Both the position numbers and the translations under genes were made by a program. DNA of 64,000 nucleotides from Alistipes sp. (GTDB lineage: Bacteria > Bacteroidota > Bacteroidia > Bacteroidales > Rikenellaceae): the NCBI GenBank assembly GCA_017504265.1, contig JAFVRN010000001.1, positions 33,203-97,202 on the forward strand, read 5' to 3'. Below, piece after piece: positions 1 through 64,000 of this stretch. Under the pieces are notes generated by a model, which saw only the letters and a program-made list of their open reading frames with translations, was not told where the DNA came from and did not search any database. Every line of letters begins with the position of its first letter. Within the stretch, counting starts at the first letter, position 1.

Positions 1-549
1 AACTCGGAGGATTACGCTACGGCTATTGCCGTATTCTCTAAGGGTTATGAGGCTGACCCACGTAACACGGATATGGCTTTGAACCTCGCTGAGAGCTACT
101 TCCGCAGCAATATGTATCAGGATGGTATGCGTATCTGCACAGCTATCTCGGCACTTAACGCCGACAAGTTTGCAGAGGCTATCGCCGAGGCACAGGCCAA
201 GATGGATATGTACACCAACAATGAGGTGGCTAAGTTGCAGATGGCTAACGACTACGACGGTATCATCACCATGGCCGAGCAGCTCGATGACGCAGCTATG
301 GCACATAAGATTACCATGCAGGCATACTACGGCAAGAAGGAGTTTGGCAAGATGGTAGAGCTCTCGGAGGCCGCTCTCGCAGCACAGACTACTGACGAGG
401 GTCGCAGCGACGTATACTACCTCCTTGGCGTAGCTTACAACGAGATGGAGCAGTTCGACAAGGCTATCTCGGCCATGAAGAACGTGACCGCAGGTGCTAA
501 CGTAGCTAATGCTCAGGCTGTTATCACAGCTCTTACCCCCGCCGAGTAA
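1..549 (+). CDS. TPR-repeat protein, 5'-truncated by window edge
   Basis: Frame is open from base 1; TPR-like helices (VYYLLGVAYNEMEQFDKAISA). Confidence 0.75.
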   Translation, partial: NSEDYATAIAVFSKGYEADPRNTDMALNLAESYFRSNMYQDGMRICTAISALNADKFAEAIAEAQAKMDMYTNNEVAKLQMANDYDGIITMAEQLDDAAMAHKITMQAYYGKKEFGKMVELSEAALAAQTTDEGRSDVYYLLGVAYNEMEQFDKAISAMKNVTAGANVANAQAVITALTPAE

Positions 550-550
550 A

Positions 551-938
551 TTTTTGTGATAGCGGCGCATAATTTTTGTGATAAGGGGTCATCTGCGACC
601 TCTCAATCATTGCCCCGAATGGAATGTACGCCAAGTACTATCCATCCGGGGCAATCTCTTAATCGAGGCCACAGCTAACCCCTTCTGACAAAAATTTGGG
701 GTTTAACCGCTGATTATCCCGAGTGTTGTGGGTTCAGTGGGTTCAGTGGGTTCAGTGGGTTCGGTGGGTTCGGTGGGTTTTGTGGGTTCGGTGGAAAAAT
801 CCCCATCTAACCCATTGGACCCATTGAACCCATATGACCCACACTGCTCCGCAGTGGCAGGGCTCCGCCCTGCAACACAAAGGCTACGCACCCCTCAACC
901 ACCCCTCAACTTCCCTTTAACGCCGTGGGCGTGAACTA
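551..938 (+). repeat. Mosaic intergenic repeat copy 1: stub of hairpin H-C (551-570), hairpin H-A (573-694), linker, 7x GTGGGTTCN (728-790), short inverted 9-mer array, GCAGGGC-N3-GCCCTGC, tail ending GCGTGAACTA
   Basis: The same modules recur at 7547-8136, 23754-24272, 38653-39140, 42339-42550 and 60859-61451. Confidence 0.9.
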
Positions 939-966
939 AGCATTTAGTGAAAATAATGTGAAAAAA

Positions 967-998
967 TTTGCTTTTCGAGAGGGGATTTTGTAACTTTG
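967..998 (+). promoter_or_regulatory. Bacteroidota sigma-A promoter of mut operon
   Basis: TTTG (967-970), 20-bp spacer, TAACTTTG (991-998). Confidence 0.7.
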
Positions 999-1129
999 TT
1001 GTGTTTTACGTACATACGCAAGCGTGCGTATAGCAAGCAGGCGAGGCTGCATTACGATAAAACAGCTTACAACAGCAACACAAGATATTAAATATCATAC
1101 ACTTAAAAACAATTAAATCTAAAACAACT

Positions 1130-2980
1130 ATGGCTAATACCAAAGAAAAGTTGTTTACGGAGTTCCCACCGGTGACTACCGAGCAGTGGGAGGCCGTTAT
1201 CACAACTGACCTTAAGGGCGCCGACTATGAGCGCAAATTGGTATGGAAGACCGGCGAGGGATTCAATGTACGTCCCTACTATCGTGCCGAGAACCTCGCA
1301 GAGGTGGAGTATCTTGGCGCACAGCCCGGTGAGTTTCCCTATGTACGCGGCATCAGCAAGGATAACACTTGGCGCGTACACCAGACTATCTCGGTTAAGT
1401 GTGCAGAGTGTGCAAACGAGACCGCACTAAAACTTCTCAACTCGGGTATCGACTCGTTGGGCTTCTGCTTCTGCGAGAGCTGCGCTGCCGATATCGACGT
1501 AGATGTTCTTTTGAAGGATATCGTACCTACGGCTGTTGAGCTTACCTTCTGTGGCTCTAACGTACAGGGTCTGGCAACACTCGCCAAGAAGGTGCTTGCC
1601 AAGTATGCCGACGTGGAGAAGGATGCGTTGCGTCTTAACTTCTGCATCGACCCAATCATGAAGGACCTCTCTACAAAGGGTGACTTCTGCTGCGGCACGG
1701 GTGACGAGTGCTTCGACACTATCGCCGAGTTGGCAAAGGCTACTGCCGAGTACAAGCGAGTTAAGGTTGTAAACGTATCGGGTGCTACCTTCTCTAACTC
1801 AGGCTCTACCATCGTTGAGGAGCTTGGTTTCACGCTTGCTGCTGCTCACGAGTATCTTGTAAAGCTTATGGAGCGTGGTCTTAGCATCGACGAGGCTGCT
1901 CGCAAGATTCGCTTTACGTTTGCCGTAACTGCCAACTACTTTATGGAGATGGCTAAGTTCCGTGCAGCACGTCTGTTGTGGGCAAATATCGTCAAGGCTT
2001 ACAATCCTACGAAGGATTGCTCGGCTAAGATGATAGCACACGCCGTAACTTCTACTTGGAATCAGACTGTTTACGATCCATACGTGAATATGCTTCGTGG
2101 CACAACCGAGGCTATGTCGGCAGCTATTGCCGGTGTACACTCTTTGGAGGTACTTCCATTCGACTACGCCTTCGAGCCCGCTACCGAATTCTCGGCACGT
2201 ATCGCACGTAACACACAGCTTCTCTTGAAGCACGAGTCACACTTCGATCAGGTTGTAGACCCTGCCGGTGGTTCATACTTCATCGAGACACTTACAAAGA
2301 ATATCGCAACTGAGGCTTGGGCACTCTTCCGCGAGGTTGAGGATAAGGGCGGTTATATCGCTGCTTTCCGTGAGGGCTTCATCGTTGAGCGTGTTAAGGC
2401 ATCTGCTGCTGCCAAGGATAAGAGCATCGCAACACGTCGTCTTATTCTTCTTGGTGCTAACCAGTATCCTAACTTTACGGAGGTTGCCGACGAGGCTATC
2501 AAGGAGTGCGCTGTTGAGCGTAAGAGTTGTGATGCCAACGTATTGGTACCCTACCGTGGTGCTATGGCCTTCGAGGATATGCGCTTGAAGGTAGACCGTT
2601 CGGGTAAGACACCTAAGGCATTTATGCTCACTTGCGGCACGCTTGGTATGGCACGCGCACGTGCACAGTTCTCATGCAACTTCTTCGCATGCGCCGGTAT
2701 CCGTGTTGAGGATAACACCTTCTTCAAGAGCATCGAGGAGGGCGTTGAGGCAGCTTTGGCATCGAAGGCCGAAATCGTTGTGGTATGTGCTTCGGATGAC
2801 GACTATGCAACAGCTGCTCCACGTGTCAAGGAGCTTCTTGGCGACAAGGCTATCTTGGTTGTTGCCGGTGCACCTGCTTGCGCAGCCGAGTTGGAGGCAC
2901 AGGGCATCACAAACTTCATTAACGTGAAGAGCAACGTGCTTGAGACATTGAAGGATTACTTAAAGAAGTTGGGCATTTAA
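1130..2980 (+). CDS. mutA: Methylmalonyl-CoA mutase small (beta) subunit
   Basis: PGEFPYVRG and [10 protein letters not shown] motifs; lacks DxHxxG; directly precedes the large subunit. Confidence 0.93.
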
Positions 2981-2993
2981 TCAATTTAGAACA

Positions 2994-5123
2994 ATGAGAG
3001 CAAAATTTTCAGATTTAGAATATAAGGCTGCAGCCGTGGAGTGCTGTGGCAAGAAGAACGCTCCGAAGGAGGATTGGTTGACTGCCGAGCGCATTCCTGT
3101 TAAGGAGAACTATACGGCTGCCGACCTCGAAGGTATGGAGCACCTCAACTATGCAGCGGGTATCGCACCATTCTTGCGTGGCCCTTACTCTACGATGTAT
3201 GTAATGCGTCCTTGGACTATTCGTCAGTATGCAGGTTTCTCTACTGCCGAGGAGTCTAACGCCTTCTACCGTCGTAACCTTGCAGCAGGACAGAAGGGTC
3301 TGTCTGTTGCCTTCGACCTTGCGACACACCGTGGCTACGATGCCGACCATCCACGTGTAGTGGGTGACGTTGGTAAGGCCGGTGTATCTATCTGCTCGGT
3401 AGAGGATATGAAGGTACTCTTCAATGGTATTCCATTGGATCAGATGTCTGTATCAATGACAATGAACGGTGCCGTACTTCCTGTCTTGGCCTTCTACATC
3501 GTGGCAGGTTTGGAGCAGGGCTGTACTCTCGATCAGCTTGCAGGTACTATCCAAAATGATATCCTCAAGGAGTTCATGGTGCGTAACACCTATATCTACC
3601 CACCAGAGTTCTCTATGAAGATTATCGCCGACATCTTCGAGTACACCTCTAAGAATATGCCTAAGTTCAACTCGATTTCTATCTCGGGTTACCATATGCA
3701 GGAGGCAGGTGCTACAGCCGATATCGAGCTTGCATACACTCTTGCCGATGGTTTGGAGTATCTTCGTGCAGGTATCAATGCAGGTATGTCTATCGACGCC
3801 TTTGCACCACGTTTGTCATTCTTCTGGGCTATCGGTATGAACCACTTTATGGAGATTGCCAAGATGCGTGCAGCACGTCTGTTGTGGGCGAAGATCGTCA
3901 AGCAGTTCGAGCCTAAGAATCCTAAGTCTTTGGCATTGCGTACTCACTCGCAGACCTCAGGCTGGTCACTTACCGAGCAGGATCCATTCAACAACGTAGC
4001 GCGTACAGCTATCGAGGCTATGGGTGCAGCTTTGGGTCACACACAGTCGTTGCATACCAACGCTTTGGATGAGGCTATTGCACTTCCTACCGACTTCTCG
4101 GCACGTATCGCACGTAATACTCAGATTTACATTCAGGAGGAGACCAACGTATGTCGTTCTGCCGATCCATGGGCAGGCTCATACTATGTGGAGTCACTCA
4201 CACACGAGATTGCTCACAAGGCTTGGGAGCACATCCAGGAGATCGAGCAGCTCGGAGGTATGGCAAAGGCTATCGAGACAGGTATTCCTAAGCTACGTAT
4301 CGAGGAGGCCGCAGCACGTAAGCAGGCCCGCATCGACTCTGGCGTAGAGACCATCATCGGTGTAAACCGCTACCGTTTGGAGAAGGAGGCACCTATCGAC
4401 ATTCTTGCCGTAGACAACACAGCCGTTCGCGAGAGCCAGGTTAAGCGTTTGCAGGAGTTGCGCGCAACGCGTGACAATGCTGCCGTAGCTAAGGCGTTGG
4501 AGGCTATCACCGAGTGCGTACGTACGGGTAAGGGGAACTTGCTTGCATTGGCTGTTGAGGCCGCTAAGGTACGTGCATCTCTTGGTGAGATCTCGGATGC
4601 TTGCGAGAAGATTGTTGGCCGCTACAAGGCTGTTATTCGTTTGAACTCAGGTGTATATTCAGCAGAGGTGAAATCAGATTCAGCATTTGACAAGGCAAAG
4701 CAGATGTGTGCTGACTTTGCTAAGAAGGAGGGCCGTCAGCCCCGTATTATGATCGCTAAGTTGGGTCAGGATGGACACGACCGTGGAGCTAAGGTTGTTG
4801 CTACGGGTTATGCCGATATCGGTTTCGATGTCGATATGGGTCCATTGTTCCAGACTCCTGAGGAGGCTGCTAAGCAGGCCGTAGAGAACGACGTTCACGT
4901 AGTGGGCGTATCGTCACTCGCTGCCGGTCACCTCACACTCGTTCCTCAGATTATCGCAGAGCTCAAGAAGCTCGGCCGTGAGGATATCGTAGTTGTTGTT
5001 GGTGGCGTTATCCCTGCACAGGATTACGATGAGCTATATCGTGACGGTGCAGCTGCTATCTTCGGCCCTGGTACTCCGGTTGCCACAGCAGCTATCAAGA
5101 TTCTTGAGATTTTGGGCGAGTAG
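2994..5123 (+). CDS. scpA: Methylmalonyl-CoA mutase large (alpha) subunit, adenosylcobalamin-dependent
   Basis: [11 protein letters not shown]; B12-binding GQDGHDRG and [10 protein letters not shown]. Confidence 0.96.
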
Positions 5124-5145
5124 TCCACGCTTAGGAATATAGTCA

Positions 5146-5197
5146 AAGGGGCGTGTCCAATAAGTTTGGGCACGCTCCTTATTTTAGAAGTTGTATA
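5146..5197 (+). repeat. Q palindrome (GCGTGTCCAAYAAGTTTGGGCACGC) plus TATTTTAGAAGTTGTATA tail; probable terminator
   Basis: Five copies in the window, each just downstream of a + strand gene. Confidence 0.8.
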
Positions 5198-5205
5198 GAT
5201 AGCAA

Positions 5206-5787
5206 CTACTGCAAAGCCTTGGCACGACGATGCACATCCAGCAGTTTGAACGACAGCGATATCGTCGATATGCCATAGATTATAAATCCTGCGGCAATGA
5301 TGAGTATCACTATGGCCATGCCAAGCGTTGCAGGCAGAAGCAGTATCGCCAAGGAGATGGCGATAATCAGCGTAGCACCAAATATAACCCATCCCGCATC
5401 ACGAATCTGATATTTATACAAATCGGCACCCTGCATAAAGAGTGTCACGCCTCGGTAGAGCAACCATAGGCCAAGTAACAGAGGGAGCATCGCTGCCGAG
5501 AGCATTGTGTTTAGCATAAGGATAATGCCAATTACAATATCGGCAATCGAGGCTACTATAAGCCACCCGCGATGCACAAAGTAGTTGCGCGACGTAAGGC
5601 TCTGCCACAATCCTAAAAAACCGGAGATGAATATCGCTATGCCGAGCCACATGGCAATAGCAAGATAGCTGTTCACCGGATTAATTAATACTACAAAGCC
5701 CAAGGCCAGCGAGAGGAAGCCTACCAACATCGACATCCACCAACATCCTATAAGATGTTCACAGCGTTCAAAATAGTTCTTTTTCAT
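5206..5787 (-). CDS. HdeD/DUF308 family membrane protein
   Basis: About six hydrophobic segments, WW motif near the N-terminus, duplicated helix-pair pattern. Confidence 0.75.
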   Translation of the reverse strand: MKKNYFERCEHLIGCWWMSMLVGFLSLALGFVVLINPVNSYLAIAMWLGIAIFISGFLGLWQSLTSRNYFVHRGWLIVASIADIVIGIILMLNTMLSAAMLPLLLGLWLLYRGVTLFMQGADLYKYQIRDAGWVIFGATLIIAISLAILLLPATLGMAIVILIIAAGFIIYGISTISLSFKLLDVHRRAKALQ

Positions 5788-5950
5788 ATTGATTAGTATT
5801 ATGCCGATACCATAGGCAAGAACCGTGCAATTAGAGCTATAATAAATATATAAGGTATAGATAGCCGCTAAAAGTGGCTAAAAGGGTATTGAGGTTTGCG
5901 TTTTTTTCAGATAATTACTACCTTTGCTCACAATACCTAAAACAAGAATT

Positions 5951-7540
5951 ATGAAAAAAGCTATTCGCCACATTCTACTTGCAGCAATATCGATTATCGC
6001 TGCCACTGCCACCATCTCGGCTACCGAGCTGCACATCATCCCCGAACCCTCATATATAGATTTGGAGGCAGAGGGATACTACGAGGTTACGGCCAAAACC
6101 CGCCTTGTGGTAAATGACGAGGCATGGAACCCTGCCGAGCGTTTCTCGGAGTATATGATGGAGTATTTCAATACGGATAAGCCTATGCGTATGGGCAAGC
6201 GAGGCAAGGGCATCAAGATACGTATCGACAGCTGTGTGCCCTACGAGGGCTACGAGCTTACATCCTCGGAGGAGGGCGTACTTATCATCGGAGGCTCTGA
6301 GGCCGGCATATTCTACGGTCTGCAAACCCTACGACAGATTATCGTCACACGCAACGGTAAGGTGCCATACGGCTTTATCGCCGACGAGCCATCTCTTGCC
6401 TACCGTGGCGTTCACCTCGATGTGGCACGTCACTTCTTCGGCGTGGAGGATGTTAAGCGTTATATCGATATTATCGCTGCACATAAGGTAAACCGCCTGC
6501 ATTGGCATCTTACCGACGACCAGGGCTGGCGTATCGAGATAAAACGCTACCCCGAGCTTACCGAGAAAGGCTCTATGCGTAAGGAGACACTTATCGGCCA
6601 CGGCCTACGCCCCGAGTGGTGGGACGGCAAACCCTATGGCGGCTACTACACACAGGAGCAGATACGCGATGTCGTAGATTATGCTGCAAAGCGTTATATC
6701 ACCATCATCCCTGAGATTGAGATGCCCGGACATGCACAGGCTGCACTTCATGCGCTACCGTGGTTGGGCTGCGAGGAGCAGGAGGTCGATGTATGGACAA
6801 TGTGGGGCGTTACACCCGAGGTTATGTGCGCAGGTAAGGAGAGTACCTATGAGTTCTTGGAGAATGTTCTGATGGAGGTCCTTGAGCTCTTCCCCTCGGA
6901 GCTGATACATATCGGTGGCGACGAGTGCCCCAAAGATCGATGGAAGGAGTGTGAGCACTGCCAGGCGAAGATTAAGGCCGAGGGCCTCGGTGGCGAGGAG
7001 CAGCTACAAGGCTATCTCGTGGCTCGCATCGAGAAGTTCCTCAACCAGCACGGCCGTAAGATGATCGGCTGGGACGAGATTCTCGACGGCGGTGTTACCC
7101 CTACCGCTACGGTTATGTCGTGGCGAGGCATCGAGGGTGGCATATATGCTGCACAGCGTGGCAACGAGGTTGTTATGACCCCTATGAAGCTATGCTATTT
7201 CAACTTCTATCAAACCGAGAGCCGTGAGGGCGAAGGTCTGCATATCGGTGGCCATATACCCTTCGAGTTGGTATACTCGTGGGACCCATTCGAAGGTCTT
7301 AACCCCGAAGAGCGCAAGTTTATCATTGGCGCACAGTGCAATATGTGGTCGGAGTATATCAAGGATATGGAGACGCTCGAACATATGTTGCTTCCACGCC
7401 TTGCCGCAATGTCGGAGGTACAGTGGGCTACGGAACGACGTGACGAGAATAGTATCCGCCAACGTATGGAAAGCATGCGTAAGTTCTACGATGCCTGCGG
7501 TTGGAGATATGCACCATACTACTTCGAAGGCAGGAAGTAA
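5951..7540 (+). CDS. GH20 beta-N-acetylhexosaminidase, secreted
   Basis: Signal peptide from ATG 5951; HWHLTDDQGWR, PEIEMPGH, catalytic HIGGDE. Confidence 0.93.
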   Translation: MKKAIRHILLAAISIIAATATISATELHIIPEPSYIDLEAEGYYEVTAKTRLVVNDEAWNPAERFSEYMMEYFNTDKPMRMGKRGKGIKIRIDSCVPYEGYELTSSEEGVLIIGGSEAGIFYGLQTLRQIIVTRNGKVPYGFIADEPSLAYRGVHLDVARHFFGVEDVKRYIDIIAAHKVNRLHWHLTDDQGWRIEIKRYPELTEKGSMRKETLIGHGLRPEWWDGKPYGGYYTQEQIRDVVDYAAKRYITIIPEIEMPGHAQAALHALPWLGCEEQEVDVWTMWGVTPEVMCAGKESTYEFLENVLMEVLELFPSELIHIGGDECPKDRWKECEHCQAKIKAEGLGGEEQLQGYLVARIEKFLNQHGRKMIGWDEILDGGVTPTATVMSWRGIEGGIYAAQRGNEVVMTPMKLCYFNFYQTESREGEGLHIGGHIPFELVYSWDPFEGLNPEERKFIIGAQCNMWSEYIKDMETLEHMLLPRLAAMSEVQWATERRDENSIRQRMESMRKFYDACGWRYAPYYFEGRK

Positions 7541-7546
7541 GATAGA

Positions 7547-8136
7547 GGGCGTGTCCAATAAGTTTTTGGACACGCTCCTTATTTTAGAAGGGTAGTTCAC
7601 GCCTGCGGCGTTAAAGGGTAGTTGAAGAGTAGTTAAAGGGTGGCGTTGCTTTTGTTTTGCAGGGCAAAGCCCTGCCACTGCAAAGCAGTGTGGGTCAGAT
7701 GGGTTAGATGGGTCCAATGGGTTAGATGGGGATTTTTCCACCGAACCCACAAAACCCACAAAACCCATAGAACCCACAAAACCCACAAAACCCACTGAAC
7801 CCACTGAACCCACTGAACCCACTGAACCCACTGAACCCACTGAACCCACTGAACCCACTGAACCCACTGAACCCACTGAACCCACTGAACACTGAACCCA
7901 CTGAACCCACTGAACCCACTGAACCCACTGAACCCATAGAACCCACTGAACCCACTGAACCCATAGAACCCATAGAACCCACAACACTCGGGATAATGAG
8001 CGGTAAAACCCCAATTTTTGTCAGAAGGGGTTAGCTGTGGCCTCGATTAAGAGATTGCCCCGGATGGATAGTACTTAGCGTACATTCCATTCGGGGCAAT
8101 GATTGAGAGGTCGCAGATGACCCCTTATCACAAAAA
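7547..8136 (-). repeat. Mosaic repeat copy 2 (inverted): Q palindrome, tail, GCAGGGC palindrome, 27-unit 9-mer array (7742-7982, one unit only 7 nt), linker, hairpin H-A (8015-8136)
   Basis: Direct alignment with copies 1 and 3. Confidence 0.92.
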
Positions 8137-8613
8137 TTATATCGAGATGTTGAGAATCTCCAATTTAAGCAATCCCGCAGGAACCTGAACCTCAACAATA
8201 TCTCCAACCTTCTTTCCAAGCAACGCCTTGGCAATAGGAGTACCTATGGCAAGCTTACCCTCGCGAAGGTTTGCCTCGTTCTCAGATACAATGGTGTACT
8301 CCACCTCGCGCTTTACGTTGTGGTTGAGAAGCTTTACACGGCTAAGTATCTGCACCTTAGAGGTGTCAATCTTAGTCTCGTCGATGATACGTGCCTTGGA
8401 TAGCGTATTTTCAAGCTGTGCTATACGCATCTCCAAAAGTCCTTGTGCCTCACGTGCTGCATCATACTCTGCATTCTCCGAGAGGTCGCCCTTGTCACGA
8501 GCCTCAGCAATAGCAGCTGCCGCTGCCGGACGCTCTACCGATAACATATGGTTGAGCTCCTCCTTCAGTTTGTTCATTCCCTCAGCTGTGAGGTAGATGA
8601 TTTCGTTACTCAT
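8137..8613 (-). CDS. greA: Transcription elongation factor GreA
   Basis: ARDKGDLSENAEY motif; C-terminal TPIAKALLGKKVGD. Confidence 0.96.
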   Translation of the reverse strand: MSNEIIYLTAEGMNKLKEELNHMLSVERPAAAAAIAEARDKGDLSENAEYDAAREAQGLLEMRIAQLENTLSKARIIDETKIDTSKVQILSRVKLLNHNVKREVEYTIVSENEANLREGKLAIGTPIAKALLGKKVGDIVEVQVPAGLLKLEILNISI

Positions 8614-9056
8614 AGTCTATCCTTTTTATTTTATTGTTTCTACGTTTTGCAACTCCGCTTGTCGTGTATATACAAAAAAATAATGAATTCCAATCCTTGT
8701 GAGATCAGAACCCTTACGAAAATGTAGCACAAAGATAGGGCTTTTTTTTCGAATCCACAAATTTTTACGACACAAACTATGCCATTAGAGCCTATCTGAG
8801 GGCTACTTCGGCCTATGATTAGGGATATTATGCGAAGGAGAAAAATGTAGCTGAAAGAGGAAGATTGGAAATTATTAATTTTTTTTAATAAAAGTGGTGT
8901 TAAAATTTTCACAGTCCGAAATTATTTCTTACATTTGCACCGTATTTGTTCAAAATGGTGAATAAATATCGAAAGCTCGCAATAAGATTTACTTAGTCGC
9001 GTTAGCTTTGCAAATTACGGAGAGTATTAATGATGTATTAATTAAATAGAAAAATT

Positions 9057-10661
9057 ATGGCAACAATTGATTTATCAAAGTACGGTATTACCGATGTTAA
9101 GGAGATTGTCTATAACCCCTCATACGAGACTCTTTATGAGGAGGAGACCAAGGCTGAACTTACAGGCTTCGACAAGGGTGTTGTTACCGAGATGGGTGCA
9201 GTAAACGTGATGACAGGTGTTTACACAGGTCGTTCACCTAAAGATAAGTTCTTCGTAATGGATGACACCACTAAGGATACTATCTGGTGGACATCTGAGG
9301 AGTACAAGAACGATAACAAGCCTGTTACACAGGAGGCATGGGTAGAGTTGAAGAAGATCGCATCACAGGAGCTATCTAATAAGAAGCTCTATGTTGTAGA
9401 TACGTTCTGCGGTGCTAACGAGAACTCACGCCTCAAGATTCGTTTCATCATGGAGGTTGCTTGGCAGGCACACTTCGTTAAGAATATGTTTATCCGTCCT
9501 ACCGAGGAGGAGTTGGCAAACTATGGTGAGCCTGACTTCGTGGTACTCAACGCCTCAAAGGCAAAGGTTGAGAACTACAAGGAGCTTGGCCTCAACTCGG
9601 AGACTGCCGTAGTATTCAACCTCACTGAGAAGATGCAGGTTATCATCAACACATGGTATGGTGGTGAGATGAAGAAGGGTATGTTCTCTTATATGAACTA
9701 TCTTCTTCCATTGAAGGGTATGGCCTCTATGCACTGCTCGGCAAATACCAACGAGAAGGGCGAGACAGCTATCTTCTTCGGCCTTTCTGGTACGGGTAAG
9801 ACTACCCTTTCGACAGATCCTAAGCGTCAGCTTATCGGCGATGACGAGCACGGCTGGGATGACGATGGAGTATTTAACTTCGAGGGTGGTTGCTATGCTA
9901 AGGTTATCAACCTCTCTAAGGAGAATGAGCCAGATATTTGGAACGCAATACGTCGTGACGCACTCTTGGAGAACGTTACAGTAGACGAGAATGGCAAGAT
10001 TGATTTCTCGGACAAGTCAGTTACCGAGAACACACGTGTATCTTACCCTATCTACCACATCGACAACATCGTAGAGCCTGTATCTAAGGCTCCTGCTGCA
10101 AAGAAGGTTATCTTCCTTTCGGCCGATGCGTTTGGTGTGTTGCCTCCTGTATCTATCCTTACACCCGAGCAGACCAAGTACTACTTCCTTTCGGGCTTTA
10201 CCGCTAAGCTTGCAGGTACGGAGCGTGGTATCACCGAGCCTACACCTACCTTCTCGGCTTGCTTCGGCGCAGCTTTCCTTTCACTCCACCCAACAAAGTA
10301 TGGCGAGGAGCTTGTAAAGAAGATGGAGGCATCAGGTGCTACTGCATACCTCGTAAACACAGGTTGGAATGGTACAGGCAAGCGTATCTCTATCAAGGAT
10401 ACACGTGGTATCATCGACGCTATCCTCGATGGTTCTATCGACAAGGCTGCAACTAAGCAGATTCCTATCTTCGACTTCAAGGTGCCAACAGCGTTGCCAG
10501 GTGTAGATCCAGCAATCTTGGATCCACGTGACACTTACAGCAATGTTGAGGATTGGAACAAGAAGGCTGAGGACTTGGCCGGTCGTTTCATCAAGAACTT
10601 CGCTAAGTTCACTACAAACGAGGAGGGTAAGGCACTTGTAGCTGCCGGCCCAAAGCTCTAA
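9057..10661 (+). CDS. pckA: Phosphoenolpyruvate carboxykinase (ATP)
   Basis: TGRSPKDK, P-loop [18 protein letters not shown]; promoter TACATTTG at 8930-8937. Confidence 0.97.
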
Positions 10662-10682
10662 TCGATATAGAGTTTATACGAC

Positions 10683-10720
10683 AAGAGCGTGTCCAACAAG
10701 TTTGGGCACGCTCTTTATTT
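10683..10720 (+). repeat. Q palindrome copy; probable terminator of pckA
   Basis: AAGAGCGTGTCCAA-CAAGT-TTGGGCACGCTCTT followed by TATTT. Confidence 0.8.
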
Positions 10721-10751
10721 GGTAATGATGCCAAAAGAGCCTTGTAGAGCT

Positions 10752-11435
10752 CTATTTTGTTATCAGTTTGTAACCAACGCCTCGTACCGATATTATCTCT
10801 ACCGAGGCATCTGCCGAGAGGTGGTTACGCAGCTTCGACACAAAGACATTGAGCGAACGCAGATTGTAGTAGCTGTCATCACCCCATAGGTCGAGCAGTA
10901 TCGTTCTGGAGCTTACCACCCGCCCTATGTTTGCCGCCAACAGGCGTAGTACGGAGGCCTCGCGTGACGATAGACGTATCACGACATCGCCACGACGCAG
11001 CGTGGAGCAGATGCTGTCGAAACAGAAGGAGGCTATGTTATACTCGGTCGTCTGCTCTTCGGTTGTGGCAAGACGTGTGAGCAGAGCCTCGATACGCACC
11101 AGCAATTCACTCATAGCAAAGGGCTTACGCATATAGTCATGACCACCAGAACGGAAGCCCTCGACAACATCCTCCGCACTGCTACGCGCCGAGAGGAACA
11201 TAAAGAGTGTATCGGGGTGGTATGTACGTATACGACGCACCATCTCAAAGCCATCCATGCGAGGCATCATAATGTCGGCGACAACAAGGTCTATGCGATG
11301 CTCCTCGGCATAGCGCAACCCCTGCTCGCCATCGGCGGCGGCAATAACATCGTAGCCGGCATCCTCCAACGCATCGACCAAGATACGTCGCAGCACCTGC
11401 TCATCTTCGACAATCAGTATTCGTCTATTTGCCAT
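10752..11435 (-). CDS. OmpR/PhoB-family response regulator
   Basis: ILIVEDE, DIMMPRMDG, KPF, winged-helix end VRGVGYKL; start at MANRR overlaps the kinase stop. Confidence 0.92.
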   Translation of the reverse strand: MANRRILIVEDEQVLRRILVDALEDAGYDVIAAADGEQGLRYAEEHRIDLVVADIMMPRMDGFEMVRRIRTYHPDTLFMFLSARSSAEDVVEGFRSGGHDYMRKPFAMSELLVRIEALLTRLATTEEQTTEYNIASFCFDSICSTLRRGDVVIRLSSREASVLRLLAANIGRVVSSRTILLDLWGDDSYYNLRSLNVFVSKLRNHLSADASVEIISVRGVGYKLITK

Positions 11436-12636
11436 AACGTGGTAGATGTAGCGTAAAACATGTGCCACGACCCGACTCCGAGCGAAGCTCTATATCTCCG
11501 CCGTGATGTCGTACGATAGACCTCACGTAGTAAAGACCAAGGCCATAGCCCTTTGTGTCGTGACGGTTGCCCGTAGATACTCGATAAAACTTATCGAAGA
11601 TACGTCGTTGCTCACGACGAGGTATGCCCACGCCCCTATCCATTACCGATATGTAGGTCTTGCCACCACGGGTATTAGCCACGATTGTCACCTCGGCCGA
11701 CGACGGGCTATACTTTATTGCATTATCGACAAGGGCGCGTATGACACCCGAGAGGTGGAAGCGGTCGGCAACAACCATCACATCGGGTTCTACCTCGATA
11801 TGCCACGCTATGCTGCGTGAGGCATATTTCAGTGTCAGCGATGTTATGACCTCATTGACAACATCCCCGACAACACACTCCTCATAGCGCAACGACGAGT
11901 TACTATACTCCTCGGTGGAGCTGCGTAGTATCTCTTCTATCATATCGCCCAAGTGTCGCAACTCGGCAATTATCATTTGCAGATACTCGCCACGCCGCCC
12001 ACTATCTTCGGCCAACGCCGTATTGCTAAGCAGCATATCGGTTGCTGCATAGGCAGCAGCAACGGGTGTTTTAAGCTCGTGAGTGATATTATGCGTAAGG
12101 TCACGACGTATATCCTCGATGCTCTTGGCACGGAAGAGTGTACGCAGAAGATAGATGAATGTAAATGTAAGCACCACCACCGAGAGTAGTTGCAGGATGA
12201 GTATCGACCGCATATTGGCAAGTATATCTGCCTGCGGATCTGCGACCGTAAGACGTAGCACAAGAGGCTCAACCAACTTATCTACAGACATCGTATCGCC
12301 CTGAAATGTTTCGCCATATGTCATCAGCTCCTCCTCTTGGCCATCGACCAACATAAGCACCTCGACACGACATATCGCCGTCATTCCCGCTGTGCGCAGC
12401 CCCTCACTTGCAAAGGCCGCAAAACGTGCCACGCCACCTATATTTATATTACCATCGTAGATTGATTTTACGGCATACTTCCACGCCACCTCCTCCAATA
12501 CACTTCGTAACTGATGCTCATAGCCATTACGCATATCGCGATAGGTACGCACAGCCCACAACGTCTCGACAGCAGCAAGAAGCACCAACGAGAATACAAC
12601 CATCATTGAGAGGAGCGTGAAGCGCGATTTCTTCAT
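11425..12636 (-). CDS. Sensor histidine kinase
   Basis: Two TM segments; H-box THELKTP, N-box DNAIKY, G-boxes DRGVG and GYGLGL. Confidence 0.93.
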   Translation of the reverse strand: MKKSRFTLLSMMVVFSLVLLAAVETLWAVRTYRDMRNGYEHQLRSVLEEVAWKYAVKSIYDGNINIGGVARFAAFASEGLRTAGMTAICRVEVLMLVDGQEEELMTYGETFQGDTMSVDKLVEPLVLRLTVADPQADILANMRSILILQLLSVVVLTFTFIYLLRTLFRAKSIEDIRRDLTHNITHELKTPVAAAYAATDMLLSNTALAEDSGRRGEYLQMIIAELRHLGDMIEEILRSSTEEYSNSSLRYEECVVGDVVNEVITSLTLKYASRSIAWHIEVEPDVMVVADRFHLSGVIRALVDNAIKYSPSSAEVTIVANTRGGKTYISVMDRGVGIPRREQRRIFDKFYRVSTGNRHDTKGYGLGLYYVRSIVRHHGGDIELRSESGRGTCFTLHLPRYGK

Positions 12637-12703
12637 ATAGATAATCTCTGTTTGGTACAAAGGTATGAAAATTTATCAAGCTACACGAGGCTGTATGGCC
12701 TTT

Positions 12704-12740
12704 TTAACACTATTTAACAAAACTCTTAACACTCTTTAAC
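12704..12740. promoter_or_regulatory. Four TTAAC direct repeats at about helical spacing; probable response-regulator site between divergent promoters
   Basis: TTAAC at 12704, 12714, 12726 and 12736; TACCTTTG boxes at 12658-12665 (-) and 12773-12780 (+). Confidence 0.6.
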
Positions 12741-12844
12741 CTTAAAAATTAGGTCACACCGATTTATTCCCCTACCTTTGCAACAGAAAACAGAGAGCTC
12801 TTGTATTGTTAAATGTAGTGTTAAACAAAAAAGACCAAAAGATT

Positions 12845-13456
12845 ATGAAACGAATATCTATCATCGTGATGCTGGCTGTTGTGTTGTGTGGCTCGGCATT
12901 GGCTTCAATACCTGCCGAAGAGCAGCAACCGTTGGTTGTGGTAAATGGCAAGGTAATGACTATGGAGGAGGTCAAGGCATTGGATAGCAATAAGATTGAG
13001 TCGATGACCGTGATTAAGGATGCAGCGCAACTTGCCGAGTATGCCACACTCGGCGACACGTCGAATGGTGTGGTTGTCATATCGCTCTACGAAGATAGTG
13101 TCGAGACAACCAACAGCGACGAGCCTGTATTTATATCGGCCGAAGTGATGCCTACGTTTATGGGTGGCGACCTTGTAACTTTCCAGAATTGGGTGATGCA
13201 CAACCTGCGATACCCGGCCGAGGCCCTGGAACTTGGACAGGAGGAGATGGTTATCGTGACATTCACGGTTGATCGTGAAGGATATATCCCCGAGGAGAGC
13301 ATCAAGATTTTGCAATCTAAATATCCGCTGCTCGCCAATGAGGTACGCCGCGTGATGCTATCGACACCACGCTGGACACCGGCCATACAAAAGGGTAAAC
13401 CCGTAGCCGTAAGCTTCACACTGCCCGTACAGTTTACGCTCTCGGCCAAGAAGTAG
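12845..13456 (+). CDS. Exported protein with TonB C-terminal domain and plug-like PLVVVNG module
   Basis: Signal peptide; AEVMPTFMGG, LRYP, WTPAIQKGKPV, LPVQF. Confidence 0.8.
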   Translation: MKRISIIVMLAVVLCGSALASIPAEEQQPLVVVNGKVMTMEEVKALDSNKIESMTVIKDAAQLAEYATLGDTSNGVVVISLYEDSVETTNSDEPVFISAEVMPTFMGGDLVTFQNWVMHNLRYPAEALELGQEEMVIVTFTVDREGYIPEESIKILQSKYPLLANEVRRVMLSTPRWTPAIQKGKPVAVSFTLPVQFTLSAKK

Positions 13457-13467
13457 CGATATAAATC

Positions 13468-13529
13468 AAGGCGCAGGGTTGTATTGCAAGGCCAGATAAG
13501 GCACATACGCAATACAACCCTGCGTCTTT
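13468..13529. terminator. Long hairpin between convergent genes
   Basis: AAGGCGCAGGGTTGTATTGC pairs with GCAATACAACCCTGCGTCTT. Confidence 0.7.
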
Positions 13530-13542
13530 CGTAAAGATATAT

Positions 13543-14955
13543 TTAGTGCGTAAAGATACGTCCCAACTGACGCTCCTCTTTCTCGTAGCGTAAGCGTGAG
13601 GCTGTGGGATATTGCAACTTCTCGAACTCCGACACAGCACTCTCTATATCGCGTAACAACATATCGGCCATATCGCGCGACATACCCTGGCGCACGACGA
13701 TACGCATCACGACAATATCCTCTATGTTCTTAGGCAGCGTATAGGCCGGCACCATCCATCCGCTCTGCTGCAATGCCGCCTGCAAGTCGTATAGTGTCCA
13801 CTTTGCCGTGCGGTTATACTCCTCGTTCAAACACCACACAAAGAGCGGATTGACAACCTCGTCGGAGTAGTTCTCGAAGCACTCCATAGCACCTATACGC
13901 TCGTGACAGTAACGAGCAATCTCCATACAGTTTTGCTGAACACGGCGATAACCCTCACGTCCCAGACGTATGAAATTGTAGTACTGAGCAAGTATCTGCG
14001 ATGCAGGACGCGAGAAGTTAAGACCCACCTGCGTTACCTCTGCTCCGAGATAGTTCACCGAGAAGGACATATCCTTAGGCAGCAGACTCTTGTCACGCCA
14101 TACGACCCATCCCAAGCCCGGGTATACCAGACCGAATTTGTGTCCCGAGGTCGATATGGACATAACCCACTTTAAGCGGAAATCCCACTTCGTATCGGGA
14201 CTGACAAAGGGTAGTATAAAACCGCCCGATGCAGCATCAACGTGTATTGGGATGTCGTGTCCCGTAGCTCTGTTATACTCGTCAAGCTCCCTATCCAAGG
14301 CCTCAATATCGTCGTTAAGGCCCGTCCACGTAACACCGGCAATAGGCACAATGCAGATAGTATTCTCATCACAATACCGAAGCGCATCTTTGGGACATAA
14401 CGTGCGTCTCTCGCGGCTCAGTGGCACCTGACGTAGCTCTATCTGCCATAGCTGGCAGAACTTCTCCCATACCACCTGCATACCCGAGCTCATAACCAGA
14501 TTTGGTTTATCGACACTCTTACCCGCTTTCATACGACGCTCACGCCAACGCAGCCACGCAGCAACACCACCAAGCATACAAGCCTCCGACGAGCCAATGC
14601 CCACAGCACCACACTTCGACTCACACTTCTCGGGGCTGTTCCACAAATTAGCAAGGATATTGATACAGCGGCTTGCCATAACCGCAACTCTCGGATACTC
14701 CGTTTGGTCGATATAGTTCATCGCCACAGACTCATTCATAAGACGTGTAGCATACTCATCCATATAGGTCGTCACAAATGTCGCGAGGTTCAATCGCGGC
14801 TGCGTCTGCGCATAGGTCTCATCCTTAACTATGCGGTATGCAATCTCGGGTGGGGTCATCTCATCAGGAATAGTCATTGTGGGGGCGGGACGAACCATCT
14901 CGTCCGAGCCATAGACGGCAGTTGTCGCCGTAGAGTGATGTTTTGAACTGCTCAT
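13543..14955 (-). CDS. gadB: Glutamate decarboxylase
   Basis: LNLATFVTT, IHVDAASGGF, PLP lysine in STSGHKFG. Confidence 0.95.
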   Translation of the reverse strand: MSSSKHHSTATTAVYGSDEMVRPAPTMTIPDEMTPPEIAYRIVKDETYAQTQPRLNLATFVTTYMDEYATRLMNESVAMNYIDQTEYPRVAVMASRCINILANLWNSPEKCESKCGAVGIGSSEACMLGGVAAWLRWRERRMKAGKSVDKPNLVMSSGMQVVWEKFCQLWQIELRQVPLSRERRTLCPKDALRYCDENTICIVPIAGVTWTGLNDDIEALDRELDEYNRATGHDIPIHVDAASGGFILPFVSPDTKWDFRLKWVMSISTSGHKFGLVYPGLGWVVWRDKSLLPKDMSFSVNYLGAEVTQVGLNFSRPASQILAQYYNFIRLGREGYRRVQQNCMEIARYCHERIGAMECFENYSDEVVNPLFVWCLNEEYNRTAKWTLYDLQAALQQSGWMVPAYTLPKNIEDIVVMRIVVRQGMSRDMADMLLRDIESAVSEFEKLQYPTASRLRYEKEERQLGRIFTH

Positions 14956-15092
14956 AATAGTAAAATTTATAGGTTACATACCCCGTGACACACAAACTAT
15001 GCCATATAAAATTCCATTTTCTCAAAAAAAATCGCAAAACATTTGGTTAATTAAAATATTATCTCTACCTTTGCCCCGCAAATACGAAAGTA

Positions 15093-15167
15093 CGGGATGT
15101 AGCGCAGTCCGGTTAGCGCACCTGCTTTGGGAGCAGGGGGTCCCAGGTTCGAATCCTGGTATCCCGA
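15093..15167 (+). tRNA. tRNA-Pro(TGG), CCA not encoded
   Basis: CGGGATG/TATCCCG acceptor stem, anticodon arm CCTGC-TTTGGGA-GCAGG, GGTTCGAATCC; promoter TACCTTTG at 15066-15073. Confidence 0.96.
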
Positions 15168-15231
15168 CAATCATCAAGAAGTTAGAAAGGCAAATGCCGA
15201 GTATAACTTCTTTCTTATATATAGCCCTGCT

Positions 15232-15306
15232 CGGGATGTAGCGCAGTCCGGTTAGCGCGCCAGCTTCGGGAGTTGGAGGTCCCGGGTTCGAATCCCGGTA
15301 TCCCGA
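15232..15306 (+). tRNA. tRNA-Pro(CGG), CCA not encoded
   Basis: Same cloverleaf; anticodon arm CCAGC-TTCGGGA-GTTGG. Confidence 0.96.
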
Positions 15307-15313
15307 CAAATGT

Positions 15314-15346
15314 AATGAGTCTTTGTAGTACAAAGGCTCATTTTTT
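15314..15346 (+). terminator. Intrinsic terminator after the tRNAs
   Basis: ATGAGTCTTTGT/ACAAAGGCTCAT stem plus T run. Confidence 0.75.
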
Positions 15347-15557
15347 CATTCATAACATCCTTTTAGCGTGAGATGTACAATGAATACCGCTACGTGGCAT
15401 CTCACGCTTTTTATGATAAGGGCGCATCCTGATGATCGTATGGCTCAGCCTTGCAAAAGTATCGGCCATCGACTCTTTCAATGCAAAAAATATCGTTATA
15501 CACTTTGTTTCTTTATTTTTTTTCGTATCTTTATGGTGCTAAAACAGACTAAAAAGA

Positions 15558-15767
15558 GTGAAACGCACCATTGTAAATATCTGGAATTTCTATGTAGATG
15601 GCTTCAAGCAGATGACTTGGGGCAGGCAGCTATGGTGGCTTATACTGCTTAAAATCATCATATTATTTGTATTACTGCGCGGTTTCTTCTTCAAACCGAC
15701 ACTTGCAGGAAAGAGCGATGAGCAACGTAGCGAGTATGTGGGATACCAACTCACAGAGCGAGAATAA
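15558..15767 (+). CDS. DUF4492-type small membrane protein upstream of cydAB
   Basis: FYVDGFKQMTWGRQLWWLILLK pattern and conserved position before cydA; GTG start. Confidence 0.8.
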   Translation: MKRTIVNIWNFYVDGFKQMTWGRQLWWLILLKIIILFVLLRGFFFKPTLAGKSDEQRSEYVGYQLTERE

Positions 15768-15793
15768 AACATAACCCCCTAAAATTATAAACT

Positions 15794-17278
15794 ATGGTAG
15801 AAACAGCATTAGTAGATTGGTCGAGGTTGCAGTTTGCACTGACCGCAGGGTACCATTGGATATTCGTTCCGCTAACCTTGGGACTTGCCGTAATTATGGC
15901 GACAATGGAGAGCATATACGTAAAGACGGGCGACGAGTTTTGGAAGAAGACCGCCAAATTTTGGATGAAACTCTTCGCCATAAACTTCGCTGTGGGCATA
16001 GCAACAGGCATAATACTCGAATTTGAGTTTGGTACGAATTGGAGCAACTACTCGTGGTTCGTAGGCGACATATTCGGTGCTCCGCTTGCCATCGAGGGCA
16101 TCTTCGCATTCTTTATGGAGGCCACCTTCTTTGCCGTGATGTTCTTCGGATGGGATAAGGTAAGCAAGCGTTTTCATCTTGCTGCAACGTGGCTCACGGG
16201 CATAGGTGCTGCTATCTCGGCAATATGGATTCTTATAGCCAATGCGTGGATGCAACACCCTGTGGGTATGGAGTTTAATCCCGATACCGTACGTCATGAG
16301 ATGGTTGATTTCTGGGCATTGGTACTCAACCCTGTGGCCATATCAAAATTCTTCCACTCGGTATTTAGCGGTTGGATGACGGGTGCTATATTCGTTATCG
16401 GCATCAGTTGCTGGTATCTGCTACGCAAACGTGAACGACGCTTTGCCCTGGCAAGTATTCGTGTAGCTGCCATCGTCGGCATCGTAGGTACATTTGCCGT
16501 GATGTTTAGTGGCGACAGCTCGGGTGTTCACGCAGCGAAATATCAGCCTATGAAGCTCGCAGCGGCCGAGGGTCTTGAAAAGGGTGGCGAGGGTGCTCCC
16601 TTCTCGATAGTACCGGGCGTTGAGATACCCGGGATGTTATCCGTACTTGCCACACACGACATCGACGGATATGTCCCCGGCATTGAGGATATATTGGATG
16701 GCTACACCACGTCCGATGGGGTTAGCTATCCCTCGGCCGAGGAGAAGATAGCGCGTGGCAAGAGTGCCATAGAGGCATTTGGCAGATACCGAGAATTAAG
16801 AGATAGCAACCCCGAGGAGGCTGCCGCAGCACGCGAGGTATTAGATGCCAATATCGACTACTTCGGTTACGGATATATCGACTCACGCGATGAGTTGGTG
16901 CCACCCGTAGACCTTATCTACTGGGCATTCAGAGTGATGGTCGGATTGGGCGGAGCACTTCTGCTGCTGATGTTTGTTGTACTATGGGCCGAGCGCCGAA
17001 AGCGTCTTGAAGATATGCGTTGGCTGCTATGGATTGCACTGCTATCCATACCATTGGTATACATTGCCGGTCAGGCAGGATGGATTGTCGCCGAGGTGGG
17101 ACGTCAGCCCTGGGTTATCGAGGGTTTGCTGCCGGTTAAGGCTGCCGTATCGAGTGTGAGCGTCGGCGCGGTTAAGACTACCTTCTTCCTCTTTGTTGCC
17201 ATATTCACGCTCTTCCTCGCTATCGAGATGCGCATTATGATAAAGGCCATAAAGCATGGGCCCAACATCGAACAATAA
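15794..17278 (+). CDS. cydA: Cytochrome bd oxidase subunit I
   Basis: YHWIFVPLT, FEFGTNW, QPMKLAA, EVGRQPW. Confidence 0.96.
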   Translation: MVETALVDWSRLQFALTAGYHWIFVPLTLGLAVIMATMESIYVKTGDEFWKKTAKFWMKLFAINFAVGIATGIILEFEFGTNWSNYSWFVGDIFGAPLAIEGIFAFFMEATFFAVMFFGWDKVSKRFHLAATWLTGIGAAISAIWILIANAWMQHPVGMEFNPDTVRHEMVDFWALVLNPVAISKFFHSVFSGWMTGAIFVIGISCWYLLRKRERRFALASIRVAAIVGIVGTFAVMFSGDSSGVHAAKYQPMKLAAAEGLEKGGEGAPFSIVPGVEIPGMLSVLATHDIDGYVPGIEDILDGYTTSDGVSYPSAEEKIARGKSAIEAFGRYRELRDSNPEEAAAAREVLDANIDYFGYGYIDSRDELVPPVDLIYWAFRVMVGLGGALLLLMFVVLWAERRKRLEDMRWLLWIALLSIPLVYIAGQAGWIVAEVGRQPWVIEGLLPVKAAVSSVSVGAVKTTFFLFVAIFTLFLAIEMRIMIKAIKHGPNIEQ

Positions 17279-17296
17279 TTAAAGAGAACTGATACT

Positions 17297-18439
17297 ATGA
17301 TAACATACGATTTTCTACAGCACTATTGGTGGTTTCTAATCGCCTTGCTTGGCGGACTACTCGTCTTTCTGCTCTTCGTGCAGGGTGGCAATGCCCTTAT
17401 CTTCATAGCCGGCAAGGATGAACGTCAGCGTGAACTTATAGTAAACTCCACGGGACGTAAGTGGGAACTCACATTCACCACGCTTGTAACCTTTGGCGGA
17501 GCCTTCTTCGCCTCGTTTCCTCTATTCTACAGCACCAGCTTTGGTGGCGCGTATTGGGTATGGATACTCATACTCATAACCTTCGTCTTTCAGGCCGTGT
17601 CGTACGAGTTCCAAAGCAAAGTGGGCAACATCCTCGGGCGCACCACATTCCGAGTATTTCTAACCCTGAACGGATGCCTTGCACCGCTACTTATAGGTAC
17701 TGCTGTCGGAACATTCTTCACAGGCTCGCAGTTCTACGTGGATAAGAGTGCCGTAGGCGATATTGCATCGCCTGTCATCAGCCGCTGGGCAAACGAGTGG
17801 CATGGCTTGGAGGCCGTAGCCGAGCCGTTCAACGTCATTTTCGGGGTTATGGTATTGCTTCTTGCGGTGTCGTTAGGCGCACTCTATATGATAAACAATA
17901 TCGATGACAGCAAGCTGGACAAGAACCTGCGTCGCGCTTTGATCTATAGCTTTGGCGGATTTCTCATAGCCTTCCTTGCGGTATGCTATAAGCTCATTAC
18001 GATGAATGGCTTTGCCGTAGATGCATCGGGCGTGGTATACCTCGAAGCGGGCAAGTACTTCAACAATCTGCTCGATATGCCTGTCGTATTCGCAATGTTG
18101 CTACTCGGTGCCGTGCTGCTTGTTGGCGGTGTCGCAATGACGTTGCTTAAAGCCAACAGCAAACGTGGTATATGGCTTGCAGCGCCCGGTACGGTATTGG
18201 CCGTGATGGCACTCTTTATGATTGTGGGATACAACAATACGGCATACTACCCCTCGACAGCCGACCTGCAATCATCGCTGATGCTGAGCAACAGTTCGTC
18301 GAGCGAATTTACGCTGAGAACCATGGCCGTAGTATCGCTTATAATCCCATTTGTGGTGGCATACATAGCCTACTTCTGGCGACAGATGGACAAGAAGTCG
18401 ATAACGAGCAAAGAGCTCGACCATTCGGATAAATACTAA
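17297..18439 (+). CDS. cydB: Cytochrome bd oxidase subunit II
   Basis: Polytopic membrane protein after cydA; GRKWELTFTTLVTFGGAFFASFP. Confidence 0.93.
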   Translation: MITYDFLQHYWWFLIALLGGLLVFLLFVQGGNALIFIAGKDERQRELIVNSTGRKWELTFTTLVTFGGAFFASFPLFYSTSFGGAYWVWILILITFVFQAVSYEFQSKVGNILGRTTFRVFLTLNGCLAPLLIGTAVGTFFTGSQFYVDKSAVGDIASPVISRWANEWHGLEAVAEPFNVIFGVMVLLLAVSLGALYMINNIDDSKLDKNLRRALIYSFGGFLIAFLAVCYKLITMNGFAVDASGVVYLEAGKYFNNLLDMPVVFAMLLLGAVLLVGGVAMTLLKANSKRGIWLAAPGTVLAVMALFMIVGYNNTAYYPSTADLQSSLMLSNSSSSEFTLRTMAVVSLIIPFVVAYIAYFWRQMDKKSITSKELDHSDKY

Positions 18440-18455
18440 ACCCGATACTCACAAT

Positions 18456-18489
18456 AATGGGCTGGCTAAAATAATTTAGCCAGCCCATT
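18456..18489. terminator. Bidirectional terminator hairpin
   Basis: AATGGGCTGGCTAAA/TTTAGCCAGCCCATT. Confidence 0.8.
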
Positions 18490-18534
18490 CTGCTCTACGA
18501 GAGTGAATAGAGGGATGCCCTTTACCCTCAACCG

Positions 18535-19128
18535 TTACAGCAACTCCTCTATGGCTCTCTCCACAGCTGCCATATCTGCAGTAGGCTCGAAGCGAGCCAC
18601 AGCTCTACCCTCACGATCTACGAGGAACTTTGTAAAGTTCCACTTGATATCCGACTTCTTGTCGTAGTCGGCATCAGCCTCACGTAGCATCTTGTCGAGA
18701 ATCTCGTATAGTTTATGCTCCTTATCCAGACCCTTGAAGCCCTGCTCGCTCTTCAACCATGTATAGAGCGGCGACTCGTTCTGGCCATTCACCTCTATCT
18801 TCTTCATCTGCGCAAAGGTAGTACCGTAGTTGAGCTGACAGAACTGCGTAGTCTCGGCATCGCTCTCAGGCGACTGGGCACCAAACTGGTTGCAGGGGAA
18901 GTCCAAAATCTCAAAACCTCTATCAGCATACTTTGCATAGAGTGCCTGAAGGTCTGCATAGTGCGGTGTAAAACCACAACGGCTTGCCGTGTTTACAACC
19001 AACACGACCTTACCCTTATGCTTATCAAGTCTGACAGGCACACTGCCCTGTGCCAATACCTCAAAATCATACAAACTCTTAGTCGATGCACACTTAGAAC
19101 CGCAGCATCCGCTCTTTGTTGTCTCCAT
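18535..19128 (-). CDS. Glutathione peroxidase family protein (Cys type)
   Basis: VNTASRCGFT, FPCNQFG, IKWNFTKFL. Confidence 0.93.
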   Translation of the reverse strand: METTKSGCCGSKCASTKSLYDFEVLAQGSVPVRLDKHKGKVVLVVNTASRCGFTPHYADLQALYAKYADRGFEILDFPCNQFGAQSPESDAETTQFCQLNYGTTFAQMKKIEVNGQNESPLYTWLKSEQGFKGLDKEHKLYEILDKMLREADADYDKKSDIKWNFTKFLVDREGRAVARFEPTADMAAVERAIEELL

Positions 19129-19383
19129 AGTCGATTATCTTTTTATAATTTATATTCCCAATTTATATCTATCGAAACATCCGTTTCAAATTTTATTCCG
19201 ATGCAAAGTTATAGATTATTTTTATGCCTACAATATTTTTAATACATTTTATCTATAATATATTTTTATACCACTATAAACTCATCAAATAGCGAGCCAA
19301 GAAATAGCCGACGACTAAAAGTTGCTATATTTTTCGTTATCCTGATTTTTTTGTATCTTTGCGCGTAATTACACTATATAAGT

Positions 19384-20268
19384 ATGGCACACCGTAGCGG
19401 TTTTGTAAATATCATAGGTAACCCCAATGTGGGTAAATCGACACTAATGAACCAACTTGTGGGCGAGCGTTTGTCGATAATAACCTCGAAGGCACAGACT
19501 ACACGTCATCGCATAATGGGTATCGTAAATGGCGAGGACTTTCAGATTGTATACTCCGACACTCCCGGCATCCTAAAACCCAACTACAAGCTACAAGAGA
19601 AGATGATGAAGTTTGTACGTGGTGCCATCACCGATGCCGATGTATTGTTGTACGTGACAGACACGGTAGAAGAGAGCGACCGCTCGGCAGATATAATCGA
19701 AAAAGTAAGACTCTCGGGCATACCCACAATAGTTGTCATAAACAAGGTGGATATCACCACCCCCGACCATCTCACGACACTTGTCGAGAAGTGGCAGGCA
19801 CTGCTCCCCGAGGCTATAATAGCCCCCTGCTCGGCTAAGGAGAACTTCAACGTCGAGGGGGTATTCAACCTCATATTGGAGCGACTACCCGAGGGCGAGG
19901 CATTCTACCCGAAGGATACACTCACGGACAAGACTTTGCGCTTTTTTGCCTCGGAGATTATCCGAGAGAAGATACTCCTTAACTACGATAAGGAGATACC
20001 CTACTCGTGCGAGATAGCCATAGAGAGCTACAAAGAGGAGCCTACCATAGACCGTATCTCGGCAACGATATATGTCGCTCGCAACTCACAAAAAGGGATT
20101 GTCATAGGCCATAAGGGCGAGAAGTTGAAGCGTGTAGGACAGGCAGCACGTCACGACTTGGAGGCCTTTCTTGGCAAGCGCGTATTCCTCGAGCTCTATG
20201 TTAAGGTGCAGGAGGATTGGCGCAACAACGACTCGCAGCTGCGACGCTTCGGTTACGAGTTGGAGTAA
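19384..20268 (+). CDS. era: GTPase Era
   Basis: GNPNVGKST, QTTR, DTPG, NKVD, KH domain GIVIGHKG. Confidence 0.96.
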   Translation: MAHRSGFVNIIGNPNVGKSTLMNQLVGERLSIITSKAQTTRHRIMGIVNGEDFQIVYSDTPGILKPNYKLQEKMMKFVRGAITDADVLLYVTDTVEESDRSADIIEKVRLSGIPTIVVINKVDITTPDHLTTLVEKWQALLPEAIIAPCSAKENFNVEGVFNLILERLPEGEAFYPKDTLTDKTLRFFASEIIREKILLNYDKEIPYSCEIAIESYKEEPTIDRISATIYVARNSQKGIVIGHKGEKLKRVGQAARHDLEAFLGKRVFLELYVKVQEDWRNNDSQLRRFGYELE

Positions 20269-20307
20269 CCGAGGATAATAACCGCAAAAATACCACGTTT
20301 AATCTCT

Positions 20308-22317
20308 ATGAGGCGACTGTTGCTATCGATATTCTTAGTTCTGCTACTCGCACTGCCCGACAGGGTAAGCGCGCAGTACAATCGCAACTATATCTATTGG
20401 ATGGGACAGCAGTGTATGGTACGTAACGACTACCATGAGGCTATCGAGATACTTAACGTACTGCTTCGCCATGACGAGCGCGACTTCGATGCCTACTTCC
20501 TACGCGGTATCGCCAAGTACAATATGGACGACCTGCTGGGTGCCGATGCCGACTTCACACGTGCCGTAGAGCTTAATCCCGTATTCACGGGAGCATACTA
20601 CTACCGAGCCATAACACGCTCACGTCTTGGCAACTACGACGATGCCCTAAGCGATTTCCGACAGGCCATAGAGCTACGCCCCGACCTCCCCGACCCATAT
20701 TATAGTCGTGGTGTTACACGCCTGCTGAACCAACAGTTCGAGGAGGCTATTGCCGACTTCGACCTCTTTATACGCTACGAGAAGCGTCATGTACCGGCAT
20801 ATATAAATCGTGGCACAAGCTACCTCTATCTCAAAGATACGGCTAAGGCCTACGAGAACTACAACCTTGCCATACGCACCAATCGCGAAGACCCCGATGG
20901 CTACAATCGCCGTGGCGCACTCTATATGGATGAACAGCGATACGAGGAGGCCTTTGCCGACTTCGACCGCGCCGTAGGGTGCGACAGCACCTTTATCCCG
21001 GGATATTTCAACCGCGCGCTGGTAAACAACTATATGCACCGCCCTATGCAGTCACTATCGGACTTCGACCGTGTATTGGAGCTCGACTCGACAAGCTCAT
21101 TGGCATACTTCAATCGTGCCATAGTACGCTCCGAAATAGGCGACTACAACCGTGCATTGGAGGACTTCGACCGCGTGGCATTCTACTCACCCGACAACGT
21201 CCTCGTATACTACAACCGTGCTATGCTCCACACCCGCCTTGGCGATATAGATGCTGCAATCGATGATTATACGCGTGCCATAGAGCTATATCCCGACTTT
21301 GCCAATGCCTATCTCGGACGTAGCGTACTACGTCGCTCACAGCGTGACGTGGCAGGAGCAGATAGCGACCAACAGACGGCCGAGCAAAAGATTGCCGAGT
21401 ACCGCTCCCGCCTAAAAGACTCGACATACTCGATATATGCCGATACGGCGCAACGCTTCGACCGCCTGCTATCGTTCGAGAGTAAACTTATGGAGCGTAA
21501 CTTCGAGCGTATAGCCTCTACCGTAACATCTGCCGGCAGCGACGGATTGACACTTATTCCCATGTTCCGTTTCACGCTGCTCAACGACGATGATGAGAGT
21601 GTCGTAGACCGCCGTGCTAAGCGTTTCGGCACACAGCGTGTCAAGGACTTCAAGGCAAAGCTCTCCAACCCGCTGCTACGTCTTGACTGCCGCGAGAGCA
21701 ACCTCCTACCCGACTCGCTTGTAGCTATCGACAACCGTATTGCCCAGAGAATACACAATGCCGAGAGTCCCGACTGGATAATGCACTTCGAGCGCGGTAT
21801 AAGCCAGTCGCTTATCAAGCAGTACACCAATGCTGTAAATAGCTATACCGAGGCTATTCAGCTCAACCCGTCTAACCCATTTATATATATGAATAGGGCT
21901 ACCACGCGTGCCGAGATGATCGACTTTATATCCTCGATAGACAACTCCTATCAGAGCATAACATTTGACTCCGATCCCGCTAAGCGACTGCATCACAGTA
22001 CCACACGTACGTATAGCTACGATGAGGCCATCGAGGATATGAATAAGGCTATCAAGCTCTATCCCGAGCTTGCCGAGGCATACTACAACCGAGCCAACCT
22101 TATGGCTATCTCGGGACGTTTGCCCGAGGCCTACGATGACTACACACGCGCCATAGAGCTCGAACCCGAACTCGGCGAGGCATACTACAACCGCGGTCTT
22201 GTGCAGATATATATGAAGGATACGCGCAAGGGGTGTATGGATCTGTCGAAGGCCGGCGAGCTTGGCATAGCTTCGGCATACGACATCCTACGACAATTCC
22301 GCATAGCAGAACATTAA
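20308..22317 (+). CDS. Exported multi-TPR protein
   Basis: Signal peptide; many AYYNRG/AIELxP repeats. Confidence 0.9.
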   Translation: MRRLLLSIFLVLLLALPDRVSAQYNRNYIYWMGQQCMVRNDYHEAIEILNVLLRHDERDFDAYFLRGIAKYNMDDLLGADADFTRAVELNPVFTGAYYYRAITRSRLGNYDDALSDFRQAIELRPDLPDPYYSRGVTRLLNQQFEEAIADFDLFIRYEKRHVPAYINRGTSYLYLKDTAKAYENYNLAIRTNREDPDGYNRRGALYMDEQRYEEAFADFDRAVGCDSTFIPGYFNRALVNNYMHRPMQSLSDFDRVLELDSTSSLAYFNRAIVRSEIGDYNRALEDFDRVAFYSPDNVLVYYNRAMLHTRLGDIDAAIDDYTRAIELYPDFANAYLGRSVLRRSQRDVAGADSDQQTAEQKIAEYRSRLKDSTYSIYADTAQRFDRLLSFESKLMERNFERIASTVTSAGSDGLTLIPMFRFTLLNDDDESVVDRRAKRFGTQRVKDFKAKLSNPLLRLDCRESNLLPDSLVAIDNRIAQRIHNAESPDWIMHFERGISQSLIKQYTNAVNSYTEAIQLNPSNPFIYMNRATTRAEMIDFISSIDNSYQSITFDSDPAKRLHHSTTRTYSYDEAIEDMNKAIKLYPELAEAYYNRANLMAISGRLPEAYDDYTRAIELEPELGEAYYNRGLVQIYMKDTRKGCMDLSKAGELGIASAYDILRQFRIAEH

Positions 22318-22374
22318 CATTTGATCTATACCAAACATAAGTTCACAATTTTATAAACTTAAATAATAGTTATT

Positions 22375-23733
22375 ATGACTCAAACCATTCAACGTAAACT
22401 TAACGACTCGGCGTTCGTACGCTGGACAGCGTTGATCCTCATCGCACTGATGATGTTCTTCGCCTACATGTTTGTGGATATGCTCTCGCCTTTGAAGAGC
22501 CAATTGGAGATATCGCTGGGCTGGGATAGCGGTACTTTTGGTACATATGCCGCTTCGGAGTACTTCCTCAACGTATTCTGCTTCTTCCTCATCTTCGCAG
22601 GTATCATCCTCGATAAGATGGGCATCCGCTTTACAGGTCTGTTATCGGCCTCACTGATGGTTCTCGGTGCATGTATCAAGTTCTACGCCATGAGCGAGTG
22701 GTTTATCGGCTCGGGCTTCGAGGCTTGGCTCAACTCGTGGTGGACAACACTGCCGGCTACGGCAAAGCTATCGTGCCTCGGCTTTATGATCTTCGGTTGC
22801 GGCTGTGAGATGGCCGGAACTACGGTATCGAAGGCTATCGCCAAGTGGTTCAAGGGCAAGGAGATGGCTATGGCTATGGGCTTGGAGATGTCTATCGCGC
22901 GTCTCGGCGTATTTGCTGCAATGTGGCTCGCACCTCTGGTATCTGAGAGCTTCGCCGACTCGGTATCTGCCCCTGTACTCTTCGGTGCAGTATTGCTCAC
23001 CATCGGCCTTATCTTCTACACCGTCTTTGTTATCTTGGACAATAAGTTCGACAAGCAGCTCGAGGCTGCCGGCGAGCTTACCAAGGAGGCTTCTGACGAG
23101 GAGTTCAAACTCAGCGATCTGGGCAAGATTTTCACCAGCAAGATGTTCTGGTTAGTAGCTATGTTGTGCGTATTGTACTACTCGGCAATCTTCCCATTCC
23201 AGCGTTATGCCCCCGACTTCTTGGATAAGACTCTCGGCATAGAGAATGGCGCACAGCTATTCAGCTGCTTCCCTATTCTTGCAATGGTCCTCACCCCCTT
23301 CCTTGGTGGATTTATCGACCGCAAGGGTAAGGCTGCATCGATGCTTATGGTAGGCTCTATCATTATGATTGCATGCCACCTCAGCTTCGCATTCCTCCTT
23401 CCTGCATTCCCATCTAAGGTGTTGGCAGTGGCTATCATCGCTATCCTCGGCGTATCATTCTCGCTTGTACCTGCAGCCTTGTGGCCATCGGTACCAAAGA
23501 TTATCGACGAGCGCATCCTTGGCTCGGCATACTGCGTTATCTTCTGGATTCAGAACTGGGGCTTGCTCCTCGTTCCTGTGATTATCGGCAAGGTGCTTGA
23601 CGCTACAGGCGGCTATACACTACCTATGGTTATCTTCTCGTCATTCGGCGTATTTGCCCTCTTCTTCGGCCTATGGCTAAAACGTGAGGACAAGAAGAAG
23701 GGCTACGGTTTGGAGCTTCCTAATATTAAGTAA
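22375..23733 (+). CDS. MFS transporter (MFSD1-like)
   Basis: About 12 TM segments; motif A GIILDKMGIR and GGFIDRKGK. Confidence 0.88.
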   Translation: MTQTIQRKLNDSAFVRWTALILIALMMFFAYMFVDMLSPLKSQLEISLGWDSGTFGTYAASEYFLNVFCFFLIFAGIILDKMGIRFTGLLSASLMVLGACIKFYAMSEWFIGSGFEAWLNSWWTTLPATAKLSCLGFMIFGCGCEMAGTTVSKAIAKWFKGKEMAMAMGLEMSIARLGVFAAMWLAPLVSESFADSVSAPVLFGAVLLTIGLIFYTVFVILDNKFDKQLEAAGELTKEASDEEFKLSDLGKIFTSKMFWLVAMLCVLYYSAIFPFQRYAPDFLDKTLGIENGAQLFSCFPILAMVLTPFLGGFIDRKGKAASMLMVGSIIMIACHLSFAFLLPAFPSKVLAVAIIAILGVSFSLVPAALWPSVPKIIDERILGSAYCVIFWIQNWGLLLVPVIIGKVLDATGGYTLPMVIFSSFGVFALFFGLWLKREDKKKGYGLELPNIK

Positions 23734-23753
23734 TCCAACGTAGCAGTTGTAGA

Positions 23754-24272
23754 ATGGGCGTGTCCAACAAGTTTTGGACACGCCCATCATTTTAGAAGTT
23801 GCTCGCAGGGTAAAGCCATGCCACTGCTTTTGCAGGGCAGAGCCCTGCCCTCTGCTTTGCAGAGGAAAGGGTAGTTCACGCCTGCGGCGTTAAAGGGTAG
23901 TTAAAGGGTAGCTGAAGGGAGCGTGGATTTTGTGTTGCAGGGCTTTGCCCTGCCACTGCGAAGCAGTGTGGGTCAGATGGGTTAAATGGGTCCAATGGGT
24001 TAGATGGGGATTTTCCACCGAACCCACAGAACCCACAGAACCCACAGAACCCACAAAACACACCGAACCCATAGAACCCATAGAACCCATAGAACCCATA
24101 GAACCCATAGAACCCACCCCACTCGGGATAATCAGCGGTTAAACCCCAAATTTTTGTCAGAAGGGGTTAGCTGTGGCCTCGATTAAGAAATTGCCCCGGA
24201 TGGATAGTACTTAGCGTACATTCCATTCGGGGCAATGATTGAGAGGTCGCAGATGACCCCTTATCACAAAAA
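23754..24272 (-). repeat. Mosaic repeat copy 3 (inverted): Q palindrome, GCAGGGC palindromes, tail, 11-unit 9-mer array (24019-24117), linker, hairpin H-A (24151-24272)
   Basis: Direct alignment with copies 1 and 2. Confidence 0.92.
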
Positions 24273-24357
24273 TTTTCGTTTGTGTGTGAAACAAAAACAC
24301 CACCTTTTACGTATATGTAGGTAATTGTAGAATAATTATTGTAAGAGAGATAGATTT

Positions 24358-25218
24358 ATGCGTCAATTAAAAATTACTAAGTCGATTACGAACCGCGAGA
24401 GTGCGTCGTTGGACAAGTATCTACAAGAGATTGGTAAAGAGGAGCTTATATCGGTAGAGGAGGAGGTAGAACTTGCGCAACGCATCAAGCGTGGCGACCA
24501 GGAGGCTTTGGAGAAGCTCACTAAGGCAAACCTTCGTTTCGTGGTATCTGTGGCCAAGCAGTATCAGAATCAGGGATTGAGCCTTCCCGACCTTATCAAT
24601 GAGGGTAACCTCGGCCTTATCAAGGCTGCCGAGAAGTTCGACGAGACACGTGGTTTTAAGTTTATTTCGTATGCCGTATGGTGGATACGTCAGTCGATAT
24701 TACAGGCTCTTGCCGAGCAATCGCGTATAGTACGTCTGCCTCTAAACCAGGTGGGTTCACTGAATAAGATTAACAAGGCCTTTGCTCGTTTCGAGCAGGA
24801 GCACGAGCGCACACCTTCGGCCGAGGAGCTGGCAAACGAGTTGGAGCTTCCAAAGGAGAAGGTTACAGACACGTTGCGTGTTGCCGGTCGCCATATCTCG
24901 GTAGATGCCCCCTTTGCCGATGGCGAGGACAACAGCCTGCTCGACGTATTGGTAAACACCGATTCACCCAACGCCGACCGCGGTCTTATCAACGAGTCGT
25001 TGGCTACGGAGGTGGAACGCGCCTTGGAGATACTCACCGAGAGAGAGCGAGATATTATTCGTTACTTCTTCGGCATAGGTTGCTCGGAGATGACCCTGGA
25101 GGAGATTGGCGAGAAGTTTGACCTCACACGCGAGCGCGTGCGCCAGATTAAGGAGAAGGCTATACGCAAGCTCCGTCAGTCGTCACGCAGCTCACTTCTC
25201 AAATCGTATCTGGGATAG
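24358..25218 (+). CDS. rpoD: Primary sigma factor, short Bacteroidota SigA/RpoD type
   Basis: [41 protein letters not shown]; lacks region 1.1. Confidence 0.93.
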
Positions 25219-25236
25219 TCACCCTGCGCTTCGTAG

Positions 25237-25274
25237 AAAAAATGTGATTTGCCTCTTGCAAGTCACATTTTTTT
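25237..25274 (+). terminator. Terminator after rpoD, overlapping the next promoter
   Basis: AAAAAATGTGATTTGC/GCAAGTCACATTTTTT; TATATTTG -7 box at 25277-25284. Confidence 0.7.
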
Positions 25275-25290
25275 CGTATATTTGCACCAG

Positions 25291-25459
25291 CATTGGTTCT
25301 CAGGGGCTACGCTCCTATGGAGATTAAAAGGGAAATGGGTGAGATTCCCATACAGTTCCCGCTGCTGTAAGTTCTCAAAAAGCTCTACGACATCAATTTG
25401 TCACTGGCCGCAAGGCTGGGAAGGCATCGTAGAGCGGAACAAGTCAGAAGACCTGCCAA
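25291..25459 (+). ncRNA. Cobalamin riboswitch
   Basis: AAGGGAA...GGTGAGATTCC...CCCGCTGCTGTAA...CACTGG...GGGAAGGC...B12 box AAGTCAGAAGACCTGCC; lies upstream of btu genes. Confidence 0.93.
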
Positions 25460-25528
25460 GCGTTTATAACGAGATTATGCCTACGGCGAATGGGCTGGTC
25501 TGCGACTTGATTATTAATCGAGTGAAAT

Positions 25529-25675
25529 ATGAAAAATGAGGTTACCATAGTAGCACCCAAGGGTGTTGTTGGCGGCGTAGGTATTATGTCGCAGGTATCC
25601 CCTATTTGGCATAATCTCGTTGTGTCGGTTACGGAGAATGACTTTTCACAAACCTTAAAAAAACACAACGTATGA
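25529..25675 (+). CDS. Possible 48-aa upstream ORF (MKNEVTIVAPKG...KKHNV)
   Basis: First A-rich-context ATG after the riboswitch; its TGA overlaps the next ATG (ATGA). No recognisable homology. Confidence 0.3.
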   Translation: MKNEVTIVAPKGVVGGVGIMSQVSPIWHNLVVSVTENDFSQTLKKHNV

Positions 25676-25845
25676 GAAAACAACAATTTGGCTACCACAA
25701 GGTAGGGGGCTATGTACGACCGTCGATAGAGGTCATCACAGCCGAGGTAGAACAAGGATTTTTGTTATCGGATATCGGAGGTGGCTCGGAGCCCGAGCCA
25801 GAAGATCCGGGTAACCAAGAGCCATCGCCTTGGGAAGATATGTAA
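25672..25845 (+). CDS. 57-aa YVxP-motif micro-protein P1 (MRKQQFGYHKVGGYVRPSIEVITAEVEQGFLLSDIGGGSEPEPEDPGNQEPSPWEDM)
   Basis: Manually translated; shares its motif with the ORFs at 36274 and 39337; not in the ORF track. Confidence 0.8.
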   Translation: MRKQQFGYHKVGGYVRPSIEVITAEVEQGFLLSDIGGGSEPEPEDPGNQEPSPWEDM

Positions 25846-25875
25846 AACAGTAACAACATTAACATTGACTAAACT

Positions 25876-27816
25876 ATGAAAAGAATAATTATAGTGTTGG
25901 CTGTTGCTATCATATCGGCAGCCTGCGATAAGAGCTTCGAGAATATCAACAACTATGAGCCTTGCGACGAGGCATTGATAATCACGGGATATAACGGCGA
26001 GTATACCCGTACCGAATTTGGCACACCCAACGACACAGAGATACCCTTCTTATGGTCTGCGGGCGACTATATTTGGTTGGGCGAGAATCGCAGTCAGAGC
26101 ATCTCCGAGGATTGTTCTTTGGCACACTTTAACTTCGATGCCGGCACAGCAGTTATCGGCACCGGCCACGTATTCTACAATATGACCGGTAAGGCAAAGA
26201 GTGCAAACGTACCTACGGAACAGTCTGCACACAAGAATTTGGGCGAGAACGGCGACTTTGGATATGCCACTCTCGACGAGTATAACTCCTTCTATTTGAA
26301 ACACAAGACAGCTTATATATGGTTTGATACCACGACACAAGATGTGGATCTACCTAAGCTCAGCTCCATCACCCTATCAACCGAGGATATCGACATAGCA
26401 GGAGAGCGTGTATATGACTTCGACAACGATAGTTGGGAGGATACAACAACAGAGGCCAGCAATAGCATAACCCTTAGCTTCGGAGATGGCATTAAGCTCC
26501 AAGAGAGCAACGAGGGCGTTATGGCCACTATGGTAGTACTTCCCGCCTCTATTAGCGGAAGCGAGATAACTATAACATACACCTTTGCAAATGGTCTTAT
26601 TTATAAAGAGGTCAAGCACCCCACAAAAAATCTCGAGGCAGGTGCAACACAGCGTATAGCCACAACCATTGCCTTAAACGACCTTGAAGAGGCAACGGCA
26701 GAGGTTGCCATCACGGCAGATAAGAGCTCGATTGTTGCCGATGGCGAGGAGAAGGTGACCTTCACTGTTACGGTTGATGGTGTAGCTACGACCGAGGATG
26801 TTAAGATTATCAACGTGGCAGATAATAGCGAACTACCCAACTTTGAGTTTACTACCACTACTGCCGGAGAGTATCAGTTTAAGGCCATCTATGATGAGGT
26901 TGAGTCTGAGATAGTGACCATTACCGCTAACGAGCCAGAATTAAGCTACGAGTTGCGAGTGCTCACATTCGAGGATAAGGATGCTCGTTTTGAGCCCTAC
27001 ACTTTGGACTACGCTGGCGCGGATATTACAACTTGGAGTGATTTGATTGATGACCCTCAGTATGGAGGTCCACTAACCTATGGAGATTATACGAATACGG
27101 CCTACACCTGGTGGGATGAGGGTAATACCGAGCTTTGTCACACCTTCCCATACAACTACGCCTACTGCTTCTGGGGTGGTGGTCACGCCATCTCGAACTA
27201 TTGGGGCGAAGGATGGAGCGACGAGGATAGAGATAACCACATCGCAAAATACTACGGCGAGGATTATGTTATAGAGAATGCCGGTAACGACCAGATGCTT
27301 GGTTGGTTCAACCTACAATTTATGATACCGGTAGAGGCCTATTCGGGCGATAACTTCGTAGTACATTATGGCTATAAAGATGACTACGCATACATTGAAA
27401 ATCTACCAGAGATTGCGTTTGCAGATGATGTAGCTCGTGTTATTGACCATATGTGGGTAACCAATACGAACTACACCTTGAATCAATTATACAATGGTGT
27501 GAAGAGCGAGGCCGGCAATAGCTTTGGTGGCAACTGGGAAGGTCTTACCGAGGATGCTTGGTTGAAGATTACAGCCCAAGGATTTGACGATGTGGAGGCC
27601 GATGCTTACGCCGAGCCTATCAGCGAGGTTGAGTTCTACTTGGTACAGGGAGAAAATGTAGTAACCGATTGGCAGAAGTGGGATCTCTCGGGGCTTGGTG
27701 CGGTAAAAAAGGTGCGCTTCAACTTCCTCTACTCCGAAGAGATGGGAGGACGCTACGGATTTACTATTCCGGGCTACTTCGCATATGATGACGTGGCAGT
27801 GCGTTTTGAAAAATAG
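25876..27816 (+). CDS. Lipoprotein: fimbrillin/type V pilin-like N-terminus, Ig-like domain, DUF4465 (BtuJ-like) C-terminus
   Basis: Lipobox ISAAC; TRT...WSAGDYIW...VPTEQ...HKTAYI; ITADKSSIVADG Ig repeat; C-terminal GGHAISNY, VTNTNY, DWQKWDLSGLG, PGYFAYDDV. Confidence 0.7.
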   Translation: MKRIIIVLAVAIISAACDKSFENINNYEPCDEALIITGYNGEYTRTEFGTPNDTEIPFLWSAGDYIWLGENRSQSISEDCSLAHFNFDAGTAVIGTGHVFYNMTGKAKSANVPTEQSAHKNLGENGDFGYATLDEYNSFYLKHKTAYIWFDTTTQDVDLPKLSSITLSTEDIDIAGERVYDFDNDSWEDTTTEASNSITLSFGDGIKLQESNEGVMATMVVLPASISGSEITITYTFANGLIYKEVKHPTKNLEAGATQRIATTIALNDLEEATAEVAITADKSSIVADGEEKVTFTVTVDGVATTEDVKIINVADNSELPNFEFTTTTAGEYQFKAIYDEVESEIVTITANEPELSYELRVLTFEDKDARFEPYTLDYAGADITTWSDLIDDPQYGGPLTYGDYTNTAYTWWDEGNTELCHTFPYNYAYCFWGGGHAISNYWGEGWSDEDRDNHIAKYYGEDYVIENAGNDQMLGWFNLQFMIPVEAYSGDNFVVHYGYKDDYAYIENLPEIAFADDVARVIDHMWVTNTNYTLNQLYNGVKSEAGNSFGGNWEGLTEDAWLKITAQGFDDVEADAYAEPISEVEFYLVQGENVVTDWQKWDLSGLGAVKKVRFNFLYSEEMGGRYGFTIPGYFAYDDVAVRFEK

Positions 27817-27819
27817 TAT

Positions 27820-29583
27820 ATGAATAGATTTTTAGATTTTTTGTTTTTAAGTGTGGCTATTGCGATGTTCTCGTCTTGTAATATAGACGAGGACATCACG
27901 GTGGCAAACCTCCCAAAGATTATTCTCGATAGCGAGAATGGAATATATAGAGTAAAACAGGGGCGTGAGATTACTATTGCCCCAAGCTATGAGTATGCCG
28001 AAGGGGCGACTTATAACTGGACTATGAATGGTGAGGTACTGGGCACTTCACCCTCATTGTCATTTATCGGAGAGGAACTTGGCGAGCACTTTATAATGCT
28101 TACCATAACCACCGATGGAGGTTCGGACAGCGAGGAGATACGTGTCGATGTGGTAGAGTTGGAGATTCCCACCGTAAGCATTGCAGGCGAAGATAGGATG
28201 ACTGTTGCCATCGGAGCAGAATTAAGCCTGCGTGCCACTATTCGAGAGACCTCGCTTCAAACAAGCTTCCATTGGAGCATCAACACGGAAGAGGTGGGCA
28301 CAGAACTCAACTACACATTCAAAGCCGAGAAGGTCGGTAATTACACCATTACCGCAACGGCAACAAATGAAGATGGTACTCATAGCGACACTATCGCTAT
28401 TGAGGTGCTAAATAGAGAGGATATGCCTATTATGTGGGAGTTTGACCGCACAGCATATCATACAGTTGTGGGGCGCAAACTGCTAATTAAGCCCACTGCC
28501 ATAAGTAACGCAGAGGGTGCTACCTACACTTGGCAGGTAGGAGATGATGAGGCCACGGTTGGCAACGAGTCGTTTGTCTTTACCGCCGATAATGTCGGTG
28601 AGTATAACATCCAAGCTACCGCCTCTATCGAACGTGAAGGTAAGCAAATTACGCTCACCCACACGTTTGTAGTTACTGTCTATGAGGCTGGGGCTTTCTA
28701 TCGTGCAAAGAGCAGCACATCAAAAGCCGATTGGAATAAGGTATACGAATATACCCCCGCACCAGGTCAATTTATTAACGAGTTAAAGACAGGTGGTTTC
28801 GACGGTACGCAGACTACTCCGGAATCGGCTATTGCCTATGCCGAGGCACGAATGAACGAGGTAGATAGAGAGGGTAATCCCTATCCTAATTGGGTCTCGC
28901 TGGGTGGCTTTGGCGGATATATCATCGTAGGCTTCGACCACAGCATAGATAACTCTGGCGACTACGACCTCGGCATCCTCGGCAACTCGTTCAGCGGCTC
29001 TTCGGAGCCTGGCATTGTATGGGTTATGCAGGATGAAAATGGTAACGGTATACCCGACGATACGTGGTATGAGCTCTCGGGCTCGGAGACGGGTAAGGCG
29101 GAGACCATTCAGCAGTATTCGGTGACCTACTACCGCCCAACAGGTCCGATGATGCCTGTACTATGGACAGACAACCTTGGAGGTAGCGGAGAGATTGACT
29201 ATCTCACCCAATTCCACCGACAGGAGTATTACTATCCGCTTTGGGTTGAGGAGGATAGCTATACTCTTACAGGAACACTACTTAAAGCTCGCAACTACGA
29301 TGCTTCGGGCAATGGTTCTTATTGGGTAAATGGAGAGTACGATTGGGGCTATGCCGACAATTTTAGTGCTATTGACAGACTTTCGGACAGCGCAAATGCC
29401 AACGCCGATATCAATGCCAACCACTTCAAAATATCGCACGCCATAGACTTTGAGTGCCGGCCTATACATCTCGACTATATCGACTTTGTGAAGGTGCAGG
29501 TTGGTGTAAATGCCAAGAGTGGATGGATTGGAGAGCTATCTACTGAGGTATGCGGCTTTTATGACTATAGTATGAAAAAGTAA
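27820..29583 (+). CDS. BtuH-like surface lipoprotein (PKD-like repeats plus B12-binding domain)
   Basis: Lipobox FSSC; three PKD-like repeats; EYTPAPGQFIN, VSLGGFGGYI, SEPGIVWVMQDENGNGIPDDTWYEL. Confidence 0.8.
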   Translation: MNRFLDFLFLSVAIAMFSSCNIDEDITVANLPKIILDSENGIYRVKQGREITIAPSYEYAEGATYNWTMNGEVLGTSPSLSFIGEELGEHFIMLTITTDGGSDSEEIRVDVVELEIPTVSIAGEDRMTVAIGAELSLRATIRETSLQTSFHWSINTEEVGTELNYTFKAEKVGNYTITATATNEDGTHSDTIAIEVLNREDMPIMWEFDRTAYHTVVGRKLLIKPTAISNAEGATYTWQVGDDEATVGNESFVFTADNVGEYNIQATASIEREGKQITLTHTFVVTVYEAGAFYRAKSSTSKADWNKVYEYTPAPGQFINELKTGGFDGTQTTPESAIAYAEARMNEVDREGNPYPNWVSLGGFGGYIIVGFDHSIDNSGDYDLGILGNSFSGSSEPGIVWVMQDENGNGIPDDTWYELSGSETGKAETIQQYSVTYYRPTGPMMPVLWTDNLGGSGEIDYLTQFHRQEYYYPLWVEEDSYTLTGTLLKARNYDASGNGSYWVNGEYDWGYADNFSAIDRLSDSANANADINANHFKISHAIDFECRPIHLDYIDFVKVQVGVNAKSGWIGELSTEVCGFYDYSMKK

Positions 29584-29586
29584 ACT

Positions 29587-30657
29587 ATGACGACAAAGTG
29601 TGTGCGCCTTATACTGCTTACGCTACTCCTACTGCATAGCTCTTGTATGAAGTGGGAATATGGCTTGGAGGAGGAGTTTCAAAACGACGCCTCGGAACGT
29701 GGTCTGTTTATATGCAACGAGGGTAACTTCCAGTATGGCAATGCCACACTATCGTACTACAACCCCGAAACAAAAGAGGTTCAAAACGAGGTATTCTATC
29801 GTGCCAATGCCATGAAACTTGGTGATATAGCACAGTCTATGGTCATACGCAACGGCATAGGCTGGGTGGTGGTAAACAACTCGCACGTAATCTTTGCTAT
29901 CGACGTAAACACCTTCAAGGAGGTGGGGCGTATAACAAACCTTACATCGCCTCGATACATACACTTCCTATCGGACGAGAAGGCCTACGTAACACAGATT
30001 TGGGATAATCGTATATTTATCGTAAACCCCAAACGCTACGAGATAACAGGCTATATTGATGTGCCGAAGATGACTATGGAATCGGGCTCTACGGAGCAGA
30101 TGGTGCAATATGGTAAGTACGTATATGTCAATTGCTGGTCATACCAAAACCGAATACTTAAAATCGACACCGAGACCGATCAGGTGGTAGATGAACTCGT
30201 CGTAGGCATTCAGCCTACATCACTTGTTATGGACTGTAATAACAAGCTGTGGACTATCACGGATGGTGGCTACGAGGGCTCACCCTATGGACACGAGGCG
30301 CCCTCGCTCTATCGCATCGATGCCGAGAGTTTCACAATCGAGAAGCAATTCAAATTTGAGTTTGGCGACTGGCCATCTGAGGTACAACTCAACGGCACAA
30401 AGGATAAGCTATATTGGCTTAACGACGATGTATGGGAGATGGATGTAACAGCCGACAGAGTGCCTGTACGTCCGTTCCTGCCCTACAACGGCACTATATA
30501 CTACGGCCTTACGGTAGACCCAACCAATGGCGATGTATATATCGCCGATGCGATAGACTATGTTCAGCAGGGGATGGTATATCGCTACTCGAAAGATAGA
30601 GAACTCATAGATAGCTTCTACGTGGGTATCATACCAGGAGCATTTTGTTGGAAATAA
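29587..30657 (+). CDS. btuG: BtuG-like beta-propeller cobalamin-binding lipoprotein (YncE family)
   Basis: Lipobox HSSC; NEGNFQYGNATLSYY, LGDIAQSM, VYIADAIDY, VGIIPGAFCWK; adjacent to a TonB-dependent receptor under a B12 riboswitch. Confidence 0.87.
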   Translation: MTTKCVRLILLTLLLLHSSCMKWEYGLEEEFQNDASERGLFICNEGNFQYGNATLSYYNPETKEVQNEVFYRANAMKLGDIAQSMVIRNGIGWVVVNNSHVIFAIDVNTFKEVGRITNLTSPRYIHFLSDEKAYVTQIWDNRIFIVNPKRYEITGYIDVPKMTMESGSTEQMVQYGKYVYVNCWSYQNRILKIDTETDQVVDELVVGIQPTSLVMDCNNKLWTITDGGYEGSPYGHEAPSLYRIDAESFTIEKQFKFEFGDWPSEVQLNGTKDKLYWLNDDVWEMDVTADRVPVRPFLPYNGTIYYGLTVDPTNGDVYIADAIDYVQQGMVYRYSKDRELIDSFYVGIIPGAFCWK

Positions 30658-32721
30658 ATGTATTGCAATATGAAGAGACTTTTAGTTATACTATGCACTA
30701 CACTTATTCCCTTCATTGTGACGGCACAAGAGACCGATGCCGAGTCTTGGGCAAAACGAGACTTTCACATCAAAGAGGTTATGGTCTATGGTCAGCGACC
30801 GATGAAAGAGATTGGCACGCAGCAGACCAAAATCGACTCGATTGTTCTAAAAGAGAATATTGCCCTCTCTATGGCCGATGTTCTTACGTTCAACTCCTCT
30901 ATCTTTGTTAAGAACTATGGTCGTGCCACACTCTCTACGGTAGCCTTCCGAGGAACATCACCCTCACACACGCAGGTGTCGTGGAACGGAATGAAGATAA
31001 ACAACCCGATGCTCGGTATGACCGACTTCTCGATGATACCCTCCTACTTTATCGACGATGCCTCGCTACTACACGGCACATCGTCTGTAAATGAGACGGG
31101 AGGAGGCCTTGGTGGTGCTGTCAAGCTATCGACCAAACCTGCAGATGCCAAAGGCTTTGGCTTGCAGTATGTTCAGGGCATTGGTTCGTTCAAAACCTTT
31201 GATGAGTTTCTACGTCTTACATATGGTAACGACCATTGGCAGACCTCAACTCGTGCCGTATTCTCTTCATCGCCCAACGACTACAAATTCCGCAACCACG
31301 ACAAAAAGGAGAATATCTACGATGAGGATATGAATATCATCGACCAATACTACCCTATTGAGCGCAATCGTAGCGGTTCCTACAAAGATCTACACATCTT
31401 GCAGGAGGTATACTACAATACGGGGCGAGGCGACCGATTCGGTTTGAATGCGTGGTATATCAACTCCAATCGAGAGCTTGCTATGCTCACCGTCGATCAC
31501 GGCGACGACACCGACTTCGATAACCGCCAGCGTGAGCAGACCTTCCGTGGAGTCCTTTCGTGGGATCATCTGCGCAACGATTGGAAGATTGGGGCAAAGG
31601 CGGGCTACATCTATACGTGGATGGCCTACGACTACAAACGAGATGTAGGCAATGGCACTATGATGCATATGACACGCTCACGCAGCCGCATCAACACCTT
31701 CTATGGGCAGGTTGATGGCGAGTATCATATTGGCAATAAGTGGCTCTTTACGGCCAACCTCTCGCTGCATCAGCATATCGTAGAGAGCGAGGATAAGAAT
31801 ATCATTCGTCAGGATGGAGGCAAGGCTATCGTCGGCTACCGTAAGGGTCGCCCCGAGCTTTCGGGGTCAATCTCTGCGAAGTGGCGTCCTATCGACCGCA
31901 TAGGACTCTCGGTTGTCGTACGTGAGGAGATGTTCGGCAAGGAGTGGACTCCGATTATTCCGGCACTCTTTATCGACGGTGTACTCTCGAAGCGTGGCAA
32001 TATTGTGGCCAAGGCCTCCGTATCACGCAACTATCGCTTCCCAACACTCAACGACCTCTACTTCCTCCCGGGAGGCAATCCCGACCTTAAAAAGGAGAGC
32101 GGTTGGACCTACGATGCAGGGCTATCGTTTGCCGTTGGACGAGAGGGCATCTACTCGCTGAGTGGCTCGGCCAACTGGTTTGAGTCGTTTATCGAGGATT
32201 GGATAATCTGGCTACCTACAACCAAGGGATTCTTCTCACCCGAGAATATCAAAGATGTACACGCCTACGGAGTAGAGCTCAAAGCTGACCTAAATGTTGC
32301 CCTCACCAAAGAGTGGCAACTGGGGCTGAATGGCACCTTCTCATGGACTCCTTCTATAAATCGAGGTGAGCCACGCACCCCTGCCGACCAATCCGTAGGT
32401 AAGCAGCTGCCCTACGTGCCTGAATTTTCATCTACCATTACAGGACGCTTGTCGTGGCGTCGGTGGACATTCCTGTATAAGTGGTGTTACTACTCGGAGC
32501 GATATACTATGTCCTCCAACGACATCTCACTTACGGGCAAGCTACCGCCCTACTTTATGAGCAACATATCACTCGAAAAGGTACTGACATTCAGCTGGGC
32601 CGATCTCTCGCTGAAAGGTACTATAAACAACCTCTTCGACGAGGAGTACCTCTCGGTACTATCACGCCCTATGCCGGGCATCAACTTCGAGATTTTCATA
32701 GGCATCACACCTAAGTGGTAG
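30658..32721 (+). CDS. btuB: TonB-dependent cobalamin receptor (start may be 30670)
   Basis: Plug motif AFRGTSPSHT...WNG, RFPTLNDLY...GNPDLKKE, INNLFDEEY...PMPG; riboswitch context. Confidence 0.87.
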   Translation: MYCNMKRLLVILCTTLIPFIVTAQETDAESWAKRDFHIKEVMVYGQRPMKEIGTQQTKIDSIVLKENIALSMADVLTFNSSIFVKNYGRATLSTVAFRGTSPSHTQVSWNGMKINNPMLGMTDFSMIPSYFIDDASLLHGTSSVNETGGGLGGAVKLSTKPADAKGFGLQYVQGIGSFKTFDEFLRLTYGNDHWQTSTRAVFSSSPNDYKFRNHDKKENIYDEDMNIIDQYYPIERNRSGSYKDLHILQEVYYNTGRGDRFGLNAWYINSNRELAMLTVDHGDDTDFDNRQREQTFRGVLSWDHLRNDWKIGAKAGYIYTWMAYDYKRDVGNGTMMHMTRSRSRINTFYGQVDGEYHIGNKWLFTANLSLHQHIVESEDKNIIRQDGGKAIVGYRKGRPELSGSISAKWRPIDRIGLSVVVREEMFGKEWTPIIPALFIDGVLSKRGNIVAKASVSRNYRFPTLNDLYFLPGGNPDLKKESGWTYDAGLSFAVGREGIYSLSGSANWFESFIEDWIIWLPTTKGFFSPENIKDVHAYGVELKADLNVALTKEWQLGLNGTFSWTPSINRGEPRTPADQSVGKQLPYVPEFSSTITGRLSWRRWTFLYKWCYYSERYTMSSNDISLTGKLPPYFMSNISLEKVLTFSWADLSLKGTINNLFDEEYLSVLSRPMPGINFEIFIGITPKW

Positions 32722-32877
32722 CCCTTGGCCGCCGCCGCAATATCACCCCAAATAGCAATTTCGAGAGGCCTGTCAGGCTCTTTTCAAAAAAATGTTAATA
32801 AAATAACATTGCTCTGTTGCGAAATTCGGAATTTTTGTTTACTTTTGTGCGCAACATAAATTCTTAACCTGATTGCT

Positions 32878-34353
32878 ATGTCTTTTATTGATGAAAGGGT
32901 ACAGACAACAGGTCTCACATTCGATGATGTGTTGCTCGTACCTGCCTATTCTGAGGTTTTACCTCGCGAAGTTTCGACTGCCGGTCGTTTCTCTCGCAAT
33001 ATCAAGCTGAACATCCCTATCGTATCTGCCGCCATGGACACCGTGACCGAGGCCACGTTGGCTATTGCATTGGCACGTGAGGGCGGTATCGGCGTCATCC
33101 ACAAGAATATGTCTATCGCAGCTCAGGCAGCCCACGTACGTCGTGTTAAGCGTGCCGAGAGCGGTATGATCTACGACCCTGTAACCATCTCCAAGGAGAA
33201 TACCGTAGGCGATGCCCTACAACTTATGCAGGAAAATAAGATTGGCGGTATCCCTGTTGTCGATGAGCGCAATATGCTTATCGGTATCGTCACCAACCGC
33301 GACCTACGTTTCCAGAGCGATATGGAGCGTCGTATCGAGGAGGTTATGACCAAGGAGAATATCGTCACTACGCACGACACCGACCTTAAACTCGCTGCCG
33401 AGGTGCTTCTTGCCAACAAGATCGAGAAGCTTCCTGTTGTCGATGATGAGGGTCACCTTATCGGTCTTATCACCTACCGCGATATCACCAAGCTCAAGGA
33501 TAACCCCAACGCCTGCAAGGATGCCAAGGGTCGTCTGCGTGTTGCTGCCGGCATCGGTATCACACCCGACGCTATGGATCGTGTAGCAGCCTTGGTTGCC
33601 GAGGAGGTGGATGCCGTAGTTTTGGACTCGGCACACGGCCACACCAAGGGTGTTGTATCGCTTCTAAAACAGATTAAACAGACCTATCCGCACCTCGACG
33701 TTGTTGTAGGTAACATCGCTACTGCCGAGGCTGCCAAGTATCTTATAGAGAATGGTGCCGATGGCATCAAGGTAGGTATCGGCCCCGGCTCAATATGTAC
33801 CACGCGTATCATTGCCGGTGTGGGTGTTCCCCAGCTTTCGGCTATCTACGATGCCTCTACCGAGGCCAAGAAGGCGGGCGTGCCTATCATTGCCGACGGT
33901 GGTTTGCGCTACTCGGGCGATATAGTCAAGGCTTTGGCTGCAGGTGGCAACTGCGTTATGGTAGGCTCTATGTTTGCCGGTGTCGAGGAGTCACCCGGCG
34001 ATACTATCATCTACAATGGCCGTAAGTTCAAGGCATACCGAGGCATGGGCTCTATCGATGCTATGAAGGCCGGTTCTGCCGACCGCTACTTCCAGAAGGG
34101 TGCCGAGGGCAATATCAACAAGCTCGTTCCCGAGGGTATCGTTGGCCGAGTGCCATTCAAGGGCAAGCTTTCGGAGACTGTCTTCCAGCTTGTAGGAGGC
34201 ATACGTGCCGGTATGGGTTATTGCGGTGCTAAGGACATCGAGACATTGCAGCAGGCACGTTTCATCCGCATCACATCGAGTGGCGTTACGGAGAATCACC
34301 CGCACGACATCACCATCACCAGCGAGACTCCTAACTATTCACGTGGCGAATAA
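32878..34353 (+). CDS. guaB: IMP dehydrogenase
   Basis: [11 protein letters not shown] pair, [16 protein letters not shown]. Confidence 0.97.
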
Positions 34354-34362
34354 TAGAACAAT

Positions 34363-35892
34363 ATGACAGAGAAGATACTCATAATTGATTTTGGATCACA
34401 ATATACGCAGCTCATAGCACGCCGTATCCGTGAGATGCAGGTATATTGCGAAATTCACCCCTTCAATAATGTCCCTGCCCTCGACTCTTCGGTGCGTGGC
34501 GTTATTATGTCGGGTTCACCCCGCTCGGTGCGCGATGCCGAAGCACCTCGCATCACCCTCGATGCCATCAAGGGGCAGCTGCCGCTGCTCGGCGTATGCT
34601 ATGGCGCGCAGTACCTTGCACACTTCTTCGGTGGCAAGGTGGAGGCCTCGCCCAGCCGTGAGTATGGCCGTGCCCAGATGAAGGTTGTAGATGCGTGCGA
34701 CCCTCTTATGCAGGGTCTTAGCCCCGAGTCACAGGTATGGATGTCGCACGGCGACACCATCACCACCATCCCCGAGGGCTACTCTATTATCGCCTCTACA
34801 TCGGATGTAGCAGTTGCCGCATACCGCATCACAACGGAGCAGACATGGGGCATACAGTTCCACCCCGAGGTATACCACTCTGAGGAGGGCTTCAAGATGT
34901 TGGAGAACTTCGTTGTCGGCATCTGCGGCTGTCAGCAGTCGTGGACTCCTGCAAGTTTTGTGGAGAGTACCGTTAAGGAGCTTCGCGAGAAGCTTGGCGA
35001 CGACAAGGTTGTCTTGGGCTTGTCGGGAGGTGTCGATTCGTCGGTTGCCGCACTACTCTTGCACAAGGCTATCGGCAAGAACCTATACTGCATATTCGTC
35101 GATTCGGGACTTTTGCGCAAGGATGAGTTTGCCGAGGTTATCGAGTCATACCGAGGTATGGGTCTAAATGTCAAGGGTGTAGATGCTTCGGACAAGTTCC
35201 TGGGCGACCTGGCAGGTGTCACCGACCCCGAGACCAAGCGTAAGATTATCGGTCGTGACTTTGTTGAGGTCTTTGAAGCCGAGGCTAAGCAGCTTAGCGG
35301 TGTCAAGTGGCTCGGACAGGGCACTATCTATCCCGATGTTGTCGAGTCAGCACAGGTCAATGGCACTGCCGTTGTCATCAAGTCGCATCACAATGTTGGC
35401 GGTCTTCCCGAGAAGATGGGTTTGAAGGTTGTCGAGCCGTTGCGTCTGCTTTTCAAGGATGAGGTACGTCGTGTAGGTCGCTCTATGGGTATGCCCGAGC
35501 GTCTTATCAGCCGTCACCCATTTCCAGGCCCTGGTTTGGCTATACGTATCCTTGGCGAGATCACCCGCGAGAAGGTCGAAATCTTGCAGAACGTAGATAA
35601 AATCTATATAGACACCTTGCGCGAGACCGGCTGGTACGATAAGATTTGGCAGGCGGGAGCAATACTGCTCCCCGTGCAGTCTGTGGGTGTCATGGGTGAT
35701 GAGCGCACCTACGAGCGATGTGTTGCTCTGCGTGCCGTGCAGTCTACCGATGGCATGACTGCCGACTGGGTACATATACCCTACGAGATATTGGCACGTC
35801 TGTCGAACGAGATTATAAATAAGGTACGCGGTGTAAACCGAGTAGTCTACGATATTTCGTCAAAGCCACCCGCCACAATCGAGTGGGAGTAA
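34363..35892 (+). CDS. guaA: GMP synthase (glutamine-hydrolysing)
   Basis: [31 protein letters not shown]. Confidence 0.97.
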
Positions 35893-35905
35893 TCAGATGA
35901 ATTTT

Positions 35906-35934
35906 GGGGCTGACCTGCGGGTCGGCCTTTTTTT
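35906..35934 (+). terminator. Intrinsic terminator after guaA
   Basis: GGGCTGACC-TGCG-GGTCGGCCT plus T run. Confidence 0.8.
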
Positions 35935-36273
35935 GTGGAGTATGGCCGAGAGCTGTAAGAGCCTTGGCGGTTTCTGCCGAACTGTCATAACCCCTATTGA
36001 CCATAAGAGACAAACAACAACCGCACCCTTGCGCCCCATCCATATATTTTACAACCTATTGCGTAGCATCAGTTACTGTCATTTTTTTATAATTACGTTT
36101 GTTTATTTATAATTTATTTATACCTTTGCACTATTATAGGTGTGATAATCAGGGGAGTTATACAATCCGCAAGAGGCCGATAATGTGAGGCAGGTGAAGA
36201 TATAGGCACGGTGTATAGCCACTCCGAAATCGCATATATACGTGAAAACCAACAACTTAATTTTTATAAACCT

Positions 36274-36405
36274 ATGAGAAAGTTATTTTCAACCGAGGAG
36301 TATGTAGCTCCTGAGATGGAGGTTGTGGCAACTGCCGTAGAGAGCGGTTTTGCCATTTCCGGCAGCATTGATCTTGCTGATGAGTATGAGATTGGCGAAC
36401 TTTAA
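36274..36405 (+). CDS. 43-aa YVxP-motif micro-protein P2 (MRKLFSTEEYVAPEMEVVATAVESGFAISGSIDLADEYEIGEL)
   Basis: A-rich start context; promoter TACCTTTG at 36121-36128; excess of synonymous changes relative to P3. Confidence 0.85.
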   Translation: MRKLFSTEEYVAPEMEVVATAVESGFAISGSIDLADEYEIGEL

Positions 36406-36417
36406 TCTATTGCAACT

Positions 36418-38595
36418 ATGAAGAACATTTTCAAAAGTTTGATGCTTGTTGCAGTAGCTGCAATGGCATTTACGGCTTGTCAGAACGAGCCTGAGTATGT
36501 AGCCGAGAATGGCGGTGAGACTATCGAGATCCGTGTTGAGGCCGGTGTGGATGACACACGTGTATATTTTGGCAACAAGGTTCTCAACTACTATGCTGCA
36601 TACTGGCATGGTACAGAGACCGTTAATGGTTTCCTTTGCGAGGGTAAGGATGGTAGCGGTGCTGAGCACTACGATGCCGTAGAGCTTACCTCTGAGATTG
36701 CCGGTGACAACCGTGTATTCTTCGATCTTAAATTTACCGATGTTAAGGATGTTAAGGATGGCGTTGTTAAGCTCAATGTTGGTTACAACAAGAGCTTCAC
36801 TGTTCCTACTGCCCAGACTCCATTGGCAGACTCTGTAGACCCTGCTGCCATGTTCCTTTCTGGCGAGGCATCATTTAGCAATGGTGCTTACGAGAACCTC
36901 CTTCTCGACCTTGGTTTCGATACTGCTTATGGTAAGATGACTGTCAAGAATGTTGCCGGCGACATCGAAGAGCTTATACTTACTCTCGATGACAAGAAGT
37001 ACAACCTCAACCCCGAGAATGTTGAGAATGGCGTATTTTGGTTTGCTTGCGATGCTTGCACTCCTAAGAAGGCAAGTGTATCTATCGTCGCCGACTACAA
37101 CCTCTACGTTAAGGAGCTTGACCTTACAGCTGCCGAGAACCCATTCAAGTTCGAGAAGGGCACTGTATCTACATTTGCAGTAAACTTTGCAGGTGTCGAA
37201 GCCGATCCTAACGCATACCTTGTACAGTATGAGACTGACAAGTTAGAGGCTTACGGCGTATCAGCTTATTTCGAAGGTTCACATGGATGGAAACTTGTTG
37301 ATAGCGAGAGTAACTCTCAGATTCACTTCGTTCTCAACCGATTGAATACTCCTACCTTGAAGTGCTTTAAGCCTGGCACATACACAAAGTCATCTGCATA
37401 CAAAGATCCCTCTAACAAGCAGACTATCGAGGAGACATGTGTATTTATTGAGAAGTATACGACTGACGGCTCTAACTACACATACAACTCTGGTATTACT
37501 TCGGCATCTATGACCATCACCTTTGTTGAGGCTACTGCTACCGAGGCGGCTTACTATCAGATTATTGTTAATGCCAACGGCGACAAGTTTGGTTTCCGCG
37601 GTATGCCAGAGGGCTTTATCTCGTTCGACGACTTTGAGCCTGTAACACTTGCAGCTCCTGAGGGCTTGGTGGCAGATCCCGAGTATAACAATATCACATT
37701 GAGCTGGAATTCTGTTGCAGGTGCTGATTACTACGAGCTATACCTTGGCAACCCGGCAGGCGCTAGCAATGCCAAGGGTATTAGAGTAGATGGCACTTCA
37801 TACACTCATACCGGCTATGATGTAGATCCAGGCGTAACACAGCAGTGGACAGTACGCGCTGTTAGCAACTACCCTGCTGAGCGACTCACCTCTGCTTGGA
37901 GCAGCCCCTTGGCATCGTTCGTATATCCTGAGGAGCCAGTGCAGTTGGACGCTCCTACCGTATCTGTTAAGGCGGGTAGCGATGCCGAGTACGGCTCTGT
38001 AACCATTCAGTGGAATGCGGTGAATAATGCTGATTACTATGCAGTATACGATTCTGCTGCTGCTAATGCTACTCCTGTTGCAACAATCACTGCTACAGAG
38101 TACACTTACACCTATAGCGACCTCAATGCCGGTACAGCTTACCTTTGGGTACGTGCTATGAGCGATGGCTCTGCAATCAACTCGGAGTTGGCTCAGGTTA
38201 CATTTACCGTTCCTGAGAAGAGCCAGGGCGGAGAGGTTACTATCCCTGAGGGATATGCAAAATTGGATTCAATAGCTCTTGGTTCAGCTTCATACAACAG
38301 TAATTATTGTGGATTCTTGGCAGCATTCTCTTATGTTAATGCAAATTCAGAAAAGGAATCTGGCAATTTGATTTATTGGGCAGGTGGTAATAGTACTATA
38401 CTTAAAGAAGGCACATATACTTGGGCGCAGTATCCAGATTATTCTGGCACAGGATTAGCATTCAAGATCCAGGGTTTCCGTCACAATGGTCTAAAAACCG
38501 CAACGAGTGGCGAAATGAAGGTTGAAGGCAAGCTTCTAACTTTCAGCTTCACAGCAGAAGGAACTGAGTACAAGTATTACCATATTTTGGAGTAA
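36418..38595 (+). CDS. Surface lipoprotein: fimbrillin-like N-terminus, GTY-motif beta domains, two FN3-like domains
   Basis: Lipobox FTAC; DDTR; VPTAQTP..SVDPAA; AYGKMT; FN3-like ITLSWNSVAGADYY and VTIQWNAVNNADYY. Confidence 0.75.
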   Translation: MKNIFKSLMLVAVAAMAFTACQNEPEYVAENGGETIEIRVEAGVDDTRVYFGNKVLNYYAAYWHGTETVNGFLCEGKDGSGAEHYDAVELTSEIAGDNRVFFDLKFTDVKDVKDGVVKLNVGYNKSFTVPTAQTPLADSVDPAAMFLSGEASFSNGAYENLLLDLGFDTAYGKMTVKNVAGDIEELILTLDDKKYNLNPENVENGVFWFACDACTPKKASVSIVADYNLYVKELDLTAAENPFKFEKGTVSTFAVNFAGVEADPNAYLVQYETDKLEAYGVSAYFEGSHGWKLVDSESNSQIHFVLNRLNTPTLKCFKPGTYTKSSAYKDPSNKQTIEETCVFIEKYTTDGSNYTYNSGITSASMTITFVEATATEAAYYQIIVNANGDKFGFRGMPEGFISFDDFEPVTLAAPEGLVADPEYNNITLSWNSVAGADYYELYLGNPAGASNAKGIRVDGTSYTHTGYDVDPGVTQQWTVRAVSNYPAERLTSAWSSPLASFVYPEEPVQLDAPTVSVKAGSDAEYGSVTIQWNAVNNADYYAVYDSAAANATPVATITATEYTYTYSDLNAGTAYLWVRAMSDGSAINSELAQVTFTVPEKSQGGEVTIPEGYAKLDSIALGSASYNSNYCGFLAAFSYVNANSEKESGNLIYWAGGNSTILKEGTYTWAQYPDYSGTGLAFKIQGFRHNGLKTATSGEMKVEGKLLTFSFTAEGTEYKYYHILE

Positions 38596-38617
38596 CAATA
38601 TTAGTTACACTTGTTTT

Positions 38618-38652
38618 TCCGGGGCTCTCATCGAGGGCCTCGGATTTTTTTT
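38618..38652 (+). terminator. Intrinsic terminator (paralog at 42283)
   Basis: TCCGGGGCTCTC-ATC-GAGGGCCTCGGA plus T8. Confidence 0.85.
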
Positions 38653-39140
38653 GTGGGTGCGGTGGGTTCGTGAGTTCGGTGGGTTCGTGAGTTCGGTGGG
38701 TTCGTGAGTTCGGTGGGGGCTGTGGGTGCGGTGGGTTCTATGGGATCTATGGGTTCGGTGGGTGCGGTGGGTGCGGTGGGTGCGGTGGGTGCGGTGGGTG
38801 CGGTGAGAAAAATCCCCATTTAACCCATCTGACCCATCTGACCCACGCTGCTTTGCAGTGGCAGGGCATCGCCCTGCAATAATGGGTTCTGTGAGTGCGG
38901 TGGGTTCTGTGGGTTCTGTGGGAAAAATTCCCATCTGACCCATTTAACCCATTGGACCCATTGGACCCACGCTGCTTTGCAGTGGCAGGGCACAGCCCTG
39001 CAAAACAAAAGCCACGCTCCCTTCAACTACCCTTAACTACCCTTTAACGCCGCAGGCGTGAACTACCCTTTCCGCTGCACAGCAGAGGGCAGGGCATCGC
39101 CCTGCAACAACCGCCCTGCAAAAAAATCCCCCTGCAACAA
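38653..39140 (+). repeat. Mosaic repeat copy 4: two 9-mer/inverted-9-mer blocks (including 3x 17-bp GTGGGTTCGTGAGTTCG), three GCAGGGC palindromes, tail; no long hairpin
   Basis: Same modules as copy 1. Confidence 0.9.
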
Positions 39141-39336
39141 TTACCGCAAAAAAGAATTATTTTTTTCTCACTTTTTTGCAAAATAAAAAAAAATACATAC
39201 CTTTGTATTGATAAAACTGTATATATCCCAAAGTGGCTATATGGGATAATATCTTGAGGAAGATGCAGACAAACGCGATAATTTTACGCAAACAACTAAT
39301 TTTTAACACTATACATTAACTTATTTTTTAACAACT

Positions 39337-39492
39337 ATGAAAACTATCAATTCTGCAATGGAGTATGTAGCTCCTGAGCTTGAGGTCGTTTCAACAGTCG
39401 TTGAGAGCGGCTTTGCCATTTCGGGCATCGAGGACCTGGGATGGGGTGGTGGTATCGACGATGCTACCGAGAATGATTGTGGTGGATTCTAA
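39337..39492 (+). CDS. 51-aa YVxP-motif micro-protein P3 (MKTINSAMEYVAPELEVVSTVVESGFAISGIEDLGWGGGIDDATENDCGGF)
   Basis: Manually translated; not in the ORF track; promoter TACCTTTG at 39198-39205; 19 of 22 core residues identical to P2. Confidence 0.85.
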   Translation: MKTINSAMEYVAPELEVVSTVVESGFAISGIEDLGWGGGIDDATENDCGGF

Positions 39493-39506
39493 AAACTATT
39501 GCAACT

Positions 39507-42260
39507 ATGAAGAACATTTTTAAGAGTTTGATGCTCGTTGCAGTAGCTGCAATGACATTCACAGCTTGTCAGACCGACTTCGAGGAGGTAGGTGTTGCTG
39601 ACAAGAGTTTCACTGTTACCGGTATTGCTTCGTTTGACGATGCTACACGTTCGGGCTTTGGTGACTACACCGCAGCTGCCGGCGACAAGGATGCTTTCTT
39701 CTCATCTAAGTGGGATGGTGGCGAGAGCGTAAAGGTATATCTTAGCGAGACAATTTATTGGCCTATATGGGCTACCAAGGTATCTAAGATGACTATACCT
39801 TCAGGTGGCGACGGCAAGACTGCAAGCTTTGCTGCTGAGTTCGATTTCGAGGGTGAGTATGACGGCATTCCAGAGCACGGTACATTCACTGCATATGTTC
39901 CTGCTGAGGCTTGGGACGGCGACGTAGCCGTAGTTCCTACTTTCCAGACTCCACGCGAGAAGTCGGTAGATCCTGCTGCTCACATTCTTATTGGTACAGG
40001 TAAGTTCGAGAATGCTAAGCTTGAGGACGTCGAGTTCAAGTTTGCTCACGCCGTAGCTTATGGCAAGATGACTTTGAAGGGTGTAGACACTGCGTTTGCT
40101 CCTGTAAAGGCTGAGCTCGAGTTCTATGGCAAGGATGGTAAGCTTAACGTCGTAACTCTTGACACCAAGAATGTAAAGGCTAACGAGTACTGGTTTGCTG
40201 TAAATCCTATGGAGGTTGCTAAGTTCAACGTTGTTGTTTACGACAAGGATGGCAACGCTTACTCTAAGGCCGCTACCGTTGGTACTTCTTCATCTTTGAA
40301 CTTCGTTAAGGGTCAGGTATCTACATTCAACGTAACAATGGCGAAGGGCGACCTTCCTTATGTTAAGTATGCTGACAACTCATACAAGGTACTCGGTGGT
40401 AAAAATGGTTTGGGTGACAAGCCTGCATTCGATTTGTTCATCTACAATGAGGGTTCATCTGAGGATGACTACGAGCTATTCCTTGTTTGCGACGAGGCTC
40501 TTTACAACGTGATTCCTGAGGGTACTTACAACTACAGCGCAACAGCTACCAGCGGTCAGTATATTCACGCAGCAAGCTGCGAGAATGTTTCAGACGCAAG
40601 CGTAGTTGTTAAGCATGTTGTTGAGAAGGATAAGGATGGCAACGTAACATTCGGTGGTTACAAGCTCAACATCACTGTTAAGGATGCAGAGGGCAACTAT
40701 GCTAAGTATCGCTTTATGGATGCTATCGAGCCTGACTATGATAACTATGCATATAATCTTAACAATCCTCCTATTCCTTTCAACGAGGCAACTATCGAGG
40801 GTAAGGTAGCTGAGCCATACGACGAGTGGGATCAGCCTGCAAGGGTTCAGAGATACAATGAGGCAGCAGAGAAGACTGAGTGGGCCGATGCTCATGGTGA
40901 CCAGTTCGAGTTGTCATTCCGTGTAAGAAACAACGATACTAAGGACGAGAAGGACTACAATATCGGCCTTACACTTGAGACTACAGCTGCAACCAAGGGT
41001 CTTATCCCAGAGGGTACATACGAGCTTGGTGGCAAGGAGAACTTCATCACTGAGGATGGTTATGCCGACTTCTACGCTATTGGTGGTTACATCGCTCTTA
41101 CAAAGGGTAGCGTAAAGGTTGAGTACACAACAGATAAGAAGTACAAGATGACCGTAAATGTTACCAACGAGATGAAGACTACCTTCAAGTTTGTCTTCGA
41201 GGGCACTTTCAAGGTAGACGAGAACAGCGATTTCCGTAATCCTGCCGACCTTCCACGTCTTGACACTCCTGAGGTAAAGTCTGAGGTTGTAAACTACACA
41301 TCTATCAAGCTTACTTGGGATGCTGTTGCCGATGCAACTAAGTATGTTGTAACTTGGGACAATGGCAACAAGAGCAAGGAGGTAGTAGAGACTACTGCAA
41401 CTATCGAGGATCTTGATACTCTATCATACTACTACTTCGAAGTTGTTGCTAAGGGTGACGAAACTAAGGTTAAGGATTCACGCGCAGCATATGCAAACGT
41501 ACAAACAGGTATCGATCCAAAGGCAGATTGGGGTACATTGGTTGAGTTCACCAATGGTCGATACCTTGCTGCTGAGTCTGATACTTGGTCTGTGTTCAAG
41601 TTCACTAATGCTGATGGTGACGAATTGAAACTCAGCGTAAGCAATGCAAAGCTCGACGATAACAACCTCCTTACCGAGGGCGTTTATGTTGACGGTTGGG
41701 ATAAGGACTACGATATTCAGAATAGCTCATATAGCGGTGCTAATTACTTCATCTCTATGTCATATCCTATGTATGTAGAGAAGAGTGGCTCTGAGTATAC
41801 AGTGACAATATTTGCATTTGCTTACGACATGAACTACTCACCTGTTGAATACAAGTTTGTATACACAGGTACTCTTCAGGATGAGGACGCAAAGCCAGAG
41901 ATTCCTGAGGTAACTGATGGCGTAGAAGTTACTTCATTCGTATATAAGGGAAAATACTATGATCTTGATGATAATGATTCTACAAGTGGAGGTAACTTTA
42001 TCTACAACATGACTTGTGCAGATGGCAAATCATTTGAGATTGAGGTATACTGGTCATATGCTGAGTCAGATGGCACGATCAAAAATGGTACTTATAACTA
42101 CTGCTGGAATACGGCTGATGCAATGTATAGCGGCTGGGATGGTTTCAGTATCATAAGTGGTACTCAATATTTAGGCTCAACTCTAACTGTTTCAGATACA
42201 CAGATTGTTTTGAGTCTTGTAGATAATGGAACTACAACTAACTACGTTTACACAAAGTAA
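39507..42260 (+). CDS. Surface lipoprotein paralog: fimbrillin-like N-terminus, four GTY-motif domains, one FN3-like domain
   Basis: Signal peptide MKNIFKSLMLVAVAAMTFTAC nearly identical to the 36418 gene; DATR; VPTFQTP..SVDPAA; HAVAYGKMT; LTWDAVADATKY. Confidence 0.75.
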   Translation: MKNIFKSLMLVAVAAMTFTACQTDFEEVGVADKSFTVTGIASFDDATRSGFGDYTAAAGDKDAFFSSKWDGGESVKVYLSETIYWPIWATKVSKMTIPSGGDGKTASFAAEFDFEGEYDGIPEHGTFTAYVPAEAWDGDVAVVPTFQTPREKSVDPAAHILIGTGKFENAKLEDVEFKFAHAVAYGKMTLKGVDTAFAPVKAELEFYGKDGKLNVVTLDTKNVKANEYWFAVNPMEVAKFNVVVYDKDGNAYSKAATVGTSSSLNFVKGQVSTFNVTMAKGDLPYVKYADNSYKVLGGKNGLGDKPAFDLFIYNEGSSEDDYELFLVCDEALYNVIPEGTYNYSATATSGQYIHAASCENVSDASVVVKHVVEKDKDGNVTFGGYKLNITVKDAEGNYAKYRFMDAIEPDYDNYAYNLNNPPIPFNEATIEGKVAEPYDEWDQPARVQRYNEAAEKTEWADAHGDQFELSFRVRNNDTKDEKDYNIGLTLETTAATKGLIPEGTYELGGKENFITEDGYADFYAIGGYIALTKGSVKVEYTTDKKYKMTVNVTNEMKTTFKFVFEGTFKVDENSDFRNPADLPRLDTPEVKSEVVNYTSIKLTWDAVADATKYVVTWDNGNKSKEVVETTATIEDLDTLSYYYFEVVAKGDETKVKDSRAAYANVQTGIDPKADWGTLVEFTNGRYLAAESDTWSVFKFTNADGDELKLSVSNAKLDDNNLLTEGVYVDGWDKDYDIQNSSYSGANYFISMSYPMYVEKSGSEYTVTIFAFAYDMNYSPVEYKFVYTGTLQDEDAKPEIPEVTDGVEVTSFVYKGKYYDLDDNDSTSGGNFIYNMTCADGKSFEIEVYWSYAESDGTIKNGTYNYCWNTADAMYSGWDGFSIISGTQYLGSTLTVSDTQIVLSLVDNGTTTNYVYTK

Positions 42261-42282
42261 AATAAGTAGTAAATAAATTCAT

Positions 42283-42317
42283 TCCGGGGTCCTCTTCGAG
42301 GGCCTCGGATTTTTTTT
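42283..42317 (+). terminator. Intrinsic terminator (paralog of 38618)
   Basis: TCCGGGGTCCTC-TTC-GAGGGCCTCGGA plus T8. Confidence 0.85.
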
Positions 42318-42338
42318 GTTTATGGCGGTAAGGGGTGA

Positions 42339-42550
42339 GTGGGTGCAGTGGGTTCTGTGGGTTCTGTGGGTTCTGTGGGTTCTGTGGGTGCAGTGGGTGA
42401 GGTAGGTTCTGTGGGTGCGTTGGCAGGGCATCGCCCTGCAAAACAGAGGCCACGCTCCCTTCAACTACCCTTCAACTACCCTTTAACGCCGCAGGCGTGA
42501 ACTACCCTTTCCTCTGCAAAGCAGAGGGCAGGGCTTTGCCCTGCAATAAT
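42339..42550 (+). repeat. Mosaic repeat copy 5 (short): 9-mer array, two GCAGGGC palindromes, tail
   Basis: Tail CCCTTCAACTA...TTTAACGCCGCAGGCGTGAACTACCCTTT matches copies 2-4. Confidence 0.88.
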
Positions 42551-42554
42551 GCGA

Positions 42555-43505
42555 CTATCTTGGTGAGTAGTTGGCCTCAAGGTACTCCTTGACGCTGAAA
42601 CGTGTGGGACTCTTGGCGCAGTCGGGGCGCACAACATCGGTGGTGACACACAGGCGACGGCCATCGATGACATAGTCGTCGATAAATTGCAGGATAAGGT
42701 CTATCTGGTCGATAAGAGGTGTGACAGCAACCGAGTGGTCGGCATACTGCACAGAGTAGAAGTAGTATGGCGAAGAGAGTTTATCGAGCTCTCGGGCGAT
42801 ATACTCCGAGCCATAGAAGCCTATACCCATAACCGAGGCCTTACGGTAGGGCACATTTCTATCTGACGTGCCATGAAAGAGCATCGTGGGTGCGGGTGCG
42901 CTACTCCAATGGGGTGCGCCCGAAGTAGAGAAGATAGCACCTGCGCAGGCGACAACGGCAGCATAGCCGAAATCGGAGGGTAGCACGGCAGCCATAGAGC
43001 TACGGTTGCACCTACCCCACTCGGCTTGCAGCACAGCGATAGCTCCGGCACTCGACCCGCTAAGCATAATCTTGGAGGTATCGACACCCCACGACGCAGC
43101 GTTATCGAGGATATAGAGCGTGGCGGCATATATATCCTCAACAGCAATATCTACGCTGCGCTGCATGGCGACAATCATATCCCTGATACCCATATCGGCA
43201 CCTGCATCGAGGTTGCGCAGGCCTAAGCGGTAGTCGATAGATACTACGACGATACCCGACGCGGCCAAGCGACGGAAATAGTCGGCATAGTAGGCATTAT
43301 CTCGCTCGCCACGCACAAAACCGCCTCCAAAGGCAAAGAGCATACACGGCGCAGAGCTGCTGCAAGAGGGCGAGGTATAGCGATCGAGATACAAAGCCTC
43401 TCCCTCGTGTGTAGCATAGCAGTAGGTATCGCGGACAACACCTCCATCAGCATATATGTTGGTAGCACATAGCACCATAACAAACAATAGAAATAATCTT
43501 TTCAT
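42555..43505 (-). CDS. Exported alpha/beta hydrolase (esterase)
   Basis: FGGGF oxyanion loop, GSSAG nucleophile elbow, FHGTSDRNVP. Confidence 0.88.
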   Translation of the reverse strand: MKRLFLLFVMVLCATNIYADGGVVRDTYCYATHEGEALYLDRYTSPSCSSSAPCMLFAFGGGFVRGERDNAYYADYFRRLAASGIVVVSIDYRLGLRNLDAGADMGIRDMIVAMQRSVDIAVEDIYAATLYILDNAASWGVDTSKIMLSGSSAGAIAVLQAEWGRCNRSSMAAVLPSDFGYAAVVACAGAIFSTSGAPHWSSAPAPTMLFHGTSDRNVPYRKASVMGIGFYGSEYIARELDKLSSPYYFYSVQYADHSVAVTPLIDQIDLILQFIDDYVIDGRRLCVTTDVVRPDCAKSPTRFSVKEYLEANYSPR

Positions 43506-43527
43506 AGCGTTAAGACTTTTAGTAATA

Positions 43528-44019
43528 TCAACCTTTGTTCCACTCGCCTATCTCCATATTGGAAATTTTGCCCGCATCGATATCAAAGCGCAGTGCCGTG
43601 CGCACCTTATGCACGCCATAGTTGCCGGCAGCACCCGGATTGAGAAAGAGCATATCGTAGACAGGGTCGTAGATGACCTTCAATATATGCGAGTGACCCG
43701 CAACAAATATCTTGGGACGAGCACCATGGATATGTTGCAGAGCCTTAGGCGAATAGTGGCGGGGATAGCCACCTATGTGTGTCATAAGCACCGTAGCACC
43801 CGCAGCCTCGAAGTAGTTGAACTCGTGGTATACACGACGGATGATACCGCCATCGATATTGCCATATACGGCACGTAACGGGCGGAAGGCGGAGATACGG
43901 TCGGCAAGCTCCAACGAGCCTATATCGCCGGCATGCCATATCTCGTCGCAGGGAGCAAGAAAAGACTCCAAAGCGGCATCAAACGTGCCGTGTGTATCGG
44001 AAATAACCCCAATCTTCAT
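43528..44019 (-). CDS. YfcE-like metallophosphoesterase
   Basis: SDTH, HAGD, GNID, GHSH, NPG motifs. Confidence 0.9.
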   Translation of the reverse strand: MKIGVISDTHGTFDAALESFLAPCDEIWHAGDIGSLELADRISAFRPLRAVYGNIDGGIIRRVYHEFNYFEAAGATVLMTHIGGYPRHYSPKALQHIHGARPKIFVAGHSHILKVIYDPVYDMLFLNPGAAGNYGVHKVRTALRFDIDAGKISNMEIGEWNKG

Positions 44020-44067
44020 ATATACATCAGGCTACACGTAGTGGTAGTGCATCACAAAGATAGGTAA

Positions 44068-45354
<1,287 letters not shown>

Positions 45355-45451
45355 AGTTTGATAGTTTTAGGTTTTCACCATTTTTTTCCTATCTTTGCAA
45401 CGCAATAATTATGGTTTACAGTGCATTTGCATGTAAAAGAGAGATAAAAAG

Positions 45452-45877
45452 ATGATACACCTGAAAATTATTCTATACGGCATACTCGCATTTATCGAGC
45501 GTAACCCCAAGTTCTGCGTGATAATGCTATTGATAGGCATCTTCGCACCCATAGTCTTCGAGGTCGTGGGCTGGATAATACTTGGCATTATCGCAGTGAT
45601 GCTCATAGCGATGGCAGTAGCCATGTACCGCATGCGTCGCCTGCAACAAAATATGGAGCAGCAGTTCCGTCAAACAACGAACTCGGCAACAGGTGGCACA
45701 TATGGCGGATTTGGAGGTATGAACGGCGGTATGTCGCTCGAAGACTTCGTGCGACAGATGCAGGCACAGGCCGATGCCCGCAAAGCCGGAAACACCAATG
45801 GCGCGCAGAGCAACACGACACAGAGCAAGAAGAGTGATCGCTCAGGTGACTACGTGGACTTCGAGGAGGTTAAGTAG
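45452..45877 (+). CDS. DUF4834-like membrane protein
   Basis: N-terminal TM helices; C-terminal GDYVDFEEVK. Confidence 0.7.
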   Translation: MIHLKIILYGILAFIERNPKFCVIMLLIGIFAPIVFEVVGWIILGIIAVMLIAMAVAMYRMRRLQQNMEQQFRQTTNSATGGTYGGFGGMNGGMSLEDFVRQMQAQADARKAGNTNGAQSNTTQSKKSDRSGDYVDFEEVK

Positions 45878-45908
45878 TACCCGCATAAATATGACAGAGA
45901 ACTAAACA

Positions 45909-46652
45909 ATGATACAGCTTTTTGAAAACATAGGACGCTACTTCCTACTGCTGGGCAAGGTATTCTCACGCCCCGAGAAGATGCGTATCTACCGCAGGCG
46001 TATATGGTTTGAGATAGAGGCTCTTGGCTTCAACTCCATATCGCTAACAGCCATCATATCGGCATTTATCGGTGCGGTGGTAGCACTACAAATGGCTATC
46101 ACGTTGGAGTCGCCGTTCATCCCTAAGTTTATGATAGGCTACGCCACACGCGAGGTTATGGTGCTCGAGTTCAGCTCTACGGTAGTGGCACTTATCCTTG
46201 CCGGTAAAATCGGCTCTAACATAGCATCCGAGATTGGCACGATGCGTATCACCGAGCAGATTGATGCCCTCGAAATTATGGGCGTAAACTCGGCATCGTA
46301 TCTTATACTTCCCAAGATTGTGGCTACGGTACTCTTCTTCCCGCTACTCACCCTGTTCAGTATCTTCGTGGGTATCGTGGGCGGATATGCCATAGGTGCG
46401 CTGACAGGCATAATGCTTCCGGGCGACTACGTAGAGGGACTATTCTACTACTTCGAGCCATTCTCGATAACCTATGCCCTGGTGAAGGGTGCTGTATTTG
46501 CATTTATCATAACCTCAATCTCGGCATACTGCGGCTACTATGCCAAGGGCAACTCGTTGGAGGTGGGACGCGCCTCGACACGTGCCGTGGTATCGAGCTC
46601 GATAACGATTATGATTTTTGACCTTATCCTAACACAGATTATGCGCGTATGA
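45909..46652 (+). CDS. mlaE: MlaE-family ABC permease
   Basis: GSNIASEIGTMRITEQIDALEIMG; VGRASTRAVV. Confidence 0.9.
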   Translation: MIQLFENIGRYFLLLGKVFSRPEKMRIYRRRIWFEIEALGFNSISLTAIISAFIGAVVALQMAITLESPFIPKFMIGYATREVMVLEFSSTVVALILAGKIGSNIASEIGTMRITEQIDALEIMGVNSASYLILPKIVATVLFFPLLTLFSIFVGIVGGYAIGALTGIMLPGDYVEGLFYYFEPFSITYALVKGAVFAFIITSISAYCGYYAKGNSLEVGRASTRAVVSSSITIMIFDLILTQIMRV

Positions 46653-47404
46653 TACGAGCTGACCACATATCAAAGGCCTTCGAAGGCCGTACCGTGCTGG
46701 ATGACATCACCGTAGAGTTCGACACGGGCAAGACAAACCTTATCATAGGTCGCAGCGGCTCGGGTAAGACCGTGCTGCTCAAATCTCTGGTAGGACTACA
46801 CGACGTGGACTCAGGTAAGATATACTTCGACCAGACGTGCTACACCGACCTTAACTTCCAGGAGCGCAAAAATATACGCAAGGATATAGGTATGATCTTC
46901 CAGGGTGGTGCTCTGCTCGACTCCTCGACAGTCAGAGAGAATGTCCGCCTGCCGCTCGACCTGTTTACCGAGCTGAGCGAGGGCGAGAAACGAGATCGTG
47001 TGGACTTCTGCCTAAGCCGCGTTCGTCTGTCTGGTGCTGACCACCTCTACCCCTCGGAGCTTAGTGGCGGTATGGTCAAGCGTGTGGCCATAGCACGTGC
47101 CATAGTGCTCAACCCGCGCTATCTCTTCTGCGATGAGCCCAACTCCGGCCTCGACCCACAGACATCGGTCGTTATAGACAACCTTATTCAGGACATTACC
47201 AAGGAGTTCAATATCACAACTATCATCAATACCCACGATATGAACTCGGTGATGGAGATTGGCGAGAAAATTGTCTATATCCACGAAGGCAAAAAGTGGT
47301 GGGAAGGCTCGAAGGATGATATTCTGCTATCTAACAACCCCGAGCTCAACGATTTTGTCTTTGCCTCGGCAATGGCTAAACGCGCCAAAAGCGTAGCTCG
47401 ATAG
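46649..47404 (+). CDS. mlaF: MlaF-family ABC ATPase
   Basis: GRSGSGKT, LSGGM, DEPNSGLDP; coupled to mlaE. Confidence 0.88.
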   Translation: MIRADHISKAFEGRTVLDDITVEFDTGKTNLIIGRSGSGKTVLLKSLVGLHDVDSGKIYFDQTCYTDLNFQERKNIRKDIGMIFQGGALLDSSTVRENVRLPLDLFTELSEGEKRDRVDFCLSRVRLSGADHLYPSELSGGMVKRVAIARAIVLNPRYLFCDEPNSGLDPQTSVVIDNLIQDITKEFNITTIINTHDMNSVMEIGEKIVYIHEGKKWWEGSKDDILLSNNPELNDFVFASAMAKRAKSVAR

Positions 47405-47484
47405 GTATAGTAGCAATATTTTATAAAATTTTTTATTTTTAATTTGCTTAATAGAGCAAAAGAGTGTAATTTTGCAAACAATAA

Positions 47485-48543
<1,059 letters not shown>

Positions 48544-48596
48544 TTGTCAAGTAAGATAAGAGGGGGGGGTAAGAGAGATTTTTCTCCCCAATAGAT

Positions 48597-48759
48597 AGTG
48601 GCGTGTCCAACAAGTTTGGGCACGCCACTTATTTTAGAAGTTGTATAACAAGAACTATTTTCAAGCTGCTCGCAGGCCGTAAAAGCGGAGTTTACTTGGT
48701 GTAAATGAACATTTTCCCAGACAAGGCAGATACCAAAATAGCCTTGTTGGACAGCTTCT
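48597..48759 (+). repeat. Q palindrome (48597-48629) joined to a 124-bp hairpin D (48636-48759)
   Basis: Ends AGAAGTTGTATAACAAG..CTATTTT / AAAATAG..CTTGTTGGACAGCTTCT; centred apex TTTAC-TTGGT-GTAAA. Confidence 0.75.
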
Positions 48760-48939
48760 TTTCGGTATACTGATCTCAGAATATCGCCCTACCCGAGTAC
48801 CCTACCACCACTATATTAAAAGCAAAGCACTCACCTCGATTAAAGGCAAGTGCTTGCGGAATGTATTAAAAGTCTAATGTGGACTACTTCCCATATAGCT
48901 TTTGAAATATTGTACTCTATAGTATAACTTGATAATTAA

Positions 48940-49092
48940 TTAAAATCGATAGCCTATTTTAATATATCCTGAATTAGCAATACCCTCTTTATATAAACCA
49001 CTATAACCAATACCGAAATTAAATCTCTTAATATCAAATCCTAAACCGAATTGGAACATATTGCCGACTTTGACATAATCACGTAAGTCCAT
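48940..49092 (-). pseudogene. AT-rich 50-codon remnant of an outer-membrane beta-barrel C-terminus (MDLRDYVKVGNMFQFGLGFDIKRFNFGIGYSGLYKEGIANSGYIKIGYRF)
   Basis: Alternating amphipathic strands and terminal IGYRF beta-signal; no signal peptide. Confidence 0.6.
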
Positions 49093-49105
49093 TGATGCAA
49101 AGAAA

Positions 49106-49176
49106 TAGAGAGTTTAATGAATTTAAGGAAATTAGAGGAGAGTCACTAAATTCTCTAAATTCTCTAAATTCTCTAA
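49106..49176 (+). repeat. 9-bp fold-back array left of the four-helix-bundle gene
   Basis: TAGAGAGTT-like units followed by (CTAAATTCT)3. Confidence 0.8.
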
Positions 49177-49209
49177 TCTTTTTATTACCTTTGTAAAAAA
49201 GGATGGCCT

Positions 49210-49757
49210 ATGAAAGAAGCAACTCTAATAAAGTCACAAGGAGATCATAGAAATCTAATATGTTATCGTAAGGCAGAGCTAATATACGATATAACCTGTC
49301 ACTTCGCATATTCGGCATTTGAGCGTGGCAACCGAACAATAGATCAGATGGTTCAAGCAGCACGCTCTGGCAAGCAAAATATTATTGAAGGTAATGCAGA
49401 TATAGAGACCTCAATCGAGATGGGTATAAAACTTATCAATGTTGCCAAAGCGAGCTTCAAGGAGCTACTGGCTGATTATGAGGACTATCTGCGTGTTAAT
49501 GGCTATGAGCAGTGGTTAATGACTCAGACAAGTTTGTTGCAATGCGCAAGCTTGGCAGTGACGGTAGCAATCAATCAATTTTAGACATTGCAAAATCCCG
49601 CCCTCTTGACACGGTCGCCAATATGGCAATCATACTACTCAAGCAGGAGGACTATCTACTGCACAAACTCCTTGCTTCGCTTTCTGAACAATTTCTTGAT
49701 GAGGGAGGCTTCAAAGAGAAAATGCACCGTATGCGTGTAGAGCGAAGGGCGAAATAG
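49210..49757 (+). pseudogene. Four-helix-bundle protein (TIGR02436-like) with suffix domain (TIGR04258-like), split by a frameshift near 49513
   Basis: RTIDQMVQAARSGKQNIIEG and ELLADYEDYLR in one frame; ANMAIILL...FLDEGGFKEKM in the -1 frame; promoter TACCTTTG at 49186-49193. Confidence 0.8.
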
Positions 49758-49850
49758 GCTGTTTAAGGAGTATAGGGATATTAGGGAGTTTAAGGAATAT
49801 AGAGAGTTTAATGCTATTTAGTTGCTTTCCCTAAATTCTCTAAATTCTCT
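49755..49850 (+). repeat. 9-bp fold-back array right of the four-helix-bundle gene
   Basis: Six TAGGGAGTT-like units starting at the TAG stop, then CCCTAAATTCTCTAAATTCTCT. Confidence 0.8.
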
Positions 49851-49914
49851 TTGGTCTCGAAATCAAAAAAGCCCTCCCAAGTGGGAAGACCATAACCATC
49901 CAAAGCGCGAGACC

Positions 49915-50069
49915 AATTTTTCGTCAGAGTGGTGCAGATGTGGCGATAGCGGCTACAGCACCAAGTCCCCCTTTGTCAGCGTTGCGATTAAGGCGAGGGC
50001 AGAACAAGTTTACTTGTTATGACGAGCCGAAGCAACGAAAAGGAGCGAAGCGAACTTAAAGGGGGATTT
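49915..50069 (+). repeat. Degenerate H-C stub (49915-49945) plus a ~107-bp hairpin E (49963-50069)
   Basis: AAGTCCCCCTTT/AAAGGGGGATTT, CGTTGC/GCAACG, apex AACAAGT-TT-ACTTGTT. Confidence 0.6.
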
Positions 50070-50122
50070 AGAGGGATTGTAAATATGAATGGTGGTGTGC
50101 CACCACCACTATGTTAAAAGCA

Positions 50123-50152
50123 ACAAAGGCCTTCCGTTTGGAAGGCCTTTGT
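50123..50152 (-). terminator. Terminator hairpin
   Basis: ACAAAGGCCTTCC-GTTT-GGAAGGCCTTTGT. Confidence 0.8.
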
Positions 50153-50174
50153 GATTATATGAAGTAATCTAAAA

Positions 50175-51491
50175 TTACTTCATATAGCTTTTAATATAGT
50201 GGTGGTGCGAGCCGTAGCGGTTGAACGCTGCCTCGTCCAATGCCTCCTGTGCTGATGGGTGGGCAACAGAGATAATCAAACGTGCACGCTCCTGAAGGCT
50301 CTTACCATAGAGGTCTACCGCACCATTCTCGGTTACAAACCAGTGGATATGGTTACGTGTGGTTACGACACCTGCACCCTCGGTAAGAACATCCGAAATC
50401 TTCGATACACCCTTATTGGTGATTGAAGGCATAGCGATAATAGCCTTACCACCCTTCGAGAGTGATGCACCATAGATGAAGTCAATCTGACCACCTACAC
50501 CCGAGTAGAACTTACGTCCCAACGAGTCGGCACATACCTGACCGGTAATATCTACCTGCAATGCCGAGTTGATAGCCGTAACCTTGTCGTTCTTGGCGAT
50601 AACGAATGGATCGTTGGTATAGCCTACATCCATCATAAGTACGCCAGGGTTGTCATCGATGAAGTCGTACACCTTCTGCGAACCCATAAGGAATGTAGAT
50701 ACCATCTTACCCTTATCGATATTCTTCAAAGCACCATTGATTACGCCCTTCTCAACGAGTGGAAGTACGCCATCGGCGAACATCTCGGTATGCACACCGA
50801 GGTTCTTGTGGCCACCAAGCTGTGCGAGTACGGCGTTAGGAATAGCACCGATACCCATCTGCAAGGTTGCACCATCCTCGATAAGACCGGCACAGAGGTT
50901 ACCAATCTTTGTCTCAACCTCGTTAGGTGTAGTGAAGTGAGCCTCCTCCAATGGCTGATCGTCCTCAACAAAGAAGTTGATACGTGAGCTGTGAATCATA
51001 GCATCACCAAACGAACGAGGAACATACTTATTTACAACCGCGATAACATAATCGGCGCACTCTACGGCAGCCAATGTAGCATCTACCGACGTACCGAGTG
51101 ATACGTAACCATGCTTATCGGGGCGTGATACCTGAATCATAGCCACGTTACAAGGCACAGCACCCGAACGATAGAGCTTCTGCGTCTCGCTGAGGAAGAC
51201 TGGGATATAGTCAGCATAACCACTCTGCGTAACCTTACGCACGTTGCCACCTACGAAGAATGAATCGAGCTGGAATACACCCTCAAACTCGGGATCTGCA
51301 TAGGGTGCAGGGCCCTCGGTATGAAGGTGGTGGATGTGTACATCTTTAAGCTCGCCTGTACGGCCACGCTCACACATAGCCTTGATAAGGCACTGGGGAG
51401 CAGATGCTACTGAGCTAAGATGAATGTGATCGCCCGACTTGATGCACTTTACAGCCTCTTCGGGAGTGGTAAACTTAATCTGATGAATCAT
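50175..51491 (-). CDS. Acetyl-CoA hydrolase/CoA-transferase family protein
   Basis: GATLQMGIGAIP, catalytic HTEM, SGVGGQIDF, VTENG. Confidence 0.92.
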   Translation of the reverse strand: MIHQIKFTTPEEAVKCIKSGDHIHLSSVASAPQCLIKAMCERGRTGELKDVHIHHLHTEGPAPYADPEFEGVFQLDSFFVGGNVRKVTQSGYADYIPVFLSETQKLYRSGAVPCNVAMIQVSRPDKHGYVSLGTSVDATLAAVECADYVIAVVNKYVPRSFGDAMIHSSRINFFVEDDQPLEEAHFTTPNEVETKIGNLCAGLIEDGATLQMGIGAIPNAVLAQLGGHKNLGVHTEMFADGVLPLVEKGVINGALKNIDKGKMVSTFLMGSQKVYDFIDDNPGVLMMDVGYTNDPFVIAKNDKVTAINSALQVDITGQVCADSLGRKFYSGVGGQIDFIYGASLSKGGKAIIAMPSITNKGVSKISDVLTEGAGVVTTRNHIHWFVTENGAVDLYGKSLQERARLIISVAHPSAQEALDEAAFNRYGSHHHYIKSYMK

Positions 51492-51546
51492 TGTGTTTAA
51501 GTTTTATAGGTTTGTGTAATACTTAATGTTTTCTACAAATGGGTTA

Positions 51547-54258
51547 CTACTTGCGCTTAACCTCTACCTGCTCATAGCCCTCGATAATATCGCCAACCTT
51601 AATATCGTTGTACGACTCGATGTTAAGACCACAATCCTGACCTACGGTAACCTCCTTGACATCGTCCTTGAAGCGACGCAACGAGCCGAGCTTACCGGTG
51701 TAGATGACAATACCGTCGCGGATGACACGTATAGGTGTATTACGCTGCATCTTACCCTCACGCACAACACATCCTGCTACTGTACCCACCTTCGATATCT
51801 TGAAGGTCTCCAACACCTCCGTAGAGCATACTATCTCCTCCTTCATCACAGGCTCCAACATACCCTCGATAGCATCCTTAATCTCGTTGATAGCATCGTA
51901 GATGATAGAGTAAAGACGGATATCGATCTGCTCCTTCTCGGCAGCCTTACGTGCTGCGGCAGAAGGACGCACCTGGAAACCTACGATAATGGCATTAGAA
52001 GCTGCTGCAAGCAATACGTCCGACTCCGAAATCTGACCTACGGCCGAGTGGATGACATTCACCTGCACGCTCTCCTTCGACAGCTTGATAAGCGAACCCG
52101 ACATAGCCTCTACCGAGCCATCCACATCACCCTTAACGATGATGTTAAGCTCCTTGAACGAGCCGATGGCAATACGACGACCAATCTCGTCGAGCGTCAC
52201 GTGCTTCTGCGTCATAATACCCTGCATACGCTGCAACTGCTCACGCTTGTTGGCAATCTCACGTGCCGAGCGGTCATCCTCCATAACGTTGAAGGTATCA
52301 CCGGCCTGCGGAGCACCGTTAAGACCAAGCACCTGTACAGGTGTCGAAGGACCGGCCTCGGTAACCTTATTTCCATTCTCGTCGAACATAGCCTTGACAC
52401 GACCCGTATATGTTCCCGAAAGCAATACGTCACCTACACGCAATGTTCCATTCTGCACAAGGATTGTAGCTACATAACCACGACCCTTATCGAGCATCGA
52501 CTCGATAACGGCACCCGTAGCACGACGGTTGGGGTTGGCCTTCAATTCGAGCATCTCCGCTTCGAGAAGCACCTTTTCGAGGAGCTTGTCGAGGTTCATA
52601 CCCTTCTTTGCCGACACCTCCTGACACTGATACTTACCGCCCCAATCCTCCACGAGGTAGTTCATCTGCGATAGCTGCTCACGGATATGATCGGCATTAG
52701 CCTGAGGCTTATCCATCTTGTTGATAGCAAATACCATAGGTACACCTGCCGCCGAGGCATGGTTGATAGCCTCCACGGTCTGAGGCATCACGCTATCGTC
52801 GGCAGCGACGATGATGATAGCCACGTCGGTCATCTTGGCACCACGAGCACGCATCGCAGTAAAGGCCTCGTGACCCGGGGTATCGAGGAACGTGATCTTC
52901 TCGCCGTTAAGCTCCACCGAGTAGGCACCGATATGCTGTGTGATACCACCTGCCTCACCCGCTGTAACGTTTGTCTTACGTATATTATCCAGAAGCGATG
53001 TTTTACCATGGTCTACGTGACCCATAACCGTAACCACAGGAGGACGTGACACGAGCTCCTCGGCACTATCCTCATCGCTCTCGATGGCCTCCTGTATCTC
53101 CACCGATACAAACTCCACGGTAAAGCCGAACTCCTCGGCAACAACCACCAAGGCCTCGGCATCAAGACGCTGGTTGATAGATACCATCAGACCGAGATTC
53201 ATACATGCCGAGATGACCTCCATAGGCGATACGTTCATCATCGTAGCCAGCTCACTTACAGTTACGAACTCCGTAACTTTAAGTACGCTGCGCTCCATCT
53301 CCTCGCGTTCGATCTCCTCGTTCATGCGCTCACGAACCTCCTCACGCTTCTCCTTACGATACTTCGCACCCTTAGACTTTGTACCCTTGGCCGTAAGACG
53401 TGCCAAGGTATCCTTAATCTGCTTCTGTACCTCCTCGTCCGACACCTCAGGACGTACGATAGGCTTAGGCTGCTGCTTCTGTTTCTTCTGCTTCTTGGGA
53501 TTAGGCTGCTGAGGCTGACCGCCATTCTGGCTATTACCGCCACGCTGTGCATTGTCACCCTTATTGCCGCCCTTCTCCTGCTTACCGCCATTCTTACCGG
53601 CCTTGGCAACATCCACCTTCTCCTTCTCAAGACGCTTACGCTTATGCTTGCCTCCGGGGACCATATTAGATACATCCATCGTACCGAGAATCTTAGGCCC
53701 GCCAAGCTGCTCTACCTGTGGTCGGAAGACGCTGTCATGCTTAGGCTTGTCGGCCTCCTCTACAGGCACAGCCTCAGGCTTTGGCTCAGGTTTGGGTTCC
53801 GGCTTAGGCTCAGGTTTTGGCTCAGGCTTAGGTTCTGGTTTTGGCTCAGGTTTTGGCTCAGGCTTGGGTTCTGGTTTAGGTTCTGACTTAGCCACCTCTT
53901 TCTTAGCATCGAGGTCTATCTTACCCAAAATCTTGGGGCCGCGCACCTCATCCTTGACGCTGATGACATTGCTCTTTATCACCACCTCATCCTCGTCGTC
54001 ATCGTGCTGCGACTGTGTAGATATGCTCACCGAGCCCTTCTGCTGTATTCGCTCACGAATAGCATTGCGCTCATTGCCCGACTGACGGTTACGGCCAAAC
54101 TCCTTCTCCAATACGGCATATACATCGGCCGATACCGGTGACGAAGGCGAACAGTCACTTTGCAGGCCTTTGCGCTGCAGGAACTCGGCGAGGGTATTGA
54201 AACCTACCTTAAACTCCTTAGCAACCTGTATAAGCCTTATCTTTTTACTGTTATCCAT
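51547..54258 (-). CDS. infB: Translation initiation factor IF-2
   Basis: [20 protein letters not shown]; located after nusA. Confidence 0.97.
53776..53883 (-). repeat. Coding 12-bp repeat, 9x EPKP in the IF-2 N-terminal region
   Basis: Degenerate codons GARCCNAARCCN. Confidence 0.85.
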
Positions 54259-54336
54259 CTATATCTCCTTTCGTTTATTATTCGTTATCTAAAAATGAGT
54301 AGCGTCGGCCACTCTGCAAAGCCTTATGGCGCTTTG

Positions 54337-55569
54337 CTACTCCTCGAACTCGGCTTTGAGGATGGCTACAACAGCCTCTGCCTGCTCCACTTCAAGGTCG
54401 GCACGCTGTGCTATCTCCTCTACCGACAACTCCAACACGCTCTTAGCCGTGTCGCAGCCTGCACTTTTGAGGGCATCGATAATCCAGCCTTCGATCTCGT
54501 CGGCAAACTCCGTTAGAGCCACATCCTCCTCCTCAATCTCACGGTATACATCGATATCGTATCCTGTGAGCAACTTCGATAGACGGATGTTAAGACCGCC
54601 CTTACCGATAGCCAATGACACCTCCTCGGGCTTGAGATATACCGAAGCTGTCTTGCGCTCCTCGTCGATAGTGATTGAGGATATCTTCGCGGGATTCAAC
54701 GAACGCTGTATCATCAACGATGTATTAGCCGTGTAGTTTACCACGTCTATATTCTCGTTGCGCAGCTCCTTGACGATGGTGTATATACGAGAGCCCTTCA
54801 TACCCACACAAGCACCTACCGGATCGATACGATCGTCATACGACTCTACGGCAACCTTGGCACGCTCGCCCGGGATGCGGGCAATCTTCTTGATAGTGAT
54901 AAGACCATCGTAGATCTCGGGCACCTCCTGCTCGAAAAGACGCTCCAAGAACTGGTTGTCGGTACGAGATAGGATGATGCGTGGCTGGTTGTTGTTCATC
55001 TCCACAGACTTTACGATAGCCTTGATTGTATCGCCCTTGCGATAGAAGTCGTTGGGAATCTGCTCACCCTTTGGCAACACGAGGTCGTTATCCTCATCGT
55101 CACGCACCAAAACCTCCTTCTTCCATACCTGGTATACCTCGCCTGAGATTATCTCGCCCACCTTCTCCGAATACTTCTCGAAAAGTGCCGCCTTCTCCAA
55201 ATCGAGAATGCGCGATGCGAGGTTCTGACGCAACGACAATACGGCACGACGACCGAACTTCGTCATATCGATTTGGTCTACATACTCGTCACCAATCTCG
55301 TATGTGGCATCGATAGCCTTGACATCCGAAAGAGATATTTCGGTATTCTCGTTCTCTACTGCGCCATCCTCCACTACGGTACGATTGCGCCAGATTTCGA
55401 GGTCACCTTTCTCCGGATTGATGATAACATCAAAGTTCTCGTCACTCTCGAACTGCTTCTGCAATGCGTGACGGAACACATCCTCCAACACACCTATGAG
55501 TGTTGTGTTGTCGATGCTCTTCAACTCTTTGAACTCAGCAAAGTTGCTGATAAGATTAACGTACTTCAT
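54337..55569 (-). CDS. nusA: Transcription factor NusA
   Basis: RIPGERAKVAV, DPVGACVGMKGSRI, LAIGKGGLN. Confidence 0.97.
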   Translation of the reverse strand: MKYVNLISNFAEFKELKSIDNTTLIGVLEDVFRHALQKQFESDENFDVIINPEKGDLEIWRNRTVVEDGAVENENTEISLSDVKAIDATYEIGDEYVDQIDMTKFGRRAVLSLRQNLASRILDLEKAALFEKYSEKVGEIISGEVYQVWKKEVLVRDDEDNDLVLPKGEQIPNDFYRKGDTIKAIVKSVEMNNNQPRIILSRTDNQFLERLFEQEVPEIYDGLITIKKIARIPGERAKVAVESYDDRIDPVGACVGMKGSRIYTIVKELRNENIDVVNYTANTSLMIQRSLNPAKISSITIDEERKTASVYLKPEEVSLAIGKGGLNIRLSKLLTGYDIDVYREIEEEDVALTEFADEIEGWIIDALKSAGCDTAKSVLELSVEEIAQRADLEVEQAEAVVAILKAEFEE

Positions 55570-55680
55570 CTTGTTGTATATTTTATTTTAGTTTTTGTTT
55601 ACTTCCACGATATCCGGCCATAGGAGCGCGATTATACACCTTGGATATAGTCTATTACCATATAACCCTACCTGCCACCT

Positions 55681-56148
55681 CTATTTGAAATCCAAATACT
55701 CTTTGACATACTTTATCTCCTCCCACGCATAGCTCTTGGTCACCTGCACCGTCTGCTTACGCTTCTTACCCTCCAAGAGCTGCTTCTCCTCGTAGGAGAT
55801 GGCTATACCCTCCGCGTTGGCATCGTCGAGCTTCGCAAGTATCTTTATGCCATCACGTAACAACACCTCTACCGACGAGCCGAGAATCTTATGATACTGA
55901 CGTAATAGTTTAAGCTCCGAGCCTATACCTGCCGAGGCAACCATCAACGAATAGTCCTCGACCTCTCGGTCGAGCTCTGCCTCGATAGCGCGGTTAAGCG
56001 CAGCACAATCCTCCAACTTTACTGCCGTATCGCTGTCTATGAGCAGCTCTATCTCGCCCATAGGCGTAGACTTACACTCCACGACGAACATATCGCTACC
56101 CGCCAAATGACGCTCGGCAATCTCTATAACTTTATTAGTATCAATCAT
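55681..56148 (-). CDS. rimP: Ribosome maturation factor RimP
   Basis: LEDCAALNRAI...LDREVEDYSLMVASAG; first gene of the rimP-nusA-infB operon. Confidence 0.9.
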   Translation of the reverse strand: MIDTNKVIEIAERHLAGSDMFVVECKSTPMGEIELLIDSDTAVKLEDCAALNRAIEAELDREVEDYSLMVASAGIGSELKLLRQYHKILGSSVEVLLRDGIKILAKLDDANAEGIAISYEEKQLLEGKKRKQTVQVTKSYAWEEIKYVKEYLDFK

Positions 56149-56204
56149 ATAGCGTTTAATATTTTTCCTGTACAAACGTAATATCGTTCGTTTTCGATAC
56201 GAAA

Positions 56205-56226
56205 TAAGGGGACTCCCGTCCCCTTA
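56205..56226 (-). promoter_or_regulatory. rimP-leader-like hairpin
   Basis: TAAGGGGAC-GGGA-GTCCCCTTA followed by TTT, downstream of promoter TACATTTG (56246-56253, -). Confidence 0.65.
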
Positions 56227-56395
56227 CTACCACTCAATTACGCCACAAATGTACGCTTTTTTTTTGTTTTATACAATATATATAAGGTATTTTTTTGCCA
56301 ACAGCATATTTACACACGAGATTTTAGACTTCTTTAGCATTGTTTCATTTATTTTCTTACCTTTGCACTTACATTACTTCAAAACAAAATAAACT

Positions 56396-57211
56396 ATGTC
56401 AGTTGAAAGTTCGGTAAGAGCAGTTACCACACTTCGCCTTACGGAGATGAAGCAGCGCGGCGAGAAGATTGCCATGCTTACGTCATACGACTACTCAATG
56501 GCCAAGATTGTCGATCAGGCCGGCATCGATGTTATACTCGTGGGCGACTCGGCGGCCAATGTTATGGCAGGCTTCGAGACAACACTCCCCATAACCCTCG
56601 ATATGATGATATATCACGCCAAGTCGGTGGTGCGTGCTACGAAGCGCGCCCTGGTTGTGGTAGACCTACCTTTCGGTCACTATCAGGGTAACTCCAAGGT
56701 GGCTCTCGACTCAGCAGTGCGCATCATGAAGGAGACCGAAGCAGATGCCGTGAAGCTCGAAGGTGGCGAGGAGATATTGGAATCGGTAAACAGAATCCTC
56801 TCGGCAGGCATCCCCGTTATGGGACACCTCGGTCTAACACCGCAATCGATACATAAGTTTGGAACATATAACGTGCGTGCCAAGGATGAAGCCGAGGCCA
56901 CAAAATTGGTACGTGACGCACATCTGTTAGAGGAGGCAGGATGCTTCGCCATAGTCCTGGAGAAGATACCTGCAACGCTGGGTAAACGAGTATCCGAGGA
57001 GTTGCATATCCCGACTATCGGCATTGGTGCGGGAGGTGCTACGGATGGCCAGGTACTTGTAGCACACGATATGCTCGGCATAACACAGGCCTTCTCGCCA
57101 CGTTTCCTGCGTCGCTATGCCGATCTTGGCACTATCATCTCCGAGGCCGTAGGCCACTACGTGGACGATGTCAAGAGCCGCGACTTCCCCAACGAGAAGG
57201 AGCAATACTAA
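56396..57211 (+). CDS. panB: 3-methyl-2-oxobutanoate hydroxymethyltransferase
   Basis: [30 protein letters not shown]. Confidence 0.96.
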
Positions 57212-57263
57212 GCTATTGTTAGCTATTGTGTTATAGCTACATATATCGCAACACACCCATACT

Positions 57264-57298
57264 AAGAGTGCGCATCCTATTTGGATTGCGCACTCTTT
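57264..57298. terminator. Bidirectional hairpin overlapping the end of the convergent gene
   Basis: AAGAGTGCGCA/TGCGCACTCTT. Confidence 0.65.
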
Positions 57299-57957
57299 GT
57301 CGTTATTAGCACCACACCATTGGCACCTCTGAAACCATACATATTGGCACCTTTGAGAATCTCCACACTCTCGACATCCGCAACGTTTATATGGCGAGGA
57401 TTTATCTCTTGTCCATCGCACAATATAAGAATTGCCGATGAACTGTTTATCGAACCTTGACCATAAAGACACAACTCGCCATTTACCATACGCAGCTGAG
57501 GCGCGCACACCAGCAGTGCATCTATAATATTGCTATGGCCCGTAGCTCGCAGCCTTTCACCCGATATTCCCGATGAGAAATCTATCTTCTCCCTACGCTT
57601 GACATAGCCGTAGCCTATATCGGCAAGCTCGTCGGACTCACTGCTGCTACGCACCGCCATGCTCTCGTCCAGGGTTATGGCGATACTGCGGTAGCCTGCA
57701 ACGGGGATAAGCAACTCGCGTCGCTTAACCACAACACGCAGCGTGTCATCCACCGAGATGTCGGTAAGACCAAAACGACCCTTACCATCGGAGTATGTCA
57801 GTTTATCGCTACCCACAACCTCGATGCGAGCCTTAACACCACGTCCATCATGACTCTGAATAAGACCATTAAAGGGCACACCCTCCTCGTTTTGCTGAGC
57901 TACGACAATACCCACCGAGAGTAGCATCATAGAGCAAAGTATCGTAATCTTGCGCAT
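57277..57957 (-). CDS. Small exported protein with carboxypeptidase-regulatory-like and TonB-receptor plug domains
   Basis: DIGYG, DVESVEILKG, YGFRGANGVVLITTK; no barrel domain. Confidence 0.8.
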   Translation of the reverse strand: MRKITILCSMMLLSVGIVVAQQNEEGVPFNGLIQSHDGRGVKARIEVVGSDKLTYSDGKGRFGLTDISVDDTLRVVVKRRELLIPVAGYRSIAITLDESMAVRSSSESDELADIGYGYVKRREKIDFSSGISGERLRATGHSNIIDALLVCAPQLRMVNGELCLYGQGSINSSSAILILCDGQEINPRHINVADVESVEILKGANMYGFRGANGVVLITTKSAQSK

Positions 57958-58106
57958 AGCTTAATTATTTACGGTTTTTCAAGCACAAGATAGTAATTTT
58001 TAGGTAAATATTAGAATATTACAGATAAAATCGTTATTTCTTAAAAAAATTTATTATCTTTGCGGTAGTTAATTCGACAAGTTCTAACATAAAAATAAAA
58101 TAGATT

Positions 58107-59339
58107 ATGAAAGAGGCTATTGCAATTCTTACGGGTGGCGGTCCAGCCCCCGGTATGAACACCGTTGTCGGCAGTGTTGCCAAGACATTCTTGGCTAAGG
58201 GTTATCGTGTAATCGGTCTTCACTATGGCTATTCGGGACTATTCAACCCCAATCCACGCTTCGAGGACCTCGATATGTTCCGTGTAGACTACATCTTCAA
58301 TCAGGGTGGTTCGTACCTTACCATGAGCCGTTTCAAGCCAACAGACGAGGATTTCGAGAAGAACTTCAACCTCGACTTCTTCAAGACCAACAACATCAAG
58401 TTGCTTGTTACGGTAGGTGGTGACGATACCGCATCTACGGCAAACCGCATTGCCAAGTTCTTGGAGGCTAAGCAATACCCTATTGCCAATATCCACGTAC
58501 CAAAGACTATCGACAATGACCTTCCACTACCCGCAGGAATGCCGACATTCGGCTATCAGTCGGCTAAGAATGCCGGTTCGGTAATTGGTCGTGCCGTATA
58601 TAACGATGCTCGCACCTCGGCCAACTGGTTTGTGGTAGCTGCCATGGGTCGCTCAGCAGGTCACCTTGCCTTCGGCATTGCTTCAGCCTGCCACTACCCT
58701 ATGATTATCATCCCCGAGATGTTCAACAAGACAAAGATTACCATCGACAAGATCATCAACCTAATCGTTTCGGCTATTATCAAGCGTAAGATTATGGGTA
58801 TGGACTATGGTGTTGCCATGGTATCGGAGGGTGTATTCCACTCACTCGACCAGGAGGAGATACTCAAGTCGGGCATCCACTTCTCGTACGACGACCACGG
58901 ACACCCCGAGCTGGGTAAGGTATCCAAGGCCGAGATGTTCAACACATTGCTCGAGAAGAAGTGTAAGGCATTGGGTATCAAGGTTAAGTCTCGCCCCGTA
59001 GAGATTGGCTACGAGGTACGCTGCCAGACTCCATGTGCATTTGACTTGGTATACTGCTCACAGCTCGGTATGGGTGTATACAAGCTCTTCTCGGAGGGCA
59101 AGACCGGCTGTATGGTTTACATCAGTCAGGAGGGCTACGTATCGCCGCTATACCTCAAAGACTTGCAGGACCCCGAGACAGGCAAGATTCCTCCTCGTTT
59201 GGTCGATATCAATGCCGATAAGATCCACCAGGTTATCGACAACCTTATGCACTACATCACACCTGCCGATTACGAGGCAGCTAAGGCATATGTCGAGAAC
59301 CCCGAGGAGTTCGACTTCAAGAAGATTCTCAACTGGTAA
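58107..59339 (+). CDS. 6-phosphofructokinase with PPi-type signature
   Basis: TGGGPAPGMN, GGDDT, PKTIDND, MGR. Confidence 0.9.
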   Translation: MKEAIAILTGGGPAPGMNTVVGSVAKTFLAKGYRVIGLHYGYSGLFNPNPRFEDLDMFRVDYIFNQGGSYLTMSRFKPTDEDFEKNFNLDFFKTNNIKLLVTVGGDDTASTANRIAKFLEAKQYPIANIHVPKTIDNDLPLPAGMPTFGYQSAKNAGSVIGRAVYNDARTSANWFVVAAMGRSAGHLAFGIASACHYPMIIIPEMFNKTKITIDKIINLIVSAIIKRKIMGMDYGVAMVSEGVFHSLDQEEILKSGIHFSYDDHGHPELGKVSKAEMFNTLLEKKCKALGIKVKSRPVEIGYEVRCQTPCAFDLVYCSQLGMGVYKLFSEGKTGCMVYISQEGYVSPLYLKDLQDPETGKIPPRLVDINADKIHQVIDNLMHYITPADYEAAKAYVENPEEFDFKKILNW

Positions 59340-59359
59340 CAGACTGTATACCACAATAG

Positions 59360-59392
59360 TAGAGGAGCACTTCATAATGAAGTGCTCCTCTA
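59360..59392. terminator. Hairpin after pfk
   Basis: TAGAGGAGCACTTCAT/ATGAAGTGCTCCTCTA. Confidence 0.75.
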
Positions 59393-59572
59393 TTGTTATG
59401 CTCTTTTACCTAAAGAGCCTACGAGCCACAAAGGCATCGTACTCGGCAACAAGGCTGTTCAAAAAAAATGTTCGCAAATATACAAATATTATAAAAAAAT
59501 GCCACTTTAACCGAGGTTATAGCAGCATTTCTACATTTAGCGAAAACAGACTATTTCGTATATTGGCCAATA

Positions 59573-60793
59573 CTATTTCGCTCTATCCACTTTTAATAGT
59601 GAGGAGTCGCCATAGCTTAGAAAACGGAAGTCGTGAGATAGAGCATAGTCATATATCCTATGCCAATCCTCTCCCACGTATGCCCCGACCAAGAGCAGTA
59701 GCGTAGATTTAGGCTGGTGGAAATTCGTCACGATATATCGCACGATGCGAAAACGATATCCAAGCGGCGTTATCATTATCTGCGTGGCAGCCTTAAGCTG
59801 TTCGATATTGTTACTGCGCATATAGTCGGCAAGTGTTGTAAGCGCATCATATCCCAAGAAGTCGGCAGGTATGTCGTATAACTCCCACTGTCCTATAACC
59901 CTATCTGTGGCAGGCGTTCCCTCCTGACGTATACGCCACGCAAGGGCACTTAACGACTCTAAGGTGCGTACCGAGGTTGTGCCAACAGCTACAACTCTAT
60001 CTCTATTGGCAAGCAATCGCTCGATACTCTGGCGCGTTACGGCAAAATGCTCGGTATGCATGGGGTGTTGTGCCGCATCCTCATCCTTTACAGGAAGGAA
60101 TGTACCCGCACCAACGTGTAGCGTAACCTCCTCGAAGCCAAAACCCCGACTACGCATATCGTCTATCAGCTCGGGGGTGAAGTGCAGACCCGCGGTAGGT
60201 GCAGCCACCGAGCCTTCGTAGCGCGCATAGACAGTCTGATAACGGGTGTTATCTATCTCCTCGCTCTCACGATTGAGATATGGCGGAATAGGAATACGCC
60301 CCAACGCCTCTAACAACTCTCCAAAAGAGCAATCTGCCGACCAACGCATACGCACGATATGTTCACGTGTGCCGCGCTCGACAATCTCGGCACGGAGGCT
60401 GTGTTGCTCACCGCGATAGTCGAAGTCGATACCTATCTCGCCCTCTTTCCACTTCTTGAGATTGCCTACGATACAGCTCCACTCACTCCGGCCACGCTGC
60501 GCAAAGGCACGCTCATAGTCTGCCGGATTGTGCGGCTCAAGACAGAATACCTCGATACGTGCCCCCGATGCCTTGTGCATAACGATACGGGCACGCACCA
60601 CACGCGTATTGTTAAATACAAGTGTAGCACCCTCGGGCAGATAGTCAGCAATAGAGCCAAAGCGGCTATCGCTAATCTCCCCATTGTCATATATAAGCAG
60701 CTTCGACGACGAACGTTCGGCCAAAGGGAACTTGGCTATACGCTCATCCGCAAGCTCGTAGTTGTAGTCGTTTATATCTATATGTCGTTCCAT
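59573..60793 (-). CDS. queA: S-adenosylmethionine:tRNA ribosyltransferase-isomerase
   Basis: Start MERHIDINDYNYEL; VAAPTAGLHF, LHVGAGTF, TNFHQPKST, FLSYGD. The longer ORF-track version reads through a repeat. Confidence 0.95.
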   Translation of the reverse strand: MERHIDINDYNYELADERIAKFPLAERSSSKLLIYDNGEISDSRFGSIADYLPEGATLVFNNTRVVRARIVMHKASGARIEVFCLEPHNPADYERAFAQRGRSEWSCIVGNLKKWKEGEIGIDFDYRGEQHSLRAEIVERGTREHIVRMRWSADCSFGELLEALGRIPIPPYLNRESEEIDNTRYQTVYARYEGSVAAPTAGLHFTPELIDDMRSRGFGFEEVTLHVGAGTFLPVKDEDAAQHPMHTEHFAVTRQSIERLLANRDRVVAVGTTSVRTLESLSALAWRIRQEGTPATDRVIGQWELYDIPADFLGYDALTTLADYMRSNNIEQLKAATQIMITPLGYRFRIVRYIVTNFHQPKSTLLLLVGAYVGEDWHRIYDYALSHDFRFLSYGDSSLLKVDRAK

Positions 60794-60858
60794 GGGCGCA
60801 AAGATAGTTAAAAATAGGTAATTAGTAGCTCCGTAAAAGGGAATTGTTACAGAGCAAA

Positions 60859-61451
60859 GCCTTTGTGTTGCAGGGCTGCGCCCTGCCACTGCGAAGCAGT
60901 GTGGGTCAGATGGGTTAGATGGGTCCAATGGGTTAGATGGGGATTTTTCCCACAGAGCACACCGAACCCATAGAGCCCATAGAACCCACTGAACCCATAG
61001 AACCCACCGAACCCACAGAACCCACAGAACCCATAGAACCCACTGAACCCATAGAACCCATAGAACCCATAGAACCCACAGAACCCATAGAACCCACCAA
61101 ACCCATAGAACCCACAAAACCCACTGAACCCACTGAACCCATAGAACCCACCACACTCGGGATAATCAGCGGTTAAACCCCAATTTTTGTCAGAAGGGTG
61201 CCGAGTGCCACACTCGGCAAAAATGGCGACGATGGGTAGTACTTAGACGTACGTCCCATTGTCGCCATTTTTTGTTAGGGGCCGCAATCGACCCCTTATC
61301 ACAAAAATCCCAATCAGCGGTTATACCCTAATTTTTGTCAGAGCGGTGCAGTAGTGGCGCTGACACGAGAAAGGGCGGATGGGACATACTAAGCGTATTT
61401 CCCATTCGCCCTTTGGACTGAAGCGTCGCTAATGCGCCGCTATCACAAAAA
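60859..61451 (-). repeat. Mosaic repeat copy 6 (inverted): GCAGGGC palindrome, 22-unit 9-mer array (60952-61149), linker, tandem hairpins H-B (61184-61307) and H-C (61332-61451)
   Basis: Both hairpins are preceded by AATCAGCGGTTAWACCCYAA and bounded by TTTTTGTCAGA...TATCACAAAAA. Confidence 0.92.
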
Positions 61452-61452
61452 T

Positions 61453-63534
61453 TTACTTGATGGTAAGCTCATCAATAAGCCACTTAGCACCTGCATACTT
61501 CTCGATAACGAAGAGTACGTAGCGAATATCTACGGCGATGGTACGCTGCAAGTCGGGCTCGAAGGCTACATCACCAGACATCGCCTCCCAGTTGCCATCA
61601 AATGCCAAACCGATAAGCTGACCCTTGTCGTTTAGCACAGGCGAGCCTGAATTACCACCAGTGATATCGCAATTAACGAGGAAGGCTACGGGCAGCTCTC
61701 CATTCTTGTCTGCATAGCGGCCATAATCCTTGGCTGCATACAACTCTTTAAGACGCTCGGGAACGGTAAACTCCACAGGATTAGACTTATCCTCCTTGGC
61801 GATAACACCGTCAAGCGTAGTATAGTGGTTGTAGATGATACCATCGGCAGGGCTGTATGGCAATACGTTACCATATGTCAGACGTATTGTAAAGTTGGCA
61901 TCCGATGCCCACGCCTTGTCAGGATATTGCATCATAAGACCCTTGATATAGAGGCGGTGACCCTCAGCAAACTTAGCATTAGCTGCAACAACCTTAGGGT
62001 AGAGGGTGCGGTAAAGTTCAATTATAGATGTTGCCAGCTCGTTTACGGGATCTTCCTGGAAAGCCTTCTCGCGTGCCTTGTCATCGAGAGCTTTAACAGC
62101 CATAAAACGCTCATATGTTGCCAGCTGCGAGTTGTCGTAGAGCCAATCTACATAGGCATCGCTGTTGCCGTCAAACTCGGCATCTATCTTCTGATAGATA
62201 GATGGAAGCATCGTGTTATTCTCACGATATATCTGGAACATACGCTTAGCAACAGCACGGTCGGTATCGGCATCGTAGTCCTTATAGAAACGCTCGATGT
62301 CACGAACACCAAGCATAGGCTGCATAATCTCTACCGACTGCAAGAATGCCTCGGCAATGTACTGCATCGCAGCATTCTCGACCTTGGCCTCGCTCTGCGA
62401 CTCAGCTACAAGTTGCAAAGCACCGATAAATCCCTCTTCGGGAAGAGTATTAGCCTCGGCCCACTTCTGGAAGGACTCCTCTTGTGCCTGCTTCTTAGCC
62501 TTGACATTTAGCTTCTCGACACCGCGCGACATACCGATAGAGTTCTTCCAGTAGTTTGCCGAGCTGGCATACTTCGAATCATACTTGATACGAATAGCCT
62601 GATCGGCATCCATACGCGCACGCAGAATCTTCTGACGCTCACCACGTATGTAGATGCGCTGCGGGTTCTCTACCTCCAACATATAGTCAATCTCGTACGA
62701 GGTCTTATAACGCTCGGTAGAGCCGGGGAAGCCCATAATCATACCGAAGTCGCCCTCCTCGATACCATCCAACGATATATCGAGCCACTTCTCGGCCTTA
62801 TAGGGGACATTCTCCTCAGAGTACTCTGCGGGGCGGTTATCCTTACCTGCGTAGACACGGAAGATAGAGAAGTCACCTGTATGACGTGGCCACATCCAGT
62901 TGTCGGTATCGCCACCAAACTTACCGATAGATGATGGAGGTGTACCTACCAAACGCACGTCGGGATATACCTCATATACAAACGCAAAGAACTGGTTGTC
63001 GCCAAAGAACGAGGGGATAACGATAGTCATACCCGGATACTCGGCTTCGAGTTTTGCGATCATCTCTTTCTTGTTCTTATCGGCAGTAGTTGCATACTCC
63101 TGCTGCGATGCAGTGGATGGGATGTTACCCACTATATCTGCCGTAACATCGAAGATGTGGCGCACGAAACGCACGCTCAGACCCTCTGCGGGAAGCTCTC
63201 CTGCACGGTTCTCGGCCCAGAAGCCATCTGCGAGGTAGTCATTCTCGACCGACGATAGCTGCTGAATAGCACCATAACCACAGTGGTGGTTGGTAAATAG
63301 CAGACCGTCGGGTGATACTATCTCGCCGGTACATCCACCACCAAAGATTACGATAGCATCTTTGAGCGACGACTTCTCTGCCGAATAGATATCATCGGCC
63401 GATAGTTTGCAACCATGCTTCTTCATATCCTTGCTGTTCATCTTCTTGATGTAGGGCAACAGCCACATACCCTCGTCGGCAACAGCGGTAAGGCTAATGC
63501 TAACCAAGGCCAACAGTGTCAATAGTTTTTTCAT
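61453..63534 (-). CDS. S46 family dipeptidyl peptidase, DPP7-like
   Basis: DEGMW, TNHHC, DNWMWPRHTGDF, GGNSGSPV, FDGNWEAMSGD. Confidence 0.93.
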   Translation of the reverse strand: MKKLLTLLALVSISLTAVADEGMWLLPYIKKMNSKDMKKHGCKLSADDIYSAEKSSLKDAIVIFGGGCTGEIVSPDGLLFTNHHCGYGAIQQLSSVENDYLADGFWAENRAGELPAEGLSVRFVRHIFDVTADIVGNIPSTASQQEYATTADKNKKEMIAKLEAEYPGMTIVIPSFFGDNQFFAFVYEVYPDVRLVGTPPSSIGKFGGDTDNWMWPRHTGDFSIFRVYAGKDNRPAEYSEENVPYKAEKWLDISLDGIEEGDFGMIMGFPGSTERYKTSYEIDYMLEVENPQRIYIRGERQKILRARMDADQAIRIKYDSKYASSANYWKNSIGMSRGVEKLNVKAKKQAQEESFQKWAEANTLPEEGFIGALQLVAESQSEAKVENAAMQYIAEAFLQSVEIMQPMLGVRDIERFYKDYDADTDRAVAKRMFQIYRENNTMLPSIYQKIDAEFDGNSDAYVDWLYDNSQLATYERFMAVKALDDKAREKAFQEDPVNELATSIIELYRTLYPKVVAANAKFAEGHRLYIKGLMMQYPDKAWASDANFTIRLTYGNVLPYSPADGIIYNHYTTLDGVIAKEDKSNPVEFTVPERLKELYAAKDYGRYADKNGELPVAFLVNCDITGGNSGSPVLNDKGQLIGLAFDGNWEAMSGDVAFEPDLQRTIAVDIRYVLFVIEKYAGAKWLIDELTIK

Positions 63535-63768
63535 CTTACGTTAAATATTTAAGTTAGTTACTTTCTGCAAGCAAAGATACGATATTTTGGTCGGATTTAT
63601 TGTGTATATCACTATTTTTTCTGCCAAAGTGGTGCCATTATGGCATTTTATTCCCCTTGCAAAGGACATAATGTCTTTATAGGCTGACATAATTTCTTCT
63701 TTTCACAATTGGCAAAACTTTTGTCGGTCACTTATACAAAAGCCGAAAAATCAAAAATACAATATAAT

Positions 63769-64000
63769 ATGAACATCAACACACTAACAATCAAAGCACA
63801 AGAGTTATTGCAGGAGGCAATGGCTCTGGCTCGTGACCGCAGACAACAGTCACTCGAACCGCTACACATCCTATCGGTAGCCATCAAGGACGACGACTCG
63901 CTGGCAAGTTATCTTCTCGGCCGTGTCGGGGTTAATATTGGCACACTACGCAGCGAGGTAAACGAGGGTATAGCGCGCCTGCCACGCGTCGATGCAGCAG
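63769..64000 (+). CDS. clpB: ClpB chaperone N-terminus, truncated by window edge
   Basis: Manual translation MNINTLTIKAQELLQEA...QQSLEPLHIL...IARLPRV. Confidence 0.85.
   Translation, partial: MNINTLTIKAQELLQEAMALARDRRQQSLEPLHILSVAIKDDDSLASYLLGRVGVNIGTLRSEVNEGIARLPRVDAA

Follow-up and report, generated by a model that had tools for sequence, protein, structure and literature searches.

Small peptide genes preceding pilin-like lipoprotein genes in an Alistipes genome: probable phosphopeptide-type precursors and a possible part in surface anchoring

The window analyzed here, a stretch of 64,000 nucleotides from an Alistipes genome, contains three small open reading frames, P1, P2 and P3, each located directly upstream of a gene for a lipoprotein (partners 1, 2 and 3). 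The features relevant to the analysis are as follows.

25277..25473, + strand: cobalamin riboswitch (Rfam RF00174, 101 bits), 5' of P1, regulatory context of the first cassette
25672..25845, + strand: P1, candidate precursor peptide, 57 aa; YxxP leader, invariant Ser, acidic tail
25876..27816, + strand: partner 1 lipoprotein; N-terminus with TR site and type V pilin-like domain, followed by Ig-like and DUF4465 domains
27820-32721: PKD, DUF5074 and TonB-receptor genes following partner 1
36121..36128, + strand: putative promoter-like TAnnTTTG (sequence pattern) upstream of P2, past the guaA terminator-like hairpin
36274..36405, + strand: P2, candidate precursor peptide, 43 aa
36418..38595, + strand: partner 2 lipoprotein; pilin-like domain with TR site, appended FN3-like domains; terminator-like hairpin 3'
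39198..39205, + strand: putative promoter-like TAnnTTTG (sequence pattern) upstream of P3
39337..39492, + strand: P3, candidate precursor peptide, 51 aa; Tyr10-x-x-Pro13, Ser29; tail 35-51 is the predicted binder of partner 3
39507..42260, + strand: partner 3 lipoprotein, 917 aa; Cys21, TR47-48, pilin-like domain ending near residue 280, then further domains including fn3

An earlier sequence-only reading of this DNA had singled out the three small ORFs, and their positions and translations were found as it had described them. The peptide stop codons precede the next ATG by 30 nt (P1), 12 nt (P2) and 14 nt (P3, partner 3 starting with the ATG at 39507), none of the three peptides has a hydrophobic signal segment, and the tails carry net charges of -8, -5 and -6, respectively. 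The riboswitch fits the B12 context given before for the first cassette, and the TAnnTTTG at 36121..36128 resembles the Bacteroidetes-type promoter consensus. Over the 22-codon core, P2 and P3 differ by 6 synonymous and 3 non-synonymous, conservative changes (M/L, A/S, A/V), the counts given before; the two cassettes are paralogous duplicates, with DNA identity extending through the pilin signal peptide, and therefore are not independent. P3 is covered by metatranscriptome contigs (4 runs, 1 study) in which DNA may be present, and one contig of 2,962 nt covers both P3 and partner 3 (39251-42203); such contigs give no information on strand, level or single transcript and were not counted as evidence of expression.

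Searches of Pfam and NCBIfam returned no family for the three peptides, and matches in the ESM Atlas were to 'hypothetical protein' clusters only, below 0.9. The peptide genes are too small for annotation. Library-wide, the family comprises 1,864 clusters; the strict motif occurs 9 times in this genome and not once in any of 8 triplet-shuffled genomes, and Tyr, Glu, Gly and Ser are invariant in 33 of 33 aligned peptides. The leader matches YxxPx[VL] and ends in VExGFAxS with the invariant Ser, followed by a variable C-terminus: tails of 11-20 residues (10th-90th percentile), very variable and rich in Pro, Gly and acidic residues. The three ORFs are genuine members of a large unnamed family. 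A search for longer forms gave 19 matches; of the 4 that were read, one is an unrelated fusion and three are read-through products joining the peptide to the pilin signal peptide, likely stop-loss alleles or assembly errors. Two other readings of the peptides were rejected, that of a prepilin-peptidase (GF) substrate because there is no hydrophobic helix, and that of an arrest peptide because the tail length is variable.

The N-terminal domains of the three window partners received no name from Pfam or NCBIfam. A profile built from the partners of relatives alone matched all three (E 5e-13, 4e-8 and 2e-12), and the partner alignment matched PDB entries 4K4K (1e-14) and 3T2L (3e-8), in agreement with the fimbrillin-like N-terminus and TR site noticed earlier; PF13149 matched 2 of the 8 partners in this genome. 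With type V pili (Mfa2/FimB and the Mfa1 polymer; PMC13655056) the partners share a lipobox, an Arg/Lys processing site (here TR, 26-28 residues beyond the lipobox Cys) and, as indicated by the profile matches and by the complex model described below, a two-domain pilin fold. A donor-like motif follows the pilin domain in only 4/35 partners, versus 25/34 ends of stalk-size pilins; the partners thus appear to be mostly tip-type, without a C-terminal donor strand of their own. The TR site in such an adhesin implies that the lipid anchor is lost.

The sequence-only reading had suggested measuring how often the peptide adjoins pilin-like genes. Eight of the nine peptide copies in this genome directly precede fimbrillin-like lipoproteins, that is, 8/22 lipoproteins matched by the pilin profile versus 0/130 other lipoproteins; the ninth (on C28) precedes rpsP and has no partner. 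In relatives, 28 of 29 evaluable best matches adjoin a pilin gene. In five genomes of the same genus that have neither PqqD nor the kinase, none of the 23 Mfa_like_1 genes that could be evaluated has a peptide beside it. Similar pilins without a peptide also exist (14/22 in this genome, and in 54/95 PqqD-negative genomes). At one locus (L227) three tail-less peptide copies precede no pilin and the intact copy precedes one. For 9 peptides from other lineages, the preceding gene is one with a T9SS-like C-terminus instead, so the pilin groove cannot be the sole use of the family.

Stand-alone PqqD/RRE genes cluster with genes for four further proteins: a kinase resembling HPr kinase, a soluble signal peptidase of archaeal type, an NTP_transf_5 enzyme and a PglK/MsbA-like exporter. 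This genome has all five, unlinked: PqqD (PF05402) on C21, an ABC-kinase-peptidase operon on C32, and the NTP transferase (PF14907, E 5e-36) on C1 as the last gene of a glycan locus with PglC/D/E-like genes. In relatives, peptide, pilin, PqqD, NTP transferase, kinase and in some cases peptidase form a single operon (L069-L073, L113, L201, L245), which in L069-L071 lies within a wza/wzc capsule locus. The kinase retains the His, Walker A (GxSGxGKST) and DD (NDD) motifs, with weak matches to HprK/PEPCK. The peptidase has GxSMxP (GFSMLP in the copy of this genome) and HR, its best NCBIfam match being archaeal signal peptidase I (TIGR02228, E 3e-6, under the cut-off); this copy carries an unusual substitution, GYGN, at the Asp expected in a Ser-His-Asp set and kept by relatives: among 74 of these, GDGN was found in 53, GEGN in 1 and Tyr in none of those matched. 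The best matches of the exporter (PglK, MsbA and HepA) were all under cut-off, and phmmer of the PqqD against PDB sequences gave no significant match.

Among 151 genomes of the family, the peptide was found in 57 and PqqD in 56, with both in 52, neither in 90 and 9 discordant; these genomes are kin rather than independent, so that Fisher p values overstate the significance. Within the genus, peptide and PqqD occur in the same 9 of 14 genomes. Of the 57 peptide genomes, 49 have NTP_transf_5, as do 5 others. The exceptions include one genome (G128, 99% complete, one contig) with peptide and PqqD and no match for kinase or NTP transferase, two (G021, G145) with peptides and no PqqD or kinase match, one (G357) with the machinery in which neither peptide nor pilin was found, and two (G315, G386) with the machinery and no pilin match. 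Co-occurrence at the order level is uninformative: of 251 genomes, 169 match PF05402, many through unrelated RREs, and 10 match the peptide profile, two of these probably spuriously in long ORFs and one (G326) without a PqqD match. Of 251 genomes at the phylum level, most of them not Bacteroidales, 2 matched the kinase clade at E 1e-40.

Of the two alternatives put forward before, that of a leader-core precursor processed by unlinked enzymes is supported by the co-occurrence with the genes for RRE, kinase, peptidase, NTP transferase and exporter and by the operons shared with them. The absence of a signal peptide, gaps of 12-30 nt typical for coupled translation and the genomes with peptides and no kinase or RRE would also fit unmodified cytoplasmic elements, either translational leaders coupling lipoprotein expression or pre-lipoprotein chaperones. 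We consider this very improbable, as it accounts neither for how closely the peptides track five unlinked maturation genes nor for the LPP-like leader with invariant Ser (described below), tails of 11-20 residues and the copies located downstream of the partner.

The closest known counterpart of the enzyme set is that of the linear polyphosphorylated peptides (LPP), encoded by lppA-K-B-S-D-N clusters as in Paenibacillus alginolyticus DSM5050 (Popov et al. 2026, PMC13381572). Common to both are a discrete RRE, a kinase resembling HprK, a probable archaeal-type signal peptidase, an NTP transferase, an MsbA-like exporter and the lack of a cyclase, as well as a YxxPx[VI] leader, an invariant Ser 18-20 residues after the Tyr, a variable C-terminus and frequent placement in polysaccharide loci. 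The three ORFs very probably encode LPP-type precursors. The Bacteroidales precursors differ in being many (9 here), dispersed and each tied to a gene for a surface protein, and their machinery can be split over three loci. The LPP paper describes the class as restricted to Bacillota, with end product and biological role unknown and an NTP transferase that lacked its substrate; its supplement 2 contains five Bacteroidota peptidases that belong to other clusters, names no precursor for them and does not mention 'fimbr' (PMC13381572). The suggestion of an undescribed system therefore fails for the enzymes; no paper on the Bacteroidales precursors or on the pilin pairing was found in a search without most subscription journals, and the RRE-Finder text likewise yielded no matching mention. 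Processing after GFxxS, as proposed earlier, is contradicted by the LPP analogy, which puts the cut before the invariant Ser and makes this Ser the modified residue. The exact site is not transferable, since the LPP leader ends in FETxxS and this FET cleavage determinant is not conserved here.

The YxxPx[ILV] motif and discrete RRE, with a kinase and NTP transferase as in paeninodin-type clusters, also recall lasso peptide precursors. Lasso tailoring in paeninodin and pseudomycoidin (PadeK/PsmK, PsmN) shares the HprK-type Ser kinase with DD motif, the RRE, the ABC exporter and a PF14907-type NTP transferase needed for hexose on phospho-Ser (PMC6993621). This reading is scarcely credible and already largely refuted: no lasso cyclase (only an MnmA-type match) and no Transglut_core3/B2 peptidase was found in the 89.6%-complete genome or in the operons read, and the peptides have no Thr(-2)/Gly1 pattern. 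Fosfazinomycin biosynthesis (FzmZ/FzmU) likewise combines a YxxP peptide, a discrete RRE and kinases building triphosphate-like species, which a nucleotidyltransferase takes as an NTP surrogate for ligation (preprint PMC13622209). It provides a chemical precedent for the peptide coupling proposed below, although the product is a small-molecule phosphonate, the enzymes are different and no surface protein is involved.

The complex modeling suggested in the sequence-only reading was carried out with P3 and residues 49-283 of partner 3, with the propeptide removed, which opens the groove. The scores were 0.56, 0.78 and 0.63 (median 0.63), and the best of 3 controls, which were unrelated proteins rather than shuffled tails or non-cognate pairs, scored 0.00; the pass mark is reached by 116/157 solved complexes and 2/215 mismatches. 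At least 61% of contacts are shared between runs. The predicted interface consists of P3 residues 35-51 only, not the conserved leader; the tail spans both domains of the pilin and runs in parallel with its last strand, the geometry of the Mfa1 polymer (PMC13655056). Partner pLDDT was 43-48 and chain pLDDT for the pilin domain 86-88; the fold of the P3 peptide itself is uncertain in the model, and the pass may be due to likeness to solved pili. An aromatic residue ends 141/219 tails (shuffled mean 44), and the tails score -4.5 on a donor-strand matrix versus -5.9 for shuffles (SD 0.24), matches that are weak in that the mean log-odds is negative and the motif occurs in 33/219. We lean toward binding of the acidic tail in the donor-strand groove of the partner. 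The donor-strand role proposed earlier is thus favored by the model and by sequence statistics, with the variable tail docking and not the conserved motif, and the two alternatives, donor strand and leader-core precursor, appear to hold at once.

Our main reading, to which we assign a probability of about 0.5, is that the modified, leader-trimmed phosphopeptide may act as a miniature anchor pilin for the adjoining pilin-like lipoprotein. By extension from the biochemistry of LppA/B/K/S, the YxxP leader would be bound by the stand-alone RRE, the invariant Ser, 19 residues after the Tyr, would be phosphorylated and the leader would be cleaved a few residues before it. The NTP transferase may then use the Ser-polyphosphate and couple the peptide to a glycan, perhaps lipid-linked, and the PglK/MsbA-like exporter would flip the conjugate. 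Once exported, the acidic tail would, as the model predicts, occupy the groove of the cleaved pilin across both domains, and the adhesin, its lipid lost at TR, would be held on the surface via peptide and glycan. Donors in type V pili are the C-termini of whole lipidated pilins, whereas here the donor would be a ribosomal peptide of 15-25 residues, conjugated through phospho-Ser and without a stalk. A glycan or lipid tether as such we regard as possible rather than probable.

The mature phosphopeptide could instead be exported and act on its own, as a signal, a carrier of metal or phosphate or a component of the matrix, with the lipoprotein merely co-expressed or a receptor and no anchoring by strand exchange. 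The genomic evidence for LPP machinery is equally compatible with this, and the very variable acidic tails, the peptides that stand alone or behind T9SS-like cargo genes and the similar pilins without peptides agree with it. We consider it unlikely given the near one-to-one adjacency to donor-less pilins, the predicted tail-specific groove binding with polymer geometry, the conserved aromatic C-terminus, which fits the need for donor C-termini in Mfa1, and the loss of tails in copies without a pilin. Less probable still is that the tail complements the groove in order to stabilize, or help to fold, a monomeric adhesin that lacks a donor strand and is attached otherwise, with phosphorylation serving export or leader removal only. 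The complex model contains groove binding alone, the unphosphorylated precursor of a Bacillus LPP is poorly cleaved and no LppN product was obtained on heterologous expression (PMC13381572), and the NTP transferase is absent from 8/57 peptide genomes. Its retention in the other 49, often within glycan loci, the addition of hexoses to phospho-Ser by PsmN (PMC6993621), an exporter closer to glycolipid flippases than to peptide exporters and the implied loss of the lipid anchor at TR argue against a mere cap.

In summary, what is new here is the complex model placing the acidic tail in the partner groove, together with partners that mostly appear to lack their own donor strand. As a wider and tentative proposal, gut Bacteroidales may build stalk-less 'one-subunit pili' by RiPP machinery, in which a phospho-Ser peptide is ligated to a lipid-linked surface glycan and flipped and its tail anchors the cognate adhesin, with a sister arrangement for T9SS cargo. 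In the Bacteroidales branch each precursor comes with a partner protein, a binding site is predicted and the genes point to a glycan setting, and the open role of LPP thereby becomes directly testable. If the tail model is true, LPP peptides would for the first time have a function, that of a surface tether. Such tethering would differ, as a mode of surface anchoring, from lipoprotein anchors, from anchor pilins and from the T9SS sortase, and LPP peptides, instead of being secondary metabolites, would form a new modular system that tethers proteins to glycans, one that would serve many adhesin-like and nutrient-binding proteins of abundant gut bacteria, including one under B12 control here.

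The sequence-only reading described three small ORFs that end 12–30 nt before lipoproteins with a fimbrillin-like N-terminus. All three are present in the sequence, and the measured gaps are 30, 12 and 14 nt (P1, P2 and P3).

Features of the window
25672–25845, peptide ORF P1, before lipoprotein partner 1
36274–36405, peptide ORF P2, before lipoprotein partner 2
39337–39492, peptide ORF P3, before lipoprotein partner 3
25277–32721, B12 operon: cobalamin riboswitch, peptide, pilin-DUF4465 lipoprotein, PKD lipoprotein, DUF5074 propeller, TonB receptor
38650–39140 and 42323–42546, repeat arrays immediately 3′ of both adhesin-cassette terminators: 9-nt GTGGGT[GT]C[GT]-type units with GGCAGGGC..GCCCTGC palindromes

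The codon changes between P2 and P3, offered as a sign of selection on the protein, were counted correctly (6 synonymous, 3 conservative), but the two cassettes are duplicates of each other. An iterated profile finds nine peptide copies in the genome (1.83 Mb, 89.6% complete), with a clear gap before the next match, and the strict motif occurs nine times versus zero in each of eight shuffled genomes. Eight copies sit directly 5′ of a lipoprotein gene with a TR/SR site; the ninth, partner-less, precedes rpsP (contig C28:11874–12005, or 375–506 of locus L001). A pilin profile built from the partners in relatives matches 22 of the 152 lipobox proteins in this genome, and a peptide lies upstream of 8 of these 22 versus 0 of the remaining 130. 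Pilin-profile genes lacking a peptide include those on contigs C12, C24 and C32 and C41:10884, which the C28 peptide might serve in trans.

The peptide profile matched 1,864 clusters (50% identity) in one library and 263 proteins in a second, none with a name beyond hypothetical, and found the peptide in 57 of the 151 genomes of the family. Four residues never vary across 33 aligned cores: Tyr, Glu, Gly and Ser. The profile scan for adjacency to pilin-like genes, as earlier proposed, upheld the pairing: the 30 best loci hold 31 ORFs, and with our own orphan and one contig-end ORF set aside, 28 of 29 stand before a pilin-like lipoprotein. Over all loci, 75 distinct peptides could be evaluated; they are followed by a lipobox protein in 60 cases and by a pilin-profile match in 54, the latter count being partly circular. 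In the database proteins P0286, P0287 and P0288 the peptide ORF continues without a stop into the pilin signal peptide, and one of these clusters has 7 members. Window positions 39487–39573 (peptide 3′ end plus pilin signal peptide) are the sole stretch common to many metatranscriptome contigs whose flanks diverge on both sides, which suggests many paralogous peptide-pilin cassettes in related strains.

Upstream of P1 lies the cobalamin riboswitch, and its operon resembles a Btu B12-capture locus; therefore the P1 cassette likely displays a B12-related domain. P2 and P3 are each preceded by a promoter-like TAnnTTTG, with terminator-like hairpins at the cassettes. The low-complexity repeat of the arrays also appears as long, spurious ORFs at other window positions (~7190–8014 and 59573–61156).

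The genome encodes one stand-alone PqqD/RRE (leader-binding domain); a search of it revealed neither a lasso cyclase nor B2. In relatives, PqqD genes have four kinds of neighbour: the HPr-kinase-like protein, the S24/S26-like peptidase, NTP_transf_5 and the ABC exporter.

Candidate maturation genes of the genome
contig C32, ABC-kinase-peptidase (peptidase at L067:3304–3756, minus strand)
contig C1, NTP transferase at the end of a glycan locus, after PglC-, PglD- and DegT-like genes

In the C32 peptidase, Tyr takes the place of the Asp that 53 of 74 relatives keep in the GDGN motif, and its activity is uncertain. PqqD occurs in 56 of the 151 family genomes; of the 151, 52 have both, 5 the peptide alone, 4 PqqD alone and 90 neither. 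One of the four, G052, yielded peptide matches in a later search. NTP_transf_5 occurs in 54, of which 49 carry the peptide. Within the genus, peptide and PqqD share the same 9 of 14 genomes, a match hard to obtain through ancestry alone, though kin are not independent. The five PqqD-less genomes of the genus likewise lack the kinase, and a YxxP ORF precedes none of their 23 evaluable Mfa_like_1 genes. Counter-examples are G128, G021 and G145, which retain peptides with no kinase match, and G357, with machinery and no peptide found. Eighty kinase loci have as neighbours the peptidase (74), PqqD (53), ABC (47), NTP (16), pilin (12) and peptide (9), and several relatives carry peptide, pilin and enzymes in a single run, three such runs lying inside capsule loci. 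By label, close kinase relatives belong to Alistipes and others to Bacteroidaceae, Prevotellaceae, Muribaculaceae, Prolixibacteraceae and Fibrobacter. On a Fibrobacter-labelled contig (L257:4032–4287), two tandem peptides follow a 1,284-aa gene and are themselves followed directly by the genes for NTP transferase, kinase and peptidase. The proposal of a leader-core precursor matured by unlinked enzymes is supported by the co-distribution with PqqD and by the enzymes on C32 and C1.

The same five genes define the clusters of linear polyphosphorylated peptides (LPPs), according to Popov et al. 2026 (PMC13381572). There, LppB binds YxxP, LppK polyphosphorylates core Ser3, LppS cleaves after FET and LppN yielded no product; LPPs are called restricted to Bacillota and their role unknown. 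A more distant PqqD-kinase-peptidase(-ABC-NTP) clade from environmental Bacteroidales (L121 and L124, the latter with PqqD after a 2,285-aa gene) matches the Bacteroidota rows of that paper's supplement. Our peptides share the gene set and leader start, but not the FET leader end; we therefore class them as an LPP-type variant with more than one candidate cut site. A cut at GF|AxS would make the invariant Ser Ser3, and one at VEx|GFAxS Ser5; by this analogy, cleavage, earlier placed after GFxxS, would fall before the Ser in both registers. The peptide family is real and most likely an LPP-type variant, with a specific, testable proposed function. PMC6993621 describes PsmN-dependent hexoses on phospho-Ser, preprint PMC13622209 a nucleotidyltransferase that ligates from a triphosphate-like surrogate, and PMC10368454 and PMC7533575 cover YxxPxL and lasso tailoring. 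Our literature search, which covered few subscription journals, found no paper on Bacteroidales precursors or their pairing with pilins.

The other early proposal was that the peptide is a donor strand, cap or chaperone for its cognate pilin. Among PDB entries, the partner alignment hits 4K4K and 3T2L, reported as type V pilins (Xu 2016). Of 35 partners, 4 carry a donor-like motif after the pilin domain; of 34 stalk-size pilins, 25 end in such a motif. In several short partners the protein ends at the last strand of the domain. The 219 distinct tails (median 15 residues) have an aromatic C-terminal end in 141 cases (44 when shuffled) and a donor-like motif in 33 (14 when shuffled); they modestly outscore shuffles on a donor matrix, yet their mean stays negative. 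A complex of partner 3 (residues 49–283, the propeptide removed and the groove so opened) with whole P3 was modeled with alignments supplied, scoring 0.56, 0.78 and 0.63, and 0.00 in three controls. The score mark is reached by 116 of 157 solved versus 2 of 215 mismatched pairs, a calibration roughly applicable with alignments supplied. The runs have at least 61% of their contacts in common, and the pLDDT of the peptide is 43–48. Predicted contacts are limited to P3 residues 35–51, on pilin residues 62–69, 104–110, 174–181 and 262–277, and the modeled tail runs parallel to the last pilin strand, both indices increasing together. The Mfa1 polymer has the same parallel geometry and requires the donor's C-terminus, according to PMC13655056. 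The model's pass may stem from resemblance to solved pili. For the donor-strand proposal, the model gives predicted groove binding for one pair, P3 and partner 3, by tail 35–51 only. At one locus (L227), three tail-less copies (590–760, 5741–5953 and 12098–12274) stop at or just past the invariant Ser with no pilin after, and the intact copy does precede a pilin.

Pilins are probably not the only partners. Of the 95 PqqD-negative genomes, 54 also encode similar pilins, but fewer of them (median 1 vs 5.5, with a biased profile), and two genomes with the machinery, G315 and G386, gave no pilin match. A variant profile recovered peptides in machinery-bearing lineages without pilin matches; nine lie directly behind genes with T9SS-like ends, judged by eye, and TIGR04183 matched just 2 of 10 such upstream genes. 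At L271, L273, L274, L277, L278, L280, L179, L079 and L089 the variant peptides often end RR..W..; the genes just upstream of them have C-terminal tails that are T9SS-like or shortened, and several encode BspA-type LRRs.

Beyond the genes, adjacency and co-distribution, which were observed directly, we propose a mechanism. As in LPP systems, the RRE would bind the leader, the invariant Ser would be phosphorylated and the leader removed in the cytoplasm. The NTP transferase may couple phospho-Ser to a lipid-linked glycan, and the ABC protein, whose best matches (PglK, MsbA, HepA) all fall under the cut-off, could export the conjugate. The tail would act, as modeled, as donor strand for the pilin, and the TR-cleaved adhesin would be retained via the peptide-glycan tether. 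We give this tether model a probability of about 0.35. Across lineages, the shared theme is a peptide next to a surface protein.
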